Of a stretch of 64,000 nt of DNA, positions 1 through 64,000 are shown piece by piece. The stretch comes from Candidatus Latescibacterota bacterium (GTDB taxonomy: Bacteria; Latescibacterota; UBA2968; GCA-2709665). Positions within the stretch are counted from its first letter, which is position 1; each line of letters opens with the position of its first letter. The notes beneath the pieces are model-generated. The model worked only from the letters and a program-made list of their open reading frames with translations, ran no database searches and had not been told where the DNA came from. The stretch covers positions 4,672,001-4,736,000 of the forward strand of contig OZ220733.1 of NCBI GenBank assembly GCA_965116875.1, given 5' to 3'. Position numbers and translations under genes: made by a program.

Positions 1-375
1 ATCATCGGCGACTTCGGTCTGAACCTGGGCAGCGCGGCCGGATTTGAAATGGATGCCGTTCAGGCCTGGGCGTGGGACCGGTTCACGCCTGAGCCGGTAG
101 TACTCGCCAGGGCGTTGCATCCGGATTTTGTCCCCGCCCGGCGCACGCATGTCTCGCCCGCAGCCGACGTGGCGATTATGGACTATGCCGGGGGAGGCGC
201 GGTTTTTTCTGCGGGCTCCGTAACCTGGACGGGCAGCCTTTCTCACAACGGGTATTCGAATAACGTTTCAAAGATCACACGCAACGTGATTCGCCGATTT
301 CTGAATACGCCCGCCGGCCAGACAGTGCTGGGTGACGCCGACCCGACGTCGCCGGTGGGGGCGTGTTCCCGGTAA
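1..375 (+). CDS. C-terminal part of an N,N-dimethylformamidase large/beta-subunit-like protein (5' truncated by window)
   Basis: Frame open from base 1: IIGDFGLNLGSAAGFEMD...GGAVFSAGSVTWTGSLSHNGYSNNVSKITRNVIRRF, resembling the DMFase large-subunit C-terminus. Confidence 0.7.
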   Translation: MIGDFGLNLGSAAGFEMDAVQAWAWDRFTPEPVVLARALHPDFVPARRTHVSPAADVAIMDYAGGGAVFSAGSVTWTGSLSHNGYSNNVSKITRNVIRRFLNTPAGQTVLGDADPTSPVGACSR

Positions 376-405
376 AGAGTTGCGTTTTGCAAAGGACCCG
401 TCCTG

Positions 406-1473
406 ATGAACGCTGGTGAGTCGAAGAACCCCCGCGGCCTGATGCAGCGGCTTGACGAAGATGCGGTGATATGCGCAGAGGGCTACCTGTTTGAACTTGA
501 GCGTCGGGGGTATCTGCAGGCGGGCCCCTACGTGCCGGAGGTCGTGCTCGAGCATCCCGAGGTCGTGGCCGGGCTGCATCTCGAATTCTGGCGCGCGGGC
601 ACCGACGTGATCGAAGCGTTTACATACTACGGGCACCGTGAAAAGTTGCGTCTCATTGGCAGTGAACATCTTCTGGAACCTCTGCAGAAAAGCGCATTGT
701 CCATTGCGCAATCGGTCGCCGGATCCGTCGAAGGCGAACGTCCGCTCGTGGCCGGCAATATCTGCAATACCAACATATGGGATCCGGCCGATCGCGCAAC
801 GGATGCGCAGGTTACGGCGATGTTCGACGAGCAGGTGGCCTGGGCGGTTGAGGCAAACGTCGATTTCATGATCGCGGAGACATTTTCTTTTTTCGGCGAG
901 GCGGCGCTGGCGCTGGCGTCCATCAGACGCGCCGGCATTCCGGCTGTCGTAACCTTCGCCCACCATCGCGAGGAAGGGTTGAGGGATGGCGTCATGCTGG
1001 ATGAGGCCGCAGCTTGCCTTGAACAGGCCGGGGCCGACGTCGTGGGGGTGAATTGCACCAGGGGACCGCGTACGATGCTGCCCGACGTTGAACGAATTCG
1101 GCGTTCGGTGTCGTGCCACGTGGCCGCGCTGCCGGTGCCGTATCGAACGACGGATGAGCAACCGACGTTTCAATCTCTGAGGGAACCGGACACCGATGCC
1201 CCGCCCGGGGAACGTTCGTTTCCGACGGCGCTGGATCCGTTTACATGCCACCGGTACGAAATGGCTGCGTTTGCGCGTACAGCGTTCGAAATGGGGGTCC
1301 GGTACCTCGGCGTCTGCTGCGGCGCCGGGCCACATCACGTCAGGTCGATCGCGGAAGCGTTGGGGCGGCGCCCGCCAGCCAGCAGGTACTCACCGGATAT
1401 GTCCAGGCACTATGCGCTGGGCAGCGATGCCGGGCTCAGGGTTCACAATCAGGAGTTCGTCGATAAGCTGTGA
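406..1473 (+). CDS. Homocysteine S-methyltransferase family protein (BHMT-like)
   Basis: AEGYLFELERRGYLQAGP, FWRAGTDVIEAFTYY; Zn-ligand motifs GVNC and GVCCG. Confidence 0.85.
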   Translation: MNAGESKNPRGLMQRLDEDAVICAEGYLFELERRGYLQAGPYVPEVVLEHPEVVAGLHLEFWRAGTDVIEAFTYYGHREKLRLIGSEHLLEPLQKSALSIAQSVAGSVEGERPLVAGNICNTNIWDPADRATDAQVTAMFDEQVAWAVEANVDFMIAETFSFFGEAALALASIRRAGIPAVVTFAHHREEGLRDGVMLDEAAACLEQAGADVVGVNCTRGPRTMLPDVERIRRSVSCHVAALPVPYRTTDEQPTFQSLREPDTDAPPGERSFPTALDPFTCHRYEMAAFARTAFEMGVRYLGVCCGAGPHHVRSIAEALGRRPPASRYSPDMSRHYALGSDAGLRVHNQEFVDKL

Positions 1474-1630
1474 GGAATCCGGCGGCAGGTTCCCGCACGG
1501 AATGGTGAGAAACCGGAGGCGCCGTTGCGTACCGGGCAGGACTCCGGGATTGGACCGGCGTCTCCGGAGGGTGCATCGGGCGGGGCACAAACCTGCTTTT
1601 CTGGAAAACCGACCTGGAGTCCTCGAGTCC

Positions 1631-3232
1631 ATGCGATCCTGCGCGACAGCCATCGCGGAAACCTTCTACGAAGGCGGTGTAAGGTACGTATTCGGCCACC
1701 CCGGCGGCGAGGTTGTGGACCTGATCGACGCGCTGGAGAAGACCGGTATCCGATTTATACTGACCGGTCACGAAGCCGCCGCCGCCTTTATGGCCAGCGC
1801 AGCCGGGCGCCTTACAGGGACGCCTGGGGTCTGCCTGGCGACGCTTGGCCCGGGCGCATGCAATCTGTTGCTGGGTGTCGGCGCCGCGTACCTCGACAGG
1901 GACCCGATCGTGGCCATGTCCGCGCTCAGCCCGGTTTCCCGGTCACGGGTGAGCCAGAAACAGAATCTGCCTCTCGATGATTTGTTCGATCCCGTATGCA
2001 AGTGGTCCGTCGTCCTGGAGAAAACCGGCGTCCAGGCTACTGTGCGGCGGGCCCTGAAGGTTGCGGCCGCGGCGCCAGCCGGGCCGGTTTATCTCGCGAT
2101 ACCGAATGACGTCGCCGTGGCCGACACGGCGCCTGGTGCGGGAGCCTCGATACCGGATCCGACTCGCGCCTGCATCGGGAGTCTCGACGAAATAGCGGCG
2201 ACGCTGAACAGGGCTGAACGTCCGGTCGGCGTTGTGGGGATGGCACTGGACGTCCAACGGGATTCGCCCGCCGTGCGTCGGTTTTTTTCAGAGTCGGAGA
2301 TTCCATACGTCGTGCTGCCGCAGGCAAAGGGTATTCCCGATGAGCTCGGACCAGGATTTCTGGGCACGATCGCATCGGCCGCGGGAGACGCCGTTCTCGT
2401 GGACCTGCTCAGGAGGAGCGATTGTCTTCTCGGCGTGGGCTTCGATCCGGTGGAATCCGCGCAGGACTGGCATCTTCGCCAGCCCGTTTACTCCCTGGCC
2501 GATTGCTCGATCGCCTTTGGCGACTTCAGTCCGGCTTCCGAATGCGTGGGCGACGTTTCATTCCTGCTGGATCGCTTGCTGAAGGGATATACGGCGCGCG
2601 CGCGCTGGTCGGCCGCTGAAATCCGCAGCGCAAGGGACGGCGTAGCGGATTCGATCCGGCCCGGTGAGGAAGGCGGTGACAACGGTCTTTCCCCGTTTCA
2701 TTTGATACGCGAATTGCACGAAACGCTGCCCGGGGAAACCATTCTCTCCGTAGACGTCGGCGCGCACAAGATGCTGGTTTCGCAGGTCTGGCGGGCGCGT
2801 TCGCCGGGGTCGTTCCTGACGTCTAACGGCCTTTCCGCGATGGGCTATGGACTGCCGTCGGCGCTGACGGCGTCGCTCCTGCGGCCGGGCCAGCCGGTGG
2901 CGGGCGTCTTCGGCGACGCCGGTTTCGCAATGATGGTCCAGGAATTGGAGACCGCGCGCAGGCTGGGACTGCGACCGTTTCTGGTGGTGATGTGCGACCG
3001 GTCCCTGGCAATTGTCAAGGTCGCTCAGGCCATGCGAAACCTCCCGTACCGTGGCGTTGACCTCCAGCTGGTGGATTGGGCCAGGGTCGCTGATGGGTTT
3101 GGAGCAACGGGCGTGACGGTGACCACCCTCGAGGAAATGCGGCGGGCCGGCGAGGCGTGGCTGGCCAAACCGGAGTTGACGGTCGTGGCTGCCAGTGTGG
3201 ACGAGAGATTGTACACCGGCCTGGAATACTAG
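1631..3232 (+). CDS. Thiamine-diphosphate-dependent enzyme (acetolactate synthase large subunit-like)
   Basis: FGHPGG, HEAAAAFMA, TLGPGACN, SNGLSAMGYGLP, GDAGF ThDP motif; ATG at 1631 preferred over the longer ORF start. Confidence 0.85.
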   Translation: MRSCATAIAETFYEGGVRYVFGHPGGEVVDLIDALEKTGIRFILTGHEAAAAFMASAAGRLTGTPGVCLATLGPGACNLLLGVGAAYLDRDPIVAMSALSPVSRSRVSQKQNLPLDDLFDPVCKWSVVLEKTGVQATVRRALKVAAAAPAGPVYLAIPNDVAVADTAPGAGASIPDPTRACIGSLDEIAATLNRAERPVGVVGMALDVQRDSPAVRRFFSESEIPYVVLPQAKGIPDELGPGFLGTIASAAGDAVLVDLLRRSDCLLGVGFDPVESAQDWHLRQPVYSLADCSIAFGDFSPASECVGDVSFLLDRLLKGYTARARWSAAEIRSARDGVADSIRPGEEGGDNGLSPFHLIRELHETLPGETILSVDVGAHKMLVSQVWRARSPGSFLTSNGLSAMGYGLPSALTASLLRPGQPVAGVFGDAGFAMMVQELETARRLGLRPFLVVMCDRSLAIVKVAQAMRNLPYRGVDLQLVDWARVADGFGATGVTVTTLEEMRRAGEAWLAKPELTVVAASVDERLYTGLEY

Positions 3233-3276
3233 CGTTTTCGGCGACGGAACACCGGGAACGCGGACACGAGGCAACC

Positions 3277-4614
3277 ATGCATATACCCGAACACACAACA
3301 TACCTGATTATCGGCGCCGGAGTTCACGGCCTGAGTACCGGCTATCACCTGGCGAGGGAGCTGAACAGGCGGCGCGGCGTTGCCGGTTCCGACGTGCTGA
3401 TCGTGGACAAGAAGGGTGTGGCTGCGGGCGCTTCCGGCATTGCCTGCGGCGTCATCCGCAATAACTACTTCCAGCCGGCCATGCGCGAACTGATGGCGCA
3501 CAGCGTCGATTTATGGGAGACCGATCCGGAGGCGTTCAGCTACCATCCCGTCGGATACATGCAGATCAGCCCCGAGTCCATGCATGAAGACGTCGCCAGT
3601 ATCGCTCAACAGCAGCGCGAGATCGGTTACGAGTCGGAGTTTATAGAAGGCCATGCAGACTGTATGAAATACATGCGGCGTCTGTTTCACGACTGGCAGG
3701 CGAAGGGAATCACATCCGTTCTTCACGAAAAAAGAGGGGGGTACGCCAACAATCGGGCGTCGATGAAGGGCCTGGCGGACAAGGCCGGAAGCGAAGGCGT
3801 CAGAATTCTGGAAGGCGTCGCGGTCACCGGATTCCGGCTTGATGGAGGGGCTGTCTCGGCGGTGGAAACGGATCGCGGCGTGATCCGGACAGACCAGGTC
3901 GTTGTGGCTGCCGGGCCGTGGGCGAAGCTTCTCTGGGATATGCTGGGGCTGCCCGCATCGGTAAGCATAAAGGGTTCGGACGGAGCGATGTACCACGAAA
4001 TCCCAATGTGGAGTTACTGGTGTCTGCAGGAAGGTACGCTGGGCGTCGACCCCAACTATCTCAAGACCAACGACGGCAGGATGCCCCCCGTAATCCATCT
4101 GGACACGGACGCGCCGCTGTATTCGGACGTAGACGGTTCGCTGATTACCGATCGACTGTGGGGCATTTATTACAAGCCCGATTTCCACTTCGGGGGTGTG
4201 CAGGGCGGGGCGATGCCCTACCGGGTGGAACGTCCGCCGGACGAAGTGGCGGTAGACCCCTATGGCCCGGAGTCTCCCGATTTCATCGTAGGAGACCGGT
4301 TCGCACACCAGTGGTGCTCGGCACTGGCATTCTGCCACAAACGGTTTCAGGGAAAATCCCCACTCTTCAGAAGAGAGCCATCCGGCGGCATTGGCGCGTT
4401 TACGCCCGACAGCTTCCCGGTGTTCGACCGGTTTCACCAGAACTGTTACATCATTGCGGACTCCAACCACGGGTACAAGATGATTGGCGTGGGCAGGCTG
4501 GTGGCTGAGGAACTCCTGGGCGGATCCTCGCGCCTGCTGGAGCCGTTCCGCTTTTCCCGTTACGCCGCGGGCAGGCTCCATCCGGTATCCAGCAGTCCGT
4601 TCCCGTGGAGCTGA
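3277..4614 (+). CDS. FAD-dependent oxidoreductase (sarcosine oxidase beta / methylated amino acid dehydrogenase-like)
   Basis: IIGAGVHGLS dinucleotide-binding motif, GASGIACGVIRNNY, FTPDSFP, DSNHGYKM. Confidence 0.8.
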   Translation: MHIPEHTTYLIIGAGVHGLSTGYHLARELNRRRGVAGSDVLIVDKKGVAAGASGIACGVIRNNYFQPAMRELMAHSVDLWETDPEAFSYHPVGYMQISPESMHEDVASIAQQQREIGYESEFIEGHADCMKYMRRLFHDWQAKGITSVLHEKRGGYANNRASMKGLADKAGSEGVRILEGVAVTGFRLDGGAVSAVETDRGVIRTDQVVVAAGPWAKLLWDMLGLPASVSIKGSDGAMYHEIPMWSYWCLQEGTLGVDPNYLKTNDGRMPPVIHLDTDAPLYSDVDGSLITDRLWGIYYKPDFHFGGVQGGAMPYRVERPPDEVAVDPYGPESPDFIVGDRFAHQWCSALAFCHKRFQGKSPLFRREPSGGIGAFTPDSFPVFDRFHQNCYIIADSNHGYKMIGVGRLVAEELLGGSSRLLEPFRFSRYAAGRLHPVSSSPFPWS

Positions 4615-4688
4615 GCGTTCACCGGACGCGTCAGTCCGCGGTCGTTCCCGCTGCGTAAACAATGTGCCGGCACAAGGAGCGTTCACTG

Positions 4689-5936
4689 ATGTCTCACCCG
4701 GACGTACGGCGACACATGCGGGTCCGTCATACGGATTGGGGCGACGCCGTGCGTATCGACCTCAATCAGTTGGGTTCGCAACTGCCCGCTTACGACATAC
4801 AGGGCGCAACGTGGTCGGAGACTACCGGCGAGGCATTACGCGACGAATGGTCGGAGTCCCAGAACGTGGCGCTCTGCGACACGATGACGGAGGTCGCCGC
4901 CGGGTTTGGAGGGGGTTTTGGTTCCTTTGCCGAATGGACGGTTCTGCACAACAAGCGGTACGACGGCACCCACATGCGCGATGTGCGGCGGGCTCGGTTC
5001 GGTCACGGGTACCGCGCCGCGATCACCACGCTTGGCTGGGCGCATTCAAGGACCGGCCTCTCCACGTGCATTCAGGCAGTGGGTTATGTGCCCAGACCCG
5101 GCGCGACGTTCCATCAGGCCATATGGCGTCCGGAATCATTGTACGATACGGAGTTCATGGCGCTTGCCCCCGCCGTCATTACCCGGTTCGGCGGAGGCCG
5201 GCAGATCCATCTGTCGGGCGTTGTCGCGTGGGACGAAGACATCAATCCGCTGTTCGAAGGACAACCGGAACGCCAGATCCGCCACGTGTTCGATCTCATC
5301 CAGGACGTTTTTGAGGAGGGGGGCGGCTCGCTGAGCGACGTCGTGCGTCTCCGTCCGTTCGCCCACTGTACGAGGATCGCGCGCCTCATCCGCAAGGAAG
5401 TAGACCGGCGCTGGTCCGGCCGTCCGCGACCCGTCGTTATGATGTCGGACAGCCGGCGTTTCGGCGATTCACCCAGCCTGTTCGCGGAAATACAGGTCAT
5501 GGGGGTCCTGTCCGACAGCGATAGCGAGGTGCGTCACTCGGAGACCCGGATTCCCGCCGGAGTCCCGGATGATGGCGCCTTGCGGATTCGCCGCTGCCGC
5601 GCCCGTGGCTGGGAACTGATCCAGATGGGCGAACTGCGGGCGCCCCGGGGCACCGACCCGTGCAGGGAGGCGGAGCAGGTTGCGGAACAGCTGGCAACCG
5701 TCATCGATCGGCTGTCGCTTTCACGGAGAGAAATCTGTCTGACGTTTGCCTACGTCAGTTCACCGGAAACCGCCGAGGCGTTCCCGGAAATCGTCTCCCA
5801 GGCGGTGCCGGCGGAAACGGTGCACGTGTTGCCGTGCCCCGCAATGCCTGAACTGGATGGGCGCCGCGTCAAGGTGGAACTGACAGCCGGACGGCGCGTG
5901 GATCGTGTCTCGTCAACGGAATCGGAAAACCCCTGA
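4689..5936 (+). CDS. RidA/YjgF-like multidomain protein (chorismatase-like fold possible)
   Basis: IHLSGVVAWD...QIRHVFDLIQDVFEEGGGSLSDVVRLR...LFAEIQVMG; second degenerate domain ending RVKVELTA; AAGGAG SD upstream. Confidence 0.55.
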   Translation: MSHPDVRRHMRVRHTDWGDAVRIDLNQLGSQLPAYDIQGATWSETTGEALRDEWSESQNVALCDTMTEVAAGFGGGFGSFAEWTVLHNKRYDGTHMRDVRRARFGHGYRAAITTLGWAHSRTGLSTCIQAVGYVPRPGATFHQAIWRPESLYDTEFMALAPAVITRFGGGRQIHLSGVVAWDEDINPLFEGQPERQIRHVFDLIQDVFEEGGGSLSDVVRLRPFAHCTRIARLIRKEVDRRWSGRPRPVVMMSDSRRFGDSPSLFAEIQVMGVLSDSDSEVRHSETRIPAGVPDDGALRIRRCRARGWELIQMGELRAPRGTDPCREAEQVAEQLATVIDRLSLSRREICLTFAYVSSPETAEAFPEIVSQAVPAETVHVLPCPAMPELDGRRVKVELTAGRRVDRVSSTESENP

Positions 5937-6063
5937 TACCATTGGCCGCAATCGGGCGGTTCCCCACGCGTTTCCTGCGTATCCTTGCGGAACGATCTTC
6001 ACCGCTGTCCGGTCTAAAGCACAGTGTACGGTTCTCCCTCGGAACACGAAAAAGGGGCTGGCA

Positions 6064-6969
6064 ATGCGTATCGTTGCGACTGGATTGACGAAGATCTATC
6101 CGAAGGGGACCGTGCCCGCGCTGGACAACGTGGACCTCGAGATCGGAAAGGGGACCTTCGGGCTGCTCGGACCGAACGGCGCGGGAAAAACCACGCTCAT
6201 CAAGATACTTTCAACTCAGATGGCGCCAACGTCCGGCCATGTAAGCGTGGGTGCCTGGGATCTGCAGCGGAACCGCTCCGAGGTTCGTCGCAGTCTGGGA
6301 TATCTTCCCCAGCACTTCGGTTCGTATCCGCAACTGACGGCGTGGGAGTTTCTGGACTATATGGACCGGCTGGCGGCCGGACGGAGACAGAACGGCAGAA
6401 AAGGGCGTGTGCGCGATGCGCTGGAGAACGTGGGTCTTTACGACGTGCGCGACCGCCGGACCGGCACGTTTTCCGGGGGAATGATGCGGCGCCTCGGGAT
6501 TGCGCAGGCCATTGTGGGCGATCCGGAAATCCTGGTCGTCGATGAGCCCACCGTGGGACTCGATCCGGAAGAACGCATTCGGTTCCGGGGAATCCTTGCC
6601 CGGTTGAGTCGGGACCGGGCCATCCTGATTTCAACCCACATCGTGGGCGATATTTCAAGTACCTGCGATGATCTGGCGGTGCTGAACACAGGGCGGATCG
6701 TCTACAGGGGATCTCCCCAGGCGCTGGTTGATCGCGCCAATGGCAAGACGTGGCGCCTGCAGGCGGACGATGCCGAATTCGAATCGATATCCCGGAAGTT
6801 TCTTGTCGTGACGGTCGCGGTGGACGGCGGCCGGATGGACCTCAGGTTCGTGGGCGATGCCCGGCCGCCTGCAAACTCCGAACCGGTACCACCGAATCTC
6901 GAAGACGCGTACGTGTATTTTATGGGTATGGAGAATCCTGAACGGGACGCAGGAGCGCAAGGATCATGA
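6064..6969 (+). CDS. ABC transporter ATP-binding protein (ABC-2/DrrA type)
   Basis: Walker A GPNGAGKT, signature FSGGM, Walker B VVDE, H-loop STH. Confidence 0.95.
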   Translation: MRIVATGLTKIYPKGTVPALDNVDLEIGKGTFGLLGPNGAGKTTLIKILSTQMAPTSGHVSVGAWDLQRNRSEVRRSLGYLPQHFGSYPQLTAWEFLDYMDRLAAGRRQNGRKGRVRDALENVGLYDVRDRRTGTFSGGMMRRLGIAQAIVGDPEILVVDEPTVGLDPEERIRFRGILARLSRDRAILISTHIVGDISSTCDDLAVLNTGRIVYRGSPQALVDRANGKTWRLQADDAEFESISRKFLVVTVAVDGGRMDLRFVGDARPPANSEPVPPNLEDAYVYFMGMENPERDAGAQGS

Positions 6970-9900
6970 ATACGGTCTTCACCATATTGTCCGTAGCCAG
7001 ATACGAGCGCAAAATGCTGATGCGAACAATCCGGTTTCGCATCCTGGGCGGTATCGGCGTACTCATCCCCGTTGTCCTGGGTATCGGCGTGGCGATCGCG
7101 GAATCCAGAGGCGTCGAATTCGAATCCGTCAGCGGAATCGGCGCCTATATGCCCTTCTTCGTCTACAGCCTCCTCCAGACCGTGGTGATCGCGTTTATTG
7201 TGGGAGATTTCAGGGCGGCGGATGAACGCGCGGGAATCTACGAGGTGGTTGCGGCGCGGCCGCTGTCTACAGCCGAACTGGTCATGGGCAAATATCTGGG
7301 GGTACTGGGTGCGCTGATCACGCTGAGCCTGATTGTGCTGGTGCTCAGCCTGGGGGTGCAGGCGGCCAAAATCAGCATTACGGGCGCCCCGTTTGCGATT
7401 CGACCCTATCTGACGTACCTGCTTCTGCTGAACCTGCCGGGGCTGATTTACATGTCCGCCCTTACGTTCTTCCTCGGGGCGGTGCTGCGCCGGCAGGCCG
7501 CGGTGACCGTGCTGACCATCGCGTATGTACTGATTGTCCTCCTGTTCCTCGGACGCCGATATGGCGGGGTCTACGACTTCGGCGCGTTCTTCGCTCCTGT
7601 GTTCTACTCGGATATGCTCGGCCTCGGCGATATTCGACGCGTCGTGGAAATCCGGTTCTTCTACGCCCTGCTTGCCCTGTTTTTCTTCGGCCTGTCAATC
7701 GACCGGTATCCGCGGCTGCCTCAATCCCGGGCCTGGCGCAGGTTCGGCCGGTGTCTGACTGCCGGCGGTTTCGCTGCCGCGCTGGGTCTCTACCTGTATA
7801 TTGAAAACCGCGACGCCTCAGACCTCGCGTACAGGACAGCGCAGCTGGAAGTACATGAGAGATACGCCGAACAGCCAACCGTGGCTGTAACGCATTACAC
7901 GCTCGACCTGGATCTTGCCGCAGACCGGATGCCCCTGCGGGGCACGGCGGTTCTGCGCGTTTCCAACCCTCATTCCGTTCCGCTCGACACGCTGGTGTTC
8001 AGTCTCAACCCGGGATTGAGACTGCGATCCGTGAGTGTGCGAAGCGGAGAGGACGCTGCCGTGAACTGGAGGCGTGAAACCGCCGTCGTACGGGTCGGCC
8101 GGATGCTCCGGCCTGACAGCACCGCGACGCTGGCGTTCGTATACGACGGTTCGATTGACCTCAGCGGATTCGATCTGAAGCGCCATCCGGATGCGAGGCG
8201 TCTGAAGAAACGGCGCGCGGGGCCGGGAAGAAAGGGCGATCTGACCGCCTGGATTCGCGGGAATTCCGTATTCCTGCCGCCCCGCAGCCGGTGGTATCCT
8301 TCGCCGGGCGTGGATTACGGACACGAGGATGGCAGACCCGTGTCCTTCGCCACCGCGGATTTGGATATCTCTCTTCCGGCGGGTCTGGAGGTTGTTACCC
8401 AGGGTGTGCCGGTCAGCCGGAAGGCGAAGGGCGATCGGGAGGTCCATTCGTGGAAAGCGCGTCGCCCCGTACCCTTTCTTTCGCTCAACGCTGGCGTCTA
8501 CCGTGTCTTCCAGGCCGAAATCCATGATATCCAATGCGCCGTTTACGTTCATCCGGCCCATGCCAGGCAGGTCACCTTCTTCGAAGACGCCAGGGACGAC
8601 GCCCTCGAAACGCTGGGCGAAATCCTGGACAGCGTTGAACAGGAAACCGGCCTGACCTATCCCTACGAACGCCTGTCAGTTGTGGAGGTGCCGTTCCAGG
8701 TACAATGGTATTACGACGGATGGGAGGAAGCCGGAGGTCTCGTGCAGCCGGGCGTGCTGATGCTGGAAGAGGACGTCCTGATGCGGCTCAATCTGCAGCG
8801 GCGCCTGAAATGGATGCAGCGGCGGCAGAGACGCAACGACGACCCCGCGAGGATAAAGCGGGATCTGCTGGTCAGCGCGGTCCTGCGCACGTTTCTTGCC
8901 CGGGAATCGTCTCAAAGTGGCGTCTACCGGAGTCCAGTGGCGCACCTCTGGTCCTTCAACAAGGGCTTCGAAGGCGAACACTACTCCCTGCTCAAGCGCG
9001 GAATGCCCGTCTATATTCAGCAACATCTCGAGACCAGCCTGCAGCAAAGCCTGTATTCGCGGCGTGGCAGGTTCCGGGGTCTGTTCCGGCGCAACAGGGG
9101 CGCGCGAGGCGTCTCCTGGGATACGGTAACGACAAAGATGCGCCAGCGTTCCTTCGCGGAGCTGGACCCGGATGCCGACGAGGAACTCTACCGGGCGGTC
9201 GTCGACGCCAAGGGCGCCTCCATGTTCGGGATGATGCAGGCCGTGGTGGGTGACGAGACGTTCAGAGACGTGGTCAGCGGTTTCGAGGCGTCAAACCGGC
9301 ACGCGGCGGTCGACTTCGAGTCGTTCGAACGCGCGGCCGTCGGAGATTCCTCCAGCCGGGCCGAACGACCCAACCTGCATCGCCTCGTCAGCGACTGGCT
9401 GCACGGCACACAGGTTCCGGGATATACGCTCACCAGGGCAAAGGCGTACAAAGTGGACGATGGGTGGGGAATGATCGTGTATCAGGTCGTCGTGCGGATC
9501 CGAAACGGAGAACCGGGGCGCGGATTCGTCCAGATTCGAGCGATGGGGAGGGAGGACGAGGCGGTGAAGGGCGTTGAGATCGAGGGTGGGCAGGAAGTCG
9601 AGGTGGGGTTGATTCTCTGGGAACGGCCGTCGAGAGTCAGCGTCGAGCCGTTTTTTGCAAGAAACCGCCGCGTTCTGATGGCGCCGCTGCGCATACCCGA
9701 GCAGCCGATGGACGGTTCCGCCACGACCTACGTGAGAGAGGTCGCCCCGGATGAGACGGGATTGACCGAGATCATCGTGGACAACGACGACGAAGGCTTC
9801 GAAATGCCGGTCCGGAGGGTGCGGCGTTATTTCCGACCGCAGTTGAAAGGGGACAACTGGCAGGAACGACAGATGCCGTTTTCATTCGGCCGGTATGAGA

Positions 9901-10364
9901 CCAACTACAGGTGGAAGAAACCCGGCGACGGCGCGCAACCGGCGGTCTGGACGGCCCGTTTGCCGCACAGCGGGGATTACGACGTCTACTACTATTTCGT
10001 TCATCCCCGGTTCGCCAGGCGTCTGCGAATGGCCACGGAATTCAGTCTGGCGGTCTGCCACGGCGGCGAGGTGGATACACTGGCGGTCGAAGCGGACAGG
10101 CTCAAGGGCGGCTGGAACGTGATGGGTCGATACCGATTCGAGGGTGGGGAGTTGGCCCGCGTCGAACTGTCCGACCGGGCAAACGGGCGCCTCTATGCCG
10201 ATGCGGTGCGCTGGAGGTACGTGGATCCCGATCACCCGGAAGAGGTGTATGAAGAAGATCTTCCGACGTGGAATTTCGGTCGGGGCCGTCGGGGCGGCGA
10301 CCGGGGCGGGCGAGGGGGCGGCAGCCGGAGCGGCGGAGGGCAAACGCGGGGAAGAGGTTGGTAA
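6966..10364 (+). CDS. ABC-2 permease fused to a degenerate M1-aminopeptidase-like domain and a C-terminal beta-sandwich (golvesin/CBM-like) domain
   Basis: N-terminal TM block with ELVMGKYLG; HYTLDLDL, FSLNPGL, YPYERLSVVEVP, KGASMF..VGDETF M1-like motifs; no HExxH; C-terminal IIVDNDD...ADAVRW and an RGG tail. Confidence 0.7.
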   Translation: MNTVFTILSVARYERKMLMRTIRFRILGGIGVLIPVVLGIGVAIAESRGVEFESVSGIGAYMPFFVYSLLQTVVIAFIVGDFRAADERAGIYEVVAARPLSTAELVMGKYLGVLGALITLSLIVLVLSLGVQAAKISITGAPFAIRPYLTYLLLLNLPGLIYMSALTFFLGAVLRRQAAVTVLTIAYVLIVLLFLGRRYGGVYDFGAFFAPVFYSDMLGLGDIRRVVEIRFFYALLALFFFGLSIDRYPRLPQSRAWRRFGRCLTAGGFAAALGLYLYIENRDASDLAYRTAQLEVHERYAEQPTVAVTHYTLDLDLAADRMPLRGTAVLRVSNPHSVPLDTLVFSLNPGLRLRSVSVRSGEDAAVNWRRETAVVRVGRMLRPDSTATLAFVYDGSIDLSGFDLKRHPDARRLKKRRAGPGRKGDLTAWIRGNSVFLPPRSRWYPSPGVDYGHEDGRPVSFATADLDISLPAGLEVVTQGVPVSRKAKGDREVHSWKARRPVPFLSLNAGVYRVFQAEIHDIQCAVYVHPAHARQVTFFEDARDDALETLGEILDSVEQETGLTYPYERLSVVEVPFQVQWYYDGWEEAGGLVQPGVLMLEEDVLMRLNLQRRLKWMQRRQRRNDDPARIKRDLLVSAVLRTFLARESSQSGVYRSPVAHLWSFNKGFEGEHYSLLKRGMPVYIQQHLETSLQQSLYSRRGRFRGLFRRNRGARGVSWDTVTTKMRQRSFAELDPDADEELYRAVVDAKGASMFGMMQAVVGDETFRDVVSGFEASNRHAAVDFESFERAAVGDSSSRAERPNLHRLVSDWLHGTQVPGYTLTRAKAYKVDDGWGMIVYQVVVRIRNGEPGRGFVQIRAMGREDEAVKGVEIEGGQEVEVGLILWERPSRVSVEPFFARNRRVLMAPLRIPEQPMDGSATTYVREVAPDETGLTEIIVDNDDEGFEMPVRRVRRYFRPQLKGDNWQERQMPFSFGRYETNYRWKKPGDGAQPAVWTARLPHSGDYDVYYYFVHPRFARRLRMATEFSLAVCHGGEVDTLAVEADRLKGGWNVMGRYRFEGGELARVELSDRANGRLYADAVRWRYVDPDHPEEVYEEDLPTWNFGRGRRGGDRGGRGGGSRSGGGQTRGRGW

Positions 10365-10423
10365 TCCGCTGTAGACCAGCGAATGATAACCATTATATGA
10401 GGTGCAACTTGAACAGAAAAACC

Positions 10424-11491
10424 ATGAACGGTTATTGGATGGTATTCATGGCTGTTGCCCTTCTGGCCGGATGTGGCGGGCAGACCGAACAGCGTTCCGT
10501 GGATCTGACCGTCCCCGTAACGGTTCAGGCGGTGCGTCTGGACACCATGGAGGCGACGGTGGCGGCCACGGGTACGCTCCGGCCCGTCAGAGAAGCCCGT
10601 ATTCAGACCGAGGTCGAAGGAATTATCCAATATGTGGCGCGGGGCGTTGGAGGACGGCCGACGGAGGGAATGCGGGTGACCCGGAACCAGGTAATCGCCC
10701 GGCTAGTGAACAAGGAGCTTGTCGTAAACGCCCGCCTGGAGTCCCGTGATCTTGCTCGCGCCTCAGCGGAGCGTACGTTGCGCGAGCAGGAGGTACTCGT
10801 CAACCGGAAACTGGGCACGGAGAGAGACCTGGAAGAAGCGCGCCAGGCCCTTGCGGAGGCCGAATCCAACTATGAAGACGCTCTCGTTCAGATCGCCAAG
10901 ACGACGATCCGGACGCCAATCGCCGGCTTTCTGACAGGATTGGCCGATATTACCGAGGGCACGATGGTGGAGGCCCGCACGACCATTGCAACGGTGATGG
11001 ATTACCAACAGGTACTCGTCGATCTCAAAGTTCCGAACGCATATATCGCAACCGTTTCAACGGGCCAGGTCTTGCGCGTGGAGAACTACGCATTGCCCAA
11101 CCGACGGTTTCTGGGGACCGTCAGGGTGGTGGACCCGGCCATCGATCCGGCGACGCGTACGTTCCGGGTGGTGGGGGCGGTGAAAAACCCGAACCGGATG
11201 TTACGGCCGGGGATGTTCGTGAAGGCAGAGATTGTCACAGAGTCTCACGAAGACGCGGTGGTAATCCCGCGACGATTCGTCCTGACGCGCCAGAATCGCA
11301 AGGTGGTGTTCGTCGAGGAGGAGGGAAGGGCGCAGATGCGCGACGTGGAGCTGGGACTGGAGGGATCGGAACAGGTCGAGATTCTCGAAGGGCTTGAACC
11401 TGGCGAGCGCCTCATTACCAGCAACTACGAGACGCTGCGGTCCCGTACGCGCGTGCGTGTAACCGGGGAGGACGCTGCGGGGCGGCGGTGA
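10424..11491 (+). CDS. RND efflux periplasmic adaptor (membrane fusion lipoprotein)
   Basis: Lipobox LLAGC, IRTPIAG, IDPATRTF, LRPGMF, GLEPGERLI. Confidence 0.92.
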   Translation: MNGYWMVFMAVALLAGCGGQTEQRSVDLTVPVTVQAVRLDTMEATVAATGTLRPVREARIQTEVEGIIQYVARGVGGRPTEGMRVTRNQVIARLVNKELVVNARLESRDLARASAERTLREQEVLVNRKLGTERDLEEARQALAEAESNYEDALVQIAKTTIRTPIAGFLTGLADITEGTMVEARTTIATVMDYQQVLVDLKVPNAYIATVSTGQVLRVENYALPNRRFLGTVRVVDPAIDPATRTFRVVGAVKNPNRMLRPGMFVKAEIVTESHEDAVVIPRRFVLTRQNRKVVFVEEEGRAQMRDVELGLEGSEQVEILEGLEPGERLITSNYETLRSRTRVRVTGEDAAGRR

Positions 11492-11774
11492 TGAATACGC
11501 GCTGCGAACGTCCGTGGTCCTGACAGTCCATTGCCGACTCAAGAGGTACCGTCCGCGGCGAACGAAACATCGTGAGCGTTCTCGATTGGACCCCTTTGGG
11601 GCCCAGGGACTTCGTGTGGGCCTTCCGGAGGGGTTTTTTCACCCGTCGCCAGACCTCGTCTCCGGGCCGTGTCACATCTGCTCGAGGACGTTTGTTCCTT
11701 CGATCGCGGTCATACATGTAAACCACGGTTTCTGAGCCAAAGAAACCAGCGCTCATTCAAAAAGGGCCAATACG

Positions 11775-14700
11775 ATGTCATTGCCCGAATTTTCCACGAA
11801 ATATCCCGTGACGGTCGCGATGGCGACGTTGGCGGTAGCGCTCCTTGGCTGGATCTCGCTGGACCGGCTCGACGTGGATCTCTTGCCCGACCTGCGTTCT
11901 CCCGTGATCACTGTCGACCTGCGATTTCCCGGAAAGACGCCCAGGGAGATGGAGGAACGGTACGCGCAGCGCCTGGAAGGGGACATCGGTACGGTGCGGC
12001 ACGTAAAACGCGTCCATTCGGTGTCCCGCTCCGGGCAGGCCGTGGTGATCGCGGAGTTCGAGTGGGATGCGGACATGGATTTCGCGGTTCTCGACGTGCA
12101 GAAGAAAGTGGCGCGGTACGCATCGGACCCGGATATCACGAGTCTGGACGTGACGCAGGAAGACCCGCAGGCATTGCCGGTGATGCGTCTGGCTGTTTCG
12201 GGGGCGGACTGGCAGGATCCCGATGAATTGCTGGGCAGCGTGGAGACGATCATCCGGCCCAAGCTCGAAGGGTTGCCGGGGGTGGCTTCGGCTGAAATCG
12301 AAGGGGGAGCCGAAAAGGAGATCCGCGTCATACTGGATTCCTATCTCCTGCAAGCATTCGGCGTGAATTCCGCGACGGTGGTCTCGCGGATTCGTGAAGC
12401 GAATTCGGATGTCTCCGGAGGAACGTTGAAGGACGGGCAGCAATCCTACCTGGTGAAGGGCCTGGGAAGGCTGACCGACCTGGCGGACGTGAACAGCCTG
12501 GTTGTGGGCGAGCGCAGCGGCGGATCTTCGAACGGCGGCGAAAACGCCTCGACCGAACGCGTGCCGGTCACGGTCAGCGACGTGGGTACCGTGGCCCTCC
12601 GGTATAAGGATAGGGAAACCATCGTCCGTCTGGACGGGATGGAGTGCGTAGGGCTTTCGGTCTACAAGGAAGCCGGCGCGAACACCTCTTCAGTGGTTAA
12701 CGGGGTACTGCAGGAACTGGAGAGCCTGGAGGCCGATCTGGCCGGCATCCGGTTTACGGTGGTGGAAAACCAGGCACGCTTTGTCGAACGTGCGGTAAAC
12801 GAAGTCGAAGAGGCGGCAGTTATCGGCGCATTGCTGGCCGTGGGCGTGCTGCTTGCCGCGCTCCGGCAATGGACCGCCACGCTGGTGATCGGTCTTGCCA
12901 TTCCGATTTCCGTTCTGGCGACATTTACGCTGATGTATTTCCAGGGGTTGACGTTGAATGTGATGACCCTGGGCGGTCTCGCGCTCGGCGCCGGAATGCT
13001 GGTGGATAACGCCATCGTCGTGATTGAGAACATCTACCGGCGCCTCGAAAGCGGTGAATCAGCCGCAGAAGCCTCCGTCAGAGGCGCCGGCGAGGTCGGC
13101 GTGGCGATACTGGCGTCCACACTGACGACCGTGTCCGTGTTTCTACCCATCGTTTATCTTCACGGTCTGGCCGGCGAACTCTTCAAGGAACAGGCATGGA
13201 CGGTGGCGTTCTCACTGGTTTCGTCTCTCGCGGTGGCGATGTCGGTGGTCCCCATGATGACCGCACGGCTTTTCAGGCGGTATCCACGCAGGTCCACCGG
13301 GGTCGCCGGGGCGCGGACGTTCCGGCGTTTTCTGGACGCGTCGCTCAACCGTAAAGGCCGCACGACAGCGGTACTGGCAGCCTGCATTGCGGCCGCCTTC
13401 TATATGGCCGCGTCCATCCATACGTCGTTCATTCCCACGGAAGACGAGGGGGTACTCCACCTGGACCTCGCGATGCCGGAAGGCACGAGACTCGAGTCAA
13501 CAGACAGGGTGGCGAGACGCGTTGCGGCCATTTCGCAGGCGGTTGCCGGAGAGGAAGCCCGGCACATCTACCTGCGGGTGGGAACGGATCCGAACCGGTT
13601 CACGGCCGTTGGAGAGCCCACAGGCCCGAACCGGGCCGAACTGACGGTCGTCCTGGGCCCTCGGGCGGACCGCCGTGGCGTTACCGAGCTCACCGCCGCA
13701 CTGGATGCTGCCCTCCTGGACGTGCCGAATATCAAGGTGAACTATAGACTCCATAAATCTGCGTTGGAAGGACTTATACGTGGAGGCGCTGCACCGGTCC
13801 AGGTGGAAGTGAGTGGCGAGAACCTGATATTGCTTCGGGAACTGACGGCAGAACTGAAACGGCGCATGGATGCGTTGTCGACGGTATATAATGTTCGAAC
13901 CAGCTTCCAGGACGGGCAGCCCGAAGTGGACGTCGTGCTACGACCGGACGTCACCGCGGCGTTCGGCCTGACTTCACAAAACCTCGTGCGTGAACTCGAG
14001 CGCAGACTCGGCGGCGAGGAAGCCGGTGAACTGTCCAAAGACCAGCGCGAGCGAACCATCCGGGTGGGTTTCGCGGACGTGGATCTCCGTGAACTGGAAC
14101 ACGCCAGAATTGACGGCCCCGACGGGGCAATGCTCACACTGGGAGATCTCGCGGACCTTCGCGTGGTTCAGGGTCCAAGGGAAATCCTGCGTGACGGACA
14201 GCGCAGGGTGGGGAGGGTATCCGCGTTTCTGGCCGAAGGCATGGTCTTGAGCCAGGCGGCAGCGCAGATCAGGCAGGCGGTTGGGCAGATGGCCGTTCCA
14301 CATGGGTATCGTATAACGATCACCGGAGAGGAACGTGAACGGGCCGAATCATTCGGAGGCCTGCAATTCGCCCTCCTGTTGTCCGTGGTACTCGTCTACA
14401 TGGTCATGGCCTCGCTCTTCGAGTCTTTGCTGCATCCATTTACCGTAATGCTGACAGTGCCGTTGGCCGGCATCGGGGTGGTGTTCGCATTCTGGGGCCT
14501 TGGAGAGGCGTTTGGCGTGATGGCATTCATCGGAGCGATCATGCTGGGAGGCATCGCCGTGAACGACGCCATCATTCTGGTGGATCACATCAACCAGCTG
14601 CGGCGTAAAACCTCCGACGTCAGAACCGCCGTACTCCAGGGCGCGCAGGATCGGCTCCGACCGATCCTGATGACCAGCGCCACGACCATTCTGGCCCTGT

Positions 14701-14858
14701 TGCCCATGGCGGTGGGCGTGGGCGAAGGCGCACGTCTCCGGGCGCCGATGGCGGTGGCGGTCATCGGAGGACTGGTCACATCCACATTGATGACCCTGGT
14801 GGTGATTCCGGTTGTCTACGAACTGATCGAACGGCTCAGAAACAGGAGTGCGGCGTGA
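11775..14858 (+). CDS. RND (AcrB/AcrD/AcrF family) permease
   Basis: 1027 aa; GMLVDNAIVVIEN (TM4), RLRPILMT, AVIGGL. Confidence 0.95.
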   Translation: MSLPEFSTKYPVTVAMATLAVALLGWISLDRLDVDLLPDLRSPVITVDLRFPGKTPREMEERYAQRLEGDIGTVRHVKRVHSVSRSGQAVVIAEFEWDADMDFAVLDVQKKVARYASDPDITSLDVTQEDPQALPVMRLAVSGADWQDPDELLGSVETIIRPKLEGLPGVASAEIEGGAEKEIRVILDSYLLQAFGVNSATVVSRIREANSDVSGGTLKDGQQSYLVKGLGRLTDLADVNSLVVGERSGGSSNGGENASTERVPVTVSDVGTVALRYKDRETIVRLDGMECVGLSVYKEAGANTSSVVNGVLQELESLEADLAGIRFTVVENQARFVERAVNEVEEAAVIGALLAVGVLLAALRQWTATLVIGLAIPISVLATFTLMYFQGLTLNVMTLGGLALGAGMLVDNAIVVIENIYRRLESGESAAEASVRGAGEVGVAILASTLTTVSVFLPIVYLHGLAGELFKEQAWTVAFSLVSSLAVAMSVVPMMTARLFRRYPRRSTGVAGARTFRRFLDASLNRKGRTTAVLAACIAAAFYMAASIHTSFIPTEDEGVLHLDLAMPEGTRLESTDRVARRVAAISQAVAGEEARHIYLRVGTDPNRFTAVGEPTGPNRAELTVVLGPRADRRGVTELTAALDAALLDVPNIKVNYRLHKSALEGLIRGGAAPVQVEVSGENLILLRELTAELKRRMDALSTVYNVRTSFQDGQPEVDVVLRPDVTAAFGLTSQNLVRELERRLGGEEAGELSKDQRERTIRVGFADVDLRELEHARIDGPDGAMLTLGDLADLRVVQGPREILRDGQRRVGRVSAFLAEGMVLSQAAAQIRQAVGQMAVPHGYRITITGEERERAESFGGLQFALLLSVVLVYMVMASLFESLLHPFTVMLTVPLAGIGVVFAFWGLGEAFGVMAFIGAIMLGGIAVNDAIILVDHINQLRRKTSDVRTAVLQGAQDRLRPILMTSATTILALLPMAVGVGEGARLRAPMAVAVIGGLVTSTLMTLVVIPVVYELIERLRNRSAA

Positions 14859-17800
14859 TTCTCCCCGATCTTGCGGTCCGGCGGCCGGTGACGACGTCCA
14901 TGTTCTTCGCCGCATTCGCCATATTGGGCGTCGTGTCGTGGACGAGGCTTCCGATTCAACTCTTTCCCGAGCTGATCTTTCCCGAGGTGTTTGTCACGCT
15001 GACGCTGCAGGGCGCCTCTCCGGAACAGGTAGAGAGAGATCTGCTGATTCCGGTAGAAGGGGAGATCGGCAAGCTCGACGGCGTTCAGGAGATGGAATCG
15101 TTCGCGACGGCCAACCGGGGGGGAATCCGGATATCCTACGCCCCCGACGTGGATATGAAATTCGCCCTGCTTCAGCTGCAGAGCAACCTGAACAGATTGC
15201 AGCCGACATTGCCCGAGCGCACGCAGACCGATGTGCGCAGGTTCGACTCGACGGATTTCAGCAGCAGCATTATGGAGCTTCACGTGCTTGCCGACTGGGA
15301 CCTGAACTCGTTGCGTGAGTTCACGGAGGAAAAGATCCGACCCGAACTGGAGTCTGTCGACGGTGTTGTGAACGTATCTATAATGGGCGGGCGCCGCAGC
15401 GCCGTGGAAATCGTCCTTGATCCGTTTCTGCTGGAGGCGCATGGCCTTTCGGCGGGGCAGGTGCGGACGAGACTGAACAGCCATAACCGGAGGCGCGAGT
15501 ACCTGGGCCGGGTATTCGACGGGAACCGGGCCTATTCAGTGAGTATTCAGGGACAGTTCACGGACCTGCGTCAGATTCGCGACCTCGTTGTGAACGACGA
15601 CGGCACGCTCAGGCTGGGCGACGTTTCGCGGATCGCATACGGCCTTCAGGAACAGGCCGACCGGCACAGGGTCAATGGCAAACCGTCGGTCGGCGTACGA
15701 ATCCAGAAGGACGACGAAGCGAATCTGATCGAAGTGGCCGCGGCCGTGGAAGCCACCATCGGGCGGCTGAATCGGGACCTGGAAAGTGAAGGCGTGGAAC
15801 TGGGGGTGAGTTCCTCCCAGGCCGATTTGATGAACGGGGCGCTTTCCACCCTGAAACAGGCGGCCGTGGTCGGCGCCGTACTCGGACTGATCGTACTCTT
15901 TCTGTTTCTTCGTAACCTTCGCTTTGTATCGGTTCTCCTGCTGGCCATCCCGGTTTCACTCCTGATGACCTTCAATCTGATGTACCTGGGCGGACTGTCT
16001 GTCAACGTCCTGTCGCTTTGCGGTCTCGCCCTCGCGATGGGAATGCTTGCAGACAACGGCATCGTGGTGATGGAGAATATCTTCAAACACCACGAGCGAG
16101 GAAAATCGCCGGCTCGCGCTGCGCGTGACGGGGCTTCCGAAGTGGGGCGCGCCGTGGTCGCGGCAACGGCAACCACGGTAACCGCATTCCTGCCGGTTCT
16201 GTTTATCGAAAGCGATACGCGGGACCTGCTGCGCGAACTCGCGTTGTCCATGGCGTTTCCGCTCCTGGCGTCTCTGCTGGTTGCGCTTACGCTGGTTCCC
16301 GCCCTCGCCGTCCGCGCGTTGAGCCGGGAGGTCCGGCAGCCGCCGGACGTCCGCGGTCTGCTGGAACGGTACACCCTCCTGCTGAAGGCCGCCTTGCGCC
16401 ACCGCGCGTCGGTGGTCCTGGCCGTGGGTGGCGCTCTCCTGCTGACGCTCGTACTGGCTTTCTTCTACCTGCTTCAACAGCAGGTACGGAGAGAGGAGAC
16501 GCGCTTTACGGTTTACGTGAATCTGCCGGAAGGAGCCACGCTGGATGCCACGGATGAGGTGGTGAAACAGGTGGAAGCGTCCGTTCGGGAGGTGCCCGGA
16601 CTGGATCGGTTTACGACGTCGGTCCGGGAGGCCGAGGCCGACGTAACCGTCATGCTGCTCAACCGCTCCGACCGGCCCGCCGGTATCTCGATGGATGAAA
16701 TCAAGGAACGGCTGGACGAGAAACTGCAGAATGTACAGGGTGGCGTCGTCGGTTACGAACCCAGGGCGCGGGCGGGGAGGGGCGGCCGCGGGCAGGGGAT
16801 CGGGCAACGACGGAGACGCGGTTCCGGAGGCTTCGATCTGACCGGGGCCGCGCCGAACGAGCAGGTTGTGGTACGCGGATATGACTTTACGATACTGACG
16901 ATGCTTGCGAACGACGTGTCATACCGGCTCGAGGAACTCGAGGAAGTGGATGCCAACAGCGTACGCGCGGACGCCGAGCGGAGTTCGCCCGAGGTCCAGG
17001 TGATACCCGAGGCGGCCGCCCTGTTCGACCGGCGGCTCGGCGCGCAGGAGGTTCTCGCCGCAATGGGCGACACCCGATGGGACGGATTCCGCACAACCGT
17101 TCCGTTTCTGTTGCCCGACGCGACCGAGATACCCATCGAGGTACGTACGATTGAAGAGGAGGACCGCGACCGGTACGGGCTGGCCGAATTCCGTCGTTCG
17201 CGTATTCTGAATCAGGACGGCCACTATGTGCCTCTTGACGAAGTCGCGCGGGTCCGGACTGACGAGGGCAGAAGCAGCCTGCTTCGGACCGATCAGGCCC
17301 GCCGGCTCGTGGTTACCTACAGGTTTCCTTCGGAAATCCTGGATTCACAGCCCCGGTTGGAACTTGCGAGACGGGTCGTGCGAGCGACGCTGCAGGATAT
17401 GGTGCTGCCTGAGGGTTATTCTATCGAAATCATCGAGGCGCACGAGGAGATGATCTACTATTGGATGATGGCAATCGCCGCGGTACTGATCTATATGATT
17501 CTGGCGTCGCTGTTTGAATCGCTCTCCTCTCCGATCATCATCCTGTGTACGCTCCCGCCCGCCGCCATCGGCTCCTGCTGGGCGCTGATGATGTCAGGCA
17601 CGGGCCTGAGCCAGCAGGAGGGCCCCATGGCGCTCCTGGGATTCATCGTCCTGCTGGGTATTGCCGTAAATAACGGGATCATCCTGGTCGACGCGGTCGG
17701 TGTACTCAGGTCCCGGTTCGGCTACCGCCGTGAACGCGCTGTACTGACCGCGGCGAGGTCCCGCCTGCGACCCATCCTCATGACGACGGCCACGACGCTG

Positions 17801-19567
17801 CTCGGGGTTCTTCCGCTGGCGCTGGAATTCGGCGGCGATTTTGAGATCTGGCCGCCGTTTGCGATCACGGTGCTGGGAGGATTGTCGCTTTCCATGATGT
17901 CCACGCTGATCCTGATTCCGGTTGTGTATATGGGACTGGATCAGATCGGCGACTGGCTTGCCGGAATCGGGTTGGTTGGAGTCACGCTCTCACTGCTGGC
18001 CACTGCCGCGGCCGGCTATGGCGTTTACGTCCGATATGAGAGCATTTTCTGGTTGAGCCTGTCGATATTACCAATCTGGGGCGCATTTCTGGCCGCTGCG
18101 TGGATCATTCAACGGGTGTATTACGCCCGGGTCGCCGCCCGCCGCGTGTCGAGCGCCGTGCACTCCATACAACTGAGGAACCTTACCAAGATTTACGGCG
18201 CTCCCGGGCGTTTCACGAGGGAGTGGGCGCGCACGGAGCGCCGGCGAGGGCGGCTGATGAAAACGGGCCTGGAGCCGAAGGACCGCAAGGCGGTTCGCGA
18301 TGCCCTCATCTGGAAACTGCCAATGCTCGCGCTGTTGTCGTTATTCGCGACCTATTTCGAAGACGAGATCTGGATCTATCTGCACGCGTTGGCTTTGGCC
18401 TTTATGGCCTCCCACGTGGGTCGATGTTTCGGAGAACTCCGCCATTGGCATCTGCCGGCGCTGCCGGCCCGTGTCGTCCGACTGCTGCACAAAGTCGCAC
18501 TACCGCTGGCATTGGTCGCCTATGTACACTGGCGGCTGGACCTGCTTTCGATCACGCTTGCCACTTGCGGGACGTGGGCGGGGTATCGTCTGGCGCGGCG
18601 GCTCGCCGACAGGGTGCGGACGGGCGAAATCAGCCCCGATGACCTGACCGGACGTCTTGTGCGGCCGCGCCGCTGGATTTATCGATTGGCGTCGGCCCTT
18701 CCTCTCATTGGCGTTCCACGGCCGGAATTTCGAGCGCTGGCAAACGTCAACCTGGAAATCGGCAGGGGCATGTTCGGTCTGCTGGGTCCGAACGGCGCCG
18801 GAAAGACCACGTTGATGCGTATTCTCTGCCGGGTACTCGAACCCAGCTACGGGTCCATTCTGATCGACGGCCGAAACATCCTGAATAAAGGCTCGATTCA
18901 CGGACTGATCGGGTACCTGCCACAGCACTTCGGCAACTACGGCCACCTTTCCGCATACGAGTTTCTGGAGTACAGAGCGCTGCTCGAGGGCTTCAAGGAC
19001 AGGAAGATCCGCGAGACCCGGGTGATCGAATCTCTGGAGCATGTCAATCTGATCGAACGAAAAGACGATCCCATCGGTTCATTTTCAGGCGGGATGAAGC
19101 AGCGCCTTGGGATCGCGCAGACGCTCCTGCATGCCCCGCTGATCGTCGTCGTGGACGAGCCCACGGCGGGTCTGGATCCACTGGAGCGTATCCGGTTTCG
19201 CAACCTGCTCGCCAGATTGAGTCAGGATCGAATTGTCATTTTTTCCACGCATATCGTGGAAGATATCTCGGGAAGCTGCAATCGGCTGGCGGTACTGGAC
19301 CGGGGGAGATTGCTGTATACGGGAACGCCGGGGGAGATGAGAATTCTGGCGGCGGGCCGGGTGTGGGACGCGGTGGTCTCGGACGGTCGCTTTTCCGAAA
19401 TGGAAGGTGAATTGAAGCTCATCTCGCACCAGCGAACCCCCGACGGCGTCCGGATGCGTTTCCTGTCGGAGCGCGCGCCGGTCGGCATCGGCGCGCAGAG
19501 CGTGGATCCAACCCTGGAGGACGCATATCTATACCTGCTTGGAGGAGGGGAGGGACAGCCGTGCTGA
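14855..19567 (+). CDS. RND permease fused to a C-terminal ABC ATPase
   Basis: Full RND (GMLADNGIVVMEN, RLRPILMT) continuing in frame through extra TM segments into an NBD with GPNGAGKT, GYLPQ, FSGGM, VVVDE, STH. Confidence 0.9.
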   Translation: MILPDLAVRRPVTTSMFFAAFAILGVVSWTRLPIQLFPELIFPEVFVTLTLQGASPEQVERDLLIPVEGEIGKLDGVQEMESFATANRGGIRISYAPDVDMKFALLQLQSNLNRLQPTLPERTQTDVRRFDSTDFSSSIMELHVLADWDLNSLREFTEEKIRPELESVDGVVNVSIMGGRRSAVEIVLDPFLLEAHGLSAGQVRTRLNSHNRRREYLGRVFDGNRAYSVSIQGQFTDLRQIRDLVVNDDGTLRLGDVSRIAYGLQEQADRHRVNGKPSVGVRIQKDDEANLIEVAAAVEATIGRLNRDLESEGVELGVSSSQADLMNGALSTLKQAAVVGAVLGLIVLFLFLRNLRFVSVLLLAIPVSLLMTFNLMYLGGLSVNVLSLCGLALAMGMLADNGIVVMENIFKHHERGKSPARAARDGASEVGRAVVAATATTVTAFLPVLFIESDTRDLLRELALSMAFPLLASLLVALTLVPALAVRALSREVRQPPDVRGLLERYTLLLKAALRHRASVVLAVGGALLLTLVLAFFYLLQQQVRREETRFTVYVNLPEGATLDATDEVVKQVEASVREVPGLDRFTTSVREAEADVTVMLLNRSDRPAGISMDEIKERLDEKLQNVQGGVVGYEPRARAGRGGRGQGIGQRRRRGSGGFDLTGAAPNEQVVVRGYDFTILTMLANDVSYRLEELEEVDANSVRADAERSSPEVQVIPEAAALFDRRLGAQEVLAAMGDTRWDGFRTTVPFLLPDATEIPIEVRTIEEEDRDRYGLAEFRRSRILNQDGHYVPLDEVARVRTDEGRSSLLRTDQARRLVVTYRFPSEILDSQPRLELARRVVRATLQDMVLPEGYSIEIIEAHEEMIYYWMMAIAAVLIYMILASLFESLSSPIIILCTLPPAAIGSCWALMMSGTGLSQQEGPMALLGFIVLLGIAVNNGIILVDAVGVLRSRFGYRRERAVLTAARSRLRPILMTTATTLLGVLPLALEFGGDFEIWPPFAITVLGGLSLSMMSTLILIPVVYMGLDQIGDWLAGIGLVGVTLSLLATAAAGYGVYVRYESIFWLSLSILPIWGAFLAAAWIIQRVYYARVAARRVSSAVHSIQLRNLTKIYGAPGRFTREWARTERRRGRLMKTGLEPKDRKAVRDALIWKLPMLALLSLFATYFEDEIWIYLHALALAFMASHVGRCFGELRHWHLPALPARVVRLLHKVALPLALVAYVHWRLDLLSITLATCGTWAGYRLARRLADRVRTGEISPDDLTGRLVRPRRWIYRLASALPLIGVPRPEFRALANVNLEIGRGMFGLLGPNGAGKTTLMRILCRVLEPSYGSILIDGRNILNKGSIHGLIGYLPQHFGNYGHLSAYEFLEYRALLEGFKDRKIRETRVIESLEHVNLIERKDDPIGSFSGGMKQRLGIAQTLLHAPLIVVVDEPTAGLDPLERIRFRNLLARLSQDRIVIFSTHIVEDISGSCNRLAVLDRGRLLYTGTPGEMRILAAGRVWDAVVSDGRFSEMEGELKLISHQRTPDGVRMRFLSERAPVGIGAQSVDPTLEDAYLYLLGGGEGQPC

Positions 19568-20283
19568 ACTGGCGGGAACTGCTGTTGACCACGTGGCGGC
19601 TTTTTCGGCTGAGCTGCAGGATTATCTTTCACAGGAAACTGATATTCATGGCCCTGGGCATCCTTGTCTATTTTGCCGCCATGTACGCATTTGCGGTCTG
19701 GCGTCCCGACGAAGGATTCGGCGTATCGAAAGCGCTCCATGTTCTGGTTGAAATTCCCGGCATCGCACTGGCCATCTACCTGACGATGGACCTCGTGACG
19801 GGCGAACGAGACAGGAACACACTGGAGACGTTGTTCAGCACAACCTCGTCGCACTACCGGATCTGGACGATTCGAATGGTGGGGGTCTATCTGGTGCTGG
19901 CGGGAACGCTGATGGGAATGACGGTTGTCGCCTACTTTTTCTTCGCGGAACTGCCGATCCTCCGGGGCGGGTTGAACGCCTTCCTGCCGGCGTGCTTTGC
20001 CGCGGGGCTCACGTTTTACTTTTCCGTTCTCTGTCGAAGCGGAAACGCATCCGCCATGCTCGCTACGGGCGTGATGGGCCTGATGCTGGTTGTCTCACAG
20101 TCAATGCCCGACTCACCTTTCGTGCTCTTTCTGGACAGTTTCGATCCACCGGTGGGAATGGAAGACACGTTGTGGGGCGACCGGGTGTTGCTGAATCGCC
20201 TGGCGGTGGCGCTGCTGTCGGGTCTGCTGCTCTATGTCGGCCTTCGCAAGATGGAATCCAGGGAGCGGCTGGTATCTTCGTAG
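19561..20283 (+). CDS. ABC-2 type permease
   Basis: About six hydrophobic helices; GERDRNTLETLFST coupling-helix-like motif; overlaps the upstream stop. Confidence 0.75.
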   Translation: MLNWRELLLTTWRLFRLSCRIIFHRKLIFMALGILVYFAAMYAFAVWRPDEGFGVSKALHVLVEIPGIALAIYLTMDLVTGERDRNTLETLFSTTSSHYRIWTIRMVGVYLVLAGTLMGMTVVAYFFFAELPILRGGLNAFLPACFAAGLTFYFSVLCRSGNASAMLATGVMGLMLVVSQSMPDSPFVLFLDSFDPPVGMEDTLWGDRVLLNRLAVALLSGLLLYVGLRKMESRERLVSS

Positions 20284-20298
20284 GGGTGGTTGTCCTTC

Positions 20299-21441
20299 CT
20301 ATTCCTTCCGTACATCCAGCCGGACCTTGCGGGGCTCCACGTCTACGACCGTCAGGTCCGTCCCGTGCCTGATCGACTCGATGCCGAATTCAAAGGTCCT
20401 GCGACCGAACCTCACGTAGTTGGCATCGATTGCAAGTTGGAAGTCGCCCACGGACGCCAGCAGTATGGCGCGGCGCGGGCCCTTCACGGTCACGTTGACG
20501 ACGGGGGGCGTGACACCCTGCAGCGCATAGCCGCCCGGCAGATTTTCCACGCCGACAGCCACTTCGTACGTCGTTTCCTGTACCGCGCTGCCGGGTACCA
20601 GGAATATCCACGCGCCGAATGCCAGCGCGAATGAGAGCAACCCTTCCGCAATGCGCCGCACCAGCCGGCTCCGTCCGTTTCTCCTTCCGCCGGCGACCGC
20701 ATGCTGCGCGTGTTCCTGCAATCTGGCAAGCAGTTCGTCAGGATCGTTGACAACTTCCAGTCGCCCCTGAAGCGCCACTGAGATGGTGCCGCGCTCCTCG
20801 GAAACAACCAGGCACAGGGCATCGCTGCGTTCGGCCAGGCCCAGCGCCGCGGCGTGACGAGTGCCTCCAGGTCCCAGTTCGGCGCGGTTTTCCGATAGCG
20901 GGAGATGTACCGCGAAACGCTCCAGTCTGTCTTGTCTCATCACCAGGGCCCCGTCGTGGCCCGCCGACGACGTACCGAACAGGCTGTCGATCAGTTCTTC
21001 GCTGATGGTCGCCTGCAGTACGATCCCGCCCTGCAGGAGCCTGTCCAGCGGTTCCTGCCCGGGCAGGACCACGAGGGCGCCCCGCCGCTTCGCCGCCAGC
21101 TGATGCATCGCACGAACCAGCACCGCCAGACTGCCTCCGCGGGGGCGCGATATCCGTCTGCCCAGGCCCAATGCGGCAATCTGTTCGAAGAGCCGCCTCA
21201 GATCGTCCTGAAAGACAACGACGAGCAGCACAACCAGCACTGCAAAGAAGCCCTGGAATATCCACGCCGTGAGTTGCAGCTCGAACTGCTGCGCCAGAAG
21301 ATAGAATACGCCCAGAAACGCGAGCCCGATCAGCGCCATTCGCGCGTGCATCCTCCGGGTCCAGGCCAACAGGCCCCAGAACAGGACACCCACGACGGCT
21401 ATGTCCACAAAATCGGTAAATGCGATCTCCAGCAGGGCCAT
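20299..21441 (-). CDS. cdaA: Diadenylate cyclase (CdaA/DisA_N) with C-terminal YbbR/CdaR-like domain
   Basis: N-terminal TMs, VVFQDDLRR, HDGA, GTRHAAA, VSEERG; C-terminal TM plus PPVVNVTVKGPR. Confidence 0.85.
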   Translation of the reverse strand: MALLEIAFTDFVDIAVVGVLFWGLLAWTRRMHARMALIGLAFLGVFYLLAQQFELQLTAWIFQGFFAVLVVLLVVVFQDDLRRLFEQIAALGLGRRISRPRGGSLAVLVRAMHQLAAKRRGALVVLPGQEPLDRLLQGGIVLQATISEELIDSLFGTSSAGHDGALVMRQDRLERFAVHLPLSENRAELGPGGTRHAAALGLAERSDALCLVVSEERGTISVALQGRLEVVNDPDELLARLQEHAQHAVAGGRRNGRSRLVRRIAEGLLSFALAFGAWIFLVPGSAVQETTYEVAVGVENLPGGYALQGVTPPVVNVTVKGPRRAILLASVGDFQLAIDANYVRFGRRTFEFGIESIRHGTDLTVVDVEPRKVRLDVRKE

Positions 21442-21774
21442 ATTCGTAGATTTCCGGCTAGTAATTCTGGTCTTCCGAGTACAAATGCGCGCGCGGGAGG
21501 CGAGGAAATACCCACCGGCCCGAAATATGGGCAATCTTTCACCTTTCGTCAAGAGCCGGGCAGGGAATCATCACGGATCCTGCAGCTGCCTGCCCGGGTC
21601 AACGGCGGCCGGAATATTCCACGATCCGCCGATCTCGCCGGGCAGCCTGAATCGTCCGCGGTATCCGTCTTTCGCTTGGCCGGTACCTGGAAAATACCTA
21701 TATTTACGACTTCTTGCCCAGCAGGGAATGTACATTGATTCATCTCACGCTGTTTTGGAATGGAGGAATGCCAA

Positions 21775-22455
21775 ATGCAGGGCGCGCGGGGACGGATGAC
21801 CAGACGGGAACTCAGGCAGGACGAGTTTGTCAACAGAATACTGGCGGCATGGGCTTACGTGGAAGAGAACTATGTCCGGGTACTTGCCATCGGCGGCGGG
21901 GTGGTTGTCCTGATCCTGCTCGGCGTATTCATCATGCAACAGATGGACGCCCAGGCAAGGGAGGCCGTGGAGGCGGAGGGGCGGGTCCGGGTATTGTTGC
22001 TCCAGGGGCAGGTCGACGATGCCATTCTGGATGCGGAACGCATTGCGGAAGCCTATGGCGGTGACGCGGCGGCGGGTCGGGCGCTTCAGTTGGCGGGCGG
22101 CCTCTATTTCGAAACCGGGCGCTATGCGGAGGCACGGGCCGCATTCGAGAAATACCTGCAGGATTTCGAAGCAGCGGGGCCCGCGAGGTACAGCGCGTGG
22201 TCCGGTATCGCGGCTGCAATGGAAGAACAGGGTGATCCGGCAGGTGCGGCGGCCAGATACCTGGCGTTCGCCGACGAATTCGCGGACTCCCCGTTCGCGC
22301 CCAATGCGCTCAGGGAGGCCGCGCGCTGCTATAGAGTATCGGGAGACACCGTTCAGGCCAGAATGCTGCTGCAGCGCATCCTGGACCGGTACGCCAGGAG
22401 TCCGGTTGCGCGAAGCGCGGAAGAGGAACTCAAGCAGATGGGCGGTGACGGATGA
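21775..22455 (+). CDS. Membrane-anchored tetratricopeptide repeat protein (YfgM-like)
   Basis: RRELRQDEF N-terminus, one TM helix, TPR-like helical repeats; GGAGG SD upstream. Confidence 0.75.
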   Translation: MQGARGRMTRRELRQDEFVNRILAAWAYVEENYVRVLAIGGGVVVLILLGVFIMQQMDAQAREAVEAEGRVRVLLLQGQVDDAILDAERIAEAYGGDAAAGRALQLAGGLYFETGRYAEARAAFEKYLQDFEAAGPARYSAWSGIAAAMEEQGDPAGAAARYLAFADEFADSPFAPNALREAARCYRVSGDTVQARMLLQRILDRYARSPVARSAEEELKQMGGDG

Positions 22456-25400
22456 CGAGTCCGGAACTGAAAACGACCCGGTCCCGTGAATTTCAGCCGA
22501 CCGACCTGGCTGACGACGTCCTGCTGGTGGTCCCGGACGATATGCTGCGGCATTCCGCCGTCGCCGGCGTTCGGGACGCGGTGGGGAAGGTGGGACGACC
22601 TCCGGAAACGATCCCCCAGCGACGTTTTCAACCGTCGATGTTCCGTGAAAAACACGTCATTGCCTGCGGGAATCTGGCAAATAACCGGGCGATCAACCGA
22701 CTATATACCGCCCGGTGTTGTTTTGTGGACACCTGCTTCCCGGGTGCGAACGGATATCTGGTCAAATCGGTTTCAGACCCGTTCGGAACCGGCCGCAATT
22801 GCATTGTCGCGGGCGCCAGTTCCGATGAGGGACTGGAAACGGCTCTTGGGGTCATCGGGGACATCGTCGCTGGCAGCAGCGGCAGTCTGGATCGCGTCCA
22901 CGCCTCGTCTTCAGGTCGTGACCTGCCGCGCCTGCCGGATGCTTCGGAGACGGACCGGATGGTTCGGGACGATCTGAAGATCTGGGGAACGGGGTGGTCC
23001 GCCTCTCCGTTCCGCGGCGGCAATCTGCTGTCCTATCTCTGGCGCCACTATCTGACCGATCATCCGGTCTGGGCGCGTGCGGCGGTGGAAATCCTGAAGG
23101 GGTCTATAGAACCGTGGCGGGCGGAGTGCCGCGCCCATCCGGAGGCCTACCACTGTTTCTTCAACCTGCATCTCTACATCCACCTGTGGGACCTGGCGGA
23201 AGACAGCCCCGTGTTCACCGATGAAGACCGGCTGGGGGCCGTCACGATGTTCGGCGAGTTGTTGAGACATCTCATGGGACTTTCGTACGTCTCGGAGGAG
23301 GTGAATCCTCCGGGCGTAATCCGGCAGAACCACACGACGTTTATCGGGTTGAACCTGGCGGTGGGCGGCGACTACATGACCAGGCGGCACGGAATCCGGG
23401 AGTTCCGGCGGGCGAATGAAATCGCAAGACGCATATTCGAAGGTCAGATGGATTGCTACAAGCCGGATGACGATGGGGGAGTGGGGTACGTCTGGCACGT
23501 GCCCCAGGAGACCCTCAGCTATTTTCTGTACCGCGGCGACGACCGTTATATAACCGGTGGCCACGTGGCGGATCTGTGCAAACTGGCTGTTGTCACAACC
23601 GACAATATGCGCAGCGAATGCGGTTACGGCGATACGACCGGGTATTCCGGGTTTTCCGCGGGCGGATGGGAAGCGCGCCTATGGCCGCTGATGGTTTCAA
23701 CGTGGCATCGTCCGGACCCGGGGCACCTCTGGACGTTGAACTGGCTGGGGGAGGGGAAACGGCCACCGCCGGACCGGGCGCTGCACGGTCTCTATTCGGC
23801 GGTGGAGTACGTGGGGGACGGCTTCGCCATCGACGGCTGCGCGCCGGAAGCGCCCGGCGACCTGCTTGGCATCTGCGTGATGAATATGCCCGATGCCGTG
23901 CTGTCCTGGGTGCGTGGATATACGCCGCCGACGCATCATCCGGAAGCCGGCAGACGATATTACGACAAGTTGTCCCTGCGCCGTGATTTCGATCCCCGTG
24001 GCGAGTACCTGCTGCTGGAAGGCATCGGCACGACCTGCCACGGCCACGAGGATACCAATGCGATCATCCGGCTGACATGGAACAACCACGCGTGGCTGGC
24101 GGACGGGGATTACATCCGGGCGGCGCCCAGGTTTCACAACTCCGTTACGGTGACGCGCGACGGCGTCGGGGTTCTCGACTCGCCGGGTGACGGCGTGGTC
24201 ATTCCTCCACTGGCATCCCTGGGCATCACGAGCGACGGCACGGAACTCGCGACGATCCGTTCCGAAGCCAGGGGATACAACGGCGTAAACTGGCAGCGGG
24301 ACATCTTCTGGCGCAAGGGTCGATTCATGGTGGTCATGGACCGGCTGCGCTGCTTTGAAGCGGGGGACTATCGTCTGCAGTGTCTGTGGCGAACGGTGGG
24401 GGAGACGGCACTCGATTCCGACGGCGTCCACATCCAACAGGAGGGTGAAGGGTTTCACATCCGTAGCGCGGACGGTTCCGCTCAGGAGATCGTGCCGGAT
24501 CCACACGTCAAGAGCCGATGGGGAAGCTATCCGTATTCGGACGGGACGATTACCGTACTCCATCAGCGAGCGGGGTGTACCCTCGATGCGGGATCGTCGT
24601 TTACCTTTCTGAACCTGCTTACACCGGACCCCGGAATTCGCATCGAGCGAATCGGTGCTGACGCGGTAAAGGTGACGGACGGAGATGAAGTCGCGCTGTT
24701 GGGCGCCGGGACCCTTGAACTGGATGGTTTTCAGCTTTCCGGAAGCATGTTCGGTTGCCTCGTCCGTGAGAATCAGGTCCTTGTACACGGCTTCGAACGG
24801 CTGGCCGGGCAGAGGGTCGAACCCTCTGAACGGGTTCTGGACGATCCCGAGCTTGCGGCGCGGATACGCCGCGCGCCGAAAGTCTCATCGGAAGGGCAGG
24901 CCGTCGACCGCCCTCAGGCGTCAGGCGGTCTCGTGCAACGATGGCGCCGCGAGTACCCAAACGATATTCGGGACGTCTCCGTCTCAGCCGAAGGCGAATT
25001 GCTTCTTGCACATGGCGGGGAGGTCTCACGCCTGTCCGAGGCGACTGGCGAGACGGTCTGGTCCAGGTGGATTGACGCGGAAGGCGGCGCCAGCCGCGTG
25101 CTTCTATCGGATATTGAAGGCGACGGGAGTCCGGAAGCAATCGTGGGAACCGAGGACTCGCAGCTGATTGTCCTGGAAGGGGATTCAGGTTCGGAACGGT
25201 GGCGGCGCGGGTTGCGGAACATGTCCAGTCGCGGCGCCCGGGTTTCCGGCATCGCCGTGGCGGATCTGGAAGGAAACGGCGGCCTGAGCGTGCTTGCCGG
25301 TACCGAAGGATGGTTTGTGAACGCATTTGCACACGACGGCAGCCCGAAATGGGCGGAGTGGTTTCGATATCACGCCATCACCGCATTGCAGGTGACGGAC

Positions 25401-25994
25401 ACGGATGGCGATGGCAGGGCCGAGGTCCTGGCGGGCACGGAGTATTACACGCCGCTGACGGTACACAACTTCGACGGGTCGTTTCGCTGGTCCACGTTCG
25501 AGCAGGTCGGATCGCACGGCAACGCCACAACGCCCAGGCGCGGCATCGGTCTGAAACACATGGTGCTGTGCGACCTGGACGGCGACGGCGTTCTGGAGAT
25601 CGTGTACGGCACGGAGGATGGTTGGATCTATGCCGTCAAACCCCAGGACGGCGCCGAGCTGTGGCATATGAACCTGGTGGGGGAAATCACGGGGCTTGTC
25701 GTCCTGGACGATGTGCTGATCGCGGCATGCGAATTCGGCGGGCTCTACGGGTTCGATTTCAGCGGCAATCCGAAATGGCAGCGCCACGAAGCGCAATGGT
25801 GCCACGCGCTTGCCGAGTCCCGCGGCGCGATCGCCGTTGCGGCCAACCGCCGAGAAATCCGGATGTACGACGTTGAGGGACGCTGCCGGGGTTCGCTGGA
25901 AATGCCCGCGAACGTCACCTCGCTCGCCGAGACGGAAGGCGGATTCGTGTGCGCCACCGGGCGGGGGATCGCGTTGCTTGATCTCTCGTCGTAA
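22452..25994 (+). CDS. Large heparinase II/III-like protein with C-terminal FG-GAP/PQQ-like beta-propeller
   Basis: CHGHEDTNAI and FHNSVTV lyase-like motifs; repeated DxDGDG motifs (DIEGDG, DLEGNG, DTDGDG, DLDGDG). Confidence 0.55.
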   Translation: MTSPELKTTRSREFQPTDLADDVLLVVPDDMLRHSAVAGVRDAVGKVGRPPETIPQRRFQPSMFREKHVIACGNLANNRAINRLYTARCCFVDTCFPGANGYLVKSVSDPFGTGRNCIVAGASSDEGLETALGVIGDIVAGSSGSLDRVHASSSGRDLPRLPDASETDRMVRDDLKIWGTGWSASPFRGGNLLSYLWRHYLTDHPVWARAAVEILKGSIEPWRAECRAHPEAYHCFFNLHLYIHLWDLAEDSPVFTDEDRLGAVTMFGELLRHLMGLSYVSEEVNPPGVIRQNHTTFIGLNLAVGGDYMTRRHGIREFRRANEIARRIFEGQMDCYKPDDDGGVGYVWHVPQETLSYFLYRGDDRYITGGHVADLCKLAVVTTDNMRSECGYGDTTGYSGFSAGGWEARLWPLMVSTWHRPDPGHLWTLNWLGEGKRPPPDRALHGLYSAVEYVGDGFAIDGCAPEAPGDLLGICVMNMPDAVLSWVRGYTPPTHHPEAGRRYYDKLSLRRDFDPRGEYLLLEGIGTTCHGHEDTNAIIRLTWNNHAWLADGDYIRAAPRFHNSVTVTRDGVGVLDSPGDGVVIPPLASLGITSDGTELATIRSEARGYNGVNWQRDIFWRKGRFMVVMDRLRCFEAGDYRLQCLWRTVGETALDSDGVHIQQEGEGFHIRSADGSAQEIVPDPHVKSRWGSYPYSDGTITVLHQRAGCTLDAGSSFTFLNLLTPDPGIRIERIGADAVKVTDGDEVALLGAGTLELDGFQLSGSMFGCLVRENQVLVHGFERLAGQRVEPSERVLDDPELAARIRRAPKVSSEGQAVDRPQASGGLVQRWRREYPNDIRDVSVSAEGELLLAHGGEVSRLSEATGETVWSRWIDAEGGASRVLLSDIEGDGSPEAIVGTEDSQLIVLEGDSGSERWRRGLRNMSSRGARVSGIAVADLEGNGGLSVLAGTEGWFVNAFAHDGSPKWAEWFRYHAITALQVTDTDGDGRAEVLAGTEYYTPLTVHNFDGSFRWSTFEQVGSHGNATTPRRGIGLKHMVLCDLDGDGVLEIVYGTEDGWIYAVKPQDGAELWHMNLVGEITGLVVLDDVLIAACEFGGLYGFDFSGNPKWQRHEAQWCHALAESRGAIAVAANRREIRMYDVEGRCRGSLEMPANVTSLAETEGGFVCATGRGIALLDLSS

Positions 25995-26045
25995 AATAAC
26001 ACATGCATCGGTTGCCGCATTCCATGTCCAGACAAAACCACGAAA

Positions 26046-26073
26046 AACCGGTATAACATATATTATGTAAACT
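26046..26073 (+). other. dif-like chromosome dimer resolution site (XerC/XerD)
   Basis: AACCGGTATAA-CATATA-TTATGTAAACT in 11-6-11 layout; right arm matches the B. subtilis dif arm as recalled; intergenic, at the gene-orientation switch. Confidence 0.8.
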
Positions 26074-26117
26074 TGATGCGCTCAAAACGGGACGGTTTCC
26101 CGCTTTTGGGCATTGTC

Positions 26118-26789
26118 CTACTCGAAAGGCTTATTTTTGTCGGTTTTGTCCTGCAGCGTGGACAATCGGGTTTTCAGGCGTCCTATCTCCCGATTTTTAC
26201 CTGCCAGGTCTTCCTTAAATGCCTCACAGCTGTTTTCGAGCACCTTGTTTTTTTCTTCCAAGGACTTCCGTTTCTGCCCGAGCCGGCCCAGTTCTTTTCT
26301 GAGCCAATGCGCCGATAAAGCCGTCTCCTCGCGAGATTTTTCCGACGCCCGGAGGTTTTCGCGCATTCGTTTAACGTCATCCTTGTATTTTCGCGCTTCA
26401 GTCCAACCGGACGCGGACGACGCTTCGAGCTGGGCTTGCCGTTCGTTCATGGCCTTGATTTCAGCCGTGCGTTCCACCAGTGCCCGCTCCACTGCACCCA
26501 GTTTGCCGATTCGCTGCTGCAACCGGTCGTAGTCGTTACGATCGAGTTGAACGAGAGACTCGTGCCGAAGTCCTTCCAGTCTTTCCGGCTCCACTATTTT
26601 TCCATATTTTTTCCTGTAAATTTCTAATATATTTCTCTTTGGGATTCTCCACGCGCCATTCCACTTCACCGCCTTCAGATACTCCCGATCGATGTAGTTT
26701 CGGACCGTTTTCGTGGTCACTTTCAACAAAATCGCGGCTTGTTCGATGGTCAGGTGCTCAGGCTGGGCAATCGGGGCGTCGGACATCAT
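26118..26789 (-). CDS. Excisionase/MerR-like HTH protein with long C-terminal coiled coil
   Basis: LTIEQAAILLKVTTKTVRNYIDREYLKAVK..WRIP followed by an E/K/R-rich heptad region; GGAGG SD. Confidence 0.75.
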   Translation of the reverse strand: MMSDAPIAQPEHLTIEQAAILLKVTTKTVRNYIDREYLKAVKWNGAWRIPKRNILEIYRKKYGKIVEPERLEGLRHESLVQLDRNDYDRLQQRIGKLGAVERALVERTAEIKAMNERQAQLEASSASGWTEARKYKDDVKRMRENLRASEKSREETALSAHWLRKELGRLGQKRKSLEEKNKVLENSCEAFKEDLAGKNREIGRLKTRLSTLQDKTDKNKPFE

Positions 26790-26900
26790 TCCTCCGTCAC
26801 TTGATTATTCTAATGTTTTTCCTGAATTATTATAAGAAATTTCATTCCTGAATTCAAGGGTGAATCACAGGTCGGCATCCCATTCCGGAAGGATACGAAA

Positions 26901-28010
26901 GTGAACGACGCAACCCTGAAACGCACCCCACTCTACCGGCAGCACCTCCAACTCAATGCCAAAATGGTCGAATTCGGCGGTTGGGAGATGCCGGTCCAGT
27001 ATGCGGGTATCATCGAGGAACATCGGGCGGTGCGAACGTCGGCGGGACTGTTCGACGTCAGCCACATGGGGCAGGTCCATGTCTCGGGGACCGGCGCAAG
27101 GGATTTTCTGGCGTACCTGGCAGCCAACGACGTCCGGAAGTTGGACGTCGGCAGATGCCAGTATTCCTTTCTGCTGAACGAACGCGGCGGTACGATTGAC
27201 GACATGATGGTCTATCGGACGGATACGGACGCGTTTACGCTCGTTGTCAACGCCTCGAACCGGGAGAAAGACTGGGCGCACATTCGTTCCGCCGGGACCG
27301 GCCGGAGCGGCGTCCGTATTGAGAACCGGTTTGACGACGGGGTTCTTCTGGCATTCCAGGGTCCTGCCGCGGCTGAAATCCTGTCGGGGCTGACGCCGGA
27401 CGACGTCGGCGCCCTTCGTTTCCACGATGTACGCCCCTGCACCCTTGCCGGAATGCCTGTTGCAATTGCCGCTTCCGGTTACACGGGTGAAAACGGCTTT
27501 GAAATCTTCGCGGGGTCGAATGAGGCGGAATCGCTGTGGTGCGCACTTCTCGACGGGGGCAGGCGCGCGGGAGCAGTGCCCGCCGGTCTTGGAGCCCGCG
27601 ATACGCTCCGGCTGGAGGCATCGCTGGCCCTTTACGGGCACGAACTTGACGAGGATACGTCCCCGCTGGAGGCCAATCTCGGTTTCGCCGTGGCGAAGAG
27701 CGGTTCTTACATCGGTTCGGAAGCGATCCGGGAACAGCTGACAGGCGGCGTCAGGAAGCGGCTGGTGATGCTGGAAATGATCGACAGGGGCATTCCCCGC
27801 CAGGGGTACGACATCCATCGTCCGGACGGCAGCGCCGCGGGTGTGATCACCAGCGGGTCCGTCTCACCCTGGACCGGCAGGATCATCGCCATGGGCTTTG
27901 TGGACCCGAAGCTTGCCCGGCGGGATCAGGAACTGCACGTGGCCATCCGAGACCGGCGGCTACGTGCGAGGGTGGTTCGCCGGCCGTATTACCGTCGCCC
28001 GGGCGGTTAG
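26901..28010 (+). CDS. gcvT: Glycine cleavage system aminomethyltransferase T
   Basis: LKRTPLY, FGGWEMPVQY, GLFDVSHMG, GYTGENGFE, GLGARDTLRLEA. Confidence 0.93.
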   Translation: MNDATLKRTPLYRQHLQLNAKMVEFGGWEMPVQYAGIIEEHRAVRTSAGLFDVSHMGQVHVSGTGARDFLAYLAANDVRKLDVGRCQYSFLLNERGGTIDDMMVYRTDTDAFTLVVNASNREKDWAHIRSAGTGRSGVRIENRFDDGVLLAFQGPAAAEILSGLTPDDVGALRFHDVRPCTLAGMPVAIAASGYTGENGFEIFAGSNEAESLWCALLDGGRRAGAVPAGLGARDTLRLEASLALYGHELDEDTSPLEANLGFAVAKSGSYIGSEAIREQLTGGVRKRLVMLEMIDRGIPRQGYDIHRPDGSAAGVITSGSVSPWTGRIIAMGFVDPKLARRDQELHVAIRDRRLRARVVRRPYYRRPGG

Positions 28011-28060
28011 CGCCTCTCCATCGGGAAAAAAGCGTCCTCCCCCCTACCCTGCCCGCTTTG

Positions 28061-28116
28061 TTTTTTCCGCGCGCGCGGAAAAAAGACCCGGAGTCGCCAA
28101 ACGATTCCGGGTCTTT
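28061..28116. terminator. Double-hairpin, probably bidirectional terminator between convergent gcvT and leuS
   Basis: Perfect palindrome TTTTTTCCGCGCGCGCGGAAAAAA followed by AAAGACCCGGAGTCG-ccaaa-CGATTCCGGGTCTTT. Confidence 0.6.
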
Positions 28117-28154
28117 GTGTCCTGTCCGTTCGATGAAAACGCCCATCCGGGCGG

Positions 28155-30608
28155 CTATGCCACGATATTGACGAGGCGATTGGGAACGACGATCACTTTC
28201 CTGGGCGCCTTTCCTGCAAGATGGTTTCTCACATTCGGCTGTTCCAGTGCGAGCCGCCGCACCTCGTCGCCCTCCGCATCCACCTCCACCTGAAACCGGG
28301 CGCGGACCTTGCCGTTGACCTGCACCGGCATCTGAATGGTTGCCGGACGCGCGAGATCCTCGTCCCATTCCGGCCATGCCTGCTCGTGGACGCTGTAGCT
28401 CTCCCCGATGCGTTCCCACAGTTCTTCCGATAAATGCGGCGCAAAGGGCGCCAGCAGCAGGCACAGCGTGCGAATGGCATCCGTCCAGGCATCCGATTCG
28501 AGGGCGGCGTCTGTTTTCGCTTTGCCCAGCCGGTTGACGTAGGTCATCAGCGCGGCGACGGCGGTGTTGAAGTCGAATGATTCCAGATCCTCGGTGACCT
28601 TCTTGATCGCCTGGTGGGTGGTCCTGCGCAATTCCGTCGTCTCCGCCGCCCCCGGAGATTCGCCGGCCGACGCCGGCGGCTCCACGACAAGCGACCAGGC
28701 CCGGTTCAGAAACCGGGGAACGCCTTCCATGCTCGCCGAATTCCACGGACCCCCCTGATCCCACCGGCTGATGAACATCAGATACACGCGGATGCTGTCA
28801 ATGCCGTGCGCATCGATGAGGTCGTCCGGGTTTACCACGTTTCCCCGTGACTTGCTCATCTTCTCTGAATCCTCGCCGAGAATGATCCCCTGGTTGAACA
28901 ACCGGACCATGGGTTCGGCTTCGTCGGTGGCGATCAGCTTCATGTCCCGCATCGCCCTGGTGAAGAAGCGGGTATAGAGCAGGTGCATCGTGGCGTGCTC
29001 TATGCCGCCTGTATACTGATCCACCGGCAGCCAGTACGCCCCCTCTTCCGGATCGAACGGGCCCGCGCCATAATCAGGACTGAGGTACCGGTACTGATAC
29101 CACGAAGAACACATGAACGTGTCCATCGTATCGGTTTCCCGCTGCGCCTCGCCATGGCACGCCGGACAGGTCGTATTCAGAAACCCTTCGTGATGTTTAA
29201 GCGGGGATTCGCCCGTCGGCAGAAACTCCGCATCTTCCGGAAGTCTTACGGGAAGGTCTGACTCCGGGACCGGCACCACGCCGCAGTCGGCGCAATAGAT
29301 GATGGGTATGGGACACCCCCAATACCGCTGCCGGGAAATCAGCCAGTCGTGCAGCCGATAATTGACCTTGCGCTCACCGAGTCCCCGGTCTTCAAGATCC
29401 TCGGCCACCGCGCGCTTCGCATCCTCGGACGGCATGCCGCTGAACCGGCCGGAATTGACCAGCGCGCCTCTGCCCTCGTAGGGCCGCCGCAGAGGTTGGC
29501 CATCCCAGTCCGGAGGCGCGATGACCGTCGGAACGGGTAATCCGTACTGTTTCGCAAAGCCGAAATCCCGTTCGTCGTGTCCGGGCACGGCCATGATCGC
29601 GCCGGTTCCGTACGTCGTAAGCACGTAATCGGCGATATAGATGGGCACCTCGGCGTCGTTCATGGGATTGATCGCATACGCTCCGGTAAAGACACCGTCC
29701 CGTTCCTTGTCCAGCGACAAACGGTCGATTTCGGTCCGCCGGCCCGCTTTTTCCCGGTACGCCGCGACTTCGACCGCCCGGGACCGGGTTGTGATCCTGT
29801 CGACAAGCGGATGTTCCGGCGCCAGGACCGCGAACGTAACCCCGAAAATCGTATCCGCACGCGTGGTGAAAACCCGAAACGACTCCTCCGAACCCTTCAC
29901 GCTCATTTCGAATTCCACCCCGTCGCTGCGGCCGACCCAGTTGGTCTGCATCGTTTCGACCCGGTCAGGCCAGTCCAGGCCCGAAAAATCCAGCAGCGAA
30001 TCCGCGTATTTCGTAATCCGGAACAGCCACTGATCCAGGTCTTTCTTCACAACGGGCGTATCGCATCGTTCGCAGTGGCGGTCGTCACCCCATACCTGCT
30101 CTCTGGCAAGCGTCGTATTGCAGCGCGGGCACCAGTCCACCGGGGCCTTTTGCCGATAGGCCAGTCCATGGCGAAAGAACTGCAGGAAGAGCCACTGCGT
30201 CCACTTGTAGTACTCGGGTTCACACGTGACGATCTCCCTGTCCCAGTCGAACATCGCGCCCATTCTCTTCAGGTGTCGCCGCATTCGATCGACATTGTCC
30301 ATCGTCCATTTGGCAGGGTGAATTCCCCGTTCGATGGCTGCATTCTCCGCCGGCAGTCCGAACGCGTCAAACCCTATTGGAAACAAGACGTTATATCCCT
30401 TCATCCGCATCCATCTCGCGCGTGCGTCCGAAGGCGCCATCGCGTACCAGTGTCCGATGTGCAGATCTCCCGACGTATACGGCAACATCGTCAGCGCATA
30501 ATGCTTGGGCCTGCCTTCCTTCACGCCGCTCCGGTAGATACCGGTCCGCTCCCAGCGTGAGCGCCACTTGGACTCGATCGCTTCAAAATCGTATCCACTT
30601 TCAGCCAT
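28155..30608 (-). CDS. leuS: Leucine--tRNA ligase
   Basis: LHIGH, KMSKS, GTGAIMAVPGHD editing domain. Confidence 0.97.
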   Translation of the reverse strand: MAESGYDFEAIESKWRSRWERTGIYRSGVKEGRPKHYALTMLPYTSGDLHIGHWYAMAPSDARARWMRMKGYNVLFPIGFDAFGLPAENAAIERGIHPAKWTMDNVDRMRRHLKRMGAMFDWDREIVTCEPEYYKWTQWLFLQFFRHGLAYRQKAPVDWCPRCNTTLAREQVWGDDRHCERCDTPVVKKDLDQWLFRITKYADSLLDFSGLDWPDRVETMQTNWVGRSDGVEFEMSVKGSEESFRVFTTRADTIFGVTFAVLAPEHPLVDRITTRSRAVEVAAYREKAGRRTEIDRLSLDKERDGVFTGAYAINPMNDAEVPIYIADYVLTTYGTGAIMAVPGHDERDFGFAKQYGLPVPTVIAPPDWDGQPLRRPYEGRGALVNSGRFSGMPSEDAKRAVAEDLEDRGLGERKVNYRLHDWLISRQRYWGCPIPIIYCADCGVVPVPESDLPVRLPEDAEFLPTGESPLKHHEGFLNTTCPACHGEAQRETDTMDTFMCSSWYQYRYLSPDYGAGPFDPEEGAYWLPVDQYTGGIEHATMHLLYTRFFTRAMRDMKLIATDEAEPMVRLFNQGIILGEDSEKMSKSRGNVVNPDDLIDAHGIDSIRVYLMFISRWDQGGPWNSASMEGVPRFLNRAWSLVVEPPASAGESPGAAETTELRRTTHQAIKKVTEDLESFDFNTAVAALMTYVNRLGKAKTDAALESDAWTDAIRTLCLLLAPFAPHLSEELWERIGESYSVHEQAWPEWDEDLARPATIQMPVQVNGKVRARFQVEVDAEGDEVRRLALEQPNVRNHLAGKAPRKVIVVPNRLVNIVA

Positions 30609-30720
30609 CTGACGGCTCCCTGTACTCACAGTTTATCAGTCCGTTTACAGAGTCGCCCTGCAGGCCTGCCGGTGAAGTCCTGGCAGGCAGGCGAGGCGGG
30701 ATGCCTTTTTCAACGGGCTG

Positions 30721-32016
30721 TTATGGGTAAAGCCGTTGCAGCATCCGGGGAAACGGAATGGTTTCCCTGACGTGCCGCAACCCGCAGATCCAGGCTACGG
30801 TCCGTTCGATGCCCAGGCCGAAGCCGGCATGGGGCACCGATCCGTAGCGCCTGAGGTCCAAATACCATTGAAAGGGTGTCTCATCGAGTCTGTGTTCGGC
30901 AATCTTCCGCCGCAATTCCTCCAGGTTGTCCTCGCGTTGCCCGCCGCCGATGATCTCTCCGTATCCCTCCGGCGCCAGCATATCCATGCAAAGCGCCAGC
31001 CGGTCGTCTTCCGGGTCTCCCTTCATATAGAAGGCCTTGCAGGAGGCCGGATACCTGTGTACCAGGACAGGGCGGTCGAATTGTTCCGCCAGTACGGTTT
31101 CCTCGTCGCCGCCGAAATCGTCGCCCCACCTGTGTGAAACGCCGCTCCGATTCAGGACGTCCACCGCTTCCGAATAGGAGATCCTCGGAAACGGCTTCTT
31201 CACCCGTTCGAGCGGTTCGAGATCCCGCTGAAGCATTTCCAGTTCCTTCCGCCGGCCCTTCAGGACCTGCTGTACCACGGTACTGACGAAGTCTTCCGCC
31301 AGATCCATGTCTCCATTCAGATCCAGGTACGCCACCTCCGGCTCAACCATCCAGAATTCCGTGAGGTGCCGCCGGGTTTTCGATTTCTCGGCCCTGAACG
31401 TCGGCCCGAAGCAGTAGACCTTTCCAAAGGCCATGGCGCTGGCTTCCAGGTACAGTTGTCCGCTCTGGGTCAGATAGGCCTGGTCGTCGAAGTAATCGGT
31501 CTGGAAAAGCGTAGTCGTCCCCTCGCAGGACGATGGCGTAAAAATCGGAGAATCCGTCAGTACGAACTCTCTTTCGTCGAAGTAATTCCTGCACGCGCGA
31601 ATGACTTCACTGCGCACACGCAAAATGGCGTGCTGGCGGGAAGAACGCAGCCAGAGATGGCGATGATCCATCAGGAAGGCGGTTCCGTGCGCTTTTGGCG
31701 TTATGGGATACGGTTCCGATTCCTGGACCACCTCGATATCGGTAACGCCGATCTCAAAGCCAAGCGGCGAGCGCCTGTCCTCGCGCACAACCCCCCGCAC
31801 GCGCAGCGATGACTCCTGCGTCAGGCCGGCGGAGCGTTCGAAGAGGTCGGTCGACACGTCCCCCTTGAACAGTACACATTGCACCACGCCCGTGCCGTCT
31901 CTCAGTTGCAGAAAGCGCAGCTTGCCGCTGGAACGCTTGTTATGCAGCCAGCCCTGGAGAAGGACGGTATGACCGTCGTACTCTGCAATCCTTGAAATCG
32001 AAATGGGCACGGCCAT
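30721..32016 (-). CDS. asnS: Asparagine--tRNA ligase
   Basis: [36 protein letters not shown]. Confidence 0.95.
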
Positions 32017-32205
32017 CGGGGTCCTCTCGGAGTCATGCGATCGATGCGGGTGATTCCCGCCCCCGCGCAGCCTCCCGCCGGGTCTTTTCCGCCACGCGTG
32101 AAAATGGGCATCGTTGTGAGGGAAATGGTCCCAACTTTATGAAACCAAAAAAGACGACCGGAAGTTGCCGATCGCCTTCTGCCGACCTCTGGCTTGCCAG
32201 GCGGG

Positions 32206-34344
32206 TCAGCGCCGATTGGGCCTTCGCGGGCCCCGTGAATGGCGCGGCGGCGGTTCCACGTATCCGGGGGGCGGTTGGAACGTCGCCTTGCGACTAAGTC
32301 GAACCTTGCCCTGGTCGTCGATTGAAATCACCTTGACGTCCAGCTTATCTCCTTCGTTCAGCACGTCTTCGACCTTGTTTACCCGGTGGTAATCCAGCTC
32401 TGAAATGTGGCAGAGCCCCTCTTTTCCCGGCAGAATCTCGATAAAGGCGCCGAAGTCCAGGGTTCGCTTGACCGTACCATTGTACACCCGGCCCACTTCC
32501 GGATCCTCCACCAGCGCCTTGATCATCTCCATCGCTTCTTCACCGGCCTGGGCGTCGACCGAACTGACCGTGATCAGTCCGTCGTCGTCCACCGCTACGG
32601 TCGCTCCCGTTTCTTCGATGCTGCGAATGGTCTTCCCGCCGGGTCCGATAACCGTACCGATCTTTGCCGGGTCGATGTAAAGGGAGAGAATTCGGGGCGC
32701 ATAGGGTGACAACTCGGGCTTCGGGCGGGCGATCGCACCGTTCATCTTGTCCAGAATGTGGTCCAGCGCACCCCGCGCGCGTCCGAAAGCCTCCTGCATA
32801 ATCTCGAAACTGATTCCCTTGATCTTGATGTCGAGCTGAATCGACGTCAGTCCCTCGGCCGTGCCGGCGATTTTCAGATCCATATCGCCAAGATGGTCTT
32901 CCGCGCCCAGAATGTCGGTCAGCAAGGACCAATTGGAATTGTCCTCCCCCATCACCAGCCCGACGCCCGCGCCAGCGACGGCCGTCTTAATGGGAACCCC
33001 CGCATCCATCAGTGCGAGCGATCCACCACACACCGTGGCCATGGACGATGAACTGTTGGATTCCAGAATCTCGGAAACCACCCGAATTGTATAGGGAAAG
33101 TGTTTTTCGTTGGGTATGACGGGAACCAGCGCCTTTTCCGCAAGAACGCCGTGTCCAATTTCCCGCCTTCCCGGAGCCCCGATGCGGCGGGTTTCCCCCA
33201 CGCTGTACGACGGAAAGTTGTAGTCCAGCATAAAACTCTTATAGGACATTCCTTCGAGATCGTCCACCATCCGGGTATCCAGCTTGCTGCCCAGCGTAGC
33301 CACGCACAGCGCCTGGGTCTGTCCCCTCGTAAACACAGCCGACCCGTGTGCGCGGGGCAGTGACCCGAGTTCAATCTCGATTGGCCGCACTTCGTCCAGG
33401 GCCCTTCCGTCGATCCTCCGACCCTCCTCCAGAATCATCCGTCGCATTTCCGCCTTGACGATCGCACCGACCTCCGCGGCGATTTCCGCCCGCGATTCCG
33501 GAAACTCATCCTCCAGGGCCGTCTGCGTATCCTCTTCGATGCCGGCGATGACGTTCGCCCGATCTTCTTTCTCAGAGAGCCGGTTCGCCTCCCGGATGCG
33601 CAGGGCCGCCAGTGCCCTTACGGCTTCTTCAAGCGCTTCGTTGGGTTCGGGTTCCGTGACCTCCCGCTTCGGTCTGCCACATCTGGCCACCAGGTCTTCC
33701 TGCATTTCCACCAGCCTGGCGATGGCTTCCTGCCCCGCCCGCAGCGCCCCCAGCACATCGGCGTCGGGCACCTCGTGGCACTCGCCCTCAACGGAAATGA
33801 TCGACTCTTTGTTTCCGGACACGATGATGTTGATGTCGCTTTCATCCAACTGTTGGTAGGTTGGATTGATCACGTACTCGCCGTCTATCCGACCCACCTT
33901 TACAGCGCCGATCGGTCCTTCGAACGGAATATCGGAAATACAGACTGCCGCCGATGCGCCGTTCATCGCCAGCACGGCGGGGTCATTCTCTTCGTCGAAC
34001 GATAGAATGGTTACCAGAACCTGCGTTTCCACGTCCCGCTTCAAGAACAACGGCCGTATCTGGTGATCGATGAGCCTGGCGCTCAGCTTCTCCGTCGTGG
34101 AGGGTGCGCCCTCCCGCTTGAAGAAGTTCCCCGGTATCCTGCCGCTTGCGTAGAATTTCTCACGATAGTCCACCGTTAACGGGAAAAAATCCAAATCGGA
34201 TTCTCTGGTATCGGCCACCGTGGCCACCAGCACCACGGTCTCGCCATATTGCATCCAGACGGCGCCGTGGGCTTGCCTGGCTACCCGTCCGTGTTCAATG
34301 GATAATGTCCTTCCTTCCAGTTCCAACTCTATTTTCTCTGCCAT
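32206..34344 (-). CDS. pnp: Polyribonucleotide nucleotidyltransferase
   Basis: FFPLTVDYREK, RREIGHG, KH and S1 domains. Confidence 0.97.
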   Translation of the reverse strand: MAEKIELELEGRTLSIEHGRVARQAHGAVWMQYGETVVLVATVADTRESDLDFFPLTVDYREKFYASGRIPGNFFKREGAPSTTEKLSARLIDHQIRPLFLKRDVETQVLVTILSFDEENDPAVLAMNGASAAVCISDIPFEGPIGAVKVGRIDGEYVINPTYQQLDESDINIIVSGNKESIISVEGECHEVPDADVLGALRAGQEAIARLVEMQEDLVARCGRPKREVTEPEPNEALEEAVRALAALRIREANRLSEKEDRANVIAGIEEDTQTALEDEFPESRAEIAAEVGAIVKAEMRRMILEEGRRIDGRALDEVRPIEIELGSLPRAHGSAVFTRGQTQALCVATLGSKLDTRMVDDLEGMSYKSFMLDYNFPSYSVGETRRIGAPGRREIGHGVLAEKALVPVIPNEKHFPYTIRVVSEILESNSSSSMATVCGGSLALMDAGVPIKTAVAGAGVGLVMGEDNSNWSLLTDILGAEDHLGDMDLKIAGTAEGLTSIQLDIKIKGISFEIMQEAFGRARGALDHILDKMNGAIARPKPELSPYAPRILSLYIDPAKIGTVIGPGGKTIRSIEETGATVAVDDDGLITVSSVDAQAGEEAMEMIKALVEDPEVGRVYNGTVKRTLDFGAFIEILPGKEGLCHISELDYHRVNKVEDVLNEGDKLDVKVISIDDQGKVRLSRKATFQPPPGYVEPPPRHSRGPRRPNRR

Positions 34345-34416
34345 CCAGCCTTTCTCCTCAACGAAAAGTACATCCAGCCCGTAGTACTCAATTTGAAAAA
34401 CACCCTACAGGCGAAA

Positions 34417-34686
34417 TTAACCACGTATTCCAAGCTTACCGATCAGTGCGCGGTATCCGGTCAGGTCGCGACGTTGCATATATTTCAGGAAACGCCGGCG
34501 CCGGCCGACCAGTTTGAGCAGCCCTCGGCGGGAATGGTGGTCTTTCCCGTGTCGCCGGGCGTGTTCGGTCAACATCCTGATGCGTTCCGTCAATAGCGCG
34601 ATCTGCACTTCGACAGATCCGGTGTCACCGCCGGCTCGACCGAAGGCTTCCACCAGTTCGCCCTTCTTTTCTTTCGCTAAACCCAA
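34417..34686 (-). CDS. rpsO: 30S ribosomal protein S15
   Basis: [31 protein letters not shown]. Confidence 0.97.
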
Positions 34687-35633
34687 TGCTTCACCTCCAT
34701 GTGATGGACCAGCTGCTGTCCCAGAATGTCACGGGCACGCTGCCCGTCCTTGTGAATTTGCGTAATCAGCGCGTCGGGGTTGGGAAACCGGCGTTCGTCG
34801 CGCAGACGATCCACCAGTTCCAGCGAAATCCGCCGCCCGTAAAGATCGCCGCTGAAATCCAGCAAATGGGCTTCAATCAACCTGCTCCTGCCGTTAAACG
34901 TGGGTCGTAGCCCGAGGTTTACAACCGCAGCATACGGTTCCGGCACAAACGCTTTGGCAACGTACACCCCGTTGGGCGGCAATAGTTTCATGGCATCGTC
35001 GGGCACGATATTCGCGGTCGGATACCCCAGCGCCCGCCCCCGGCCGTCTCCGTGCGCCACACGACCTGAAACAGGATATCCGCCTCCAAGCATCTCACGT
35101 GCTTCGTCGATTCCGCCTCTTCGAATCACTTCCCGAATCCGGCTGCTGCTTACCGGGCCCTCTCCAGCCATCGTGGGCGGCACGACAGAGACGTCGAAAC
35201 CGAACCGATGGCCAAGGGTACGCATGGTGTCGGGATCGCCGCTGCGACCCTTGCCGAATCCGTGATCGTAACCCAGAACCACGACGTTCGCGCCCAGGTA
35301 TTTCACAAGATAGGTCGACACAAATGCATCGGGACCCATCATTTGAACCTGTCTGGTAAACGGGATCACCGCCAGCACGTCGATTCCGGCATCTTCAAGC
35401 CGCTGACGCTTTTCGTCCATGGACGTAAGGACGACCGGCGGGTCGTCGGGATGGATCACGGCCCGCGGATGTGGATCGAACGTGACGGCGACGGCGCTTC
35501 CCGACCGCGCCCGTGCCATGGCAACGACGGATTCTAATACAGCACGATGCCCCTGGTGGACACCGTCGAACGTGCCGACCGTAACCACCGGGTTTTCCAA
35601 TTTGAGCGTCTGTTCCAAAGTCCGTGTCTGCAT
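34677..35633 (-). CDS. ribF: Bifunctional riboflavin kinase/FAD synthetase
   Basis: [27 protein letters not shown]. Confidence 0.95.
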
Positions 35634-35638
35634 CCGGA

Positions 35639-36547
35639 TCAACTTTCTGGCTGACGCAGCACCCGCACAGGCTTCAGCATCCGGTCGTCGGCCCGCCAGC
35701 GTCCGATGCCGAGCAACACCCCCTTGGGATAGAGCGCCCTGACAAGACGGCCTGACTCGAGAGCAGTTCCTTCCTCGATATTTGCCACAGCAGTTCCGTG
35801 AACAAAACAACCAGCCTGATCGGCGTCCAGGTTGAGACGCGGCATATCGCGCAACAACCGGTTGGGATCCATCAGAAACGGCTGCAACTCCTCCTTCGAT
35901 CCAATGGATTCGAGACGGTTGAGCGCGAGGCACTCGTCAATGCAAACCGGACCGGCGCCCGTGCGCCTGAGCCCGGCCAGATACGCGCCACAACCCAGCT
36001 TCCGGCCGAGGTCATCGGCCAGCGTGCGGATATAGGTACCTTTTGAACAGGAGACCGTCAGGTGTAGATCGGGAGGCCTGAATTCTTTGATATCGATTCC
36101 GTAAATCCGCACGCGGGACGGTCGTCGGGCGACTTCCGTGCCCTCCCGTGCCAACTGGTACAACCGTCTGCCATCCATCTTTCGAGCCGAGAACATCGGC
36201 GGAATCTGTTCGACTTCGCCCAAAAAGGAAGCCACCGCGGCACGGACGTCCGCCGATCGGTCGGGTACGCTGCCGGATCGCGCGACAACTTCGCCTTCGG
36301 CGTCGAGCGTGCTTGTCCGGACCCCGAGTCGGATATGGGCGGCGTACGTCTTGTCGTGGTCCGCGAGATAGGAGCTGAGCCGGGTCGCCCGGCCCAGACA
36401 CAGCACGAGGACGCCGGTCGCGAGCGGATCCAGGGTGCCCGTATGTCCTACTTTCCGAATATTCAGCCGTCGTCGAACGCGGTCGATCACGTCGTGCGAC
36501 GTTATTCCGGGGGGCTTGTCGATCGGCAGCACGCCTGTGACGTTGAT
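35639..36547 (-). CDS. truB: tRNA pseudouridine(55) synthase; start either ATC at 36547 or GTG at 36532
   Basis: IDKPPGITSHD, VGHTGTLDPLATGVL, CSKGTYIRTL. Confidence 0.93.
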   Translation of the reverse strand: MNVTGVLPIDKPPGITSHDVIDRVRRRLNIRKVGHTGTLDPLATGVLVLCLGRATRLSSYLADHDKTYAAHIRLGVRTSTLDAEGEVVARSGSVPDRSADVRAAVASFLGEVEQIPPMFSARKMDGRRLYQLAREGTEVARRPSRVRIYGIDIKEFRPPDLHLTVSCSKGTYIRTLADDLGRKLGCGAYLAGLRRTGAGPVCIDECLALNRLESIGSKEELQPFLMDPNRLLRDMPRLNLDADQAGCFVHGTAVANIEEGTALESGRLVRALYPKGVLLGIGRWRADDRMLKPVRVLRQPES

Positions 36548-36560
36548 TCTGCCCTCCAGT

Positions 36561-36899
36561 CTACGGCTTCAGGTCGTCGAGCAGCCTGTCGATCCTGCTG
36601 GCCTGTTCCAGAGATTCGTCCAGCCTGAATTCCAATTCCGGCACGTTTCTCAGCCGGATGCGTCCGCCCAGTTCCCTGCGGAGGAATGGAAGCGACCGCT
36701 GGAGCGTCTTGAGGCTCGTGTCCTGACTCTGACTGTCACCCATCACACTGACGTGTACCCGCGCGAATTTCAGGTCTCGCGACACCTGCACACCAGTGAC
36801 GGTAACGTATCCAAGACGAGGATCTTTCAGGTGCCGGTGAATCAGGTCACTGAGTTCAAGCTGTATCTGCCGTCCGACACTCTCTGCACGCCACATCAC
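36561..36899 (-). CDS. rbfA: Ribosome-binding factor A
   Basis: KDPRL, VSRDLKFARV, RLRNVPELEFRLD; position in the operon. Confidence 0.93.
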   Translation of the reverse strand: MMWRAESVGRQIQLELSDLIHRHLKDPRLGYVTVTGVQVSRDLKFARVHVSVMGDSQSQDTSLKTLQRSLPFLRRELGGRIRLRNVPELEFRLDESLEQASRIDRLLDDLKP

Positions 36900-37183
36900 A
36901 TCAGTTCCAGAGAATAGTCAACGAGCTCCACACGATGGTCCCGTTGCACATGGTCTACGACTTTGGATAGCACGCGATTGACGTAACGCGATTCGTTCGC
37001 CACCATCGCCACGCCAACCTCAGCCTTCTGCCACAGTTCGTTTTGACCGACCTCAGAAACGGATACGTTGTATTTCGCCCGGATCCGTTGCCGAAGACTC
37101 TCCAGAATACGGCGTTTACCCTTTAACGATCCGCTTTCGGGCAGATATAACACCAGACGACACAGGCCGATGGTCATGGACAA
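36896..37183 (-). CDS. DUF503 (YlxP-like) protein
   Basis: SLKGKRR...KYNVSVSEV..LWQ; usual position between infB and rbfA. Confidence 0.88.
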   Translation of the reverse strand: MSMTIGLCRLVLYLPESGSLKGKRRILESLRQRIRAKYNVSVSEVGQNELWQKAEVGVAMVANESRYVNRVLSKVVDHVQRDHRVELVDYSLELM

Positions 37184-37200
37184 GGTTTCAATGCGGCATT

Positions 37201-39657
37201 TTAGAGCGTGCGCGCGGTTTCAACTTGTTCATATGCCTCGATAACATCGCCGAGCTTGGTATCATTGAAATTCTCCAGGCCGATGCCGCATTCAAATCCG
37301 GACTGGACTTCCCTCACGTCGTCCTTGAACCGTCGCAGGGACCCGATCCGGCCCTCGTAGACCACAACACTGTCTCGCAGCACACGCACCATGGCGCTGC
37401 GTGTCATTCGTCCGTTGGAAATGTAACAGCCGGCGATGATGCCAACCCGAGGAACCTGGAACGTCTCCCGGACTTCCGCCGATCCCACGATCTGTTCATC
37501 GATATCGGGCGTGAGCAATCCGGCAAGCGCGGCCTTGATGTCTTCAACCGCCTCATAAATCACCCGGTAGGCGCGGACGTCGACTCGCTCCTGGGCAACC
37601 ACTTCTCGCGCACGGACATCCGGCCGCACATTGAATCCGATAATGATCGCGTCCGATGCGGAAGCGAGCAGAACGTCGGACTCCGACACCGCACCCACCC
37701 CCCGGTGGATCACGTTGATGCGGACTTCGTCGCTGGGGATCTGCATCAGGGAGTCGTGAAGCGCCTCTACGGAACCGTCGACGTCTCCCTTGAGTATCAG
37801 GCGCAACTCCTGGACCTGACCGGCCTTGATCTGATCGTGGATGTCAACCAGGCTGACCCTGCGTATCCGGTGGGCTTCCCGCTCCCGGCGCAGTTGCTGC
37901 CTCTTCTGGCTGATTTCCCTGGCGGTACGTTCGTTTTCCACGGAGTAGAACGAGTCTCCAGCCTGGGGCAGTCCGGACAGGCCAAGCACCTGGACCGGCA
38001 CCGAGGGGCCTGCTTCCGAAACCCGATGCCCTCGCTCGTCCAGAAGCGCCCGCGCCCTGCCGCTGAAGAGTCCGGTGACGAAAGTATCGCCAACCCTCAG
38101 CGTACCTTCCTGCACGAGTACCGTCGCCACGTTCCCGCGGCCGCGGTCCAGGCGGGCCTCGACAATGGCGCCCTTGGCGCGTTTCAGCGAATTGGCCTTC
38201 AACTCCAGCAGATCGGTTTCCAATGCCAGCAACTCGAGCAGATCGTTGATGTTCTCGCCGGTCTTTGCGGAGATCTCACAGGATTGAACCTTGCCCCCGT
38301 ATTCCTCGAGAACCACATTGTGTTCCGTCAGTTGCCGCTTGATTCGATCCACGTCAGCGCCCGGAAGGTCTATCTTGTTGATGGCCAGTACCATTGGAAC
38401 GCCCGCGGCGCGCGCATGGTCGATCGCTTCCACCGTCTGCGGCATGACATTGTCGTCGGCAGCCACGATCAGGACGACGACGTCCGTCACCTGGGCTCCC
38501 CTTGCGCGCATTGCGGTAAACGCCTCGTGACCGGGGGTATCGAGGAAAGTCACCATGCGGCCGTTGTCCAGCTCCACGTGATATGCGCCAATGTGCTGGG
38601 TAATGCCCCCCGCCTCGCCCGCAACCACGTTGGTGTTGCGAACATAATCCAACAGCGACGTCTTGCCGTGGTCTACATGACCCATTATGGTGACCACAGG
38701 CGGACGCGGCGCGAGATCGTCTTCCACGTCTTCGTCTTCATGGTCGAGCACGTCTTCGGCATACTCCTGGAGTTCTTCAACGTCAATTCCGAACTCGTCG
38801 GCAACCAGGGTAATGGTGTCCATATCCAGTCGCTGGTTGATGGTGACCATCAGGCCCAGGGTGAGACACTGCTTTATGACATCGGTAAGCGGAATGTCCA
38901 TGAGCGTGGACAATTCGCCTACCGTTGTAAACTCGTTCACCTTGATGACACGTTCCACGCCCTCTTCGTCCTCGACGTCCGCGTCGTCTCTGCGACGACG
39001 TCGTCGCGAACGGGCCGTCCCGGTTTCCATCTCGGCCATCGTCCGGCGCACGCTGGCTTCGATTTCCGTCTGGTCCGGCGCGGGTCTGCCGCGCCTGCGG
39101 CGGCGACGGCGGCCTTCGCTTTTTTCGGGGGCGGGCTTTTCCTGCGGCCGTGCCGGCTTGGTCTCACTGCGGGTGTCCGCCGCTCCAATGACTTCTACCT
39201 TTGGTTCTCTCCTCGCGGCGTCCCGCCTGCGCCGGCGCGTTGCCTGGTCGTCGCGAATTTCGCGAATCTCGACAGCCTTCCGGACCGGCTCCGCCGGCTT
39301 CGGGGTTTCGGCTGCTTTGGATTCCGTCTTTTTCGCGCTCCCGGCTTTGGCCCTTGCGGGGGCTTTCCGGACTTCCTTTTTTGTATCCTGACGCTGCCTT
39401 CTCTGTGCGGTCTTGCGCTTGATTTCCTGACGGGAGGCGTTACGCTCCTCCTCAAACTTTCCCTGGATGCTATCGAACATCTCCCTGGTGCATACGGCCA
39501 TGTGGTTCTTGACGTCGAACCCCAGTCCCCTGACCACTTCGACCATCGCGACACTCGAGAGATTGAACTCCCGTGCAACTTCGTAGATGCGGCGCTTTTT
39601 GCCATCGGTGTCGTCGGGTGTCGCCGTGACCGTCGCCGCGGGCGCATTTCTGTTCAT
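37201..39657 (-). CDS. infB: Translation initiation factor IF-2
   Basis: [27 protein letters not shown]. Confidence 0.97.
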
Positions 39658-41264
39658 TCGCCGACTCCCCTCCCCTCATCTTCCGGTGGTCCGCCGACCT
39701 GATTGTCTTCAGATGCCGCGGGCTGTACTACCGCGCCGTCTTCCGAAAGCTCGATTTCTTCGTCCGCCGCGGGCTCATTCCCGTCCTCGTCTGCGGCAGC
39801 AACGGCTTCGGCAGTCGCCGCCGCTTCCTCTTCCGCGATACGCGCTGCTTCCTCTTCCGCGATACGCGCTGCTTCCTCCTCCGCGATACGCGCTGCTTCC
39901 TCCTCCGCAAGACGCGCCGCTTCCTCCTCCGCAAGACGCGCCGCTTCCTCCTCCGCCAGACGCGCTGCTTCCTCGGCCCGCTGCTTTTCAAGTTCCTCGC
40001 GGTAGGCCTGAACCTTTACGTTCACGATTTCTTCCGCGGCACTCTGGATTTTTTCTCCGGTGGACTCCCCGACTCCGGGCACTTCGAGCAATCTGACCAG
40101 CGATACATCCACAAGATCGTTGGCGGACAATATTCCGGCGGCCTCGAGACGTTCCAGCATCACCTTCCCCACCCCGGCGACTTCCGACAACGGAACAAAT
40201 GTCGCCTCCTTCTCCAATTGCATTTCCTGGAACCGGGTCTCGGTGATGATGTCGACCTTCCAGCCCGTAAGTTGCGCGGCCAGACGGGCGTTCTGTCCCG
40301 ACTTGCCAATGGCGAGCGACAACTGATCATCGTCGACGATCGCCGTCATCGTCGTTTTGTTTCGATCGACAACCACACGCTTGACCGTGGCGGGACTCAG
40401 CGAACGCGAAAGGAAGATGGCTTCATCGTCGCTCCAGGGAACAATGTCGATCCGCTCGTTGCTCAACTCCCGGACAACCGCCTGGACGCGGGAGCCCTTC
40501 ATCCCCACGCATGCGCCAACCGGATCGATCCTGGCGTCGTTCGAGTACACCGCGATTTTCGCCCTTTCGCCCGGCTCACGAGCGACAGCCTTGATTTCAA
40601 TGACGCCCTCATAGATTTCAGGGACTTCGAACTGAAAAAGCCTGACCACAAATTGCGGATGGGTCCGCGACAGCACCACCTGAGGTCCCTTGGAGGTGCG
40701 GAGGACGTTCACAAGATAGGCTCGGATCGGGTCGCCCTGACGGTAACGCTCCTTGCGAATCTGCTCCTTGAGCGGGATGACCGCCTCCGTGCGCCCCAGG
40801 TTGATGAGAATATCGCCGTGGCTGATCTGCTGGACGGTTCCGCTGATGATTTCGCCGATCCGGGTCTGGTAGTCCTCGTAGATCTTCTCGCGTTCGGCCT
40901 CCCGTACCCGCTGGATCAGGATCTGTTTGGTGGACTGGATGGCATTCCGGCCGAAATCGGCGAACCGGAGCATCTCCCGGATCTCAGTGTTGACCTTGAC
41001 GCCCGGCTGAATCTCCCGGGCAGCCGTAAGACCGATCTGCAAGGCAGGGTCCTCAACCTCATCGTCCTTGACGACGGATTTGGTGGCGAAGACCTCGATA
41101 TTGCCGGAGCTGGCGTCGATATTGACCTCGACGTTGTCCGAGGTGCCGAACCGCCTCTTCGTTGCGGAAAGCAGTCCGATTTCAAGGGTTTCGATAACCA
41201 GCGTCTTGTCGACGTTCTTTTCCTGAGCAATCTGGCCCAGCGCCTCCAGGACTTCGTAATTCAA
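39654..41264 (-). CDS. nusA: Transcription termination/antitermination factor NusA with repetitive acidic C-terminal extension
   Basis: FGRNAIQ, AREPGERAKIAV, DPVGACVG, SLAIGKSGQNARLA. Confidence 0.96.
   Translation of the reverse strand: MNYEVLEALGQIAQEKNVDKTLVIETLEIGLLSATKRRFGTSDNVEVNIDASSGNIEVFATKSVVKDDEVEDPALQIGLTAAREIQPGVKVNTEIREMLRFADFGRNAIQSTKQILIQRVREAEREKIYEDYQTRIGEIISGTVQQISHGDILINLGRTEAVIPLKEQIRKERYRQGDPIRAYLVNVLRTSKGPQVVLSRTHPQFVVRLFQFEVPEIYEGVIEIKAVAREPGERAKIAVYSNDARIDPVGACVGMKGSRVQAVVRELSNERIDIVPWSDDEAIFLSRSLSPATVKRVVVDRNKTTMTAIVDDDQLSLAIGKSGQNARLAAQLTGWKVDIITETRFQEMQLEKEATFVPLSEVAGVGKVMLERLEAAGILSANDLVDVSLVRLLEVPGVGESTGEKIQSAAEEIVNVKVQAYREELEKQRAEEAARLAEEEAARLAEEEAARLAEEEAARIAEEEAARIAEEEAARIAEEEAAATAEAVAAADEDGNEPAADEEIELSEDGAVVQPAASEDNQVGGPPEDEGRGVGE
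39821..39978 (-). repeat. 24-bp tandem repeat (~6 copies) encoding AEEEAAR(L/I) in the NusA tail
   Basis: GCTTCCTC(T/C)TCCGC-n-ACGCGC repeated at a 24-bp period. Confidence 0.9.
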
Positions 41265-41276
41265 AAGGACGTCTCC

Positions 41277-41726
41277 TCAAAAATCAAAATGGAGATTGGC
41301 TTTTCGTATTTCGTCGGCCGCAACGACCCGGGTCTCGCCATCCACCGCGAGCACGAGTTGGGGCCCATCGAATCGAGTCAGCCGACCGATCAGGACGCAT
41401 CCGCCTTCGAGTATTACCCTGACGGTCTGACCGACGGCGCGGTTGTAGTCGCGATCCGACTTCAGGGGTCTGTCGAGCCCGGGCGAGGAGACCTCGAGTA
41501 CGTAGCGCCCGCTGATTGGATCATGAGTATCGAGGACATCGGCGATTCCGCGGCTGAGGCGCGCGCATTCATCTACGGTGATGCCGTCCAGACGGTCCAC
41601 ATCGATGCGAAGCGTTCGGTTCCGGGGACTGCCGGAAAGCTGCAGGTCGACCAGATCCGCTCCCTGGTACTTCAGATAGGGTGCGACCAGCTTTTCGATG
41701 GAGTCCTGCAGTGCCGGATCGTCCAT
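41277..41726 (-). CDS. rimP: Ribosome maturation factor RimP
   Basis: GITVDECARLSR, YVLEVSSPGLDRPL. Confidence 0.95.
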   Translation of the reverse strand: MDDPALQDSIEKLVAPYLKYQGADLVDLQLSGSPRNRTLRIDVDRLDGITVDECARLSRGIADVLDTHDPISGRYVLEVSSPGLDRPLKSDRDYNRAVGQTVRVILEGGCVLIGRLTRFDGPQLVLAVDGETRVVAADEIRKANLHFDF

Positions 41727-41727
41727 A

Positions 41728-41889
41728 GAAGTTGCTTTAATTTTACCGGTGAGTTCCCGAGCGCGAGCGAAAAAGTGGTGGTCAAGCCGGGAAAATCCGC
41801 CCCTATTTGTCTATACGGGTGGGTTTGACCAACGCCGACCGCCGCTTTTGCAGCCGCGCGAAGACCGCTGGGAATTTTAAGACCGCTTC
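41728..41889. mobile_element. 162-bp MITE-like hairpin element, copy 1
   Basis: Imperfect TIRs GAAGTTGCTTTAA...TTAAGACCGCTTC; ATA direct repeat on both flanks; 8 mismatches to copy 2. Confidence 0.8.
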
Positions 41890-41925
41890 ATAATTCCTCA
41901 AGACTCGAATGTGGCCCCTATATTC

Positions 41926-41950
41926 AAAAGAGCGGGCATCCGCCCACTCT
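41926..41950 (-). promoter_or_regulatory. rimP leader hairpin (possible attenuator)
   Basis: Minus strand AGAGTGGGC-ggat-GCCCGCTCT-TTT, downstream of a TATAAC -10-like box (41985-41990). Confidence 0.5.
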
Positions 41951-42022
41951 CGCTATTCAGAAAAATAAATATATGGTATTTCACGTTATAGCGCAAGCAC
42001 AAATTTCCCAACCGGCGCCTGC

Positions 42023-42385
42023 TCACGCGCCTCCGTCGACAAGATGCCTGAGCTCAACCAGCATTCTGCGCATCTCGTCAATGACCTCTTCCGGTCTCCG
42101 GGGTTGCCGGGACCCTGCCGTCTCCGCCTCCACACGGAGATCCCGCCACAGAGAGGGCTCTTCCCTGAGCCTTTCACGTGCCCCTCTGACCGTGTATTTT
42201 TCGTCCTGCCTCAGGCGTCTGATGGCCAGGATGATCTTGATGTCCCGCTCCCGGTAGAGCCGCTTCCCGGCACGGGCGCGCCGGGGCTGGAGCATTGGAA
42301 ACTCCTTCTCCCAATAGCGCAGTACCTGAGGTTCAATACCGGTTCTTTCAGATACATCCCGGATGGAATAGTAAATCCTGTTCAT
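42023..42385 (-). CDS. MerR family transcriptional regulator
   Basis: YYSIRDVSERTGIEPQVLRYWEKEF..GKRLYRERD. Confidence 0.88.
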   Translation of the reverse strand: MNRIYYSIRDVSERTGIEPQVLRYWEKEFPMLQPRRARAGKRLYRERDIKIILAIRRLRQDEKYTVRGARERLREEPSLWRDLRVEAETAGSRQPRRPEEVIDEMRRMLVELRHLVDGGA

Positions 42386-42387
42386 TG

Positions 42388-42549
42388 GAAGTTGTTTTAA
42401 AATTACCGGTGAGTTCCCGAGCGCGAGCGAAAAAGTGGCGGTCAAGGCGGGAAAATCCGCCCATATTTGTCTATACGGGTGGGTTTGACCAACGCCGACC
42501 GCCGCTTTTGCAGCCGTGCGAAGACCGCTGGGAATTTTAAGACAGCTTC
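42388..42549. mobile_element. 162-bp MITE-like hairpin element, copy 2
   Basis: TIRs GAAGTTGTTTTAAAATT...AATTTTAAGACAGCTTC; ~95% identical to 41728-41889. Confidence 0.8.
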
Positions 42550-42556
42550 GTGGGCG

Positions 42557-43876
42557 TCATCGCTTCTTCTTGAATACAATCCGTACCGGGGTCCCCTCCA
42601 GTTCGAATCGCTCCCGCAACCGCCGTTCCAGATACCGACGATAGTGTTCCGGCACGTCCCGTGGTCTCGTGGTAAAGAAGATCACCGTTGGCGGCTCCAC
42701 CGTGGGCTGAACACAATAATATACCTTTGACGCCCGTCCCCTCCTTGTGGGCGGCGGATGGGAGGCATTGACCTCTTCCAGGAAACGATTCAGGGCGGAG
42801 GTTGCAATTCGCTGGCGGCGCCTGTCGTAAATCTCGAGCGCCGTTTCCACCAGCTTCCAGGCACGCTGGCCGGATAGCGCGGAGACGAAGAAGATCGGAA
42901 AATCCCTTAACGAGGGAAACCGGCCGACGATGTCCCGTATGTGTACGATGGCCGTTTTGTCGTCTTTCTCAATCAGATCCCATTTGTTCATCGCCAGCAG
43001 CGCGCCCTTGCCCGCTTCGGCCGCGTCGCCGAGAATCTTGACGTCCTGAAGTGTGATGCCTTCGTTCGCATCGGCAATGACGATGGCAACGTCGCACCGG
43101 TCCAGACTCGTCCTGGTGCGTACCGTACTGTAATATTCGACCTGCTCCTTCACCTTCGTACGCCTGCGAAGTCCCGCGGTATCGATCAGCAGGAGTTCTC
43201 GTCCGTCTCGCTTCAATGACAGATCGATTGCATCCCGCGTCGTTCCGGGAACCGGGCTGACCACCATCCGGTCTTCACCGGCCAGCCGATTGATAAAGGT
43301 GGACTTCCCGACATTGGGCCGGCCCACAACCGCAATTCGGGGCGGGCCGTCATCCTCATCGGCGGACGGATCGGCCTCCGGTATGAGCGAGACCACCTCA
43401 TCCAGAAGATCGCCGGACTTCCGCCCGCTCAACGCTGACACTGGAACGGGCTCGCCAAGGGCCAGGCCGTAGAAGCCGGCCACATCCGGCTCGTCCCGGT
43501 CTGAATCCACTTTGTTGACAACCGGCAGGCACGGCGTCCCGTTCAGGCGCACAAGCCGGGCGATGGCCGAGTCGTCGTCGGTCGGACCCGTCTTGGCGTC
43601 CATCACCAGCAGGACCACGTCCGCTTCCGCCACGGCCATTTCCACCTGGTCTCCGACGGATTGTGCGATGCCCGCCTCCGGATTGAGCGTATAGCCGCCC
43701 GTATCCACCAGCGTGAAGACCCGGCGGTTCCACGAAACCTCCGCGTAGTTTCGATCCCTGGTCACGCCTGGCAAATCGTCCACGACGGCCCGCCGCTGCC
43801 CCAGAAACCGGTTGAAGAGCGTGGATTTGCCGACGTTGGGTCGCCCGACTATCGCTACGACGCGTTGCTTCGGCAC
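42557..43876 (-). CDS. der: Ribosome biogenesis GTPase Der (EngA)
   Basis: Two GRPNVGKST G-domains, DTGG/DTAG, NKVD/NKWD; GTG start with GGAG SD. Confidence 0.96.
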   Translation of the reverse strand: MPKQRVVAIVGRPNVGKSTLFNRFLGQRRAVVDDLPGVTRDRNYAEVSWNRRVFTLVDTGGYTLNPEAGIAQSVGDQVEMAVAEADVVLLVMDAKTGPTDDDSAIARLVRLNGTPCLPVVNKVDSDRDEPDVAGFYGLALGEPVPVSALSGRKSGDLLDEVVSLIPEADPSADEDDGPPRIAVVGRPNVGKSTFINRLAGEDRMVVSPVPGTTRDAIDLSLKRDGRELLLIDTAGLRRRTKVKEQVEYYSTVRTRTSLDRCDVAIVIADANEGITLQDVKILGDAAEAGKGALLAMNKWDLIEKDDKTAIVHIRDIVGRFPSLRDFPIFFVSALSGQRAWKLVETALEIYDRRRQRIATSALNRFLEEVNASHPPPTRRGRASKVYYCVQPTVEPPTVIFFTTRPRDVPEHYRRYLERRLRERFELEGTPVRIVFKKKR

Positions 43877-43901
43877 AGATTGGACTCCATTGCCTGCCGC
43901 G

Positions 43902-45320
43902 TCAGGCCACCTGATGCGACGTGATATACGGATGCTGCGTTTCCGCTGGATCGTGAACTGCGCCCGGGCGCCGCGCATCCCCGCGGGCGACCCGCGCCGC
44001 CGTATCCGCAAGATCATAGGTGCCAACCCGGACCGGGCGTTTCATGGCCAGTTCCACGTCGTTCGGGGTGAGGTCGTCAAGAAACAGGCCGTGATGACTG
44101 ACGCAGTTGGGCGGCAAAATCACGACGTCGGTCTCCTGCCACTGCGTTTCAAGGGCATGCAGCATGTCCGCTCCTGTCAGCAGTCCCGAGACCGTAATTC
44201 CTTCACCCAGAAAGCGGTTCTTCACCTCCACAACGTGCGCGGTCATCCACGGGATCCGGTTCAGTCGCTCCGCCATCGGCCGGATGAAACCCGCACCAAG
44301 CACGCTCGTGACCAGCGTCATTGTAATCGGTCTGCAATTCAGCGTTTCCAGATCGGCCACTCCCTCCTCGAAGAGATCCGAGAACCGCCGGACCATTCCA
44401 ACGCCGTTTTCCACGAGCGGAAAGCCGTCGTAGTGCGCGGCCTCCGGGATTCCCTGACCGGCCATCAGATAGAACTCGTCCCCGAAATAGACGAAATTGA
44501 CGCCGAACCTGCGGTGAAGTTGGCGCTGCCACGCCGCGGCGTGGTCCAGGCACGTTTGTGCGACTTCGGGAGTTACCGGGTCCAGGCGCGGCAGATTCTG
44601 GCGGTACCGGGTCAGTCCCAGTGGAACAATGCCCACGGACGCTATGGAAGGGTACCATTGGGCCAGATCAAACACCGTGCGCTTCAGGTGCTGCCCGTCG
44701 TTGACGCCCGGGCACAGAACAACCTGCGCGTGCATTTGAATGTTGTGTTTCGCCAGGAATCCGATGCGCTCCATGACGTCCACCGGCTCCGAACGCCCCA
44801 GCAACGTACCCCTGAGATCCGGATCGGTGGCGTGGACCGAAATGTACATGGGACTCAGACGCTGTTCGACAATTCTCATAAACTCCGCTTCGGACAGATT
44901 CGTGAGCGTTACGTACGCGCCGTGCAGGAATGAAAGTCTGTAATCATCATCCTGATAATAAAGGGTTTTACGCATTTTCCTTGGCATCTGGTGGAGAAAA
45001 CAGAATACGCACTTGTTGTTGCATTTGATGATGGGCATCTCGGCCAGGGTCAGGCCAAGATCGTCGTCCGTGTCCTTTTCGATATCCACCACGACGACGT
45101 CCGTTCCCCGCCGGAGAACCACCTCCACCGCTTCTTCGGCGACGTGGAAACGATAGTCGATGGGATCGCGAACGGATTCGCCGTTGATGGTCTCGATGAC
45201 GTCCCCGGGAAGGATGCCGACAGCCTCTCCGGTACCTCCGGAGACAACGGCTTCAACACCAATTCCAGCGACAGCTTCATCGACCTGAGGCAGTCCCTCT
45301 ATCTTTCCCGACTTTAACAT
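43902..45320 (-). CDS. PDZ + DUF512 putative Fe-S/radical-SAM-like protein
   Basis: GILPGDVIETING (PDZ), CNNKCVFC, DDDYRLSFLHG, ENGVG, TVSGLLTG. Confidence 0.85.
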   Translation of the reverse strand: MLKSGKIEGLPQVDEAVAGIGVEAVVSGGTGEAVGILPGDVIETINGESVRDPIDYRFHVAEEAVEVVLRRGTDVVVVDIEKDTDDDLGLTLAEMPIIKCNNKCVFCFLHQMPRKMRKTLYYQDDDYRLSFLHGAYVTLTNLSEAEFMRIVEQRLSPMYISVHATDPDLRGTLLGRSEPVDVMERIGFLAKHNIQMHAQVVLCPGVNDGQHLKRTVFDLAQWYPSIASVGIVPLGLTRYRQNLPRLDPVTPEVAQTCLDHAAAWQRQLHRRFGVNFVYFGDEFYLMAGQGIPEAAHYDGFPLVENGVGMVRRFSDLFEEGVADLETLNCRPITMTLVTSVLGAGFIRPMAERLNRIPWMTAHVVEVKNRFLGEGITVSGLLTGADMLHALETQWQETDVVILPPNCVSHHGLFLDDLTPNDVELAMKRPVRVGTYDLADTAARVARGDARRPGAVHDPAETQHPYITSHQVA

Positions 45321-45458
45321 ATGGCGTTATATGTACCTGTTAGAGAATAAAGTGCATAAAAAACTTAACCCATCACTTTGAAGTTAAAGCAAATCGGTGA
45401 AAGGTCAAGAAAAATGTGAGAATCCGGCGGCAAAATCGGATGCGTCTCTGCAAGAACT

Positions 45459-46001
45459 CTACGGTTCGGGAGCGGACAGCAGCCCGGGTCGATCGCCGGC
45501 GATCTGGCACAAAAGGAGTGGGTCCAGATCGATGGCGCCATGCAGGGACTGCGCCTTCAGGAGCTGCTGCGCGGTCAGTCCTTCCGCGCCCGTAAACGTG
45601 GTGCTTCGAAGGTCCGTATTGTGGAATACGGCGTCTGCAAGTTCCGTTTCTTTAAGCGAGCCCTCGCTCAGATCGCAATCGGTAAAATCGGCGCCTGCAA
45701 GCACCGCCCCGTAGAGGTTCACGCAGTTCAGGTTGGCCTGCCGGAAGGTGGCATTCCGGAGATAGGCATCGCTCAGGTCCGTGTGGTCCAGCACGGTGCA
45801 GTCGAAGTTCGCGCCTATAAGCGTGGCGGAACTCAGGTTGTCGTAGCTCAGGTCCATGCCGCTGAAATCCACGCCGCTGAGGTCTTCGTAGCTGAAGTCG
45901 GCGCCGGACAAATCAGGCGTGAGACTCTCGTTTTCAGTCCGCCATCGATTCCAGCCCTGAACGCTGTTCCTGATGATCTCAAGGTGGTTCGGATTCGCCA
46001 T
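45459..46001 (-). CDS. Pentapeptide repeat protein
   Basis: WNRWR followed by A(D/N)(L/F)xx repeats. Confidence 0.9.
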   Translation of the reverse strand: MANPNHLEIIRNSVQGWNRWRTENESLTPDLSGADFSYEDLSGVDFSGMDLSYDNLSSATLIGANFDCTVLDHTDLSDAYLRNATFRQANLNCVNLYGAVLAGADFTDCDLSEGSLKETELADAVFHNTDLRSTTFTGAEGLTAQQLLKAQSLHGAIDLDPLLLCQIAGDRPGLLSAPEP

Positions 46002-46031
46002 ATTTCGACCGTACTGGATGTCTTGAGGCGC

Positions 46032-46931
46032 TTACGTCGCGAGCGTTTCGACGAAAAAGCTCACGAAGCGCCCGGAATCCACATCCACACAAACCTCCGC
46101 GTTCGCCTCTACGTCGTCGGACCGGACCGGGACCGTCGCGCCGTTGAGCCTGTCGGAGCACGTTTCAACGTGGATGGCGCCGGACCGGGTTTCACAGAAC
46201 GTGGGATCGAACACCATCGCTACGGCGAGAGGATCGTGCAGTATGGGATGTTCACGCCCGGAATCCTCCCGCCAGAGCTGAATAAGATCGAGGCAGAGCC
46301 GGTTGATGGGCCTGCCCGCGTCACCGATCGCCTGTACCTGCGCGGTATCCAGGCGGCACTTTTCGGTCACGTCGAGGCCCACCATGGTGATCGGAGCCCC
46401 GGCGCCGAACACCACGTGCGCCGCTTCGGGGTCGCAGAGGATGTTCCACTCCGCCCTCATCCGCCCCACGCATCCGCCCATCAGACAGATCGTCATCTTC
46501 CGCGCCAGACGCGGCTCCACCGTCAACGCGGCCGCGATATTCGTCAGTGGGCCGATTGGAACAAGCGTTATGTCTCCGGCGCCGCCCATTACCGTTTCGA
46601 CGATGAAATCGACCGCCCGCTCCTCGGCAGGCTGCGACGGTCCCGGGTATCGCCGGATGGCCGCCATCTGCCGCGGTCGATGCTTCTCAATGGCGGCCTG
46701 CCCCTTCGATGCGGTATCGAAAAGCGGCTTGCCGAGACCGGCGTAGACGGGAACGTCGCCCCTTCCCAGCGCATCCAGGACGCAACACGCCAGCTCAGCT
46801 CGTCGCGCCGTATCGCGGAACACCGTCGTCACACCCACAAGCTCGATCTCCCCGCAAAGCAGCGCGAAAGCCAGCGCCAACGCGTCATCCACGTCGTCGC
46901 CGATATCCGTGTCGAGGATGATTTTCTTCAT
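46032..46931 (-). CDS. Nucleoside hydrolase (IUNH family)
   Basis: DTDIGDDVDD, IGPLTNIA, EWNILCDPEAA, LHDPLA. Confidence 0.92.
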   Translation of the reverse strand: MKKIILDTDIGDDVDDALALAFALLCGEIELVGVTTVFRDTARRAELACCVLDALGRGDVPVYAGLGKPLFDTASKGQAAIEKHRPRQMAAIRRYPGPSQPAEERAVDFIVETVMGGAGDITLVPIGPLTNIAAALTVEPRLARKMTICLMGGCVGRMRAEWNILCDPEAAHVVFGAGAPITMVGLDVTEKCRLDTAQVQAIGDAGRPINRLCLDLIQLWREDSGREHPILHDPLAVAMVFDPTFCETRSGAIHVETCSDRLNGATVPVRSDDVEANAEVCVDVDSGRFVSFFVETLAT

Positions 46932-47059
46932 TGGTTTCCCTTTTCCCGTACCTGTACACATATCACACCTGTTCAAAAACGGATCAATTAACTACAAATG
47001 TCGCGAATATACGCGAAATATATGGCTGGAGAAATCGTCCACATACGCGAACCGACGGC

Positions 47060-47163
47060 CAACCTGGTTTTCGTGATCCGGATCAATCCCGTACAAAACC
47101 GCCAATTGAAGCCACTTTTCGAACCTCATCTCCGAGAATTCCACGGTTCCTGGACAACAATGT
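47060..47163. repeat. ~104-bp dispersed direct repeat, copy 1
   Basis: Ungapped match of roughly 80% to 48496-48599. Confidence 0.75.
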
Positions 47164-47177
47164 CCGCACATGTATTC

Positions 47178-47202
47178 GTAGGGGCGACCCTTGTGGTCGC
47201 CT
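47178..47202. repeat. GTAG-type REP-like palindrome
   Basis: GTAG-GGGCGACC-cttgt-GGTCGCCT. Confidence 0.7.
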
Positions 47203-47286
47203 TGGGGTCGGCAGACTTCGAATGTCAATGCAGACCTGCCGAAACGTGGTCATTGAGCTTGTCGAAATGCCCGTGTATCGTACACC

Positions 47287-47952
47287 CTACCCCACTTCAC
47301 CTGCTTCTGATTCAGAATTAGACCATTCCTGGATCAAGACGGATGGATTATCCGCATCCACGGGCCGCGCACCTTGTTCAAACAAGTGCGAATTATCCTC
47401 TGAAGCCAGCGCGAACACCGTTTTCCCAGCCCCAGTCGCCTCCCGGCAGAGCGCCTCGATCTTCCCCCCTGTTTCCCCGTGGGCGATCAGGATGACGTCC
47501 GCGAGCCCGGCGACACGTGCATTTCGTTCGGCTGCGGTCGCTGCGGTGGGACGACGGACCCGGTCGTCGAAAAAGGACAGAAACATGAGACGGCCATCAT
47601 TGAGCGGTTGTTTCCATACCTCTAGAATCCGCATCTTGCAGAGCCCGCGGGCCGGACAGACGACGACCTGTGCCGATCCTCGCAACAACAGGCTCAGGAA
47701 TTCCCGTTCCATTGGCGACTGAAACCCACCCACAAACGTGACGCCAAAGTCCCGCACAGCCCTCGCAAGATCGAACGTCTTCAGGATCACGTCGCCGGGA
47801 CATCGGACCGAACAGAAGAAACCGATCAACCGGCCCTCAAGGATCGCCGGATCCCCCAATACTGCAACCGGCTCCTCTCCCCGGGCGCCGATGCATCGCC
47901 TCAACACCGCCGGCAGTTCCGGCGTGCATCTGTCGAAACGCACGATATTCAA
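47287..47952 (-). CDS. DprA/SMF (SLOG)-like protein
   Basis: GFFCSVRCPG, VGGFQSPMERE, VCPARG, ERNARVAGLAD. Confidence 0.7.
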   Translation of the reverse strand: MNIVRFDRCTPELPAVLRRCIGARGEEPVAVLGDPAILEGRLIGFFCSVRCPGDVILKTFDLARAVRDFGVTFVGGFQSPMEREFLSLLLRGSAQVVVCPARGLCKMRILEVWKQPLNDGRLMFLSFFDDRVRRPTAATAAERNARVAGLADVILIAHGETGGKIEALCREATGAGKTVFALASEDNSHLFEQGARPVDADNPSVLIQEWSNSESEAGEVG

Positions 47953-48013
47953 TAGATTATTTCCGGGCTGATTTTCGGGCGAAAGCTCAGGTTTGGTTCA
48001 ATTCGAAACAAAA

Positions 48014-48470
48014 CAACCGTCAATTTACCGCAAAAAGCACAAAAGGCACAGAAGGTTACATTGCGTGAACGAGGGGAAAGGGAATCAAACTACGAATAAC
48101 GCGAATCGACGCGAAAAAGGCTGAAAGGCAGAAAAAAGCATTGGTCAGTGGTCAGCGAGAAAACGGGAGATTCTTCGACTCCGCTCAGAATGACACGTTG
48201 ACCGATAGGCGGGCACGTTGCTTCCCGCTGTCATCCAGAGGAGGCCTGCGCGCGACGCCGGCGAAACATACCCGTTACACGTACTTCCCACTGTCATTTC
48301 CGGAAGACTTGCCCTGAGCCTGCGGTCCCTGAGCTTGTCGAAGAGTCGAAAGATGCGCAGGCCGACGAAGGATCTACTGCAGCATCAGATCAACGGCGAG
48401 CGTCTCCCTATCAGTCTGAACAAAAATGCAGCACAAGCGTTCCTGCTTCGACTTCGCTCAGAATGACATG
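48014..48470. repeat. Cluster of short repeats: AAACTACGAA periodic unit, REP-like TGTCAT.../...AGAATGACA elements, nested CCCTGAGCTTGTCGAAG
   Basis: 48087 AAACTACGAATAACGCGAATCGACGCGAA; CTTCGACT(C/T)CGCTCAGAATGACA at ~48173 and ~48446; 48323 CGGTCCCTGAGCTTGTCGAAG. Confidence 0.75.
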
Positions 48471-48495
48471 GGTTGCAACAGATGCGAACCCATGA

Positions 48496-48599
48496 CAACC
48501 TGTTCATTGTTATCCGAGTCAGACCTGTACAAGATCGCCAATTGAAGGCACTTTTCAAACCTCATCTCCAGGAATCCCACGGTTCCTGGACAGCAATGT
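48496..48599. repeat. ~104-bp dispersed direct repeat, copy 2
   Basis: Matches 47060-47163; contains the hairpin CCAGGAA...TTCCTGG. Confidence 0.75.
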
Positions 48600-48651
48600 G
48601 ACCTCATAAATATTTCTCTAATTCGCGCTGGACGGGTTCAGTTCTTCTGTT

Positions 48652-48741
48652 TCATGCACGTGTCGAGCCTGGCATTACATCCGCAACTTCGCCTAGATCA
48701 ACGCGTGCCGTTTCAAGCCACACTCTCACTTGATTTCTCAT
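48652..48741 (-). pseudogene. Truncated HEPN-like toxin remnant
   Basis: MRNQVRVWLETARVDL start overlaps the upstream nucleotidyltransferase stop; only 29 codons long. Confidence 0.45.
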
Positions 48742-49071
48742 ATAGCGTCTTTCCTGAGCGTTCAATCCGATTGAGAAACGAAGCGCCCTGCAGCTTTAGA
48801 AGCTCGTACTCGGCCCTGGTGTACACAACAAGGTCTATCGGAAGCCTCCTGTTTATCTCTCGGATACGATTCCGTACTGTAATTCTTGCTGCCATCCTTT
48901 CGTGATAGTTGCGCGGGACCGCCTGCGAGTCCAGCATGACCAGAAGATCGATATCGCTCGCCGCACCTTGCACCCCCGATGCGGCCGATCCGAACAGGAC
49001 GATCCTGTAAGGATCGACGTTCAAGAGAAGCGATACGATACCATCCAGATTGCTTGCTGTTTTGCATCCAT
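48713..49071 (-). CDS. Minimal nucleotidyltransferase (MNT antitoxin-like); the apparent ATG at ~49071 is out of frame with the body
   Basis: IVLFGSAASG...SDIDLLV...IDLVVYT; in-frame part 48713-49024. Confidence 0.7.
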
Positions 49072-49125
49072 ATTGTCAACTCCAACGGTATAGTCATCAG
49101 GCGACGGCTCACGAAAGCCTACATC

Positions 49126-49365
49126 TCACGCGAACTCATAGAGCGGCACTGTCGTTTCCTGCTGGCGGTCCTCCTCCAGCAGGCGTTCAATCCTCCGAAC
49201 CGTCTCGAGATTCAGCAGCACATCGCCGCAGGAGGAACAGACCTCGACCGGAACATGGTCGATGACGATCAGCTGGCCGTCATGTCGTACGGTGTGCGTC
49301 ACCTCCTTCGCTTCGTATTGTCCCTGGCATCCGTCGAAGCTGCAATTCACGTCGATCGTCTCCAT
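49126..49365 (-). CDS. YgiT/MqsA-type zinc finger protein
   Basis: CSFDGC...VIDHVPVEVCSSCGD...ETVRRIE. Confidence 0.8.
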   Translation of the reverse strand: METIDVNCSFDGCQGQYEAKEVTHTVRHDGQLIVIDHVPVEVCSSCGDVLLNLETVRRIERLLEEDRQQETTVPLYEFA

Positions 49366-49659
49366 TCATACGAAAAGCGCGTCCTTTTCGATACGTAGAA
49401 TTAACGGAGTGCGGATGTTCTTACTCAGTCGGCGGATATCCACCCTGCACCCGAGAGCTTGTTCCAGATAGATGTGAAGTCCGGCCAGATCGTCAAACTT
49501 TGGTTTCCTGAGTTCTACAACGAAATCGACGTCGCTGTCTTCCCGCTGCGTACCCGAAGCGTATGACCCGTACAGGCCGATCCGGCGGACGCCAAATTGA
49601 CGATCCAGTTCCGCTTTATTCTGGGCAAGAAACCTGAGGATGTCCTGTCTCGATTTCAT
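49366..49659 (-). CDS. Minimal nucleotidyltransferase (MNT) family protein
   Basis: FGVRRIGLYGSYASGTQREDSDVDFVVE. Confidence 0.88.
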   Translation of the reverse strand: MKSRQDILRFLAQNKAELDRQFGVRRIGLYGSYASGTQREDSDVDFVVELRKPKFDDLAGLHIYLEQALGCRVDIRRLSKNIRTPLILRIEKDALFV

Positions 49660-49702
49660 TGTCGCTTCTCAAATTACGGGTGCGTGAAGTTCGATGAAAG
49701 CA

Positions 49703-49920
49703 AAACTACGAATAACACGAATTGACGCGAATAAGGCGGAAAAGCACGAAACTACGAATATACGAAAAGGCACGAAAAGGCAGAGGCATTAAACTACGAA
49801 TAACGCGAACAAGGCGGAAAGTCACAAACTTCGAAAAAGCGCGAAAAAGGCTGAAAGGCAAAACTACGAACAGCGCGAATAGACGGGAAAAAGGCTGAGA
49901 ATCATCAAAATACGAAAAAA
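49703..49920 (+). repeat. Array of 5-6 AAACTACGAA-led units with internal 9-10-bp CGAA/GGAA periodicity
   Basis: Units start at 49703, 49749, 49791, 49826, 49861 and (degenerate) 49907. Confidence 0.85.
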
Positions 49921-49935
49921 TGGGAATGATGAGGC

Positions 49936-50321
49936 CTATTGTTCGTTTACGAAACGTTCGTATTCCAGCCCTGGATGATGGCCGAAGTTGACGAGCAGAC
50001 CGAGTTTCACGCCGGTTGATTTCAGGTAGTTGATGATCTGGGCGCGATGTTCATCGTTCAGTTGTTTCACTGCCTTGATTTCCACGACGATTTTATCGGA
50101 ACAGAGAAAATTCGGCTGGTAGAACTGATTCAACGCCAGTCTCTTATAATGAAGTCTTGAATCTTTTTTCTCCTGTTACGGGATCGCGGAAGAAGCGAAT
50201 TCTATTGCAAGACACTCCTTGTAAACCGCTTCGAGAAAGCCGGCTCCTTTCTCGTTATGCGCTTCAAAACAGCCCCTATAATTCGATAGCTTTCCTCTCT
50301 GTAGACGATTGTGCTGGTCAT
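49936..50321 (-). pseudogene. GxxExxY (PD-(D/E)XK-like) protein pseudogene
   Basis: MTSTIVYREESYRIIG[1-nt frameshift]CFEAHNEKGAGFLEAVYKECL..IP[TAA]...KIVVEIKAV..HRAQIINYLKSTGVKLGLLVNFG. Confidence 0.88.
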
Positions 50322-50326
50322 TTCTT

Positions 50327-50389
50327 TCGCTTCTGTTCGCGTCATTTGTAGTTCATCAGGTTTGCGTCTATTCGTGACTTTCGTAGTTA
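50327..50389 (-). repeat. Two AACTAC(G/A)AA periodic units, inverted relative to 49703-49920
   Basis: Minus strand AACTACGAAAGTCACGAATAGACGCAAA and AACTACAAATGACGCGAACAGAAGCGAA. Confidence 0.75.
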
Positions 50390-50487
50390 ATCAGGAACAT
50401 GGAGCGAATAGTTCGAGGATCTTGCGGTCTGTCCGAAGCGGTCCTGAGCACGTCGGTGTCCAGAACGTGGGAATTAGCGGCCATCAT
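50390..50487 (-). pseudogene. Truncated PIN (VapC-like) toxin N-terminus
   Basis: MMAANSHVLDTDVL overlaps the AbrB stop and runs into the repeat. Confidence 0.5.
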
Positions 50488-50746
50488 TGCTATAGATCTC
50501 ATCCCTATTCCACGACGTCGATCTTCCCGTCCTGACTGTCACCAGTTCCAGCTTTGGGATATCCGTATCTGTCGTACTTGTCCGGACCAACCCATCGAGA
50601 CCGGATTCATCATTCGACACGGGACGAACAACGAAGCCGCCATGCCCTTTCTCAATCTTAAGATGGTCTCCGGGACCTACCCGCAGCATGTTCAGCACCC
50701 GCTTTGGCAGGGTAACCTGGCCTTCTGAGCTCATCTTGACAATCAT
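50474..50746 (-). CDS. AbrB/MazE-type antitoxin
   Basis: KMSSEGQVTLPKRV..LRVGPGDHL; AAGGAGG SD. Confidence 0.85.
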   Translation of the reverse strand: MIVKMSSEGQVTLPKRVLNMLRVGPGDHLKIEKGHGGFVVRPVSNDESGLDGLVRTSTTDTDIPKLELVTVRTGRSTSWNRDEIYSNDGR

Positions 50747-50890
50747 TGGATCCTCCTTAAAACCAGATACTTCCTGACGTTGTTTCTATTCAGTTTCGTC
50801 GGCATTGGGAACGTCCGCATGATCGTGATGGTTGTGTCTTGGATCACGTATTGATGTGGATTGGACGAGACCGGACTGCAGAGCTCTTTT

Positions 50891-51289
50891 CTACAATTGA
50901 CGGACGTCGGGCAGGGCGGCCATCTTTCGGTCCAGGGTAAGGACCTCCAAATCAGCGCGTGTATAGTCGTCGGCGATCAGCCGATCAAACAGGCCGGCGC
51001 TGCCGGAAGCCTCAAGGGCTTCGAAAACCGAGCCGCCGTTCAGGGGGGAGACCAGGCCGCTGCGCAGCGCGTCTAGCAATGATTCTCGTGCATCGGCTTT
51101 TGATACGCCATAGTGGTGCTGTACCGCAACGTAGGTCTCTCCGATGACCTGGTTTGAAGCGAAGACCTCGTGGCCATGCTCGTTGATCAGCGTCCCTAGT
51201 CTGCTTACGCAGTAGGCGAAGTCTTCTTCCGGGTCTCTTGTGAGCAAACGCACGAGGACTGACGTGTCAATCCCGAAGCGAAGGGGCAT
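50891..51289 (-). CDS. PIN domain (VapC-like) toxin
   Basis: GIDTSVLVR, GETY, FDRLI, TLDRK. Confidence 0.85.
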   Translation of the reverse strand: MPLRFGIDTSVLVRLLTRDPEEDFAYCVSRLGTLINEHGHEVFASNQVIGETYVAVQHHYGVSKADARESLLDALRSGLVSPLNGGSVFEALEASGSAGLFDRLIADDYTRADLEVLTLDRKMAALPDVRQL

Positions 51290-51509
51290 ACGATTGCTCC
51301 CTGAAGTCCTGAAGATCAAACGTCCCCTGACCGCGCCGGATCTTATCGCGTAACGTCCCGAGACGGGAAAGATCGATGCGTCTGGGCTTCAGGGCGAATC
51401 CGTCGGGCCCTTCAACGATTTCCAGATGGTCGCCCGGGCCAACCCCCAGTGCGTCCAGCACGCGCGCAGGAAAGGTGACCTGGCGTTTTGAAGTGATTTT
51501 GACAATCAT
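51267..51509 (-). CDS. AbrB/MazE-type antitoxin (VapB-like)
   Basis: KITSKRQVTFPARVLDALGVGPGD; overlaps the PIN gene. Confidence 0.87.
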   Translation of the reverse strand: MIVKITSKRQVTFPARVLDALGVGPGDHLEIVEGPDGFALKPRRIDLSRLGTLRDKIRRGQGTFDLQDFREQSYAPSLRD

Positions 51510-51687
51510 CGCATGCCTCCTTACTTAAATTATAATATAGTAAGGTGAGCGTGTCAAGTCTGAGGCCCAGTCAAGACAATGGAGCAGATGACTCGCGGTT
51601 CACGAACATATCGACCGCTAAAGAACGAACATTGGACAGATTTGACGAACGCCTGAAATAGACGACAAACGATCCGGACGACATGTA

Positions 51688-51735
51688 GAATCCCACCTTC
51701 GTCACACCCGCCAATGCTTCGTCCAATGTCATCAT
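51688..51735 (-). pseudogene. PIN toxin 5' remnant (paralog of 55162-55638)
   Basis: MMTLDEALAGVTKVGF, then loss of similarity. Confidence 0.65.
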
Positions 51736-51737
51736 GG

Positions 51738-51962
51738 TTAACGATCCCACTCTTCCCGAAGGCGATCAACGTACTTTTGAGCATCCATTCCTTGCCAGAT
51801 TTCCTTACCCAATCCATGCAATTCCAGAATGCTCCTGTCTTTGGGCTCCTGTTGGGCGATGAGAGCCAAATCATGAACCGTCATATCCAACAGGCGAAGG
51901 CGGTCTGCTGTTGGCAACGGTTTGACAACTTTTTCGTAGATGCCCTCCAATTGTTCCGCCAC
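51738..51962 (-). CDS. Putative antitoxin (paralog of 55641-55865)
   Basis: RSILELHGLGKEIWQGMDAQKYVDRLREEW, directly upstream of the PIN remnant. Confidence 0.7.
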   Translation of the reverse strand: MAEQLEGIYEKVVKPLPTADRLRLLDMTVHDLALIAQQEPKDRSILELHGLGKEIWQGMDAQKYVDRLREEWDR

Positions 51963-51985
51963 AATCTTTCCTTTCTCTTTGCGCG

Positions 51986-53170
51986 TTAAATTGTCACGTT
52001 GTCCGGCATCTCCCCCACTGGTCGGTCCGGCCCCGGTCGAAAATCAGGCACCTTCATGAGCTTGCCGCCTTCGACAATTGAATCGTGCGCCCGGATGGCG
52101 GGTGCGGTTGTATCCATCGCCCTGTAGACGTCCAGCGGCAGCGGCGTTCCTTCGCGCACCGCGTCCCTGAAATGCGTGTGAACGTAATAGTCGGCATCGC
52201 CGTGACCGCTGCCCCGGGCGCCTGACGGGGCATCCGTGCGCTGATACTGCCAGTCCACGTCCGCCCAGTCGTTCATCTGGGTATCGGCAAGCCACATCTT
52301 CGGCTTCTCGTTGAGCGACCGCCGCCACTCGACGCTGCCCTTCGTGCCGATGAACTGCCACCAGTGGTGATCGCCGTGCGGCCTGGGCTGGGTGAATCCG
52401 CACAGCATCCGGATCACCGTGTCCTTCTCCGTCTTCATCAGCGCGACCTGCATATCCGCGCGTGAGATCTCGGGGAACGCGTAGCTGGGCTCCTTCGTGC
52501 TCATCCCTACGACCTCCGCGACCCGGTCGTCCAGAACTGTCAGCACCACGTCCATATCGTGCGAACCGATGCCTCCGACGATCACCGGAAGCGAGTGCAG
52601 CACGGTGGGTTCGGCTTCCGGATGGTCGGGCAGCGCTTCGATGGGATATTGTCTTCCCGTCTTGAAATCCTGGAAGTATTGATGGGTGCCGTACCACCCG
52701 ACGTACTGGCCCTCGGCATAGGTAATCTTGCCCAGCCGTCCCTCCGCCACCATCCGCCGCCAGCCTTCAACGACACCCCAGAACCGCGTCTGCTCGGCGA
52801 GGCTGTAGACCAGTCCGGTCCGCTCCACGTCCGTTACGATCCGCCAGCAGTCCGCCATGGTATAGGCCGCGGGCACTTCTGAGTTCACTTGTTTCCCGGC
52901 CTCCAGCGCCCGCGCCGCCATCTCCCCCACCTCCTTCCGCCTCACGCAAAGGCCGACCGCGTCCATCCCTTCGTACGACAGGAAGTCTTCGTAGTCCGAG
53001 AACACCCTTACGTCGGCGCCATAGCTGATGTGCCCCAGCGCACGCTCCTGCAGCGGCTCGATCCAGTCGTACACCGCTGTAATCCGGAAACCCGGGATCT
53101 CCTGCAACAGGCGGATCCAGTGCAGCCCGCGATGGCCCAGCCCGGCGATCCCGATTCGCACGTCGTCCAT
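51986..53170 (-). CDS. Gfo/Idh/MocA family oxidoreductase
   Basis: IGIAGLGHRG, ALEAGKQVNSEVP, SGHGDADY. Confidence 0.88.
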   Translation of the reverse strand: MDDVRIGIAGLGHRGLHWIRLLQEIPGFRITAVYDWIEPLQERALGHISYGADVRVFSDYEDFLSYEGMDAVGLCVRRKEVGEMAARALEAGKQVNSEVPAAYTMADCWRIVTDVERTGLVYSLAEQTRFWGVVEGWRRMVAEGRLGKITYAEGQYVGWYGTHQYFQDFKTGRQYPIEALPDHPEAEPTVLHSLPVIVGGIGSHDMDVVLTVLDDRVAEVVGMSTKEPSYAFPEISRADMQVALMKTEKDTVIRMLCGFTQPRPHGDHHWWQFIGTKGSVEWRRSLNEKPKMWLADTQMNDWADVDWQYQRTDAPSGARGSGHGDADYYVHTHFRDAVREGTPLPLDVYRAMDTTAPAIRAHDSIVEGGKLMKVPDFRPGPDRPVGEMPDNVTI

Positions 53171-53182
53171 ATCGCGCTCCCC

Positions 53183-54286
53183 TCACCCTCTCCTGGAAAC
53201 CCGAACCGGGCTGACGAAGAGGTCCTCCGGCAGCAGGCTCGTCGTCACGATTGAATGCGTATGATTGAAGCCGTCGGTGGTGACCTGGGCCATTGCCGTG
53301 AAATACGTGCTTTCTCCACTCACGCCGCAGCGGTTTCCACCGCTGTGTCCCCGCAGCCAGTCCGGATCGACCAGTTGCTCGCCCTCCCACCGCCCCCGTG
53401 TCGCCAGCAAATGGCCGAAACGGGCGATATCCAAAGGGCTCATCACCACCCAGCCCGGACCGCTCCGTACCACGTGGCCGTTGATTTCAAAGGGCGGATC
53501 GAGATACGTGTACGAATCGGGTATGTCCGGATAGAAGAACCTGCTTTCGCTCACCGCCTTTCCCGTGTACCAGTCCCACCGCTCTGGCGGAATCCCGATC
53601 TTTCCAAACAGCCGCTCGTCCAGCACGTCTTTCAGGTCCCGGTCCCACACGCAGGTCAGCGCCTGACCCAGCCGCCAGAACCCGGCGCTGCTATAATGGT
53701 CTACCGTGCCGGGTTCGACGTGCGAATAGAGATCGTAGAACGGATCCCCAGTCCAGGTCGCCCACGCCGGACACCATCGGTCCGCCTCCGTCCGGGAGCG
53801 ACCCTCACGGCCCTTCGACCACTCGTTTCCCAGTTCCATGGGGAAGCCCCCCTGGTGTGTTCTATTCCTCTTCGGACCGATGAGATGGCGCCAGGTAAGC
53901 GTCCGGTGGTGTCCATGGTTCAGGTATTTGTGTGGATGCGAAAGCTCGCCTTCACCGGTCCAGGACCTGTGGATCGGGTCATCCGGGTCCAGCATCCCCT
54001 CTTCCACGGCAAATCCGATCAGCACCCACATGAACGCCTTGCCCATCGAGGCGGTCTGAAACCGGTAGTGCCGGTCGCCCCAGGTATGTACCAGGTACCC
54101 GCCTCGCGTAATCACGGTGCCCCATTTGTTTCCGGTGTGGTCCTCGCCGCCGAATGACGCACCTTTAACGTCCAGGCCCGACAGGAAGCGTTCGAATTTC
54201 CCAACGTCCAATCCGGCTTCAGCGGGCGAAATCTCGTTCCAGTCGTCCTTCGGATATGTCACCCAATCCGGGATCTCGCATTCCAT
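53183..54286 (-). CDS. Serine hydrolase (beta-lactamase/class C-like fold)
   Basis: SxxK motif ASMGK, HYSSAG, DIARFGHL..RGRWEGEQLV. Confidence 0.75.
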   Translation of the reverse strand: MECEIPDWVTYPKDDWNEISPAEAGLDVGKFERFLSGLDVKGASFGGEDHTGNKWGTVITRGGYLVHTWGDRHYRFQTASMGKAFMWVLIGFAVEEGMLDPDDPIHRSWTGEGELSHPHKYLNHGHHRTLTWRHLIGPKRNRTHQGGFPMELGNEWSKGREGRSRTEADRWCPAWATWTGDPFYDLYSHVEPGTVDHYSSAGFWRLGQALTCVWDRDLKDVLDERLFGKIGIPPERWDWYTGKAVSESRFFYPDIPDSYTYLDPPFEINGHVVRSGPGWVVMSPLDIARFGHLLATRGRWEGEQLVDPDWLRGHSGGNRCGVSGESTYFTAMAQVTTDGFNHTHSIVTTSLLPEDLFVSPVRVSRRG

Positions 54287-54440
54287 ATTATCGTCCCCGC
54301 ATCAGACATGTTGCAAGGGTTCGCCTCAATTCTCAAAGAGAAAACCGTCAATTTGGCCACAAAAAGCACAAGAGGTTTCGGTGCGAAACGGCGTGTACGG
54401 AAAAACGAGCTACTTTTTCAATGCGAACCAACTCCCATAT

Positions 54441-55058
54441 TCAATTTGTCTCTCCATCGCCGTATGCCTCAAGTACGGCGGTTCGCAACTGCCGATACCC
54501 GACCGGCGCGGCTCCCAGTTCCCGCAAACGCGAGAGCCTGACGGTCTTCTGGTCGCCGAGCACCTCATCCAGCGTTTTTGTGGGCACGACGGTAAACTCC
54601 CACTGTGTCAGTTCGAGAGGGTTGATAGTCATTTCGTCACGATGAAAAAGCAGGCAGAAAACATAGACGTCGGCGCTACGAATTGGTGTTTCCGAGTATT
54701 CCCCCGTCACTGAATCCCAGGACAAGGTTTTCGCGATACGAAAGTCAATTCGAGATGGTCGCGGCTGACGCCAGGACTGAATGTATGCCGCAGATTTGAC
54801 CTCAATTGAAATCCCCTCGGGCGTCCTGATGTCAACCTGATCCCATTCGACCCGTACGGCTGCGTGGTTCCATGCCCCAGTGGCCTGGCCGACAATGTAT
54901 TCAGCGACCATTCCGCGAAAAGCGTTGTTCAAAACGTCTGAACCCATCCAGACCCAGAAGTCAAGTATGGTGAAGGAGGTCGACTTCCCATCAACAGTAA
55001 AGGTAGACTGAGGTCGAAGTCGCTGTGGACCGTGCTGAACCGACTGAAACTCGCTCAT
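54441..55058 (-). CDS. Hypothetical PD-(D/E)XK restriction-endonuclease-like protein
   Basis: RGMVAEYIV...WDQVDI...IEVKSAAY. Confidence 0.6.
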   Translation of the reverse strand: MSEFQSVQHGPQRLRPQSTFTVDGKSTSFTILDFWVWMGSDVLNNAFRGMVAEYIVGQATGAWNHAAVRVEWDQVDIRTPEGISIEVKSAAYIQSWRQPRPSRIDFRIAKTLSWDSVTGEYSETPIRSADVYVFCLLFHRDEMTINPLELTQWEFTVVPTKTLDEVLGDQKTVRLSRLRELGAAPVGYRQLRTAVLEAYGDGETN

Positions 55059-55161
55059 TGTTTTCGTTCCAAAGGCGTAGACTTCCGAGGCCGCCACCAG
55101 GCACCCAGCATTCCCCGATGGGAATTGCGGAACAACGCTGGATTCATGAAGATGTGTAGTT

Positions 55162-55638
55162 CTATTCCACAACCGTTCCGCCTTCTGGTTTGAATTCTAA
55201 CTCACTGAGAATGAGCACGTTCACATCCTCGACCCGTTCAAGTGCTTTATCGTTGGTCAGAAATACCCCACACTTCGCAGTCGCAGCTACAGCAACCTAC
55301 AAAGCGTCAGGCGTGCGCAACCCATACCGCGCCCGAAGACCTGCGGCTTGCTCGGCAATCTCTGCATCGACGGGCAGCGTATGGAAATTGGCACTGTGAA
55401 GCAACAGATCGCGATACTCTCTTTGTAGATGAATCTTCCCTTGTTTCATTGGTTGAGTTAACACTTCCGTCAAGGTAATCGCCGACGTAAACCCTGTACT
55501 GATCCCTTGATCGATTCGGCGAAAAATCTCCGTTACCAACTCGTCGTACTCCGGATGTGTTTCTATCAGATAAATGATGGGCGATGTGTCGAATCCCACC
55601 GTCGTCACACCCGCCAATGCTTCATCCAACATCATCAT
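55162..55638 (-). pseudogene. PIN (VapC-like) toxin with in-frame TAG
   Basis: GFDTSPIIY...LRTPDAL[TAG at 55297-55299]VAVA...FLTNDKAL continues in frame. Confidence 0.85.
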
Positions 55639-55640
55639 GG

Positions 55641-55865
55641 TTAACGCTCCCACTCTTCGCGAAGGCGATCAACGTACTTTTGCGCATCCATTCCTTGCCA
55701 GATTTCCTTTCCTAATCCACGCAACTCCAAAATGCTCCTGTTTTTGGGATCCTGCCGGGCAATGAGAGCCAAATCGTGAGCCGTCATTTCCAACAGGCGA
55801 AGGCGCTCTGCTGTCGGCAATGGTTTGACGTATTTTTCGTAGATGTCCTCCAATTGATCCGCCAT
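55641..55865 (-). CDS. Putative antitoxin
   Basis: Close paralog of 51738-51962; immediately upstream of the PIN gene. Confidence 0.7.
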   Translation of the reverse strand: MADQLEDIYEKYVKPLPTAERLRLLEMTAHDLALIARQDPKNRSILELRGLGKEIWQGMDAQKYVDRLREEWER

Positions 55866-55912
55866 ACTGATTCCTTTCTCTTTGCGCGTTAAATGGTCAC
55901 GCTGTTTGGAAC

Positions 55913-56116
55913 TCATGTCGGTTCTACTCTATATATCGTTTCAGCTACTTTCAATTGGGTGCACCTCAATCCAAAATTCCCTGCGAGTTCAGTCTCCGGT
56001 TCTAATCAAACCTTAGCCTCACCTTCCGTACGGATCACATGAACATGCATCCGTGGCTCCTCTCGGGAGAAGAGAAAGAACCTGAATCCACGTTCTCTGT
56101 GAATCGTGGGCGCCAT
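55913..56116 (-). pseudogene. DUF4160-like protein pseudogene
   Basis: MAPTIHRERGFRFFLFSREEPRMHVHV..EAKV[TGA at 56006-56008]LEP; AGGAGG SD; absent from the ORF track. Confidence 0.75.
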
Positions 56117-56424
56117 AACGGGACTCCTCCTGTTACGGTTTCATCCCGGTTAACCGTTTTCGTTGGCTCTAGCGGATTTCCGTGGATTGACTGCACGATT
56201 GCCCATTGGAGACAACCGTTTCTTTCTCTCAAAAATGCCGCTTACATTCCTCTGGGCTGTATTACCTGTTATCCGCAGGGATATTCGAGTACAATGCGTG
56301 GCACTGATTTTTCACATATGCTTGAGACTTTCCGTCCGATGGAATGGCGATCCAATGATCGGTGTACAGATTCAAGTCTTCATTGGAATCGATGTTCGGG
56401 AGTAAGCGGACTGGGATTCCTTCA

Positions 56425-57312
56425 CTATTTCTTGAACATATCCCTTGCGTGCACAAAAACCTGTTTAAGAGCGTCCCGCTGTGAATCATCCATGTCTTCA
56501 CGAATAGGAACAATGTACTCTTGATCTTGCGGTGTATAGTCAATACCGACACTATCCAATAGTTCATCAGTCTCTAGATCCTGCGGAAGCCTAATCTCCA
56601 TCCTCACATGCCCCCTGCGTGGCCTAAACTTGACGAAATTCAATGTGTTGCCGTCGACTTCAAGCCCAATATAGTACTTGTTGTACTTGAGTGTAGCGCT
56701 AGACTCGACTTCTTTCACGACCGCGAATAGGTCGTCTGTTAAACTCAGCGTCTTCTTTGTGCCTCGAACCGTTTCCCAGTACGACCGGTCAACTGGTTGC
56801 GGTAACGGCTCATCATCGTCGACTGGCCCGCCCCTGATTTCGTCCAATACTTTAACGAAAGTCAACGCATATTGGTTATCTGTATGGTACGCGGTCATCT
56901 TGAGCGCGATCAACGGAATTGCACCGTTAAACAACTGGATTACGTTGAAAAATCGCGTCGTAATGTCCTCCGCCACGATAACAGCCGCGTGCTTGTATTG
57001 TGGATTTCGTCTGCGTTCGCAGTCCCAATACTCAATGGTGCGAATAATATGACTCTCGTCTGTCGCACCAAGCTGAATCTCAACTTCATACCGCTTCGAC
57101 GTATTGGGGTCAACAAGAAGCAGGTCGAGGCGACCGCCGTTCGGTTGCCGTCTCTCTCGATCGCGGACCTCAAGTTCACTAGCTAATCCCAGAATAGTTG
57201 GATCATCGGCGATCAGATCCTGCACTTGTTTCTCAGAGATTTGTTTCAACCCTTTTAGACTAACTGGTTCGAGTTTGGTAAACTTTGAGAGTGTTTCGTT
57301 CTCGGTAGACAT
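56425..57312 (-). CDS. NucS-like PD-(D/E)XK nuclease domain plus DUF5655-like C-terminal domain
   Basis: EKQVQDLI..GRLDLLL..YEVEIQLG; lower GC than the core genes. Confidence 0.6.
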   Translation of the reverse strand: MSTENETLSKFTKLEPVSLKGLKQISEKQVQDLIADDPTILGLASELEVRDRERRQPNGGRLDLLLVDPNTSKRYEVEIQLGATDESHIIRTIEYWDCERRRNPQYKHAAVIVAEDITTRFFNVIQLFNGAIPLIALKMTAYHTDNQYALTFVKVLDEIRGGPVDDDEPLPQPVDRSYWETVRGTKKTLSLTDDLFAVVKEVESSATLKYNKYYIGLEVDGNTLNFVKFRPRRGHVRMEIRLPQDLETDELLDSVGIDYTPQDQEYIVPIREDMDDSQRDALKQVFVHARDMFKK

Positions 57313-57405
57313 GGCGCGCTCCCTTCATAAATTCGTTTCGGACGTGCTGCCTATCGGGTCGGGCTCCGTCAGTGGCATAAGCTCAGATGTCATCCGATGC
57401 CGCAG

Positions 57406-57692
57406 GAGATGCTTCGTCGGCCTGACGGCTTCCTCAGCAAGACAATTTAGCCCGGGCGTGACGTAAGCTCCTCTACTTTCTCATTTTCGACAGAAGGACA
57501 TCGAGGCAGGCAGACAGGAATGTCTGCCCCACCTTCATATAGGCTTCCTGAGCGTGACAGCAATTCGCACCTTAGAAGCTGAAAGGAGTTACGTAGAGTT
57601 GAACTCCCCCTCCGCATCAGCCGTCGCCGGCCCTTCGACAAGCTCAGGGACCGGCTCGGCTTCTGCGACTCCCCCTCAAGGGGTGAGTGATT
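57406..57692. repeat. Cluster of REP-like palindromes
   Basis: 57406 GAGATGCTTCGTCGGCC...; 57509 GGCAGACAGGAATGTCTGCCCCACC; 57633 CTTCGACAAGCTCAGGGACCG nested between two ACTCCCCCTC. Confidence 0.7.
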
Positions 57693-57799
57693 AAACCCGT
57701 AGTCCGCTATACTCCACCACTTTGTATCGAAGCTTGCTACCTACAACACCAGACGATCCGCATGGATGCGAAGGCGTCCAGGGACATTTCCCGATCAAC

Positions 57800-57838
57800 A
57801 AAAAAAACGGCCATTCAGACTCGAAGGTGAAATGGCCA
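57800..57838 (-). terminator. Intrinsic terminator downstream of tRNA-Gly
   Basis: GGCCATT...AATGGCC stem followed by a T-run on the minus strand. Confidence 0.55.
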
Positions 57839-57864
57839 TTGATTGCGCGATAAAGCTGTTTTTA

Positions 57865-57940
57865 TGGAGCGGGAAACGGGACTCGAACCCGCGACATCAA
57901 GCTTGGGAAGCTTGCGCTCTACCAGCTGAGCTATTCCCGC
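57865..57940 (-). tRNA. tRNA-Gly(CCC)
   Basis: GCGGGAATAGCTCAGCTGGTAGAGCGCAAGCTTCCCAAGCTTGATGTCGCGGGTTCGAGTCCCGTTTCCCGCTCCA; cloverleaf with encoded CCA. Confidence 0.97.
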
Positions 57941-57970
57941 CCCGGTACCTGTCGAAAATAACCATCGCCA

Positions 57971-58912
57971 CTAATGCGTGTCAAGGGTTTTGAGGATCGT
58001 GTCCGGCGCGTCTTCCGGGCCAGCATTGATCCACGTGACCCGCCCTTCTTTCCGGAACCACGTAAGTTGGCGTTTGGCGTAACGCCGTGTGCCCATCTTG
58101 ATCTGCGCCGCGGTTTCATCCAGATCCAATTCGCCGTCCAGATGTCGGAAAACCTCCTTGTACCCGAAGGTATTGAGCGCGTTTAGCTCGCGGCCGTATC
58201 CACGCCGTTTCAATTCACGGACCTCATCCACGAGTCCGTCCGCGATCATGCGGTCCACCCGTTCTTCGATCCTCCGGTAAAGCAGCGCGCGGTCCGTTTC
58301 CAGGCCGAACCACGCCAAGCGCCAGTCCCGCGGGCGATTGGCGGGCAACTCGTGAAGCACCGACAGCGGCGTCCCGGTCAGTTCGAAGACCTCCAGCGCG
58401 CGCACGATACGCTTGGTATCGTTGGCGTGCAAACGGCCGGCCGTCACAGGGTCGACTTCGCGCAACCTGTGATAGACCCCCGCCGGATCTTCGCCGGCTT
58501 CACCGAGAAGACGTTCCCGGACCGCCCGCGGCGTGCGCGGGAGCGGAGAGAAACCATCGAGCGCAGCCTTCAAATACAGACCCGACCCTCCCACAAGGAT
58601 CGGGACGCGATTCCTGTCCAGAATCGACTCGATCGCCTTGGATGCGTCGCCGGCGTAGTGCCCGGCGCTGTAATTCTCATCGGGGTTCACAACGTCAAGC
58701 AAGTGGTGTTTCGCAAGCGCGCGCTCTTCCGCGGTTGGTTTGGCGGTGCCGATGTCCATATACCGGTAGACCTGCCGCGCGTCGGCGGACACCACTTCGC
58801 CGCCAAGCGCCCTCGCCAGGGCAATGCCGACCCGCGTCTTCCCGGATGCGGTCGGGCCCACAAGCGCCAATACGCGGCGCCGCCTATCGGTTGAATTGCC
58901 GATCGAGTTCAT
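57971..58912 (-). CDS. miaA: tRNA dimethylallyltransferase
   Basis: GPTASGKT, MDIGTAKP, VGGSGLY, YAKRQLTWFR. Confidence 0.96.
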   Translation of the reverse strand: MNSIGNSTDRRRRVLALVGPTASGKTRVGIALARALGGEVVSADARQVYRYMDIGTAKPTAEERALAKHHLLDVVNPDENYSAGHYAGDASKAIESILDRNRVPILVGGSGLYLKAALDGFSPLPRTPRAVRERLLGEAGEDPAGVYHRLREVDPVTAGRLHANDTKRIVRALEVFELTGTPLSVLHELPANRPRDWRLAWFGLETDRALLYRRIEERVDRMIADGLVDEVRELKRRGYGRELNALNTFGYKEVFRHLDGELDLDETAAQIKMGTRRYAKRQLTWFRKEGRVTWINAGPEDAPDTILKTLDTH

Positions 58913-60716
58913 CCAGAGACATCTTTACCACGACAGGTCTGCCCTGCGGACAAACGAACGGCTCGCGTGTGGCGAACAGCCGATCGATCAACGCCCGCAT
59001 TTCCTTTGCGGAGAGCCGTTCTCCAGTCCGGATGGCCGTGCGCCGGGCGTATGCGGCGGCCAACCGGTGCTCGAGTGGCGATACCGCCTTTTGTCCGCCA
59101 ACCGGGACGGATGTCTGACGCTCCCTTTCGCCAAGCTCGTCCACGACTTCCTGCAGAAGCCGGCCGTCTTCCCAACCCTTCAATTCCACGGGAATGGCAT
59201 CCACAACCACGGTGTTGCCGCCGAAATCCCGTATGCCGAAGCCCATGGCTTCCAGCAGCGGCATTGCCTCTCTGACTCTGTGGATCTGACGCAAACCGAA
59301 ATCGAGCGTAACGGGAAACAGGAGCCGCTGGCCCAATCCGGCGTTCGATTCAAAACAATCCAGCGTCTGTTCGTAGACCATTCGCTGGTGCGCCAGGTGC
59401 TGATCGACAAAAATCAGGCCGTTCTTGATATGCGCCAGGACATATTTCTCGTGTACCTGCCAGACGGGGACCTGTTCGACCGTTTCTTCATCCACCAGCT
59501 CCGGATCAACCGCGCCGTCGGCCCGCGTTTCGTACCCACCGGCCGACTTCCTGACGGTCAGGGAAAGCGCCATCTGCACGTCTTCCAGACCAAGGGGACC
59601 CGAAAGATATGCCTCCTTCTCCCCGGGCGCGTCCGCAACGCCACCGGACGTGTCCGCCGCTGCATGCTCTGATCCGTGTGCCGGAATCGCGGGCGAAGCA
59701 ATTCCACTGTCCACCTCGGGTACCAGGTCCTCCTCCCGCAACCCCGCCCGCACGACTTCAGCTACAGCGTCGTAAACCGCGGCTTCATCCGAAAAACGCA
59801 CCTCGCGTTTGGCGGGATGCACGTTGACATCGAGGCGGGAGGGATCCAGTTCCAGAAGCAGCGCAAACGCGGGATGGAATCCCTTCACCAGCAATCCGCC
59901 AAAGCCGTCGTGTACGGCGTACGTCACCCCCCTGTCGCGTACCCAGCGACCATTCACGACCGTTGCCTGCTGCGCGCCCGACTTTCGCGCCCGTTCCGGC
60001 CTGCCGGCAAAGCCCCAGACCCGAACGCCATGGCGTTCACCGTCCAGAAATACGGCGTCGCGGCCGATCCGGACGCCGAATATCTCCTGCAGCCGGTGCT
60101 TGCGCTCCGTCCTGCCAAGATTCAGTATTTCACGCCCATCGTGTGAAAGTACAAACGCAACGGACGGATAGGCCAATGCCAGGCCCGTAAGCGCATCCGA
60201 CACGTGTTTGAATTCAGTCTCTACACCCTTCAGAAATTTCCGCCTTGCGGGTACATTGAAAAACAGGCCGTGAACGGCGACCGTTGTTCCCCGGTCCCGG
60301 CCTGTTGACGAAACATCGCGTACCCGGCCGCTTTCGACCCGAACACGGGTGCCCTGCAACGCTTCCGAATCGCGGGTTTCGATCACCATCCGCGACACAG
60401 CCGCGATACTCGGCAGCGCTTCCCCGCGAAACCCGAGGGTACGCAGCGTGCGGAGGTCGGAAAGATTGACGATCTTGCTCGTTGCGTGCCGTTCCAGGGC
60501 CAGCAACGCGTCGTCACCAGACATTCCGCAGCCGTTGTCGCTGACCCGTATGGTCTCTTTGCCGCCGCAGGTAACTTCAGCCACGATCCGGTCCGCACCT
60601 GCATCGATGGCGTTTTCCACCAACTCCTTAATCACGGAGCCGGGGCGCTCAACGGCTTCGCCCGCGGCGATTCGATTGGCAATTTCGTCGGACAGAATCC
60701 GGATCCGATCAGGCAT
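58884..60716 (-). CDS. mutL: DNA mismatch repair protein MutL
   Basis: IAAGEAVERP, GFRGEAL, DVNVHPAK, DQHLAHQR, CPQGRP. Confidence 0.96.
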   Translation of the reverse strand: MPDRIRILSDEIANRIAAGEAVERPGSVIKELVENAIDAGADRIVAEVTCGGKETIRVSDNGCGMSGDDALLALERHATSKIVNLSDLRTLRTLGFRGEALPSIAAVSRMVIETRDSEALQGTRVRVESGRVRDVSSTGRDRGTTVAVHGLFFNVPARRKFLKGVETEFKHVSDALTGLALAYPSVAFVLSHDGREILNLGRTERKHRLQEIFGVRIGRDAVFLDGERHGVRVWGFAGRPERARKSGAQQATVVNGRWVRDRGVTYAVHDGFGGLLVKGFHPAFALLLELDPSRLDVNVHPAKREVRFSDEAAVYDAVAEVVRAGLREEDLVPEVDSGIASPAIPAHGSEHAAADTSGGVADAPGEKEAYLSGPLGLEDVQMALSLTVRKSAGGYETRADGAVDPELVDEETVEQVPVWQVHEKYVLAHIKNGLIFVDQHLAHQRMVYEQTLDCFESNAGLGQRLLFPVTLDFGLRQIHRVREAMPLLEAMGFGIRDFGGNTVVVDAIPVELKGWEDGRLLQEVVDELGERERQTSVPVGGQKAVSPLEHRLAAAYARRTAIRTGERLSAKEMRALIDRLFATREPFVCPQGRPVVVKMSLDELDRQFNR

Positions 60717-60834
60717 TACGACCCACCCGCCATTTCTGCATTGCCGAAAAAACGCGGATCAGTGCGGTTCAGAATTGCCTTTGCCGCACCCCTCCGGATC
60801 TCTGGCGACAGGTGTCGGAATACGCCCTGCCGCC

Positions 60835-62235
60835 TCAGGAACGTCCATTCGTACCACGGCCGTTACTGCCAATCCTGCCCTGGCGTTTCAATCGGTGCAG
60901 AGTGCAATCGAATGCCCGGACAACCTGATCCAGATCTTCGCTTGTATGCACCGATGCCGTCAACCCGGTCAAACCGTGCAGATCCACACCCTCCAGTTGC
61001 ATGCTGGCGCGGAATGCATCTCGAATCACCGGGTCGGGCGCCTTCAGCCGGCGGTAGTCATAGGTTCCCGCGGCAATCGCTTCCAGGCTCTGGTCCATCG
61101 GGCCGCTATCGGGAAGGAATTTAACGCCGGAAAAGTCGCCGTATACAACCCAGTCCACGCCGTGGTCCGAGATGACGCGGTTGAGACGACCGCGCAGGAT
61201 TTCACCGTTCCGGTTCGCGCGCGCGACGTGTGTGCCGTCTTCGACGATCTTCAGCGTGGCAATCCCGGCTGCCGCGGAAACCGGGTTGGCGTTAAACGTG
61301 CCCTGGTGGGGCATTTTCCTGCACGTGTCCCACTCCCTGTCTCCTCTGAACGAAAGCAGGTCCATGATATCCTGCCGGCCGGTCAGGCAGCCTCCCGGAA
61401 GTCCGCCCGCCAGGATTTTTGCCAGCGAGGTGAGATCGGGCCTGACGTTGAAGCAGGACTGCGCGCCCCCGGGCGCGCATCGGAAACCGGTGACCACTTC
61501 GTCGAAGATCAGAAGCACGTTGTGCTGAAGCGTTACGCGCCGCAGTTCTTCCAGGAAACCCGGTCGGAGGGGCGCAACGCCGAATGTGGCGCCGGTGGGC
61601 TCCACAATCACACACGCGACGTCGTCATCCCGGTCGAGAATGGCCTCAACCTGATCAATCCGGTTCGGCGGGCAGAGGCAGACGGTATCCGCGACTTCGC
61701 GCAGAACGCCGGCAGGCACGGGCTCGTCGAAAGGCGGCAGCACACCCACGTTGACGTTGTCATGCCACCCGTGGAAGTGACCGATGAATTTCAGGACCTT
61801 TCGCTTTCCGGTAAACGTCCGCGCCAGCCGGAGCGCCATCAGCGTCGCCTCGGTGCCTGAGCTTGTAAATCGAACGCGTTCGGCGGTGGGGATCAGCTTC
61901 AGGACCCACTCTCCCCATTCCACTTCCAGTTCGTGACACGCGCCGTAGTGGGTCCCTCGCGCCACCTGTTCCGAGACGGCTTCCACCATTTCCGGGTAAC
62001 AATGCCCCAGCAGCAATGCGCCATGCCCCATCCAGAGGTCCACGTATTCACGTCCGTCCACGTCCCACTTGCGTCCGGCTTCGGCGCGACTTGCGTATAT
62101 GGGAAACGGCGCGGTGAAGCGCGAATCGTGGGTAACGCCGTTTGGAAAAATACGCGACGCCTTTTCGTAGAGCGCCAGAGACCCGCCGAGCACATTTTCA
62201 AACTCGGCATTAAATGCTTTAACTGATTCTTCCAC
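60835..62235 (-). CDS. Class III PLP aminotransferase (GSA aminomutase-like)
   Basis: WDVDGREYVD, SGTEA, FHGWHD, FDEVVTGFR, LAKILAGG. Confidence 0.88.
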   Translation of the reverse strand: MEESVKAFNAEFENVLGGSLALYEKASRIFPNGVTHDSRFTAPFPIYASRAEAGRKWDVDGREYVDLWMGHGALLLGHCYPEMVEAVSEQVARGTHYGACHELEVEWGEWVLKLIPTAERVRFTSSGTEATLMALRLARTFTGKRKVLKFIGHFHGWHDNVNVGVLPPFDEPVPAGVLREVADTVCLCPPNRIDQVEAILDRDDDVACVIVEPTGATFGVAPLRPGFLEELRRVTLQHNVLLIFDEVVTGFRCAPGGAQSCFNVRPDLTSLAKILAGGLPGGCLTGRQDIMDLLSFRGDREWDTCRKMPHQGTFNANPVSAAAGIATLKIVEDGTHVARANRNGEILRGRLNRVISDHGVDWVVYGDFSGVKFLPDSGPMDQSLEAIAAGTYDYRRLKAPDPVIRDAFRASMQLEGVDLHGLTGLTASVHTSEDLDQVVRAFDCTLHRLKRQGRIGSNGRGTNGRS

Positions 62236-62356
62236 AGTTCTTTATCTCACTTTTTTAATGTGATCTTGTGGGGCCGACGGAATCCGTCCGTGCACGCGTC
62301 GGTTCGCAATTGAAAATAACGTACAACTGAAAAAAAACAAACGGCAAGTTGTATTG

Positions 62357-64000
62357 TCACGCCTTCGTTGCCAGCGGGTAGGAAAACGTCCGATCGGCCA
62401 CGATGTCCGACGTGTCGAAAGCAGTTTCCGACATGACCCAGAGATGGGTCTCAGCCCCCGTGCGCACCAGGAATCCGCGAGCCCTGCCGGATCGATCCCG
62501 CCCGACGGCCGTGACGCGGCTGACGGCCGGCTCCGTGTCCCAGTGATGCATGAGCGCGACAAAGGTTGTCTCGCGGGCGGTCCGGCGGCGGATGAGCAAA
62601 TCGCCGGTTTCGGATGCGGGCTGCAGCGGCGCTTCTCCCAGGATGACCCTAGTGCCCGCTTCTTCCGGGAGGAATACCCCGACCCCGCCCTTCGAAAGGC
62701 CCCATTCCAAAGAAACCGCATCCTCAGACATGAACTCGACCGGCCTGCGAACGTGGGCGTATCCGTCGCCGCAAAGTGACGTCGACCCGAGACGAGACAG
62801 ACCGGTGTGCCTCCGGCGATCGGCCTGGTACCTGCAGACCCAGTCCATCTGGCATTCCTCCGGCGCCGCCACGAGGAACAGATCCCAGAAGTAGGAATCC
62901 GTCCAGAGGATCACCCGACGCATCGCAACCCTCGCATAGGGGTCACCCTCCCATGCAACCCTCGCGTCGACCGCTTCGAATCCGTCGTCGCGCTGTATGT
63001 CGAGATTCACCAGCCGCCCTTCCGCCGGAGGCTGGGAACGGCCGTCTACCGTCACGGTGTTGTGGCTCAATGTCTGCCGATACCAGGTTTCGTTCATGTC
63101 GACGCCATAGCCGGGCGTGCCCAGGTCCGTCGCCACCGGAAGCCCTTGCGCGTAGAAGGAAATCGAAAGCTTATCGGGGTGTCCGTGCCCGCCGCCGTGC
63201 GGTCCGTATTTCAGAAGCACGCAGCTTTGCGCTTCGATCGCGTCCCTCGATCTCAGAATGGCGACACCCGACGGTTTCAGTACGGCGCTTTCCGTAACGA
63301 ATTCGCCACCCGTGTCGGGTAACTCTTCGCCGTATAGAAGCGACTCCACGGCCGTTCGGGGCCTTCCGGCATAGTTGCGTTCGAGTATCCCGGCATAGAC
63401 GGGCTCGTTGTACCACCCGTACGCCACCTCGTAGAAAGCGTCCGCCGGCGGTACGCCGTGGCAGACGTCCGACAACAGGGAGGAGAAATACCAGCAATCG
63501 TTGGTGGCGGGAAGCCTGAAATCGGGAAATGCCAGCGAGACCGGCGCCCGGAACATCGCCCTGATCCGCTCGTCGTCGTGCAGACGACGAGCGGTGCTTT
63601 CCGATACCTGGACGTGGGCAATCAGGGCGGCAAGGGTATAGAAGTGGTAGCTGGAAGACCCCTCCCACCACATCCCGTCGTCCAGAACACCTTCCCGGAG
63701 CTGGTGGTGGAATCCGAACCTGTCCTCCAGGGCAATCTTCTGAAATCCCACGTCGTCCAGGCAGACTCCAACCGCCGCCATTGCGGCATTGTGCCAGCAT
63801 TCGATGTTGTGAATGCGGTGGAATTTCTGGCCCTGAATGTGCTCCGCCGCAAGCGCGAGCAGGTTGGTTTCGATCAGCGTCCGCTCCCGGGCATCCAGGA
63901 ACTCCCGCACCAGGTCGTACGCCCTCGCAATGGGAATCAGCCACACAGCCTCGTCGAGTGAATGATTGGCCACCTTGCCCCAGCCATACGGCAGTTCCCT
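62357..64000 (-). CDS. Heparinase II/III / oligoalginate lyase-like protein (5' truncated by window)
   Basis: HNIECWHN, DGMWWEGSSSYHFY, HGGGHGHPDKL, LSHNTVTVDG; frame open to the window end. Confidence 0.8.
   Translation of the reverse strand, partial: RELPYGWGKVANHSLDEAVWLIPIARAYDLVREFLDARERTLIETNLLALAAEHIQGQKFHRIHNIECWHNAAMAAVGVCLDDVGFQKIALEDRFGFHHQLREGVLDDGMWWEGSSSYHFYTLAALIAHVQVSESTARRLHDDERIRAMFRAPVSLAFPDFRLPATNDCWYFSSLLSDVCHGVPPADAFYEVAYGWYNEPVYAGILERNYAGRPRTAVESLLYGEELPDTGGEFVTESAVLKPSGVAILRSRDAIEAQSCVLLKYGPHGGGHGHPDKLSISFYAQGLPVATDLGTPGYGVDMNETWYRQTLSHNTVTVDGRSQPPAEGRLVNLDIQRDDGFEAVDARVAWEGDPYARVAMRRVILWTDSYFWDLFLVAAPEECQMDWVCRYQADRRRHTGLSRLGSTSLCGDGYAHVRRPVEFMSEDAVSLEWGLSKGGVGVFLPEEAGTRVILGEAPLQPASETGDLLIRRRTARETTFVALMHHWDTEPAVSRVTAVGRDRSGRARGFLVRTGAETHLWVMSETAFDTSDIVADRTFSYPLATKA

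Follow-up and report, generated by a model that had tools for sequence, protein, structure and literature searches.

Relation to described export systems

Several described export systems share part of their design with the locus analyzed here. In MdtABC-TolC and MuxABC-OpmB, as here, a single MFP gene precedes a tandem pair of different RND genes. Among solved structures, MdtB comes closest to one of the two RND permeases of our locus (RND2; E 6.1e-85), and MdtC and MdtB are among the best NCBIfam names. Heterotrimers are rare among HAE-1 pumps; MdtBC is one (PMC8277102). MacAB-TolC likewise brings together an ABC ATPase and an MFP in one operon, an OMF (as do relatives of our cassette) and one permease with a large periplasmic domain (predicted for TMD1 here). 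The ABC-2/type V exporters (DrrAB, GldAFG, NosFY and the ABCA lipid exporters) share the NBD sequence family and six-helix permeases, the ABC2_membrane matches of the cassette being sub-threshold. In E. coli, the ABC-2 systems YbhGFSR and YhiI-RbbA-YhhJ have an MFP partner. A further likeness is to proteins represented by an Atlas cluster name, “ABC transporter permease/M1 family aminopeptidase,” where an ABC-2 membrane domain is followed by an M1-like domain. Finally, two-step efflux, in which a single-component inner-membrane pump feeds a tripartite RND pump (PMC8277102), follows the logic that we propose below.

In the window (the whole stretch of DNA analyzed, 64,000 nt), ORF translations place six genes at 6064–20283, all on the + strand, as the original prediction had it:

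6064..6969, + strand: NBD1, unfused ABC ATPase, DrrA/GldA/ABCA-like (ABC-2 type; ABC_tran 107.1 bits)
6966..10364, + strand: TMD1, ABC-2-like membrane domain with M1-like and Golvesin_C domains (Pfam, hydropathy)
10397 or 10424..11491, + strand: MFP, periplasmic adaptor lipoprotein (TIGR01730, HlyD_D23)
11775..14858, + strand: RND1, unfused RND permease (ACR_tran 741.2 bits)
14855..19567, + strand: RND2::ABC fusion, 1570 aa (ACR_tran and ABC_tran in a single frame)
19561..20283, + strand: TMD2, small six-helix permease, weakly ABC-2-like (ABC2_membrane_3 below cut-off)

Against each of these systems the cassette also shows clear differences. Compared with MdtABC, it scores far under the equivalog cut-offs (MdtC, 369.4 bits vs. 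1774; MdtB, 334 vs. 1584), its RND2 is extended by six helices and an ABC ATPase, and a free ATPase and two permeases are added. Unlike MdtABC-type pumps, both its RNDs have Asn at the equivalents of AcrB D408 and K940, and RND1 and RND2, each forming one group with support of 100 in a quick tree, are not each other’s closest relatives. Unlike MacAB-TolC, it has NBDs of the DrrA/ABCA type and two full RND permeases besides; identity as a MacB-type ABC tripartite pump was rejected, as no FtsX/MacB-type permease Pfam family was matched in the six operon proteins at E ≤ 0.01. It departs from the ABC-2/type V exporters in the fusion of NBD2 to an RND permease and in the placement of the NBD2 beta1/A-loop ~200 residues from Walker A, with a four-helix insertion between, and from the permease/M1 aminopeptidase proteins in a TMD1 that has an added Golvesin_C-type domain and always lies within an RND cassette. 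Whereas the pumps known from two-step efflux are separate, unlinked and cooperate kinetically, those of the cassette are covalently joined and co-inherited. The original prediction knew of no characterized example of an RND::ABC fusion, and we too found no description of one in the literature.

Organization of the locus

The genes had been described as mostly overlapping, which holds for three of the five junctions (stop/start overlaps of 4 nt at 6966–6969, 4 nt at 14855–14858 and 7 nt at 19561–19567, the last coupling the TMD2 gene translationally to the fusion gene), whereas TMD1–MFP (~30–60 nt) and MFP–RND1 (283 nt) are separated by gaps. NBD1 starts at the ATG at 6064, in a frame open from 5905. 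No hint of a substrate was seen in the genes neighboring the operon.

The MFP matches TIGR01730 (RND_mfp) at 189.8 bits (cut-off 94.9; profile 1–321 of 322) and HlyD_D23 in Pfam at 86.5 bits, and its translation carries the lipobox LLAGC, so that an adaptor is encoded with the RND permeases as in tripartite RND systems. Its gene is found in 45 of 51 loci of other lineages, the remaining six being cut by contig ends. The third tripartite component, an OEP/TolC gene, was not found in or beside the window operon, as originally noted, but this absence does not extend to relatives: a TolC-like OMF gene stands between TMD1 and MFP in 43/51 loci from other phyla and is present in 7/10 loci from the window’s own phylum (confirmed by OEP Pfam matches of 165.9 and 122.9 bits in two same-phylum loci). 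An orthologue of the cassette OMF is missing from the window genome (best tblastn E 0.05), which encodes eight OEP (OMF) genes elsewhere. The cassette OMF has been lost from the window’s lineage; most other lineages have one.

The permeases and the RND subunits

TMD1 comprises an ABC-2-like membrane domain of ~7 TM helices, an M1-like domain and, at its C-terminus, a beta domain of the Golvesin_C type (57.4 bits); ABC2_membrane_3 (28.5 bits; cut-off 31.6) and Peptidase_M1 (20.7 bits) fall below their cut-offs. Among 11 orthologues, Golvesin_C was matched in all, Peptidase_M1 in six and ABC2_membrane_3 in four (E ≤ 0.01), and profile comparison returned tricorn factor F3 (E 6.8e-10) and the xanthan lyase C-terminus (E 7.3e-9). 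Assignment as an M1 aminopeptidase was rejected, the likeness being that of remote profiles: the zinc-site motif HExxH(+E) and the exopeptidase motif GxMEN are absent from all 14 full-length orthologues, the window protein included. The M1-like domain is predicted to be catalytically dead and periplasmic, within a periplasmic portion that hydropathy puts at ~850 aa.

TMD2 reaches 16.8 bits against ABC2_membrane_3 (cut-off 31.6), and of its 24 orthologues four match ABC2_membrane_2 and four ABC2_membrane_3 at E ≤ 0.01. No solved relative was found. Alignment of TMD2 with the TMD1 membrane domain by hhalign is colinear over 208 columns (E 8.6e-4, probability 23.5%), and this weak mutual match, together with the sub-threshold Pfam scores, weakly suggests that both are ABC-2 permeases.

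Both RND1 (ACR_tran 741.2 bits, profile 3–1020 of 1021) and the fusion protein are full-length members of the RND superfamily (PF00873), with 32% identity between RND1 and the RND part of the fusion. Membership in an AcrB-type (HAE-1) subfamily or equivalog was rejected, with scores under the NCBIfam cut-offs (RND_permease_2: fusion 525.3 bits, RND1 617.7 bits, cut-off 1250). In the proton relay of AcrB (D407-D408-K940-R971, across TM4, TM10 and TM11), the TM4 Asp and TM11 Arg (equivalents of D407 and R971) are invariant in RND1 (55/55) and RND2 (56/56). Asn replaces the D408 equivalent in 51/56 RND2 and 51/55 RND1 sequences, and the K940 equivalent in 56/56 and 51/55, respectively, as also seen in the RND2–MdtB alignment (DD to DN in TM4, K to N in TM10). 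Neither RND therefore has a complete AcrB-type relay, and since the D408 and K940 equivalents are missing in both, their proton pathway is not canonical.

Anatomy of the RND2::ABC fusion protein

The stop-free ORF at 14855–19567 encodes a full RND permease and a complete ABC ATPase, with six further hydrophobic helices. In Pfam, ACR_tran covers residues 5–1027 (617.9 bits, cut-off 28; profile 3–1019 of 1021) and ABC_tran residues 1296–1438 (93.8 bits), and the parts are arranged as follows:

14855..17935, + strand: RND2, RND permease domain, residues 1–1027 (ACR_tran 617.9 bits)
17957..18118, + strand: hairpin TM13–TM14, residues ~1035–1088, straight after RND TM12 (hydropathy, alignment)
18161..18208, + strand: detached first beta strand and A-loop of NBD2, IQLRNLTKIYGAPGRF, with K1112 and Y1114 (motif)
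18302..18604, + strand: four-helix membrane insertion within NBD2, TM15–TM18, residues ~1150–1250 (hydropathy)
18716..19567, + strand: remainder of NBD2, from beta2 and Walker A to the C-terminal domain, with the stop codon (ABC_tran)

The fused ATPase is split by a membrane insertion, a point that goes beyond the original prediction; both this insertion and the two-helix hairpin that precedes the NBD had been missed. TM13–TM14 were placed by the hydropathy of the window protein and by family-averaged hydropathy, and this region has no Pfam match at E ≤ 10. For TM15–TM18, the family-averaged hydrophobic peaks fall at 1151–1167, 1172–1188, 1208–1224 and 1231–1247, with loop charges compatible with an in-out-in topology. 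Pfam has no match for the four-helix insertion, solved NBDs show no counterpart of it, and hhalign detects no likeness to TMD2 (probability 0.13%). Across phyla, the linker keeps its helices and its interfacial Trp residues.

The ATPase itself is intact. Consistent with what had been claimed of it, the fused NBD resembles NBD1 (46% identity over 279 aa, E 3e-79), contains the quoted motifs and keeps every catalytic motif of an ABC ATPase (PF00005): Walker A, signature, Walker B with its Glu, D-loop and H-loop are present in 12/12 NBD1 orthologues and 56/56 NBD2 sequences. A strict regular expression recovers the NBD2 Q-loop in 46/56, and the Gln itself is invariant in alignment A3, as is the whole motif set, Q-loop included, all of which is present in the window fusion protein.

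The start of NBD1 and the detached NBD2 strand share the motif I-x-I-x-x-L-x-K-x-Y, of which the A-loop Lys and Tyr are invariant in NBD2 (56/56). In contiguous ABC ATPases the A-loop aromatic residue lies ~25 residues before Walker A. The L-x-K-x-Y strand of NBD1 stands 27–28 aa before Walker A in 10/12 sequences (the motif is unmatched in the other two), whereas in NBD2 the distance is 189–229 residues (median 202; 44 sequences matching the strict pattern), so that NBD2 is not a contiguous domain.

By sequence family, NBD1 comes closest in NCBIfam to drrA (195.7 bits) and GldA (174.5 bits), without reaching the cut-off of either, and the solved NBDs closest to NBD2 are ABCA3, ABCA4, ABCA7 and ABCA1 (E 5.6e-62 and weaker), with NosF and LptB as further top matches. 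In our tree NBD2 (20 rows, 98/98) and NBD1 (12 rows, 97/92) each form a single group, and the two group together (95/91) against eight other NBDs of the window genome.

Distribution and co-inheritance

The fusion is widespread and found as one protein. With a linker-plus-NBD query, matches within frames open for 1,353 aa or more were recovered from 36 of 41 close relatives, where fusion frames run to ~1,550–1,650 aa, and one more match was cut by a contig end. Within the window’s own phylum, 82/168 genomes match at E ≤ 1e-90, 73 of the 82 with the match in a frame open for 1,500 aa or more; 22/86 genomes match in the phylum of a Calditrichaceae MAG and 4/401 among sampled Bacteroidota, where the fusion occurs in cultured Prolixibacter, Marivirga, Draconibacterium and Parabacteroides. 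PF00873 and PF00005 occur together in all of the best 120 database matches—the domain-architecture check proposed with the original prediction—and in 100% of the members of Atlas clusters that hold 64–143 members.

No stand-alone linker-plus-NBD protein was found: three short matches were two contig-cut fragments and one 188-aa piece, and of 41 representatives 14 are at least 1,500 aa, the others looking cut. The 188-aa linker fragment lies on a long contig (P0128). Identity of the fusion frame ranges from 36 to 93% across several phyla, complete genomes and cultured strains included, and contigs from three other runs span both junctions without indels. The RND::ABC fusion is thus real, with ACR_tran and ABC_tran in one stop-free frame in many independent assemblies. 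A broken fusion frame was seen in two of 51 loci (L043 and L068).

Gene order is equally stable. TMD1, [OMF], MFP, RND1, RND2::ABC and TMD2 follow one another in 10/10 loci of the window’s phylum and, as far as contigs reach, in 51/51 loci of other lineages, with a TMD2 match downstream of the fusion gene in 45/51. NBD1 is adjacent in 31 of 37 fusion-bearing relatives, on another contig in two and elsewhere on the same contig in three, and was not found in one, a fragmented genome; it is kept even when unlinked. The cassette is therefore inherited as a unit in several bacterial phyla. None of the outcomes named in advance as fatal to the original prediction (an assembly artefact, homologues encoded as separate genes, or ABC and RND genes that do not co-occur) was encountered.

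A candidate two-engine export machine

The conserved fusion cassette points to an undescribed two-engine export machine. Our preferred reading, in which we place about even confidence, is that an RND pump is covalently tied to an ABC-2/ABCA-like exporter, so that two machines act as one. The pump would consist of the MFP and two different RND subunits, to which relatives add a dedicated TolC-like channel, and the exporter of NBD1, NBD2, TMD1 and TMD2, the tie being the C-terminus of RND2. Because NBD2 is split around membrane helices that follow RND2 TM12, the ATPase is pinned to the membrane beside the RND.

From this inventory we infer a physical complex, its stoichiometry, a relay and a substrate class. 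NBD2 would pair with NBD1 on the TMD1/TMD2 permease pair, and ATP hydrolysis would carry an amphipathic substrate, taken from the cytoplasm or the inner leaflet, over to the periplasmic face. There the RND1/RND2 trimer, still proton-driven, would capture it and export it by way of the MFP and a channel in the outer membrane; in the window’s lineage, this channel would have to be one of the eight OMFs encoded elsewhere. The symmetries of RND trimers and ABC dimers do not match. The gene order is just as compatible with two homodimeric ABC units, (NBD1-TMD1)2 and (NBD2-TMD2)2.

Mechanotransmission, as in MacB, LolCDE and FtsEX, matches the gene inventory as well as a heterodimer hand-off does, and we consider it unlikely overall. 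Here the ABC module would move no substrate across the inner membrane; the ATP-driven permease pair would instead swing the pseudo-M1/beta-sandwich domain of TMD1, which would bind cargo of the periplasm or the outer leaflet, either peptide-like or glycan-bearing, and load it into the RND or gate that pump. As a rule, dead-enzyme domains that are conserved serve binding and not cleavage. TMD1 offers ~850 predicted periplasmic residues, a portion that would suit mechanotransmission better than a simple flippase, with an M1 fold signature, no catalytic motifs (14/14) and a xanthan lyase-like C-terminal domain in 11/11 orthologues. Tripartite pumps, the ABC-driven MacAB among them, draw substrate from the periplasm (PMC8277102). 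However, an FtsX/MacB-type permease domain was not detected, the NBDs group with ABCA/DrrA-type exporters and not with MacB, and the M1-like domain is placed in the periplasm by hydropathy only.

Fusions of functionally linked, mechanically independent proteins are common, and it is conceivable, if unlikely, that the ABC exporter and the RND pump merely serve the same pathway, with the fusion and its anchor securing equal expression and co-localization in place of any hand-off or coupling. That the cassette can persist with NBD1 encoded 1.35 Mb away, and that the OMF can be lost, implies some modularity. Against this, an unfused linker-bearing NBD was not found in two large searches, the conserved linker helices and interfacial Trp residues exceed the needs of a passive tether, and the tree shapes of all parts match.

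An ATP-powered or ATP-gated RND, in which NBD dimerization would drive or license the RND2 cycle through TM13–TM18 and ATP would replace or supplement the proton-motive force, seems to us very unlikely. It would account for an NBD wired into the membrane right after RND TM12, with a second insertion, and for the Asn residues at the D408 and K940 equivalents of both RNDs; yet the latter loss is shared by the unfused RND1 and so is not fusion-specific, the TM4 Asp and TM11 Arg are intact in every RND1 and RND2 sequence, and the two dedicated permease genes, needless for an RND-driving ATPase, are always present. To an assembly or annotation artefact, or a functionless lineage-specific accident, we give practically no credence: the broken frames and the 188-aa fragment noted above are all that could be cited for it, and chance or artefact is ruled out by a single frame that is conserved across phyla in many independent assemblies, with contigs from independent runs bridging the junctions.

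Composition of the cassette

The genes at issue were originally predicted as six co-oriented reading frames at 6064–20283, one of them encoding an RND permease and an ABC ATPase in a single 1570-aa protein, and this description was right in all details checked against open reading frames and translations.

Genes of the cassette, as read from their translations
6064–6969, + strand, free ABC ATPase (NBD1)
6966–10364, + strand, putative ABC-2-like permease of 1132 aa (TMD1)
10397 or 10424 to 11491, + strand, periplasmic adaptor lipoprotein (MFP)
11775–14858, + strand, unfused RND permease of 1027 aa (RND1)
14855–19567, + strand, RND2::ABC fusion of 1570 aa
19561–20283, + strand, putative ABC-2-like permease of 240 aa (TMD2)

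Within the fusion, Pfam places ACR_tran at residues 5–1027 (617.9 bits, profile 3–1019 of 1021) and ABC_tran at residues 1296–1438 (93.8 bits). The fused ATPase domain (NBD2) resembles the free ATPase, as had been proposed, at 46% identity over 279 residues (E 3e-79); RND1 and the RND part of the fusion (RND2) share 32% identity. Junctions said to be mostly overlapping do overlap at three of the five, but the MFP and RND1 genes lie 283 nt apart.

This non-coding spacer (11492–11774), 6 nt in same-order relatives (e.g., in L023, a locus of another genome, where MFP ends at 3831 and RND1 starts at 3837), contains a G+C-rich stretch and, after it, a run of T near 11590–11640. An Rfam scan of 4500–21500, which covers the spacer, returned no family at gathering score, and scans of 5300–20800 were not informative, with one promoter-like site (3.3 expected) and 13 terminator-like sites (11.9 expected). 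Two stretches of low complexity were also noted: a Gly/Arg-rich loop in the periplasmic part of RND2 (16772–16849, residues about 640–665), with a Gly-rich segment at the matching alignment position in 34 of 56 orthologues, and an RGG-rich tail that closes TMD1 (10272–10361) and resembles this loop.

Reality and distribution of the fusion

The fusion is real and old. An assembly or annotation artefact is excluded, as the fusion is kept in a single frame in many genomes and contigs from other sequencing runs cross its junctions without indels; the search for ACR_tran and ABC_tran in one protein, proposed as a check, and the bridging by contigs agree in this. Specifically, a 545-aa query covering the ATPase and the linker (i.e., the six extra hydrophobic helices, TM13–18, that follow RND TM12) matched end to end in 36 of 41 same-order genomes, where the open frames span 1,353–1,941 aa; one further match is truncated by a contig end. 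Across the phylum, 82 of 168 genomes matched at E ≤ 1e-90; in 73 of them the open frame is 1,500 aa or longer, and three have a single internal stop. Among 5.8 billion proteins, the best 120 matches to residues 1030–1570 all carry both PF00873 and PF00005, are mostly 1,540–1,650 aa long and come from sources labelled Latescibacterota, Gemmatimonadota, Acidobacteriota or KSB1. The named records that come nearest are MAGs under the label Candidatus Latescibacterota (56–57% identity). Database names of the fusion proteins are generic (“efflux RND transporter permease subunit” or “ATP-binding cassette domain-containing protein”). A 33-kb contig, possibly from the source run, covers 17500–19300 without any difference, and short contigs from three other runs cross the RND/linker and linker/ATPase junctions with 0–10 letter differences each. 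Since these runs are labelled sponge metagenome (X2) and coral reef metagenome (X3 and X4), close relatives occur in sponge and coral reef samples.

A scan of one genome per species gave 80 loci, of which we analyzed the 51 where the match extends into the linker (L023–L073); the 29 with a match confined to the ATPase core (L074–L102) were set aside because they belong to ordinary stand-alone ABC ATPases found in many phyla. In all 51, linker and ATPase come directly after an RND domain, so that the concern that homologs might always be separate genes is answered; the frame is open over 1,500 aa or more in 44, truncated at a contig end in five and broken in two. The breaks lie near the start in L043 (open frame 1454 aa) and within the linker in L068 (403 aa), and in L104 (Marivirga tractuosa strain ac6) the TMD1 gene is in two frames (613 + 545 aa); all three may reflect sequencing error or gene decay. 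Open frames reaching 1,768–2,612 aa in some high-GC genomes were considered as RND1::RND2 fusions and rejected, because the RND genes of one such locus, L013, are in different frames.

The cassette is unevenly spread, frequent in certain phyla and scarce in others. Among its carriers are cultured Bacteroidota (Prolixibacter bellariivorans, Marivirga tractuosa, M. sericea, Draconibacterium mangrovi, Maribellus maritimus, Parabacteroides massiliensis and Bacteroides sp. 224) and one Calditrichaceae MAG; in an even sample of Bacteroidota it occurs in 4/401 genomes, and in the phylum of the Calditrichaceae MAG in 22/86. None of 72,556 plasmid records covers at least 80% of the linker and NBD query. 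As to labels, same-order genomes (L023/L024) are publicly named Candidatus Latescibacterota, one MAG (G099, identical to G172; locus L035) is labelled “uncultured Gemmatimonadaceae” while taxonomy places it in the window's class, and L061, labelled Eubacteriales, has a full diderm-type cassette including an outer-membrane gene.

Gene order and partner genes

Synteny across genomes, another of the proposed checks, bears the operon out: the order NBD1, TMD1, [OMF], MFP, RND1, RND2::ABC, TMD2 is kept in 10/10 loci from other families or classes of the phylum and, to the limits of the contigs, in the 51 loci of other lineages. Downstream of TMD2, no gene is conserved outside close relatives. NBD1 adjoins the fusion cassette in 31 of 37 fusion-bearing relatives, lies on another contig in two and is distant on the same replicon in three (e.g., in genome G022 an orthologue with 68% identity sits 1.35 Mb away); one fragmented genome yielded no NBD1. 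The four genomes of the window's order that have no fusion also have no NBD1-type gene. The ABC and RND genes do co-occur.

The optional gene that relatives have between TMD1 and MFP, about 1.5 kb long, belongs to the OEP/TolC family (165.9 and 122.9 bits) and would supply the outer-membrane factor (OMF). The original prediction that the operon encodes no TolC thus holds for the window, its order and one neighboring genus, but not elsewhere, as 43 of the 51 loci carry an orthologue; the eight that do not show one are either cut by contig ends (six) or from the window's order (two). No orthologue was found in the window's own genome (best tblastn E 0.05), which has eight other OEP genes, six adjoining other RND genes and two without an RND neighbor (near 0.329 Mb and 3.646 Mb), and at least ten further RND genes. 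Because the MFP fits an RND-adaptor profile over its whole length, it is likely still to have an outer-membrane partner.

A membrane insertion in the fused ATPase

By hydropathy, two helices (about 1042–1058 and 1069–1085) directly follow RND TM12; a Lys/Arg-rich stretch (17 in 60 residues) that holds IQLRNLTKIYGAPGRF and is predicted to be cytoplasmic comes next, followed by four further hydrophobic segments (1151–1167, 1172–1188, 1208–1224 and 1231–1247). A long basic segment connects the last helix to NBD2, whose alignment with NBD1 starts at the second strand. The missing beginning lies further upstream: the motif I-x-[IV]-x-x-L-x-K-x-Y, which opens NBD1 and its orthologues 27–28 residues before Walker A, occurs in the fusion 189–229 residues before it (median 202; 44 sequences fitting the strict pattern), and its Lys and Tyr are invariant in 56/56 fusions. 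The Tyr is the A-loop residue that in ABC domains generally stacks on adenine. With this motif some 200 residues from Walker A, the fused ATPase is complete but split by a membrane insertion in its first hairpin. The linker alone matched nothing in Pfam at E ≤ 10 and no solved chain. A hidden ABC-2 permease in the linker was rejected, as hhalign against TMD2 gave a probability of 0.13%.

A stand-alone form of linker plus NBD was found neither among proteins shorter than 863 aa nor among 1.84 billion representatives. In the former set the linker query gave three matches, two on contigs of 1.3–2.4 kb and the third a database protein of 188 aa (P0128) with 63–64% identity to linker residues 47–232; as this one lies on a 122-kb contig, its shortness does not come from a contig end, and a gene miscall, a frameshift or a genuine split form could each account for it. 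In the latter, an exhaustive phmmer search with only the linker as query gave 41 matches, 14 of which reach 1,500 aa or more and have their linker near 1020–1300; the shorter ones start or stop inside the match, like contig-cut genes. With linker identity at 24–47% and divergence this fast, the negative result is not proof that an unfused form is absent.

Origin of the two ATPases

A maximum-likelihood tree of 40 ATPase domains (20 NBD2, 12 NBD1 and eight other ATPases of the window's genome) splits off the NBD2 rows by a single branch (support 98/98), does the same for the NBD1 rows (97/92) and sets both jointly apart from the eight others (95/91). This grouping fits one duplication inside an ancestral cassette and a single origin of the fusion. 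In a quick tree, RND1 and RND2 form one group each (support 100) and are not mutual nearest relatives. The carriers branch similarly for all four parts, and the cassette therefore moves as a unit.

Competence of the parts and possible modes of action

Walker A, signature, Walker B with the catalytic Glu, D-loop and H-loop are intact in 12/12 NBD1 and 56/56 NBD2 sequences, and two active ATPase sites are therefore expected. These ATPases are nearest to DrrA/GldA models and, among solved structures, to ABCA lipid exporters, NosF and LptB. RND1 and RND2 alike retain the TM4 Asp, aligned with the first Asp of the MdtB DD pair, and the TM11 Arg, aligned with the conserved Arg of R-x-R-P-I-L-M-T. 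They depart from the AcrB relay at the second Asp of the pair and at the TM10 Lys, both replaced by Asn, a change not peculiar to the fused copy. TMD1 and TMD2 may be of ABC-2 nature, a weakly supported assignment; the TMD2 profile had no match at E ≤ 10 among solved structures.

Taken together, the set of parts, the obligate fusion and the way NBD2 is wired into the membrane point to an ATP-driven ABC-2-like exporter physically assembled with a heteromeric, proton-driven RND pump. Our preferred reading, to which we give an even chance, is a relay in which the ABC module would carry an amphipathic substrate to the periplasmic face, from where the RND trimer alongside would eject it via MFP and OMF. 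With one fused subunit per RND trimer, NBD2 would pair with NBD1; with two, an NBD2 homodimer would be possible. Such a relay would match the accepted division of labor between inner-membrane exporters and tripartite pumps (PMC8277102), here made permanent through fusion.

It is conceivable, though somewhat doubtful, that the whole forms a single supercomplex, in which TM13–18 would link the ATP cycle of NBD2, NBD1 and the two permeases mechanically to the proton-driven RND cycle; an RND heterotrimer would then bear a membrane-wired ABC ATPase and use two energy sources at once. MacB-like mechanotransmission, which we think unlikely, would center on the large pseudo-enzyme domain of TMD1. By profile this extramembrane part is M1-like (tricorn factor F3, E 6.8e-10; aminopeptidases N), with a C-terminal domain resembling the xanthan lyase C-terminus (E 7.3e-9); as HExxH and GxMEN are absent in 14/14 full-length orthologues, it is a pseudo-peptidase, in line with the early assignment. 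Mere co-assembly, with the same parts held together and no coupling between them, is quite unlikely. That ATP directly drives or gates the RND, which retains its TM4 Asp and TM11 Arg, we consider improbable.

Significance

To our knowledge, proton-driven RND export and ATP-driven ABC export are viewed as separate solutions, and cooperation between them has been inferred only kinetically. The cassette belongs to a known kind, the tripartite efflux systems, as a new form. A description of an RND-ABC fusion was found neither by full-text searches of the open literature (main texts) nor in the first 300,000 characters of a major 2021 Chem Rev review of tripartite systems. If the supercomplex reading is true, this would be the first dual-energized tripartite export machine, as well as the first case of a transmembrane insertion in the beta1–beta2 hairpin of an ABC domain. 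A covalent RND::ABC kept with its partners in Latescibacterota-labelled genomes, Calditrichota, Bacteroidota and others is a natural “Rosetta stone,” with selection keeping the two machines together. As cultured carriers exist, the system is tractable, and one may ask how an inner-membrane exporter hands its substrate to a tripartite pump, whether ATP hydrolysis can be coupled to an RND cycle and what shape a membrane-inserted ABC domain takes.

Genomic surroundings

G+C content is uniform (0.59–0.65) over positions 1–26 kb of the window. The 5′ neighbors of the cassette, a DAO oxidoreductase and a RidA-like protein, are unrelated to it. On the 3′ side lie a CdaA-type diadenylate cyclase with a YbbR domain (20299–21552, − strand) and, after a TPR protein, one of 1180 aa with beta-propeller repeats of the PQQ_2 and FG-GAP types (22452–25994, + strand), the cyclase and the repeat protein each having no apparent tie to the cassette.

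Follow-up and report, generated by a model that had tools for sequence, protein, structure and literature searches.

Few protein folds are as well studied as the ABC ATPase domain. To our knowledge, such domains are regarded as contiguous, short soluble loops aside. Such loops are found in CFTR NBD1, as the regulatory insertion, and in ABCG2, ABCG5 and ABCG8, where they lie between strand 1, with its A-loop, and strand 2 (PMC5065228). They comprise about 20–40 residues, are soluble, and are described there as mobile or invisible in crystals. The protein described here, P0001, has extra sequence at the same site, but this amounts to about 170 residues that are predicted to form four ordered hydrophobic helices and a charged helix.

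P0001 can also be compared with three kinds of transport system. In PMC8277102, MacAB-TolC is presented as an ABC motor that acts with a periplasmic adaptor and an outer-membrane channel, and the P0001 system likewise brings an ABC motor together with an adaptor and, in Bacteroidota, an outer-membrane channel. However, MacB has its own membrane and periplasmic domains, no RND part and a contiguous ATPase domain, whereas the ATPase domain of P0001 is split and fused to an RND pump. In MdtABC of E. coli, which contains the heterotrimeric RND pump MdtB2C, an adaptor gene is also followed by two tandem RND genes, and a division of labor between the two RND subunits has been proposed (PMC4338810). 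MdtBC is without an ATPase domain, whereas here one RND protein bears six more helices and an ABC motor. The same tandem order of RND genes is seen at our locus and in related ones, and the products may form a heteromeric pump of the MdtBC type, with both kinds of RND subunit in one trimer. Lastly, the type V systems, i.e., NosFY/NosDFY, CcmAB, PmtCD and ABCG, have ATPases that are free or simply fused, and contiguous, while that of P0001 is split by putative membrane helices and joined to an RND protein. Our literature searches found no description of an RND-ABC fusion with a split ATPase domain.

The gene for P0001 occupies 14855..19567 (+) of the window, a stretch of 64,000 nucleotides from a Candidatus Latescibacterota bacterium, and its frame is open throughout. 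The 1570-residue product consists of an RND pump, two extra membrane helices and the split ABC ATPase domain. Pfam places ACR_tran at residues 5–1027 (E 3.8e-185) and ABC_tran at residues 1296–1438 (E 1.8e-26). P0001 is an RND efflux pump, of the AcrB type and of a proton-type family, joined to an ATP-driven ABC motor. Four genes lie upstream on the same strand. These encode a free, unsplit ABC ATPase paralog, P0122 (5905..6969, +; Pfam ABC_tran), whose true start is probably M54; a 1132-residue protein (6966..10364, +) in which Pfam finds an N-terminal ABC-2 membrane part, an M1-peptidase-like region and a Golvesin_C domain, and in which neither the HEXXH...E motif nor the GxMEN motif was found; a periplasmic adaptor, or membrane fusion protein (10268..11491, +; Pfam HlyD_D23; NCBIfam RND_mfp, E 5.7e-56); and a second, unfused RND permease of 1027 residues (11775..14858, +; Pfam ACR_tran, E 2.3e-222), whose stop overlaps the start of the fusion. 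A small membrane protein of 240 residues (19561..20283, +) follows, its start overlapping the stop of the fusion.

This operon is conserved among the related loci examined. Most of 39 loci have an open reading frame of about 975–1073 residues ahead of the fusion gene, a Golvesin_C reading frame is upstream in all 9 related loci submitted, and 40 of 43 loci have the small protein immediately after the fusion, the remaining three stopping at contig edges. The RND-ABC architecture is found in several phyla, cultured Bacteroidota (Marivirga, Draconibacterium, Maribellus) among them. In a tree, a branch with 99/98 support sets 45 fused domains apart on one side, and a single origin of the fused domains is supported by this phylogeny. 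An RND-ABC fusion within a conserved multi-gene operon is a larger oddity than the split itself, and the initial annotation dwelt little on it.

The RND part (residues 5–1027; 14867..17935, +), delimited by Pfam and NCBIfam, resembles AcrB and MdtB and is full length, since it covers positions 3–1019 of the 1021 in ACR_tran (PF00873). The best named NCBIfam models are MdtC and MdtB, the match to RND_permease_2 (525 bits) is under the 1250-bit cut-off, and the nearest solved relative is MdtB (9lyq_B). Proton relay in RND pumps uses an Asp-Asp pair in TM4 and a Lys in TM10 (D407, D408 and K940 in AcrB numbering). MdtB has both, whereas TM4 of the fusion reads D-N and TM10 reads V-N-N, with Asn in place of the Lys of MdtB and MdtF. 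Both RND proteins of the locus have D-N in TM4 and no Lys in TM10. Over 39 related loci, TM4 has D-N in 34, D-S in 3 and D-T in 1 (pattern missed in 1), and TM10 has V-N-N in 37 (pattern missed in 2). The Arg and Thr of RLRPILMT are retained in the fusion.

After TM12 of the RND part, there are two extra hydrophobic helices (residues 1032–1061 and 1064–1097; 17948..18145, +; H2-31 and H34-67 in the AlphaFold2 model), with Kyte-Doolittle maxima of 1.97 and 1.99 over 19 residues. Strand 1 and the A-loop follow (SIQLRNLTKIYG, residues 1104–1115, with the aromatic residue Y1114). They are encoded at 18164..18199 (+), which translates as S-I-Q-L-R-N-L-T-K-I-Y-G in the frame of 14855..19567 (+). The chain breaks directly after the Tyr-Gly of the A-loop, within the hairpin of strands 1 and 2. 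The continuation, ALANVNLEIGRGMFGLLGPNGAGKT, begins at A1294 (nucleotide 18734), and 178 residues separate it from G1115. In P0122 (5905–6969), the two elements are contiguous, as GLTKIYPKGTVPALDNVDLEI. The initial annotation had given these positions, a gap of about 180 residues and the adjacency of the two elements in the free paralog, and it was right in each respect. In P0001, the A-loop Tyr and Walker A are 196 residues apart (185–278 in the family, median 196), versus about 24 in P0122. Thus, the aromatic residue of an ABC ATPase is present as Y1114, whereas the usual contiguous hairpin, in which it precedes Walker A by about 25 residues, is not.

The identity of strand 1 was examined with an 11-column matrix from unsplit relatives only (a 33-row alignment, 27 rows of which have residues in those columns). 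When the whole protein of about 1570 residues was scanned, 117 of 118 fused proteins had their top match 150–300 residues ahead of Walker A. In the single exception, P0059, the strand 1 site ranked second (14.6 versus 13.4 bits). This site scores 23.9 bits in P0001 against 3.3 for the runner-up, with medians of 19.75 and 3.5 over the fused proteins; as a sequence match, it is well above chance. A profile of the unsplit relatives aligns to the fused proteins from profile position 19–20 onward only, in the 12 rows looked at. The initial annotation had also proposed that the motif LRNLTKIY should be conserved in homologs and should pack with the ATPase domain. In an alignment of 112 rows (P0001, 106 full-length homologs and 5 fragments), K1112 is present in every row and position 1114 is always aromatic (Tyr in 110, Phe in 2), while L1110 is found in 107 rows and T1111 in 103, with Val in 7. 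In an AlphaFold2 model of the 540-residue module, a monomer with pLDDT 92.4 and pTM 0.82, residues 1104–1114 are predicted as an 11-residue beta strand (E74-84, pLDDT 91–96). All other strands in this model belong to the ATPase domain, beginning with a 12-residue strand at 1292–1303. Since a strand assignment in DSSP requires a hydrogen-bonded partner, and the other strands are ATPase ones only, strand 1 must sit on the ATPase sheet of the model. Pairing of strand 1 with strand 2 is therefore supported by the prediction, as a deduction from the DSSP string of a monomer, in which packing within and between subunits looks the same. The split of the ATPase domain at the A-loop is confirmed as an observation, and its interpretation as an insertion at this site is supported.

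From strand 2 onward, the domain is of ordinary type by profile and motifs (residues 1292–1570; 18728..19564, +), and it includes a C-terminal extension common to the free paralog. The profile of unsplit relatives aligns from its position 20 at residue 1292 (E 1.1e-104). P0122 and the fused domain share 46% identity in an alignment of 279 residues, which begins right after LTKIY. The motifs of an ABC ATPase (PF00005) are all there: K1317 (Walker A), Q1357 (Q-loop), S1411-G-G (signature), D1434-E1435 (Walker B) and H1466 (H-loop) are invariant in the 112 rows. The top Foldseek matches are TM_1403 and NosF. The best explanation of these motifs is that the ATPase domain is intact and catalytically competent.

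The insertion starts right after the A-loop with a charged helix (residues 1119–1136; 18209..18262, +; H89-106), which is conserved (E1123 in 99, W1124 in 110 and R1129 in 107 of 112 rows). Because its Kyte-Doolittle value is about -1.9, it is not membrane-embedded. Four hydrophobic helices follow as two hairpins (residues 1144–1164, 1171–1196, 1202–1228 and 1231–1255; 18284..18619, +; H114-134, H141-166, H172-198 and H201-225), with pLDDT mostly above 90. Their cores are about 15 residues long, and the family-mean hydropathy over 15 residues is 1.7–2.0. Over 19-residue windows, the value is just 1.2–1.7 (0.37–1.46 for the sequence of P0001 itself), weaker than in the two helices before strand 1 (about 2.0), so that full membrane spanning is uncertain and the helices may be re-entrant or peripheral. 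The flanks of the insertion hold 9.4 Lys and Arg residues each, and the tip of the first hairpin is acidic. Hydropathy and charge distribution suggest that the four helices lie in or on the cytoplasmic membrane. The initial annotation had seen a membrane-anchoring insert. The several hydrophobic helices are indeed there, but anchoring is unlikely to be their purpose, because a linker of about 7 to 14 residues already connects the ATPase domain to 14 membrane helices, namely 12 in the RND part and the two at 1032–1097. A short helix leads back into the ATPase domain (residues 1269–1280; 18659..18694, +; H239-250). It contains Y1276 (Y246 of the module), which is nearly invariant (at least 90% conserved), lies 35 residues before Walker A, and could be an alternative adenine contact instead of Y1114.

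No family in Pfam or NCBIfam covers the four insertion helices. A phmmer search of 1.84 billion representatives with residues 1100–1295 found no relatives outside the fusion family: there were 42 matches at E ≤ 0.001, and all those checked are either fragments or fusions of the same type, which match near residue 1100 of about 1570. The ESM Atlas, searched with residues 1031–1292, gave no usable match. A free-standing split form was sought by a word-index search among proteins of 261–832 residues, with six matches. Five of these are contig-edge fragments (four with RND sequence, one labeled partial by its source), and the remaining one, P0126, is an internally deleted form. P0160 (526 residues, starting with M) may stand alone. 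The form at locus L067, whose insert is short and not hydrophobic, may be an intermediate between the events of fusion and insertion. We also considered the six extra helices as a degenerate ABC-2 membrane domain, but a profile comparison of the module with the small permease gave a probability of 0.1 and no hint of this. Foldseek matches of the module to ABCA3, ABCA4 and ABCA7 extend over about 500–600 alignment columns, yet with TM-scores of 0.38–0.42 and an rmsd of about 20 Å. We draw nothing from these, since they are no better than matches to the ATPase domain alone.

As judged from structure prediction, the split domain is likely to have the small downstream protein as its membrane partner, of ABC-2 (type V) kind. 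The AlphaFold2 model of the small protein (pLDDT 87.1, pTM 0.84) has NosY as the best Foldseek match, followed by CcmB, PmtD and ABCG membrane domains, with TM-scores of 0.48–0.64 and weak E values from 1.8e-3. The Pfam match to ABC2_membrane_3 is below the cut-off (E 0.0038) and is absent in 6 of 6 orthologs of the small protein. The predicted complex with the split domain scored 0.70, 0.71 and 0.70 in three runs versus 0.00 for the best control; at least 97% of contacts are common to the runs, and the partner has a pLDDT of at least 76. The mark used is reached by 116 of 157 solved complexes and by 2 of 215 mismatched pairs, counts that are rough here, where our own alignments were used. Because NosFY and ABCG complexes have already been solved, the score may reflect likeness to known structures and not binding of this copy. 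In the predicted interface, the Q-loop, the groove of the helical subdomain (1349–1383) and Y1114-G1115 face the N-terminal helix and the 85–96 loop of the partner. This predicted docking is like that of the type V systems, whose six-helix membrane partners also engage the Q-loop groove with an N-terminal interface helix and a coupling loop. No residue of the insertion falls within the confident interface with the small permease.

Thus, we consider it likely that the C-terminal third of P0001 is an ABC ATPase of discontinuous chain with a membrane-wired strand 1 and a NosY-like partner, and that this module is attached to an RND pump. Strand 1, with the adenine-stacking Y1114, would emerge from the two extra membrane helices. 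The chain would then exit the domain, run through the charged helix and the two hydrophobic hairpins (1144–1255) in or on the cytoplasmic membrane, and come back to strand 2 at 1292. The ATP site would be complete because strand 1 folds back onto the ATPase sheet. Since strand 1 would lie between membrane helices on either side, the ATPase domain would be clamped to the membrane at both strand ends, with the adenine-sensing element wired straight to membrane helices. Through this wiring, the membrane part of the machine may be coupled to the binding and hydrolysis of ATP. Together with the NosY-like protein of 240 residues, the split domain would make up a type V (ABC-2) module, and this would be permanently joined to an RND pump that resembles MdtBC and is encoded by two genes, to the adaptor and, in Bacteroidota, also to an outer-membrane channel. 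For the coupling, stoichiometry, substrate and function of the fusion, we infer that the ABC-2 module most likely takes a hydrophobic substrate from the cytoplasmic side, by extraction or flipping, and passes it on to be expelled by the RND pump. Another possibility is that the module gates this pump.

An artefact of assembly or frameshift, by which separate genes were merged, is refuted. Among 45 loci from different genomes, the reading frame has at least 1451 residues in 40, is cut by the contig end in 4 and is interrupted in 1 (L039), and both Pfam domains are present in 120 of 120 homolog clusters among the matches listed, mostly at about 1570 residues. It is also highly improbable that the strand-1-like motif is a relic, with an ATPase that works without it or is inactive and a C-terminal part that is a mere structural appendage of the RND pump. 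Degenerate ATPase domains do occur in other ABC proteins, and nothing specific to this family adds to that precedent. However, the motif equals the catalytic motifs in conservation, and these are all invariant, and the model has no other strand before residue 1292 as a substitute. A strand swap, in which strand 1 completes the ATPase domain of the neighboring subunit, is a quite unlikely reading. The swap would be an oligomerization device tying two motors under an RND trimer, and such an extra tie would be useful, as ABC motors form dimers whereas RND pumps form trimers. Long linkers flank the insertion, with about 35 residues following G1115 and about 44 leading up to strand 2, and strand 1 and the following helix are among the most conserved parts. 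However, AlphaFold2 places all of these elements in one compact monomer with the pTM given above, and the reach of strand 1 would be limited by the end of TM14, which is just about 7 to 14 residues before it.

Two further readings concern the role of the extra helices. The insertion could be a peripheral or soluble helical domain that modulates the ATPase, as a much enlarged counterpart of the CFTR regulatory insertion. The shared site with CFTR and the 20–40-residue ABCG loops (PMC5065228) agrees with this, as do the short cores of about 15 residues and a 19-residue hydropathy that is under the usual 1.6 in most helices. We nevertheless regard a regulatory domain as improbable, since all four helices reach the family means of 1.7–2.0 over 15 residues, conserved Trp and Tyr residues mark the helix ends (W1153, Y1167, W1173), and the flanks rich in Lys and Arg and the acidic tip of the first hairpin agree with the positive-inside rule. 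In addition, that source describes the known loops as mobile or invisible in crystals, while the helices here are predicted to be ordered, with pLDDT above 90. It is also doubtful, though conceivable, that the fused ABC motor drives or gates the RND pump itself, with the signal of ATP binding, at a site whose A-loop strand is flanked on either side by membrane helices, reaching the RND transmembrane domain by way of the six extra helices. In such a pump, the RND subunits of the fusion family, which appear from their TM4 and TM10 residues to be without the Asp-Asp/Lys proton relay of the AcrB type, would have lost it. If this were true, ATP would for the first time be seen to energize or gate an RND pump, and primary and secondary active transport would be physically combined in one machine.

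We favor the discontinuous ABC ATPase with a membrane-wired strand 1. Membrane helices that break the domain at the adenine-sensing A-loop would be a natural test of how a nucleotide-binding signal passes to the membrane. P0001 also unites two transporter superfamilies with different energy sources, in an operon with adaptor and outer-membrane components. It is a long-standing idea that an exporter in the cytoplasmic membrane supplies an RND pump, and that this pump then clears the periplasm. Because P0001 joins both superfamilies in such an operon, this idea becomes directly testable. Since the family has cultured members in Bacteroidota that are not pathogens, such as Marivirga, Draconibacterium and Maribellus, biochemistry and cryo-EM are feasible.

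The RND-ABC fusion of the window (P0001) is encoded by an ORF of 1570 codons at 14855..19567 (+), which starts with GTG. Pfam matches residues 5-1027 to a full-length RND permease (ACR_tran, E 3.8e-185) and residues 1296-1438 to an ABC ATPase domain (ABC_tran, E 1.8e-26), and has no match for residues 1028-1295. The initial annotation had described the nucleotide-binding domain as split at the A-loop by a membrane insertion of about 180 residues. The split is confirmed: in the frame of the ORF, SIQLRNLTKIYG occupies residues 1104-1115 (nt 18164-18199), ALANVNLEIGRGMFGLLGPNGAGKT starts at A1294 (nt 18734), and the gap between them is 178 residues. As was also noted then, the two elements are contiguous in the free, unsplit ABC ATPase paralogue (P0122, 5905-6969 (+)), where they read MRIVATGLTKIYPKGTVPALDNVDLEIGKGTFGLLGPNGAGKT. 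This paralogue is 46% identical to the fused ATPase domain across 279 residues (BLASTP), and the first aligned residue directly follows LTKIY.

Several independent checks agree that SIQLRNLTKIYG is strand 1 of the ATPase domain. A scoring matrix of 11 columns for strand 1 and the A-loop was derived from unsplit relatives only, i.e., 32 loci and the free paralogue (33 rows, 27 of which have residues in these columns), and every collected protein longer than 1450 aa was scanned with it (n = 118). In 117 of the 118, the top-scoring 11-mer anywhere in the protein is located 150-300 residues ahead of Walker A; in the sole miss (P0059) the expected site ranks second (14.6 vs 13.4 bits). The median score is 19.75 for the best site vs 3.5 for the next; the window fusion scores 23.9 bits at residue 1105, with a runner-up at 3.3. 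Aligned to the fused proteins, a profile HMM of the unsplit relatives starts only at profile position 19-20 and residue ~1292 (12 rows inspected). NCBIfam models show the same late start on the fusion, where positions 16-220 of GldA match residues 1293-1496; in the free paralogue, positions 1-228 match.

The motif is also conserved among homologous fusions. In an alignment of 112 rows (A1), which comprises the window protein with 106 full-length homologues plus 5 fragments, every row has K1112, residue 1114 is Tyr in 110 rows and Phe in 2, L1110 is kept in 107 and T1111 in 103, with Val instead in 7. A simple pattern recovered the motif, correctly positioned, in 100 of the 107 full-length proteins; in the 7 that it missed, Val replaces Thr. 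The A-loop Tyr and Walker A are 185-278 residues apart in this alignment (median 196) and ~24 residues apart in the free paralogue, as counted from the translation. The catalytic motifs, namely Lys of Walker A, Gln of the Q-loop, the SGG signature, Asp-Glu of Walker B and His of the H-loop, do not vary across the 112 rows.

Structure prediction indicates that strand 1 packs back onto the domain from which it is separated. The AlphaFold2 model of the C-terminal module (residues 1031-1570, run with A1) has a mean pLDDT of 92.4 and a pTM of 0.82. In it, residues 1104-1114 form an 11-residue beta strand, in blocks at pLDDT 96 and 91. The next strand along the chain is 1292-1303 (12 residues), followed by 1305-1310 just ahead of Walker A, and all remaining strands fall within the ATPase domain. 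Since a DSSP strand assignment requires hydrogen bonding to another strand, we deduce from the secondary-structure string that the model places strand 1 on the ATPase sheet, with strand 1, strand 2, strand 3 and P-loop in canonical order. Independent support for this folding back comes from an ESMFold2 complex model, in which Y1114 and G1115 share a confident interface with residues of the ATPase groove.

Strand 1 is preceded by two strongly hydrophobic helices that follow RND TM12 (residues 1032-1061 and 1064-1097, Kyte-Doolittle 19-residue maxima of ~2.0), and begins ~7 to 14 residues after the second. In the AlphaFold2 model the A-loop is followed by a charged, highly conserved helix (1119-1136; W1124 in 110 and R1129 in 107 of the 112 aligned rows), four insertion helices (1144-1164, 1171-1196, 1202-1228 and 1231-1255) and a short helix ahead of strand 2 (1269-1280). 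The four helices have hydrophobic cores of ~15 residues with a family-mean hydropathy of 1.7-2.0, and just 1.2-1.7 in 19-residue windows. Each flanking segment carries 9.4 Lys+Arg on average. The first hairpin tip, with 0.1 Lys+Arg and 1.3 Asp+Glu, is acidic, and the second is only three to six residues long. Conserved Trp and Tyr residues (W1153, Y1167, W1173) lie at helix ends. Such a pattern agrees with a pair of helical hairpins inserted into the membrane from the cytoplasm, perhaps without fully crossing it. Taken together, the results support the initial reading of a membrane module inserted at the A-loop.

The insertion has no family in Pfam or NCBIfam, no usable neighbour in the ESM Atlas and no profile similarity to the small permease of the operon (probability 0.1). 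Among 1.84 billion representatives it matches only 42 proteins at E up to 0.001, and all those inspected are RND-ABC fusions or fragments of them. The site between strand 1 and strand 2 is known to tolerate extra sequence, for which PMC5065228 gives the regulatory insertion of CFTR and loops of 20-40 residues in ABCG proteins; it describes these loops as mobile or not visible in crystals, and its authors call the CFTR segment the only loop earlier described at that location. In contrast to the loops as reported there, the insert here is ~170 residues long, ordered and hydrophobic.

The split fusion extends over several phyla. A cluster search limited to proteins of 863-2748 aa listed 120 clusters, mostly of ~1570 aa and 39-87% identical over the C-terminal 541 residues. 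All 120 have both PF00873 and PF00005, and the source names, where given, are Gemmatimonadota, Latescibacterota, Acidobacteriota and KSB1. In a collection of species-representative genomes, strand 1 and the insertion are found in at least 45 of the 80 loci kept; the ORF is at least 1451 aa long in 40 of these, cut by a contig end in 4 and interrupted in 1. The last is a Prolixibacteraceae locus (L039:9953-10336) where the strand-1 reading frame has only 127 codons and the fusion is seemingly interrupted. Cultured carriers among the Bacteroidota include at least Marivirga tractuosa, M. sericea, Bacteroides sp. 224, Draconibacterium mangrovi, Parabacteroides massiliensis and Maribellus maritimus, and one Calditrichaceae genome also has the split fusion.

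In a maximum-likelihood tree of 80 ATPase domains, which left out one locus (L052) where the Walker A pattern was not found, the 45 fused domains are separated from the rest by a branch with 99/98 support, which is compatible with a single origin. A divergent RND-ABC fusion of 1438 aa (L067, 6539-10855 (+), Pfam) has its strand 1 (VIVTKNLTRIY) just ~87 residues ahead of Walker A, with a short insert that is not hydrophobic. It sits on a long branch at an unresolved fork beside the fused clade, and may represent an intermediate of the split or a reduced version of it. In a 616-aa protein from a 3.95-Mb contig (P0126), an RND periplasmic piece joins directly to the region before strand 1, which looks like an internal deletion rather than a free-standing split ATPase.

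The fusion lies in a conserved operon. On the plus strand of the window, the free ATPase (5905-6969, Pfam) is followed by a 1132-aa ABC-2 membrane/M1-like/Golvesin_C protein (6966-10364, Pfam), a periplasmic adaptor (10268-11491, Pfam and NCBIfam), an unfused RND permease (11775-14858, Pfam), the fusion (14855-19567, Pfam) and a 240-aa membrane protein (19561-20283), with overlaps of a few bases between adjacent genes. The order of ORF sizes is the same in ten related loci whose ORFs were listed. Among the ORFs of related loci submitted to Pfam, Golvesin_C was found in 9 of 9, the adaptor in 4 of 4, the upstream RND in 3 of 3, and the outer-membrane efflux protein in 5 of 5, of which four loci belong to Bacteroidota and one to Calditrichaceae. 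In the window and two Latescibacterota loci, the stretch from the Golvesin_C protein to the adaptor contains no ORF of the size of an outer-membrane channel. The 1132-aa protein combines an ABC-2 membrane N-terminus, an M1-peptidase-like region that is without the HEXXH...E and GxMEN motifs, Golvesin_C and a Gly/Arg-rich tail. It matches no NCBIfam family, and a counterpart is present upstream in every related locus checked. In Marivirga tractuosa (L006:3663-6834) the unfused RND upstream of the fusion is divided into two ORFs of 485 and 558 aa, which could be a frameshift or a sequencing error. Directly downstream of the window operon, a 417-aa ORF (20299-21552 (-)) encodes a CdaA-type diadenylate cyclase with CdaA_N, DAC and YbbR-like domains.

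The small membrane protein directly follows the fusion in 40 of 43 loci, and the 3 misses stop at contig edges. Its AlphaFold2 model (pLDDT 87.1, pTM 0.84) resembles NosY, CcmB, PmtD and ABCG membrane domains (TM 0.48-0.64, with weak E-values from 1.8e-3, none <=0.001), and NosF is among the top structural matches of the fused ATPase. When the C-terminal module and the small protein (alignments A1 and A3) were modelled together with ESMFold2, three runs scored 0.70, 0.71 and 0.70, with at least 97% common contacts and a partner pLDDT of at least 76; the best of three controls scored 0.00. Of 157 solved complexes, 116 reach the docking mark, as do 2 of 215 mismatched pairs; these counts are only approximate here because our own alignments were used. 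The confident interface comprises module residues 1114-1115, 1322, 1325-1329, residues within 1349-1383, 1422 and 1426, and on the partner the N-terminal helix 6-24, the loop 85-96 with 101, and 234-238. It names no insertion residue, which according to the tool says nothing against contact there. The predicted docking is of the usual ABC-2 mode. Since similar complexes (NosFY, ABCG) have been solved, the pass indicates likeness and is no proof that this copy binds.

Both RND proteins of the system lack the AcrB-type Asp-Asp/Lys triad. We take the TM4 and TM10 positions to be those of the AcrB-type proton relay, in numbering and role. Aligned to solved pumps, TM4 of the fusion (window 16040-16078) has D-N where MdtB has D-D, and TM10 (17657-17692) has V-N-N, with Asn in place of the Lys of MdtB and MdtF; Arg and Thr of RLRPILMT are retained. 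Among the fusions of 39 related loci, 34 have D-N in TM4, 3 have D-S and 1 has D-T, with 1 not matched by the pattern; in TM10, 37 have V-N-N and the motif was not found in the other 2. In the unfused RND, TM4 (12993-13031) is D-N in the window and most related loci, and TM10 (14550-14585) is V-N-D in the window and 11 loci, V-N-N in most others and V-S-N in three. Because proton networks differ in other RND families, these sequence changes are suggestive of lost proton coupling and do not prove it. The periplasmic RND part of the fusion also has a Gly/Arg-rich low-complexity stretch, RARAGRGGRGQGIGQRRRRGSGG (window 16790-16850, residues ~646-665), where the family consensus likewise has a run of Gly.

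The fusion thus has a split yet complete ATPase domain, with conserved helices within the strand 1 to strand 2 hairpin, covalently joined to an RND pump in a conserved operon with a conserved NosY-like partner. From these features we infer the function of the system as a whole. Since strand 1 lies between TM14 and the insertion, the ATPase would be held against the membrane and the adenine-stacking residue linked mechanically to membrane helices, and nucleotide occupancy would be coupled to the machine's membrane portion. The fused motor and the small permease may form a type V module that extracts or flips a hydrophobic substrate, which would pass to the MdtBC-like RND pair and be expelled through the adaptor and channel. 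MdtB2C is a heterotrimer (PMC4338810), and from this analogy our guess is that two fusion subunits and one plain RND subunit could unite two motors. A bolder reading, to which we give a low probability, is that an RND pump whose proton relay is reduced is driven or gated by ATP.

No paper describing an RND-ABC fusion was found in the full-text literature, a scope outside which most subscription journals fall, and the accessible part of a large review (PMC8277102) does not mention one; automatic annotation does name both halves, e.g., 'multidrug efflux pump subunit AcrB/ABC-type multidrug transport system ATPase subunit'. Within the literature searched, the membrane insertion in this ABC ATPase domain is without precedent, and we found no description of the fusion family that carries it. 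The split ATPase and the RND-ABC fusion that carries it are of real interest for transporter specialists.

Follow-up and report, generated by a model that had tools for sequence, protein, structure and literature searches.

The rimP locus and the inserted element

The window, by which we mean the whole 64,000-nucleotide stretch that was analysed, carries on its minus strand the gene order rimP, nusA, infB, a DUF503 gene, rbfA, truB, ribF, rpsO and pnp (apart from rimP, nusA and DUF503, these genes were named from their translations). Directly ahead of the rimP start codon lies a 162-bp element between two copies of the triplet TAT, and the features around it are as follows.

39654..41264, minus strand: nusA, with its own strong Shine-Dalgarno (SD) sequence, -9.2 to -9.3 kcal/mol in 14/14 genomes
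41277..41726, minus strand: rimP, an intact gene for 149 amino acids, whose first Met is also where the alignment with the proteins of the relatives begins
41725..41727, minus strand: target duplication TAT, downstream copy; the first two letters of the rimP ATG, A and T, come from it
41728..41744, minus strand: right terminal inverted repeat, A/U-rich and eroded, now directly before the rimP AUG
41728..41889, minus strand: the rimP copy of the element, a MITE (miniature inverted-repeat transposable element), 162 bp, nine differences from the family majority sequence
41873..41889, minus strand: left terminal inverted repeat, 17 bp, GAAGCGGTCTTAAAATT; family form GAAGCTGTCTTAAAATT
41877..41891, minus strand: mini-ORF M-K-R-S-stop, formed from the duplication together with the left end of the element
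41890..41892, minus strand: target duplication TAT, upstream copy
41895..41899, minus strand: displaced SD-like GAGGA, -5.6 kcal/mol with an assumed anti-SD; only 4 nt from the ATG in the reconstructed empty site
41926..41950, minus strand: rimP-leader hairpin, a GGGC...GCCC stem with a U-tract, present in 14/14 genomes and left untouched by the insertion
41968..41996, minus strand: probable native promoter, recognized by eye as TTGCGC-17-TATATT; the relatives have a similar one
42023..42385, minus strand: MerR-family HTH gene (merR), 120 amino acids, SD-less in 14/14 genomes
42388..42549, minus strand: second MITE copy, with 15/17 terminal pairs, located after the der stop and before the merR ATG

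Read on the minus strand, the start region runs GAGGAAT-TAT-[41889..41728, 162 bp]-TAT-GGACGAT, exactly as a preliminary description of this DNA had it, and the mini-ORF that it placed behind the SD (ATG AAG CGG TCT TAA) is indeed present at 41891-41877. This mini-ORF is in the rimP frame and a second in-frame stop lies inside the element; because of these two stops, in-frame read-through from the mini-ORF into rimP was rejected. We also found, as had been claimed, that rimP lacks a linear SD: the best duplex in the 22 nt before the ATG reaches -2.8 to -3.0 kcal/mol (SD scores throughout assume the canonical anti-SD). The displaced GAGG would now serve at most a four-codon by-product. The leader hairpin now lies 225 nt from the ATG rather than 49-60 nt, and the candidate native promoter scores under the threshold of the promoter scan. 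The insertion also made a 9/12 promoter-like match spanning the left junction (TTGAGG-16-TAAAAT, 41901-41874, minus strand; 0.5 such matches are expected by chance in the region).

The second copy of the element, which the preliminary description had overlooked and which is likewise flush against a start codon, lies 660 bp upstream and is 95% identical to the rimP copy (8 differences, E 3e-71); seven of the nine differences of the rimP copy from the family majority are not shared with this neighbor and count as private changes. Its flanks read CAC and CAA in the window and CAA and CAA in the relatives L001-L003. This merR-side copy is kept in 4/14 genomes (window 42388-42549, minus strand; L001, L002 and L003 from 9999). 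In relatives with an empty site, the der stop and the merR ATG are 6 nt apart and translational coupling is likely. The merR-side copy is the better-conserved case for asking if end pairing preserves spacing.

The element belongs to a family of MITEs

Species-representative genomes were scanned with the second copy and merR as one natural frame; this gave 165 loci, of which the best 80 were used, their record titles mostly naming Candidatus Latescibacterota or Gemmatimonadota MAGs. In the 1.54 Mb of loci we detected 105 paired ends, which became 103 after removal of two false long joins and, with five copies recognized by end profile, 108 copies in the window and ten genomes among the best 80 of 165 loci. 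These fall into 84 site groups, one of which (L025/L056) is a false merge, for a true count of 85. The sample is biased, as the anchors were chosen by one-frame protein patterns, which favors open frames and copies before an in-frame ATG.

Copies measure 69-213 bp, with 162 bp in 76 of the 103, and their 17-bp ends pair at 15 or more of 17 positions in 85 of the 100 copies of at least 150 nt. An exact 3-bp duplication flanks 52/103 copies, compared to 0/103 for duplications of 4-7 bp; the duplicated triplet is mostly TAA, TTA, TGA or TCA (TAA and TTA commonest), and at 19/84 sites it is the stop codon of a long ORF. Empty orthologues exist at many sites and are shorter by the element plus 3 bp. 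A MITE is defined as shorter than 500 bp, with terminal inverted repeats, a target duplication, no transposase and many copies (PMC10969869 and the available part of PMC3184786), and the element is one by this structural definition. The preliminary description had called it a MITE, an identification borne out by the 17-bp inverted ends, the 3-bp duplication and the 95%-identical second copy.

The family is most likely an undescribed one that belongs to a known class of element; our literature search found no description of it, and among the papers listed none contained the name of this phylum. No Rfam model matched at its gathering score, and three matches that reached 19-21 bits, where the cut-offs are 50-55, were dismissed as weak. 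In plasmids and phages the element and its ends gave chance matches only (E 0.4-6, none covering the ends), and no partner insertion sequence (IS) or transposase with these ends was found in the 1.54 Mb of loci, in plasmids or in phages. The two long end pairings that were considered as candidate partner IS and then removed (L030, L071) had wrongly joined the ends of separate copies, and the unpaired ends inspected for the same purpose were truncated copies.

One of the six frames of the element is open, and 17 of 39 unselected copies are both frame-preserving and open; among strong hits, the 53-codon open frame matches only other copies. With its duplication the element adds 55 codons. It occurs as an in-frame insert (L023:9999-10160, L049:9999-10160, L064:9996-10157; P0122, P0126) within a gene of the Gp49/HigB-like toxin-antitoxin type and close to the N-terminus of proteins that appear to be secreted or membrane proteins. 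Same-site copies differ by internal modules of 24 and 27 bp (162, 186, 189, 210 and 213 bp, all multiples of three; L001:10659-10844, L002:9999-10184, L003:9999-10208, L055:9999-10187). Neighboring copies share alleles: one at position 48 occurs in both window copies and in 7/98 others, and one at position 145 is confined to the merR/rimP copies of L001-L003, four in all, a pattern pointing to gene conversion, module swapping or local hopping. Short end remnants at orthologous or orphan sites (L015, L049:19442-19466, L075, L008-L010) are consistent with loss by internal deletion. One copy directly abuts the start of a gene whose product has an AadA_C (aminoglycoside adenylyltransferase C-terminal) domain (L050:10163-10900).

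A preference of the family for start codons was considered and found no support: the rimP copy aside, 0/28 unselected sites are flush with an ATG opening at least 90 codons, and the start-flush cases among the anchors were favored by the search pattern. For a weakened right-end allele at start-flush sites there are too few cases.

The rimP site in relatives

Thirteen loci among the best 80 of the 165 carry the orthologous der-merR-rimP region. The rimP site is filled in the window and in L001, where the insert is a 186-bp variant with the same TAT duplication, and it is element-free in 12 of the 13 relatives. The preliminary description had predicted an SD plus the ATG at the empty site and had made its reading depend on finding one; L006 carries it nearly as predicted, reading CTCGAGGATG-ATG, with a length equal to that of L001 minus the element and one duplication and with one mismatch in the last 10 nt. 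The empty arrangement is also seen at the protein level in P0005.

A seven-gene tree (6,031 columns) gave the topology ((L001,(L002,L003)),(L004,window)), then L006 and L005, with support of 100% for the window-L004 pair, 100% for the five-genome clade and 74% for L001 with L002/L003. These sequences fit two histories: a single old insertion, lost in L004 and also in L002/L003, where the GAGG would have gone with it, or two separate hits at the site. Loss in L002, L003 and L004 is probable, and it may mean that the element is mildly harmful. In a more distant genome known at the protein level (P0008), the residues M-K-L before the RimP start are those that open the L001 mini-ORF; they are possibly a 6-bp remnant plus duplication, which would imply an older insertion or a hot spot.

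We found rimP dN/dS values of 0.249 (window-L004) and 0.219 (window-L001), within a range of 0.13-0.33 over 15 pairs; the four comparisons that set filled genomes against their nearest relatives gave 0.22-0.28, although dN/dS is blind to when or how well rimP is translated. By this sequence measure, rimP remains under purifying selection. Thus, the earlier view that the insertion is tolerated agrees with the comparison, as two species-level lineages, whose core genes are 91% identical, carry it with rimP dN/dS at 0.22-0.28.

SD sequences of rimP and of the cluster

Many relatives do without a rimP SD. It is weaker than -3 kcal/mol in 7 of the 12 element-free relatives; among the others, L004 scores -3.0 (AGGG), L006 -5.3 (GAGG) and the outgroup L011 -6.3. 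L002 and L003 have lost the old GAGG through a deletion that moved an AGGGG into range, 12 nt ahead of the ATG (-5.6). The GAGG itself is retained in the window, L001 and L006. Counting against a dispensable SD, the relatives without one are the more distant, and each of the six genomes in the nearest clade retains an SD-like run of some kind. On sequence comparison, the displaced SD is moderate and lineage-restricted.

Within the cluster, SDs are strong at nusA (in 14/14 genomes) and at infB, rpsO and pnp (medians for these three -12.2, -10.6 and -9.3 kcal/mol), and the SD-poor genes are rimP, merR (median -1.5) and the DUF503 gene (median 0). The family lies flush on or at most 6 nt from the starts of merR, rimP and DUF503 in some genome, and at pnp the element in L001 sits upstream of an intact SD. 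Across the family, 16/84 site groups still have a strong SD (-7 or better) ahead of the start and downstream of the element. At seven sites an ATG within 8 nt opens at least 90 codons (five of them Pfam-supported); none displaced a strong SD, and only rimP displaced a moderate one.

Different genomes carry the family at five junctions of the cluster, which makes it unlikely that the element is strongly polar. Further insertions in the cluster lie at the infB/DUF503, rbfA/truB and rpsO/pnp junctions (L012:14954-15140, L006 from 14949, L003:15791-16003, L001:18480-18640), and rbfA/truB also carries unrelated inserts of 172 bp in L002 and 325 bp in L001. The C-terminal tail of NusA carries about eight 24-bp repeats (AEEEAARL/I; window 39771-40010).

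Predicted folding of the element and the rimP leader

All folding results are equilibrium predictions. On the rimP mRNA strand the window element folds at -54.3 kcal/mol (z -1.74; 13 of 200 shuffles as good) and that of L001 has a z of -1.41, whereas the antisense (plus) strand of the window element folds at -74.8 kcal/mol (z -5.71; 0 of 200). The nested palindromes of the preliminary description are therefore strong on the plus strand, from which they had been quoted; on the mRNA strand their G-T pairs become C-A mismatches. The same asymmetry holds for the family, with mean fold energies over 77 copies of 162 bp of -87.2 versus -66.1 kcal/mol for the two strands. In all five Pfam-supported genes whose start lies within 8 nt, it is the weakly folding strand that the mRNA contains, in a sample that is biased that way.

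The isolated element is predicted to close end to end. In the full leader, by contrast, the ends are predicted to pair with a probability of 0.00-0.13 in each of four contexts, and most of the GAGG pairing is with other sequence; terminal pairing is 0.3 in a shorter context starting at the SD and 0.27-0.64 in L001. A bridging stem that leaves SD and AUG free is not predicted in the window and is partly predicted in L001. In sequence, the ends of the rimP copy form 11/17 Watson-Crick pairs (12/17 with G-U, the lowest of 100 copies), compared to 15/17 in L001, and four of its seven private changes lie in the ends, all of them removing Watson-Crick pairs and none compensated. Selection for weaker folding of the rimP copy was considered but did not stand out statistically from random change: 26% of 1500 simulations were no less destabilized, and the four of seven end changes compare with 80 of 292 in other copies.

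Opening the region from -15 to +15 around the AUG is predicted to cost 8.4 kcal/mol in the window, the second lowest value of 14 genomes (range 7.9-18.1). We compared this linear route with a split state, in which the ends pair and the SD acts across them, in a calculation that carries no cost for housing 160-190 nt on the 30S subunit. In the window, linear opening costs 5.4-8.4 and the split state 11.3-15.0 kcal/mol, a near tie (within about 1 kcal/mol) once about 5.5 is credited for SD pairing. In L001, linear opening costs 9.3-13.0 and the split state 10.7-13.6, or about 5-8 after SD pairing, such that the split state is favored by 4-6 kcal/mol after the same credit.

How rimP may be translated

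On balance, and with reservations, we favor a tolerated insertion, with rimP starting SD-independently from the element's A/U-rich end. A non-autonomous DNA transposon, of a family that is common in the clade and has 3-bp T-N-A-like targets, inserted at the TAT overlapping the rimP start, and the reading frame survived because the duplication rebuilt the ATG. Ribosomes would start on the element's right end, which is A/U-rich and poorly paired, much as they would start on a U-rich stretch in the SD-less relatives, and the insertion would have persisted because rimP initiation in the clade seems to depend little on an SD. The genes nusA, infB, rpsO and pnp retain SDs of their own. The hairpin would be a passenger, its terminal stem apparently decayed in the window genome. 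If so, the comparative evidence would explain the unusual placement without a new mechanism.

The preliminary description had instead supposed that folding loops the element out and restores the SD. Such a split ribosome-binding site, with the ends paired, the element bulged out and the SD acting 7 nt (6+1) from the AUG in the window and 6 nt (5+1) in L001, seems unlikely to us, although its geometry is better than the 3-4 nt of the empty site and the GAGG is retained in both filled genomes. Its best case is L001, which tolerates the insertion with 15/17 terminal pairs despite a costly linear opening and in which terminal pairing is substantial and the split state energetically favored; there is, moreover, a precedent in T4 genes 25 and 38, and the isolated element does fold end to end. 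In the window, however, loop-out is disfavored by the near absence of terminal pairing in the full leader, by the lowest number of end pairs of 100 copies and by the lack of an SD in 7 of 12 element-free relatives, even though the split state there ties with linear initiation. The four end substitutions in the window remove Watson-Crick pairs with no compensation, the arrangement occurs in only 2/14 genomes, the T4 precedents bridge 22 and 27 nt rather than 169-192 nt (PMC3014915, in the part available), and other start-flush copies with intact ends (merR, the FGGY kinase gene in L016, and L050) have no SD to bring in. We likewise regard as doubtful the more general proposal that, thanks to end pairing, initiation or translational coupling would survive an insert of 162-186 nt, a multiple of the T4 spans, placed between an AUG and its SD (or an upstream stop, as at der-merR), with L001 as the working case and the window genome as a decaying one. 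Nothing points to the regulatory role that the preliminary description had entertained, nor to excision of the element from the RNA: no group I or II intron core matched in Rfam at the gathering score or at E up to 5, and we rejected such excision as the polymorphism lies at the DNA level.

It is improbable, in our estimate, that rimP is read from a shortened leader, whether by an RNase III- or RNase E-type cut or from a promoter in the right end that would yield a short-leader or leaderless mRNA. RNase III does cut Correia ends and RNase E sites occur in ERIC ends (PMC10969869), but the stem on the mRNA strand is irregular here; two window-specific changes do make a TAAAAT 13 nt before the ATG, but it has no -35 or extended -10, the promoter scan lists none, and L001 lacks the hexamer. 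We give a slighter chance still to the mini-ORF as the driver of rimP, by a ribosome on M-K-R-S that covers the left end and frees the right end and AUG or that re-initiates. In both filled genomes the distance from the SD to the mini-ORF ATG is unchanged from the original, and occupancy would lower the opening cost by 1.3-2.6 kcal/mol in L001, but it would raise that cost by 0.6-1.6 kcal/mol in the window, and the mini-ORF stop lies 150 nt from the rimP AUG across structured RNA. Least probable of all, and very improbable, is that RimP synthesis is strongly reduced and endured or being lost, or that the insertion is an assembly or sub-population artefact. In favor of reduced synthesis we counted the fact that rimP is dispensable, though growth-promoting, in E. 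coli, as well as the probable loss of the element in three of the five clade genomes; against it, rimP is intact and constrained. An artefact is opposed by the filled site in a genome 91% identical in core genes, and the rimP copy is not a collapsed duplicate of its neighbor since it has seven private changes.

A tolerated insertion would make this locus a natural example of MITE survival in a core translation operon, in which the duplicated triplet rebuilds the start codon and elements would persist only where no strong SD is displaced. Together with the window, the relatives offer a natural series, from the empty site through insertions whose ends are intact or eroded to the deleted site, that is useful for asking how large a structure the 30S subunit tolerates between SD and AUG. 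If instead the site were split, the limit would move from about 27 to about 190 nt, and transposons could hide in ribosome-binding sites.

Comparison with known systems

The family resembles Correia/CREE, ERIC, RUP, Nezha and Chunjie elements in having filled and empty orthologous sites, a long predicted stem-loop, a mostly intergenic location and decay by internal deletion. It differs from known prokaryotic MITEs in its G+C-rich core (theirs are A+T-rich), its 3-bp T-N-A-like duplication and a fold that is strong on one strand only. A possible mobilizer would be an IS5-family element of the IS1031/IS427 groups, which share the 3-nt target; the ends of the MITE may resemble IS5/IS1182-type ends. 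No full-length IS with the MITE ends occurs, however, in the 1.54 Mb of loci. The available part of one report gives IS1237 as duplicating TAA (PMC2516522).

In the T4 gene 25 and 38 split sites, SD and AUG are likewise parted by stem-forming sequence, and the effective spacing here would also be 6-7 nt; PMC3014915 describes those sites as bridging 22 and 27 nt, shown by mutation and conserved among T-even phages, whereas the segment here is 169-192 nt, transposon-derived, found in 2/14 genomes and, on the folding models, probably eroding. Rickettsia palindromic elements share with this family a palindromic repeat of about 150 bp, one open frame and in-frame gene insertions (L023, L049, L064, P0122; PMC10969869), the MITE plus its duplication making a multiple of three, but they are unrelated in sequence. 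Unlike Rickettsia elements, the rimP copy makes no fusion protein, as its open frame is not in the rimP frame (two stops). The GGGC...GCCC hairpin and U-tract ahead of rimP-nusA-infB in 14/14 genomes compares with the rimP-leader attenuator (PMC2965389, in the part available) and is the host's own, upstream of and separate from the MITE.

The MITE literature searched (PMC10969869 and the available part of PMC3184786) yielded no case of a copy separating SD and AUG, nor did the articles searched in the open literature (including PMC3049150) yield a MITE between an SD and a start codon. What is available of PMC3196728 adds nothing further to the question.

Other repeats in the window

A second repeat family consists of A-rich degenerate tandem repeats (ACTACGAA / CGCGAA motifs; window 48081-48142 and 49697-49916), which are also found in L002, L004 and other loci. 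Short REP-like palindromic repeats (window 48323-48390, 57392-57424 and 57628-57653) recur in 6-10 other loci. We also observed three duplicated pairs, 51676-51975/55579-55878 (88%), 47060-47163/48496-48599 (83%) and 50632-50751/51395-51514 (71%). These duplicated segments, in a region poor in long ORFs, are probably paralogues of small toxin-antitoxin-like or nuclease genes.

Follow-up and report, generated by a model that had tools for sequence, protein, structure and literature searches.

Inward-facing repeat arms around a decayed GxxExxY nuclease gene suggest a previously undescribed type of selfish cassette

We analysed a 64-kb stretch of a Latescibacterota genome (hereafter, the window) and found a decayed GxxExxY cassette in which the gene is flanked by two inward-facing repeat arms. 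This layout turns out to be the rule for the GxxExxY family across bacteria and archaea, and it suggests that these genes belong to selfish cassettes of a type not yet described. Our preferred reading, to which we give roughly even odds (probability about 0.5), is that the locus is the remnant of a compact cassette whose nuclease gene lies between arms that are putative binding sites for its own nuclease. No description of repeats around GxxExxY genes was found in the full-text literature searched.

A decayed cassette in the window

The cassette spans window positions 49697–50392 (Table 1). As proposed in the initial annotation, a GxxExxY pseudogene lies between inverted arrays, with five to six units on one side and two inverted units on the other. 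The C-terminal open reading frame (ORF) of the gene matches PF13366 (E = 9.2e-19), and in a genome search the copy, with one TAA inside, scored 114.7 bits against a curated profile cut-off of 22. Alignment to intact orthologues located the lesions at a 1-nt deletion (~50272/50273) and a TAC-to-TAA change (50176–50178), and neither lesion is present in relatives from contigs of runs X3 and X7, which retain the missing G and are free of the stop. The frameshift and stop thus identify the window copy as a pseudogene of the GxxExxY family. Its start had been placed at 50345, but the ATG at 50321 is the likelier one. The minus strand encodes the gene, which places the long left array at its downstream side and the pair of right-hand units at its upstream side. 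Intact orthologues in five genomes (G046, G047, G050, G051 and G058) bear the same arms as the window copy. The cassette protein matched only PF13366 and TIGR04256 among Pfam and NCBIfam families, with the intact orthologue L036 matching TIGR04256 at E = 2.8e-42.

Table 1 Features of the cassette locus and its surroundings (window coordinates)
Feature	Position	Strand	Details
Solo gene-less arm unit, same type as the cassette arms	48087..48130	+	Inside purine-rich array 47990-48135
Nucleotidyltransferase (MNT-like) gene adjoining the downstream arm	49366..49659	-	PF01909, E = 1.1e-12; context only
Downstream arm, amplified	49697..49925	+	5-6 super-units of ~35-45 nt; inverted relative to gene
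GxxExxY / PDDEXK_3 nuclease pseudogene	49936..50321	-	1-nt deletion, internal TAA; stop codon 49936-49938
Upstream arm	50322..50392	-	Two super-units, sense orientation; outer end GATTAAC (50386-50392)
PIN (VapC-like) gene stump	50393..50502	-	Cut at ~codon 38 by the upstream arm; listed ORF 50368-50502 extends into the arm
MazE/AbrB-type antitoxin gene, partner of the truncated PIN gene	50474..50746	-	PF04014, E = 4.3e-9; context only

Each super-unit of the downstream arm is made up of AAACTACGAA, N4, RCGCGAA and GGCKGAAA. Allowing at most one mismatch, AAACTACGAA has 11 matches in the 64-kb window compared with 2.13 expected (0 of 100 shuffles reached 11), including six at 49703–49916 on the plus strand and one at 50380–50389 on the minus strand. 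Across the 229 nt of the downstream arm, the plus strand contains 14 copies of CGAA and a single TTCG; the mean for CGAA is 1.53 per 229-nt segment over the whole 64 kb and both strands, and a count of 14 was reached in 1 of 6378 segments. Successive CGAA/GGAA motifs in this array are spaced 8–11 nt apart in 12 of 16 cases. The periodicity of about one helical turn reported previously is real; the period is 8–10 nt and not strictly 9–10 nt.

Units in both arms are degenerate and abut one another with 2–5-nt linkers, forming direct, strand-asymmetric arrays. Palindromy arises solely between the two arms, where we found inverted pairs of 28 nt (82% identity), 24 nt (83%) and 20 nt (90%), in agreement with the earlier description of the units as non-palindromic and without unique spacers. 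A CRISPR array is ruled out by the same properties, namely degenerate, abutting units that lack unique spacers. An integron attC interpretation of the TTAAC termini is likewise ruled out, as the ORF has an arm at either side, its termini are inverted and not direct (TTCACC...GGTGAA), and each cassette occurs singly. The length of the downstream array differs among contigs of relatives, indicating that slippage does act on this arm.

The PIN gene is indeed cut at the right-hand array, as first noted: its stump encodes 44 aa, compared with 157 aa for the orthologue in G057, and the same stump is present in G047. The nucleotidyltransferase neighbour is shared with G047 and G051. In G057 the PIN gene is intact, but the nucleotidyltransferase gene lies ~10 kb away, and so the site there has been rearranged and is not a simple empty allele. 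The flanks of the cassette are protein genes, with no rRNA match between positions 44000 and 54000, and an Rfam search of the 44–54-kb region returned nothing except one chance-level lncRNA match (E = 0.23).

Arm architecture and cores across the GxxExxY family

We surveyed 110 loci representing the best-scoring GxxExxY matches, which are not a random sample of the family, and found flanks scoring ≥30 as inverted repeats at 75 of 105 GxxExxY loci from many phyla. The same score was reached by 3% of 228 control ORFs from these loci and by 7% of permuted partners, whereas no shuffle reached it (0%; Mann–Whitney p = 1e-34). The initial annotation had predicted that GxxExxY homologs elsewhere would be flanked in this way, and inverted repeats with a period of about one turn are strongly enriched at these genes, differing from copy to copy; the lack of enrichment that it had named as refuting was not observed. 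An arm typically contains two to four copies of a heptamer-like core placed 9–10 nt apart, the commonest spacings being 9 nt (167 cases) followed by 10 nt (94 cases), and has outer ends of the TTAAC/TTCAC type. At least two core matches were present in both arms at 92 of 105 loci.

Cores are specific to the element. In two genomes with multiple paralogues (nine in G169 and five in G168), every copy has its own core, which is identical on both arms. Cognate arms outscore non-cognate arms of the same core (median 37 versus 28). For pairs of elements in unrelated contexts, arm similarity climbs with protein identity (rho = 0.38, 4430 pairs), with a median arm score of 94 at ≥80% protein identity and ~32–36 below 65%. 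Two pairs of close elements from unrelated contexts were aligned, and in both the homology begins and ends at the outer core, running from TTTACAC... to ...GTGTAAA. Arms and gene move together into contexts that are otherwise unrelated. A search for protein residues linked to the core could draw on only six well-supported independent pairs, and the one suggestive column from a pair scan (23 of 28 discordant versus 7 of 33 concordant pairs) is confounded by divergence and by GC content or taxon.

The family is very large: of 1.84 billion cluster representatives, 39,667 match PF13366/TIGR04256 at E ≤ 1e-3, and 18,730 do so at the stricter E ≤ 1e-10. Its function is listed as 'Unknown' in a published compilation (PMC3424549). 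The residues of the G..E..Y helix and the D...ExK catalytic motif hardly vary across 119 GxxExxY sequences, with G, G, E, Y, D, E and N invariant and K almost always present. Some members are fusions of two domains, as would fit a dimeric working unit, and from its conserved residues and domain forms the enzyme looks active and dimer-prone. A sequence search for relatives of the protein in the PDB found none, the best match being a Cas4-like chain (E = 0.41).

These observations suggest how a cassette might work. It consists of a ~125-aa PD-(D/E)XK nuclease gene between two inward-facing arms, each formed by one core repeated about once per helical turn and ending in an outward TTAAC-like terminus, with gene and arms inherited and relocated as a single unit. 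The arms are most likely cis sites for the cassette's own nuclease; we infer that they would form arrays of sites, with a protomer bound at every turn along the same face of the helix, and that an oligomer could bring the two arms together. The enzyme may then act on the arm sites, either at the outermost termini or where a gene-less pair of arms is present, after which host repair or recombination would retain or spread the cassette and its gene-less derivatives. The logic would be that of REP/RAYT systems or homing, with a different enzyme and repeat design. The cassette has no obvious promoter logic of its own and would rely on transcription of the host operon.

Reliance on a host transcript is also central to a second, rather unlikely explanation, in which the cassette acts at the RNA level in the manner of 23S rRNA intervening sequences (IVSs). 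The arms would pair in the host transcript and RNase III would cut the stem, freeing a small mRNA while leaving the host RNA usable, with the cores being a by-product of slippage or of protein–RNA binding. A comparable arrangement is described for the Coxiella 23S IVS, whose four-helix-bundle ORF is enclosed by terminal inverted repeats; these form a stem of 28 bp that RNase III cuts, and three to four tandem heptamers precede the ORF (PMC4990558). We found that four-helix-bundle (23S rRNA IVS-type) genes in the phylum of the window have the same arm layout with other cores. Further, GxxExxY cassettes are single, lie in operon spacers (including those of housekeeping operons) and are co-oriented with the upstream neighbour in 73 of 78 cases and with both sides in 57 of 78, compared with 42 and 24 of 59 controls. 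The likeness to the IVS thus extends to a small ORF within terminal inverted repeats, upstream tandem heptamers and co-orientation with the host transcript, and the IVS, like the cassette, is regarded as selfish without a known way of moving (PMC4990558). In contrast to the IVS, the cassette carries a nuclease instead of a four-helix bundle and lies between protein genes and not in helix 25/45 of 23S rRNA; RNase III excision has been demonstrated for the IVS (PMC4990558).

Arm-to-arm identity is 0.94 within cores and 0.81 outside them; to say that mismatches are confined to the spacers would be too strong, since identity outside the cores is still 0.81, and together with the advantage of cognate arms this value is compatible with arm pairing as RNA or single-stranded DNA. 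However, mismatches between arms include 89 sense-compatible and 107 antisense-compatible transitions, with no G:U bias, and 276 of 472 are transversions, and the statistics of the arm sequences give no sign of a selected RNA stem. Rfam searches of 18 GxxExxY loci and of L001 matched no family. In addition, the core sequence is conserved across phyla, which pairing would not need, and an RNA-level process accounts for tolerance and expression of the cassette but not for how it reaches new sites or why gene-less arms track the gene.

Gene-less arms, other cargoes and genomic sites

Arms are not restricted to GxxExxY genes. Arms of the same design with other cores flank PF05635 genes, for which the inverted-repeat score reaches 30 at 8 of 30 loci (median 27 versus 16 for permuted partners), and CACAGA-type arms flank a 61-aa non-nuclease ORF, implying that the nuclease need not be the mover. 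Many arms also lack a gene altogether, including solo arms and 3+3 palindromes that bear cognate cores. The arms could accordingly be ends of small mobile cassettes that are moved by another enzyme, encoded by the host or by another element, with GxxExxY nucleases, four-helix-bundle proteins and further small ORFs as frequent passengers. We consider this unlikely, in view of the core particular to each GxxExxY copy and of the distribution of gene-less arms. Among 151 Flavobacterium genomes, triple-core (CRCARAK-type) arrays are nearly confined to those with a GxxExxY gene: 79 of the 118 genomes that carry the gene have them, as do 4 of the 33 that lack it (Fisher p = 1.6e-8), counts in which kin are not independent and genome size may be a confounder. 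Moreover, no candidate third enzyme was seen beside the cassettes in the 110 loci, as judged by eye.

Some Flavobacterium genomes contain 20–34 arrays yet have only two to four copies of the gene, and a reversed-pattern control gave one match in all Flavobacterium genomes together. Within the genus of the window, dispersed arm units match the arm variant found at the genome's own gene (for example, 56 units in G050). Gene-less arms that are dispersed and, in Flavobacterium, co-occur with the gene fit a repeat-propagating system.

One site in Flavobacterium, a spacer of the bat operon, was found in several states. At least seven genomes match continuously through the cassette, while in nine others the spacer is 5–125 bp long and in some of these holds solo arms. 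The series runs from complete cassettes through solo arms that keep just the final bases of the gene to minimal spacers of 5–11 bp; presence, decay and absence are all seen at orthologous sites, as expected had the initial annotation been right about a mobile or propagating unit. The trpD–trpC spacer also holds cassettes in two proteobacterial classes (L113 and L128), but their proteins are only 60% identical and are not mutual nearest relatives, and so do not speak for site-specific spread.

In a comparison of two aligned pairs of close elements and of the bat-operon site, we saw no target-site duplication. Paralogues of GxxExxY within a genome have a median identity of 38–40%, and the nine in G169 reach a maximum of 77% (median 40%); by these values they are old and divergent, with no sign of recent gene bursts. 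The initial proposal of an undescribed nuclease-plus-repeat system thus holds in part: it is favoured by the enrichment of repeats at the gene and by dispersed gene-less arms that co-occur with it, while no target-site duplication was seen at the sites compared and the paralogues are old.

The age of the paralogues would also suit a function without mobility, in which the arms are operator arrays by which the protein controls itself or its neighbours, or in which the cassette benefits the host (a guard nuclease, for instance), with mainly vertical inheritance. Most sampled genes are intact, with stop-free reading frames in 119 of 123, and the bat-operon site is occupied in distant Flavobacterium species. 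We nevertheless judge such a function quite improbable. Close relatives occupy unrelated contexts, cassettes split or truncate host genes (PIN in the window and metH in L064), and, by hand count, the table of GxxExxY matches contains 30 fragments and a further 8 near-full-length copies with stops. Solo arms, the decay series at a single site and the dispersal of gene-less arms argue in the same direction.

Octamer arrays (RCGARANN, at least four in a row) have 67 matches in the genome of the window, 41 in a relative without GxxExxY and none in relatives with the gene. Their occurrence in the gene-free relative rules out that these genome-wide arrays depend on the GxxExxY gene, and they are a separate matter from the cassette arms. 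That generic, slippage-prone intergenic repeats of this kind merely happen to lie beside a pseudogene is highly improbable: such arrays do occur at many loci here without tracking the gene and the downstream arm does vary in length among relatives, but the layout recurs at most surveyed loci in many phyla with quite different cores, the five genomes with intact orthologues share the arms, and reversed control patterns for both the octamer arrays and the arm units of the genus gave 0 matches, which refutes coincidence for the family as a whole, although plain slippage may explain some of the five-to-six-unit expansion at 49697–49925.

Known systems and significance

REP/RAYT systems also pair one small gene of the nuclease type, lying between inverted repeats, with gene-less inverted doublets or solos that are dispersed and co-occur with the gene. 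RAYTs, however, are HUH/Y1 (IS200-like) enzymes and REPs are short imperfect palindromes, whereas the cassette enzyme has a PD-(D/E)XK fold with no HUH/Y1 match, its arm is a non-palindromic array with a core every 9–10 nt, and several divergent GxxExxY paralogues, each with its own core, coexist in a genome. Homing endonuclease genes, including those of the PD-(D/E)XK type, are likewise small nuclease ORFs wedged at conserved host genes, with occupied, degenerate and empty states at one site. To our knowledge they recognize sequences of the host and do not bring arms with them, while the flanks of the cassette are element-borne repeats that move with the gene.

The ends of Tn7, Mu and CACTA elements are inverted, contain several direct copies of a short motif and have defined outer termini. 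Cassettes share inverted, multi-copy ends with defined termini, but are only ~0.5 kb long, lack a DDE enzyme and showed no target duplication at the sites compared. They also differ from insertion sequences and transposons in the absence of near-identical gene copies within a genome, as seen for the paralogues of G169. Cyanobacterial short tandemly repeated repetitive (STRR) sequences are intergenic tandem arrays of a 7-nt unit with unknown function; as far as we know from the literature searched, they have been described as repeats alone and not as inverted arms around a gene family.

The fixed, element-specific DNA architecture provides the first concrete and testable hypothesis for the target of the GxxExxY nuclease, in that each GxxExxY gene sits beside its own presumed recognition sites. 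It also links the heptamers of 23S IVSs, dispersed short tandem repeats in many phyla and assembly-breaking repeats in metagenome bins, together with cases in which small cassettes split or extend host genes. Should the relation between protein and core hold, the recognition code of a very small nuclease could be learned from the many paralogues whose cores differ.

More speculatively, GxxExxY and four-helix-bundle cassettes could together form a very large, unrecognized class of minimal selfish elements, in which a protein of ~115–125 aa would read its own element-specific heptamer code, arranged with one heptamer per helical turn in the two inverted arms, and thereby maintain and propagate both the cassette and gene-less copies of the arms. 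Within that tentative picture, the elements would insert in the direction of transcription into spacers of operons, into rRNA and at times into protein genes, splitting or extending the latter. Were this true, it would account at once for where 23S rRNA intervening sequences and several families of short tandem repeats between genes come from, and the family would be a natural library of small nucleases with many readable DNA specificities.

A GxxExxY pseudogene between two arrays

The longer of the two arrays in the window is strand-asymmetric, with 14 CGAA against one TTCG in 229 nt; across the 64 kb, 229-nt windows hold a mean of 1.53 CGAA and only 1 of 6,378 reaches 14. Within this array, 12 of 16 consecutive CGAA/GGAA spacings are 8–11 nt. 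The motif AAACTACGAA occurs 11 times in the window at ≤1 mismatch (2.13 expected; 0 of 100 shuffles reach 11), with six matches in the long array. Three inverted-repeat pairings, of 28 nt (82%), 24 nt (83%) and 20 nt (90%), link the two sides of the locus, and all units of these arms point inward. Because the gene lies on the minus strand, the long left array is downstream of it and the pair of units on the right lies upstream.

Compared with intact orthologues of three relatives, the gene carries a single-nucleotide deletion and a TAC-to-TAA change. Relatives' contigs from two other runs contain the missing G, lack the stop and vary in how many array units they have. The PIN gene is reduced to 44 aa at the end of the upstream arm, its orthologue in genome G057 having 157 aa. 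The initial annotation had described a GxxExxY pseudogene flanked by inward arrays and a PIN gene truncated at the right-hand one, and both descriptions hold. The setting is a toxin–antitoxin island with MazE-type, PIN and nucleotidyltransferase genes.

Positions of features in the window, in the genome that holds it (C1) and in numbered loci (L)
Feature	Position	Strand	Remark
CGAA/GGAA array	49697-49925		
GxxExxY/PDDEXK_3 gene	between the two arrays	minus	C-terminal ORF versus PF13366 E=9.2e-19; whole match 114.7 bits, one TAA inside
ATG	50321		start in common with orthologues (alignment)
Deletion	near 50272/50273		1 nt
TAC>TAA	50176-50178		
AAACTACGAA match	50380-50389		inverted
AAACTACGAA match	48087		
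Upstream arm outer end, GATTAAC	50386-50392		abuts PIN gene stump
Intergenic element, ~110 nt	47060-47230, 48490-48600		two copies; lies between arrays
GC-rich palindromic intergenic stretches	48140-48470		between arrays; spurious ORFs on both strands
Tandem repeat, 24-nt unit	39819-39974		6.5 copies, 94% matches
RCGARANN arrays (examples)	C1:1361815-1361927, 3975380-3975501, 3264873-3265268, 2200025-2200231		some convergent pairs with short loop
Intact GxxExxY copy	L001:900-2500		amid 3-5 tandem copies of ~300-bp module
Four-helix-bundle genes L017, L018, L019	C1:2748179-2748490, 3462755-3463069, 910416-910709		
Methionine synthase split by cassette	L064:1766-6475		
Four-helix-bundle match	~1501-1818 in L133, L135, L137, L138, L157, L158		arms of CAGTGGTC type

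Inverted arms across the GxxExxY family

In the window's phylum, 65 of 168 genomes have a match to PF13366, the GxxExxY profile. We sampled 30 loci from this phylum and 80 that span many bacterial phyla plus two archaeal bins, the latter being the 80 best among 593 confirmed stretches; since loci were best-scoring matches, the sample leans to intact, typical genes. For the 105 of 110 loci with 200 nt on each side, the upstream flank was aligned to the reverse complement of the downstream flank. A local alignment score of ≥30 was reached by 75 of these 105 loci, compared with 3% of 228 control ORFs from the same loci (defined by a simple ORF rule; Mann–Whitney p=1e-34), and 4% of 114 controls of ≤200 aa; permuted partners gave 7% and shuffles 0%. 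The anticipated enrichment of inverted repeats around GxxExxY homologues was therefore found.

Median arm length is 37 nt; the arms stop ~42 nt ahead of the profile match and resume ~25 nt beyond it. Each consists of 2–4 direct copies of a core, for example CACAGAG, CGCAAAG, CGCAGAG, CGCGGAG or CACGAAG, with ACACAGAT, ACAGGAT, CACGAAT and TGATT in other clades and CTACGAA plus CGCGAA in the window's genus. Both arms hold at least two core matches at 92 of 105 loci, and the commonest start-to-start spacings are 9 nt (167 cases) and 10 nt (94), as the initial annotation predicted in expecting inverted repeats of 9–10-nt period. TTAAC, TTCAC or TTTAC precedes the outermost core, and the opposite end is the inverse. 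Whole arms are true inverted repeats, and cognate arms outscore non-cognate arms of the same core (median 37 versus 28, p=1e-9). Arm–arm identity is 0.94 inside cores and 0.81 outside, so cores are under stronger constraint than the rest of the arm.

Arms also follow their gene. Every one of nine paralogues in the complete genome G169, and of five in G168, carries a core of its own that is identical on both arms, and these paralogues share just 25–77% identity with one another. Covariation of repeats and protein, likewise predicted, was evident in arm similarity climbing with protein identity (rho 0.38; 4,430 non-independent locus pairs of unrelated wider context), the median arm score being 94 at ≥80% protein identity versus ~32–36 below 65% in these non-independent pairs. 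Mapped on the protein tree, core base 2 has changed from A to G or back at least 21 times, and base 5 has switched at least 13 times. In two close pairs from unrelated contexts, homology begins and ends at the outer core, and no target duplication was seen in either alignment. Catalytic residues are invariant or nearly so in an alignment of relatives. Fused two-domain GxxExxY proteins exist whose second domain lacks catalytic residues; three (P0001, P0002 and P0005; 276–295 aa) keep D...ExK in the first domain and have lost it in the second, and by our own count two stretches match in 38 of the best 150 representatives.

At 73 of 78 loci the gene upstream is co-oriented with the cassette (control ORFs, 42 of 59), and at 57 of 78 both neighbours are (controls, 24 of 59). 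Many cassettes occupy spacers of housekeeping operons (trpD|trpC, trpE|trpG, nuoF|nuoG, nuoM|nuoN); contexts were judged by eye, with L064 and L133 checked against Pfam. In L064, the cassette separates the homocysteine-methyltransferase domain of methionine synthase from its pterin- and B12-binding parts; a DUF559 (Vsr-like endonuclease) domain lies in frame in the downstream part, within the activation domain (residues 772–878). Presence/absence at orthologous sites was confirmed in a Flavobacterium bat-operon spacer, where a continuous match runs through the cassette in at least seven genomes. Nine other genomes examined have 5–125 bp between the same flanks: three spacers are minimal, three keep a solo downstream arm (two with the gene's last bases) and one keeps an upstream-arm remnant. 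At the empty bat-operon site of genome G221 (L191), an unrelated ~62-bp insert has TTAACC...GGTTAA borders and a small hairpin inside, a hint that further small elements share this site or this type of end. In the phylum table, a hand count of PF13366 rows gave 30 profile fragments and 8 further near-full-length genes with stops.

Gene-less arms and four-helix-bundle genes

G169 has double cores of CACAGAT type at 6 further loci and G168 at 9, mainly as solo arms right after a gene's stop, with some 3+3 palindromes; one pair encloses a 61-aa ORF with no Pfam match. Triple-core arrays were found in 79 of 118 Flavobacterium genomes with PF13366 versus 4 of 33 without, among 151 related genomes (Fisher p=1.6e-8, rho 0.55, means 4.74 versus 0.21, kinship and genome size being uncontrolled); several genomes have 20–34 arrays against only 2–4 genes, and the backwards control pattern gave 1 match altogether. 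Copies of the arm unit AACTACGAA-N4-RCGAA are dispersed across genomes of the window's genus and match the variant at the respective genome's own gene (G050, 56; G047, 29; G052, 25; G046, 24; G051, 20; window's genome, 9; control, 0). Those of G050 belong to a composite repeat of ~150–200 bp that also contains cores of the genus's second GxxExxY type. This repeat (L227–L236) joins the arm types GGACAGGAT and AACTACGAA...CGCGAA at dozens of loci, sometimes in tandem.

The window's own genome has only two PF13366 copies, the second being intact, with a different core (TGATT/AATCA), in a block of ~300-bp tandem repeats. The module there combines arm units and pieces of the gene's 5' end with a conserved ~185-nt stretch that has no Rfam match. 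This genome also has many arrays of an 8-nt RCGARANN unit, some as gene-less convergent pairs. Pattern matches range from 0 to 194 among 15 genomes of the genus and track neither PF13366 nor PF05635; G053, without a PF13366 match, has 41, and G055 and G058, with the window-type gene, have none. We therefore rejected these octamers as part of the arm system.

Four-helix-bundle genes of PF05635, the family of the 23S rRNA intervening-sequence (IVS) protein, which has weak similarity to the DGR protein Avd, were identified in 52 of the phylum's 168 genomes and are flanked by inverted arrays of 7–9-nt units with cores quite unlike those of GxxExxY. Scores of ≥30 were reached at 8 of 30 loci (median 27 versus 16 for permuted partners). 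Three own-genome genes (L017–L019) each have their own purine-rich short-period arrays with an inverted copy downstream, one alongside duplicated pieces of the gene's 3' end. Six cassettes sit at an identical position inside a DNA methylase gene (PF01555 match in L133) in four families of the phylum; a host frame of 675–736 aa reads through the cassette in 4 of 6, in all 6 an open frame leads out of the cassette into the C-terminal methylase part, and a small ORF lies in another frame.

Origin of the arms

We propose, with a probability of about 0.5, that the arms are cis sites of the cassette's own nuclease. Core sites phased one per turn would place protomers on one face of the DNA, the two arms would be synapsed, and nuclease action there, followed by host repair, would keep or spread the cassette and gene-less arm copies. 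The near-invariant catalytic residues fit this reading, two-domain fusions fit a dimeric unit, and element-specific cores and array–gene co-occurrence fit as well. Non-nuclease cargo between similar arms, the target duplication not seen in the two close pairs and the age of the paralogues count against it.

An RNase III-type RNA cassette is an unlikely alternative. A study of the Coxiella 23S rRNA IVS describes an S23p ORF preceded by 3–4 tandem GACAGAT heptamers, with a 28-bp stem at the termini that RNase III cuts, an arrangement like that of the PF05635 loci, and calls its function and origin unclear (PMC4990558). While the arms may pair with each other, G:U-compatible changes on the sense strand are not in excess (89 versus 107, binomial p=0.22) and 276 of 472 arm–arm differences are transversions, so there is no signature of a selected RNA helix; window positions 44–54 kb and 18 loci gave no Rfam family match, aside from an lncRNA hit at chance level (E=0.23) in the window. 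Somewhat less probable still is a third-party mover carrying GxxExxY and four-helix-bundle genes as cargo, for which the non-nuclease genes between similar arms speak. A non-mobile regulatory or host function, set beside the occupied and empty bat-operon sites, is improbable, and coincidence, set beside the flank scores, very much so.

A superfamily survey gives the function of GxxExxY as 'Unknown' (PMC3424549). No mention of repeats was found in the passages or listings of GxxExxY/PDDEXK_3/PF13366/TIGR04256 literature (article full text), and no description of this layout in IVS, four-helix-bundle, STRR, heptameric-repeat and homing-endonuclease literature, mostly as listings. REP/RAYT and the 23S IVS are the closest known kinds, and the GxxExxY cassette differs from both in enzyme fold, repeat design and element-specific cores.
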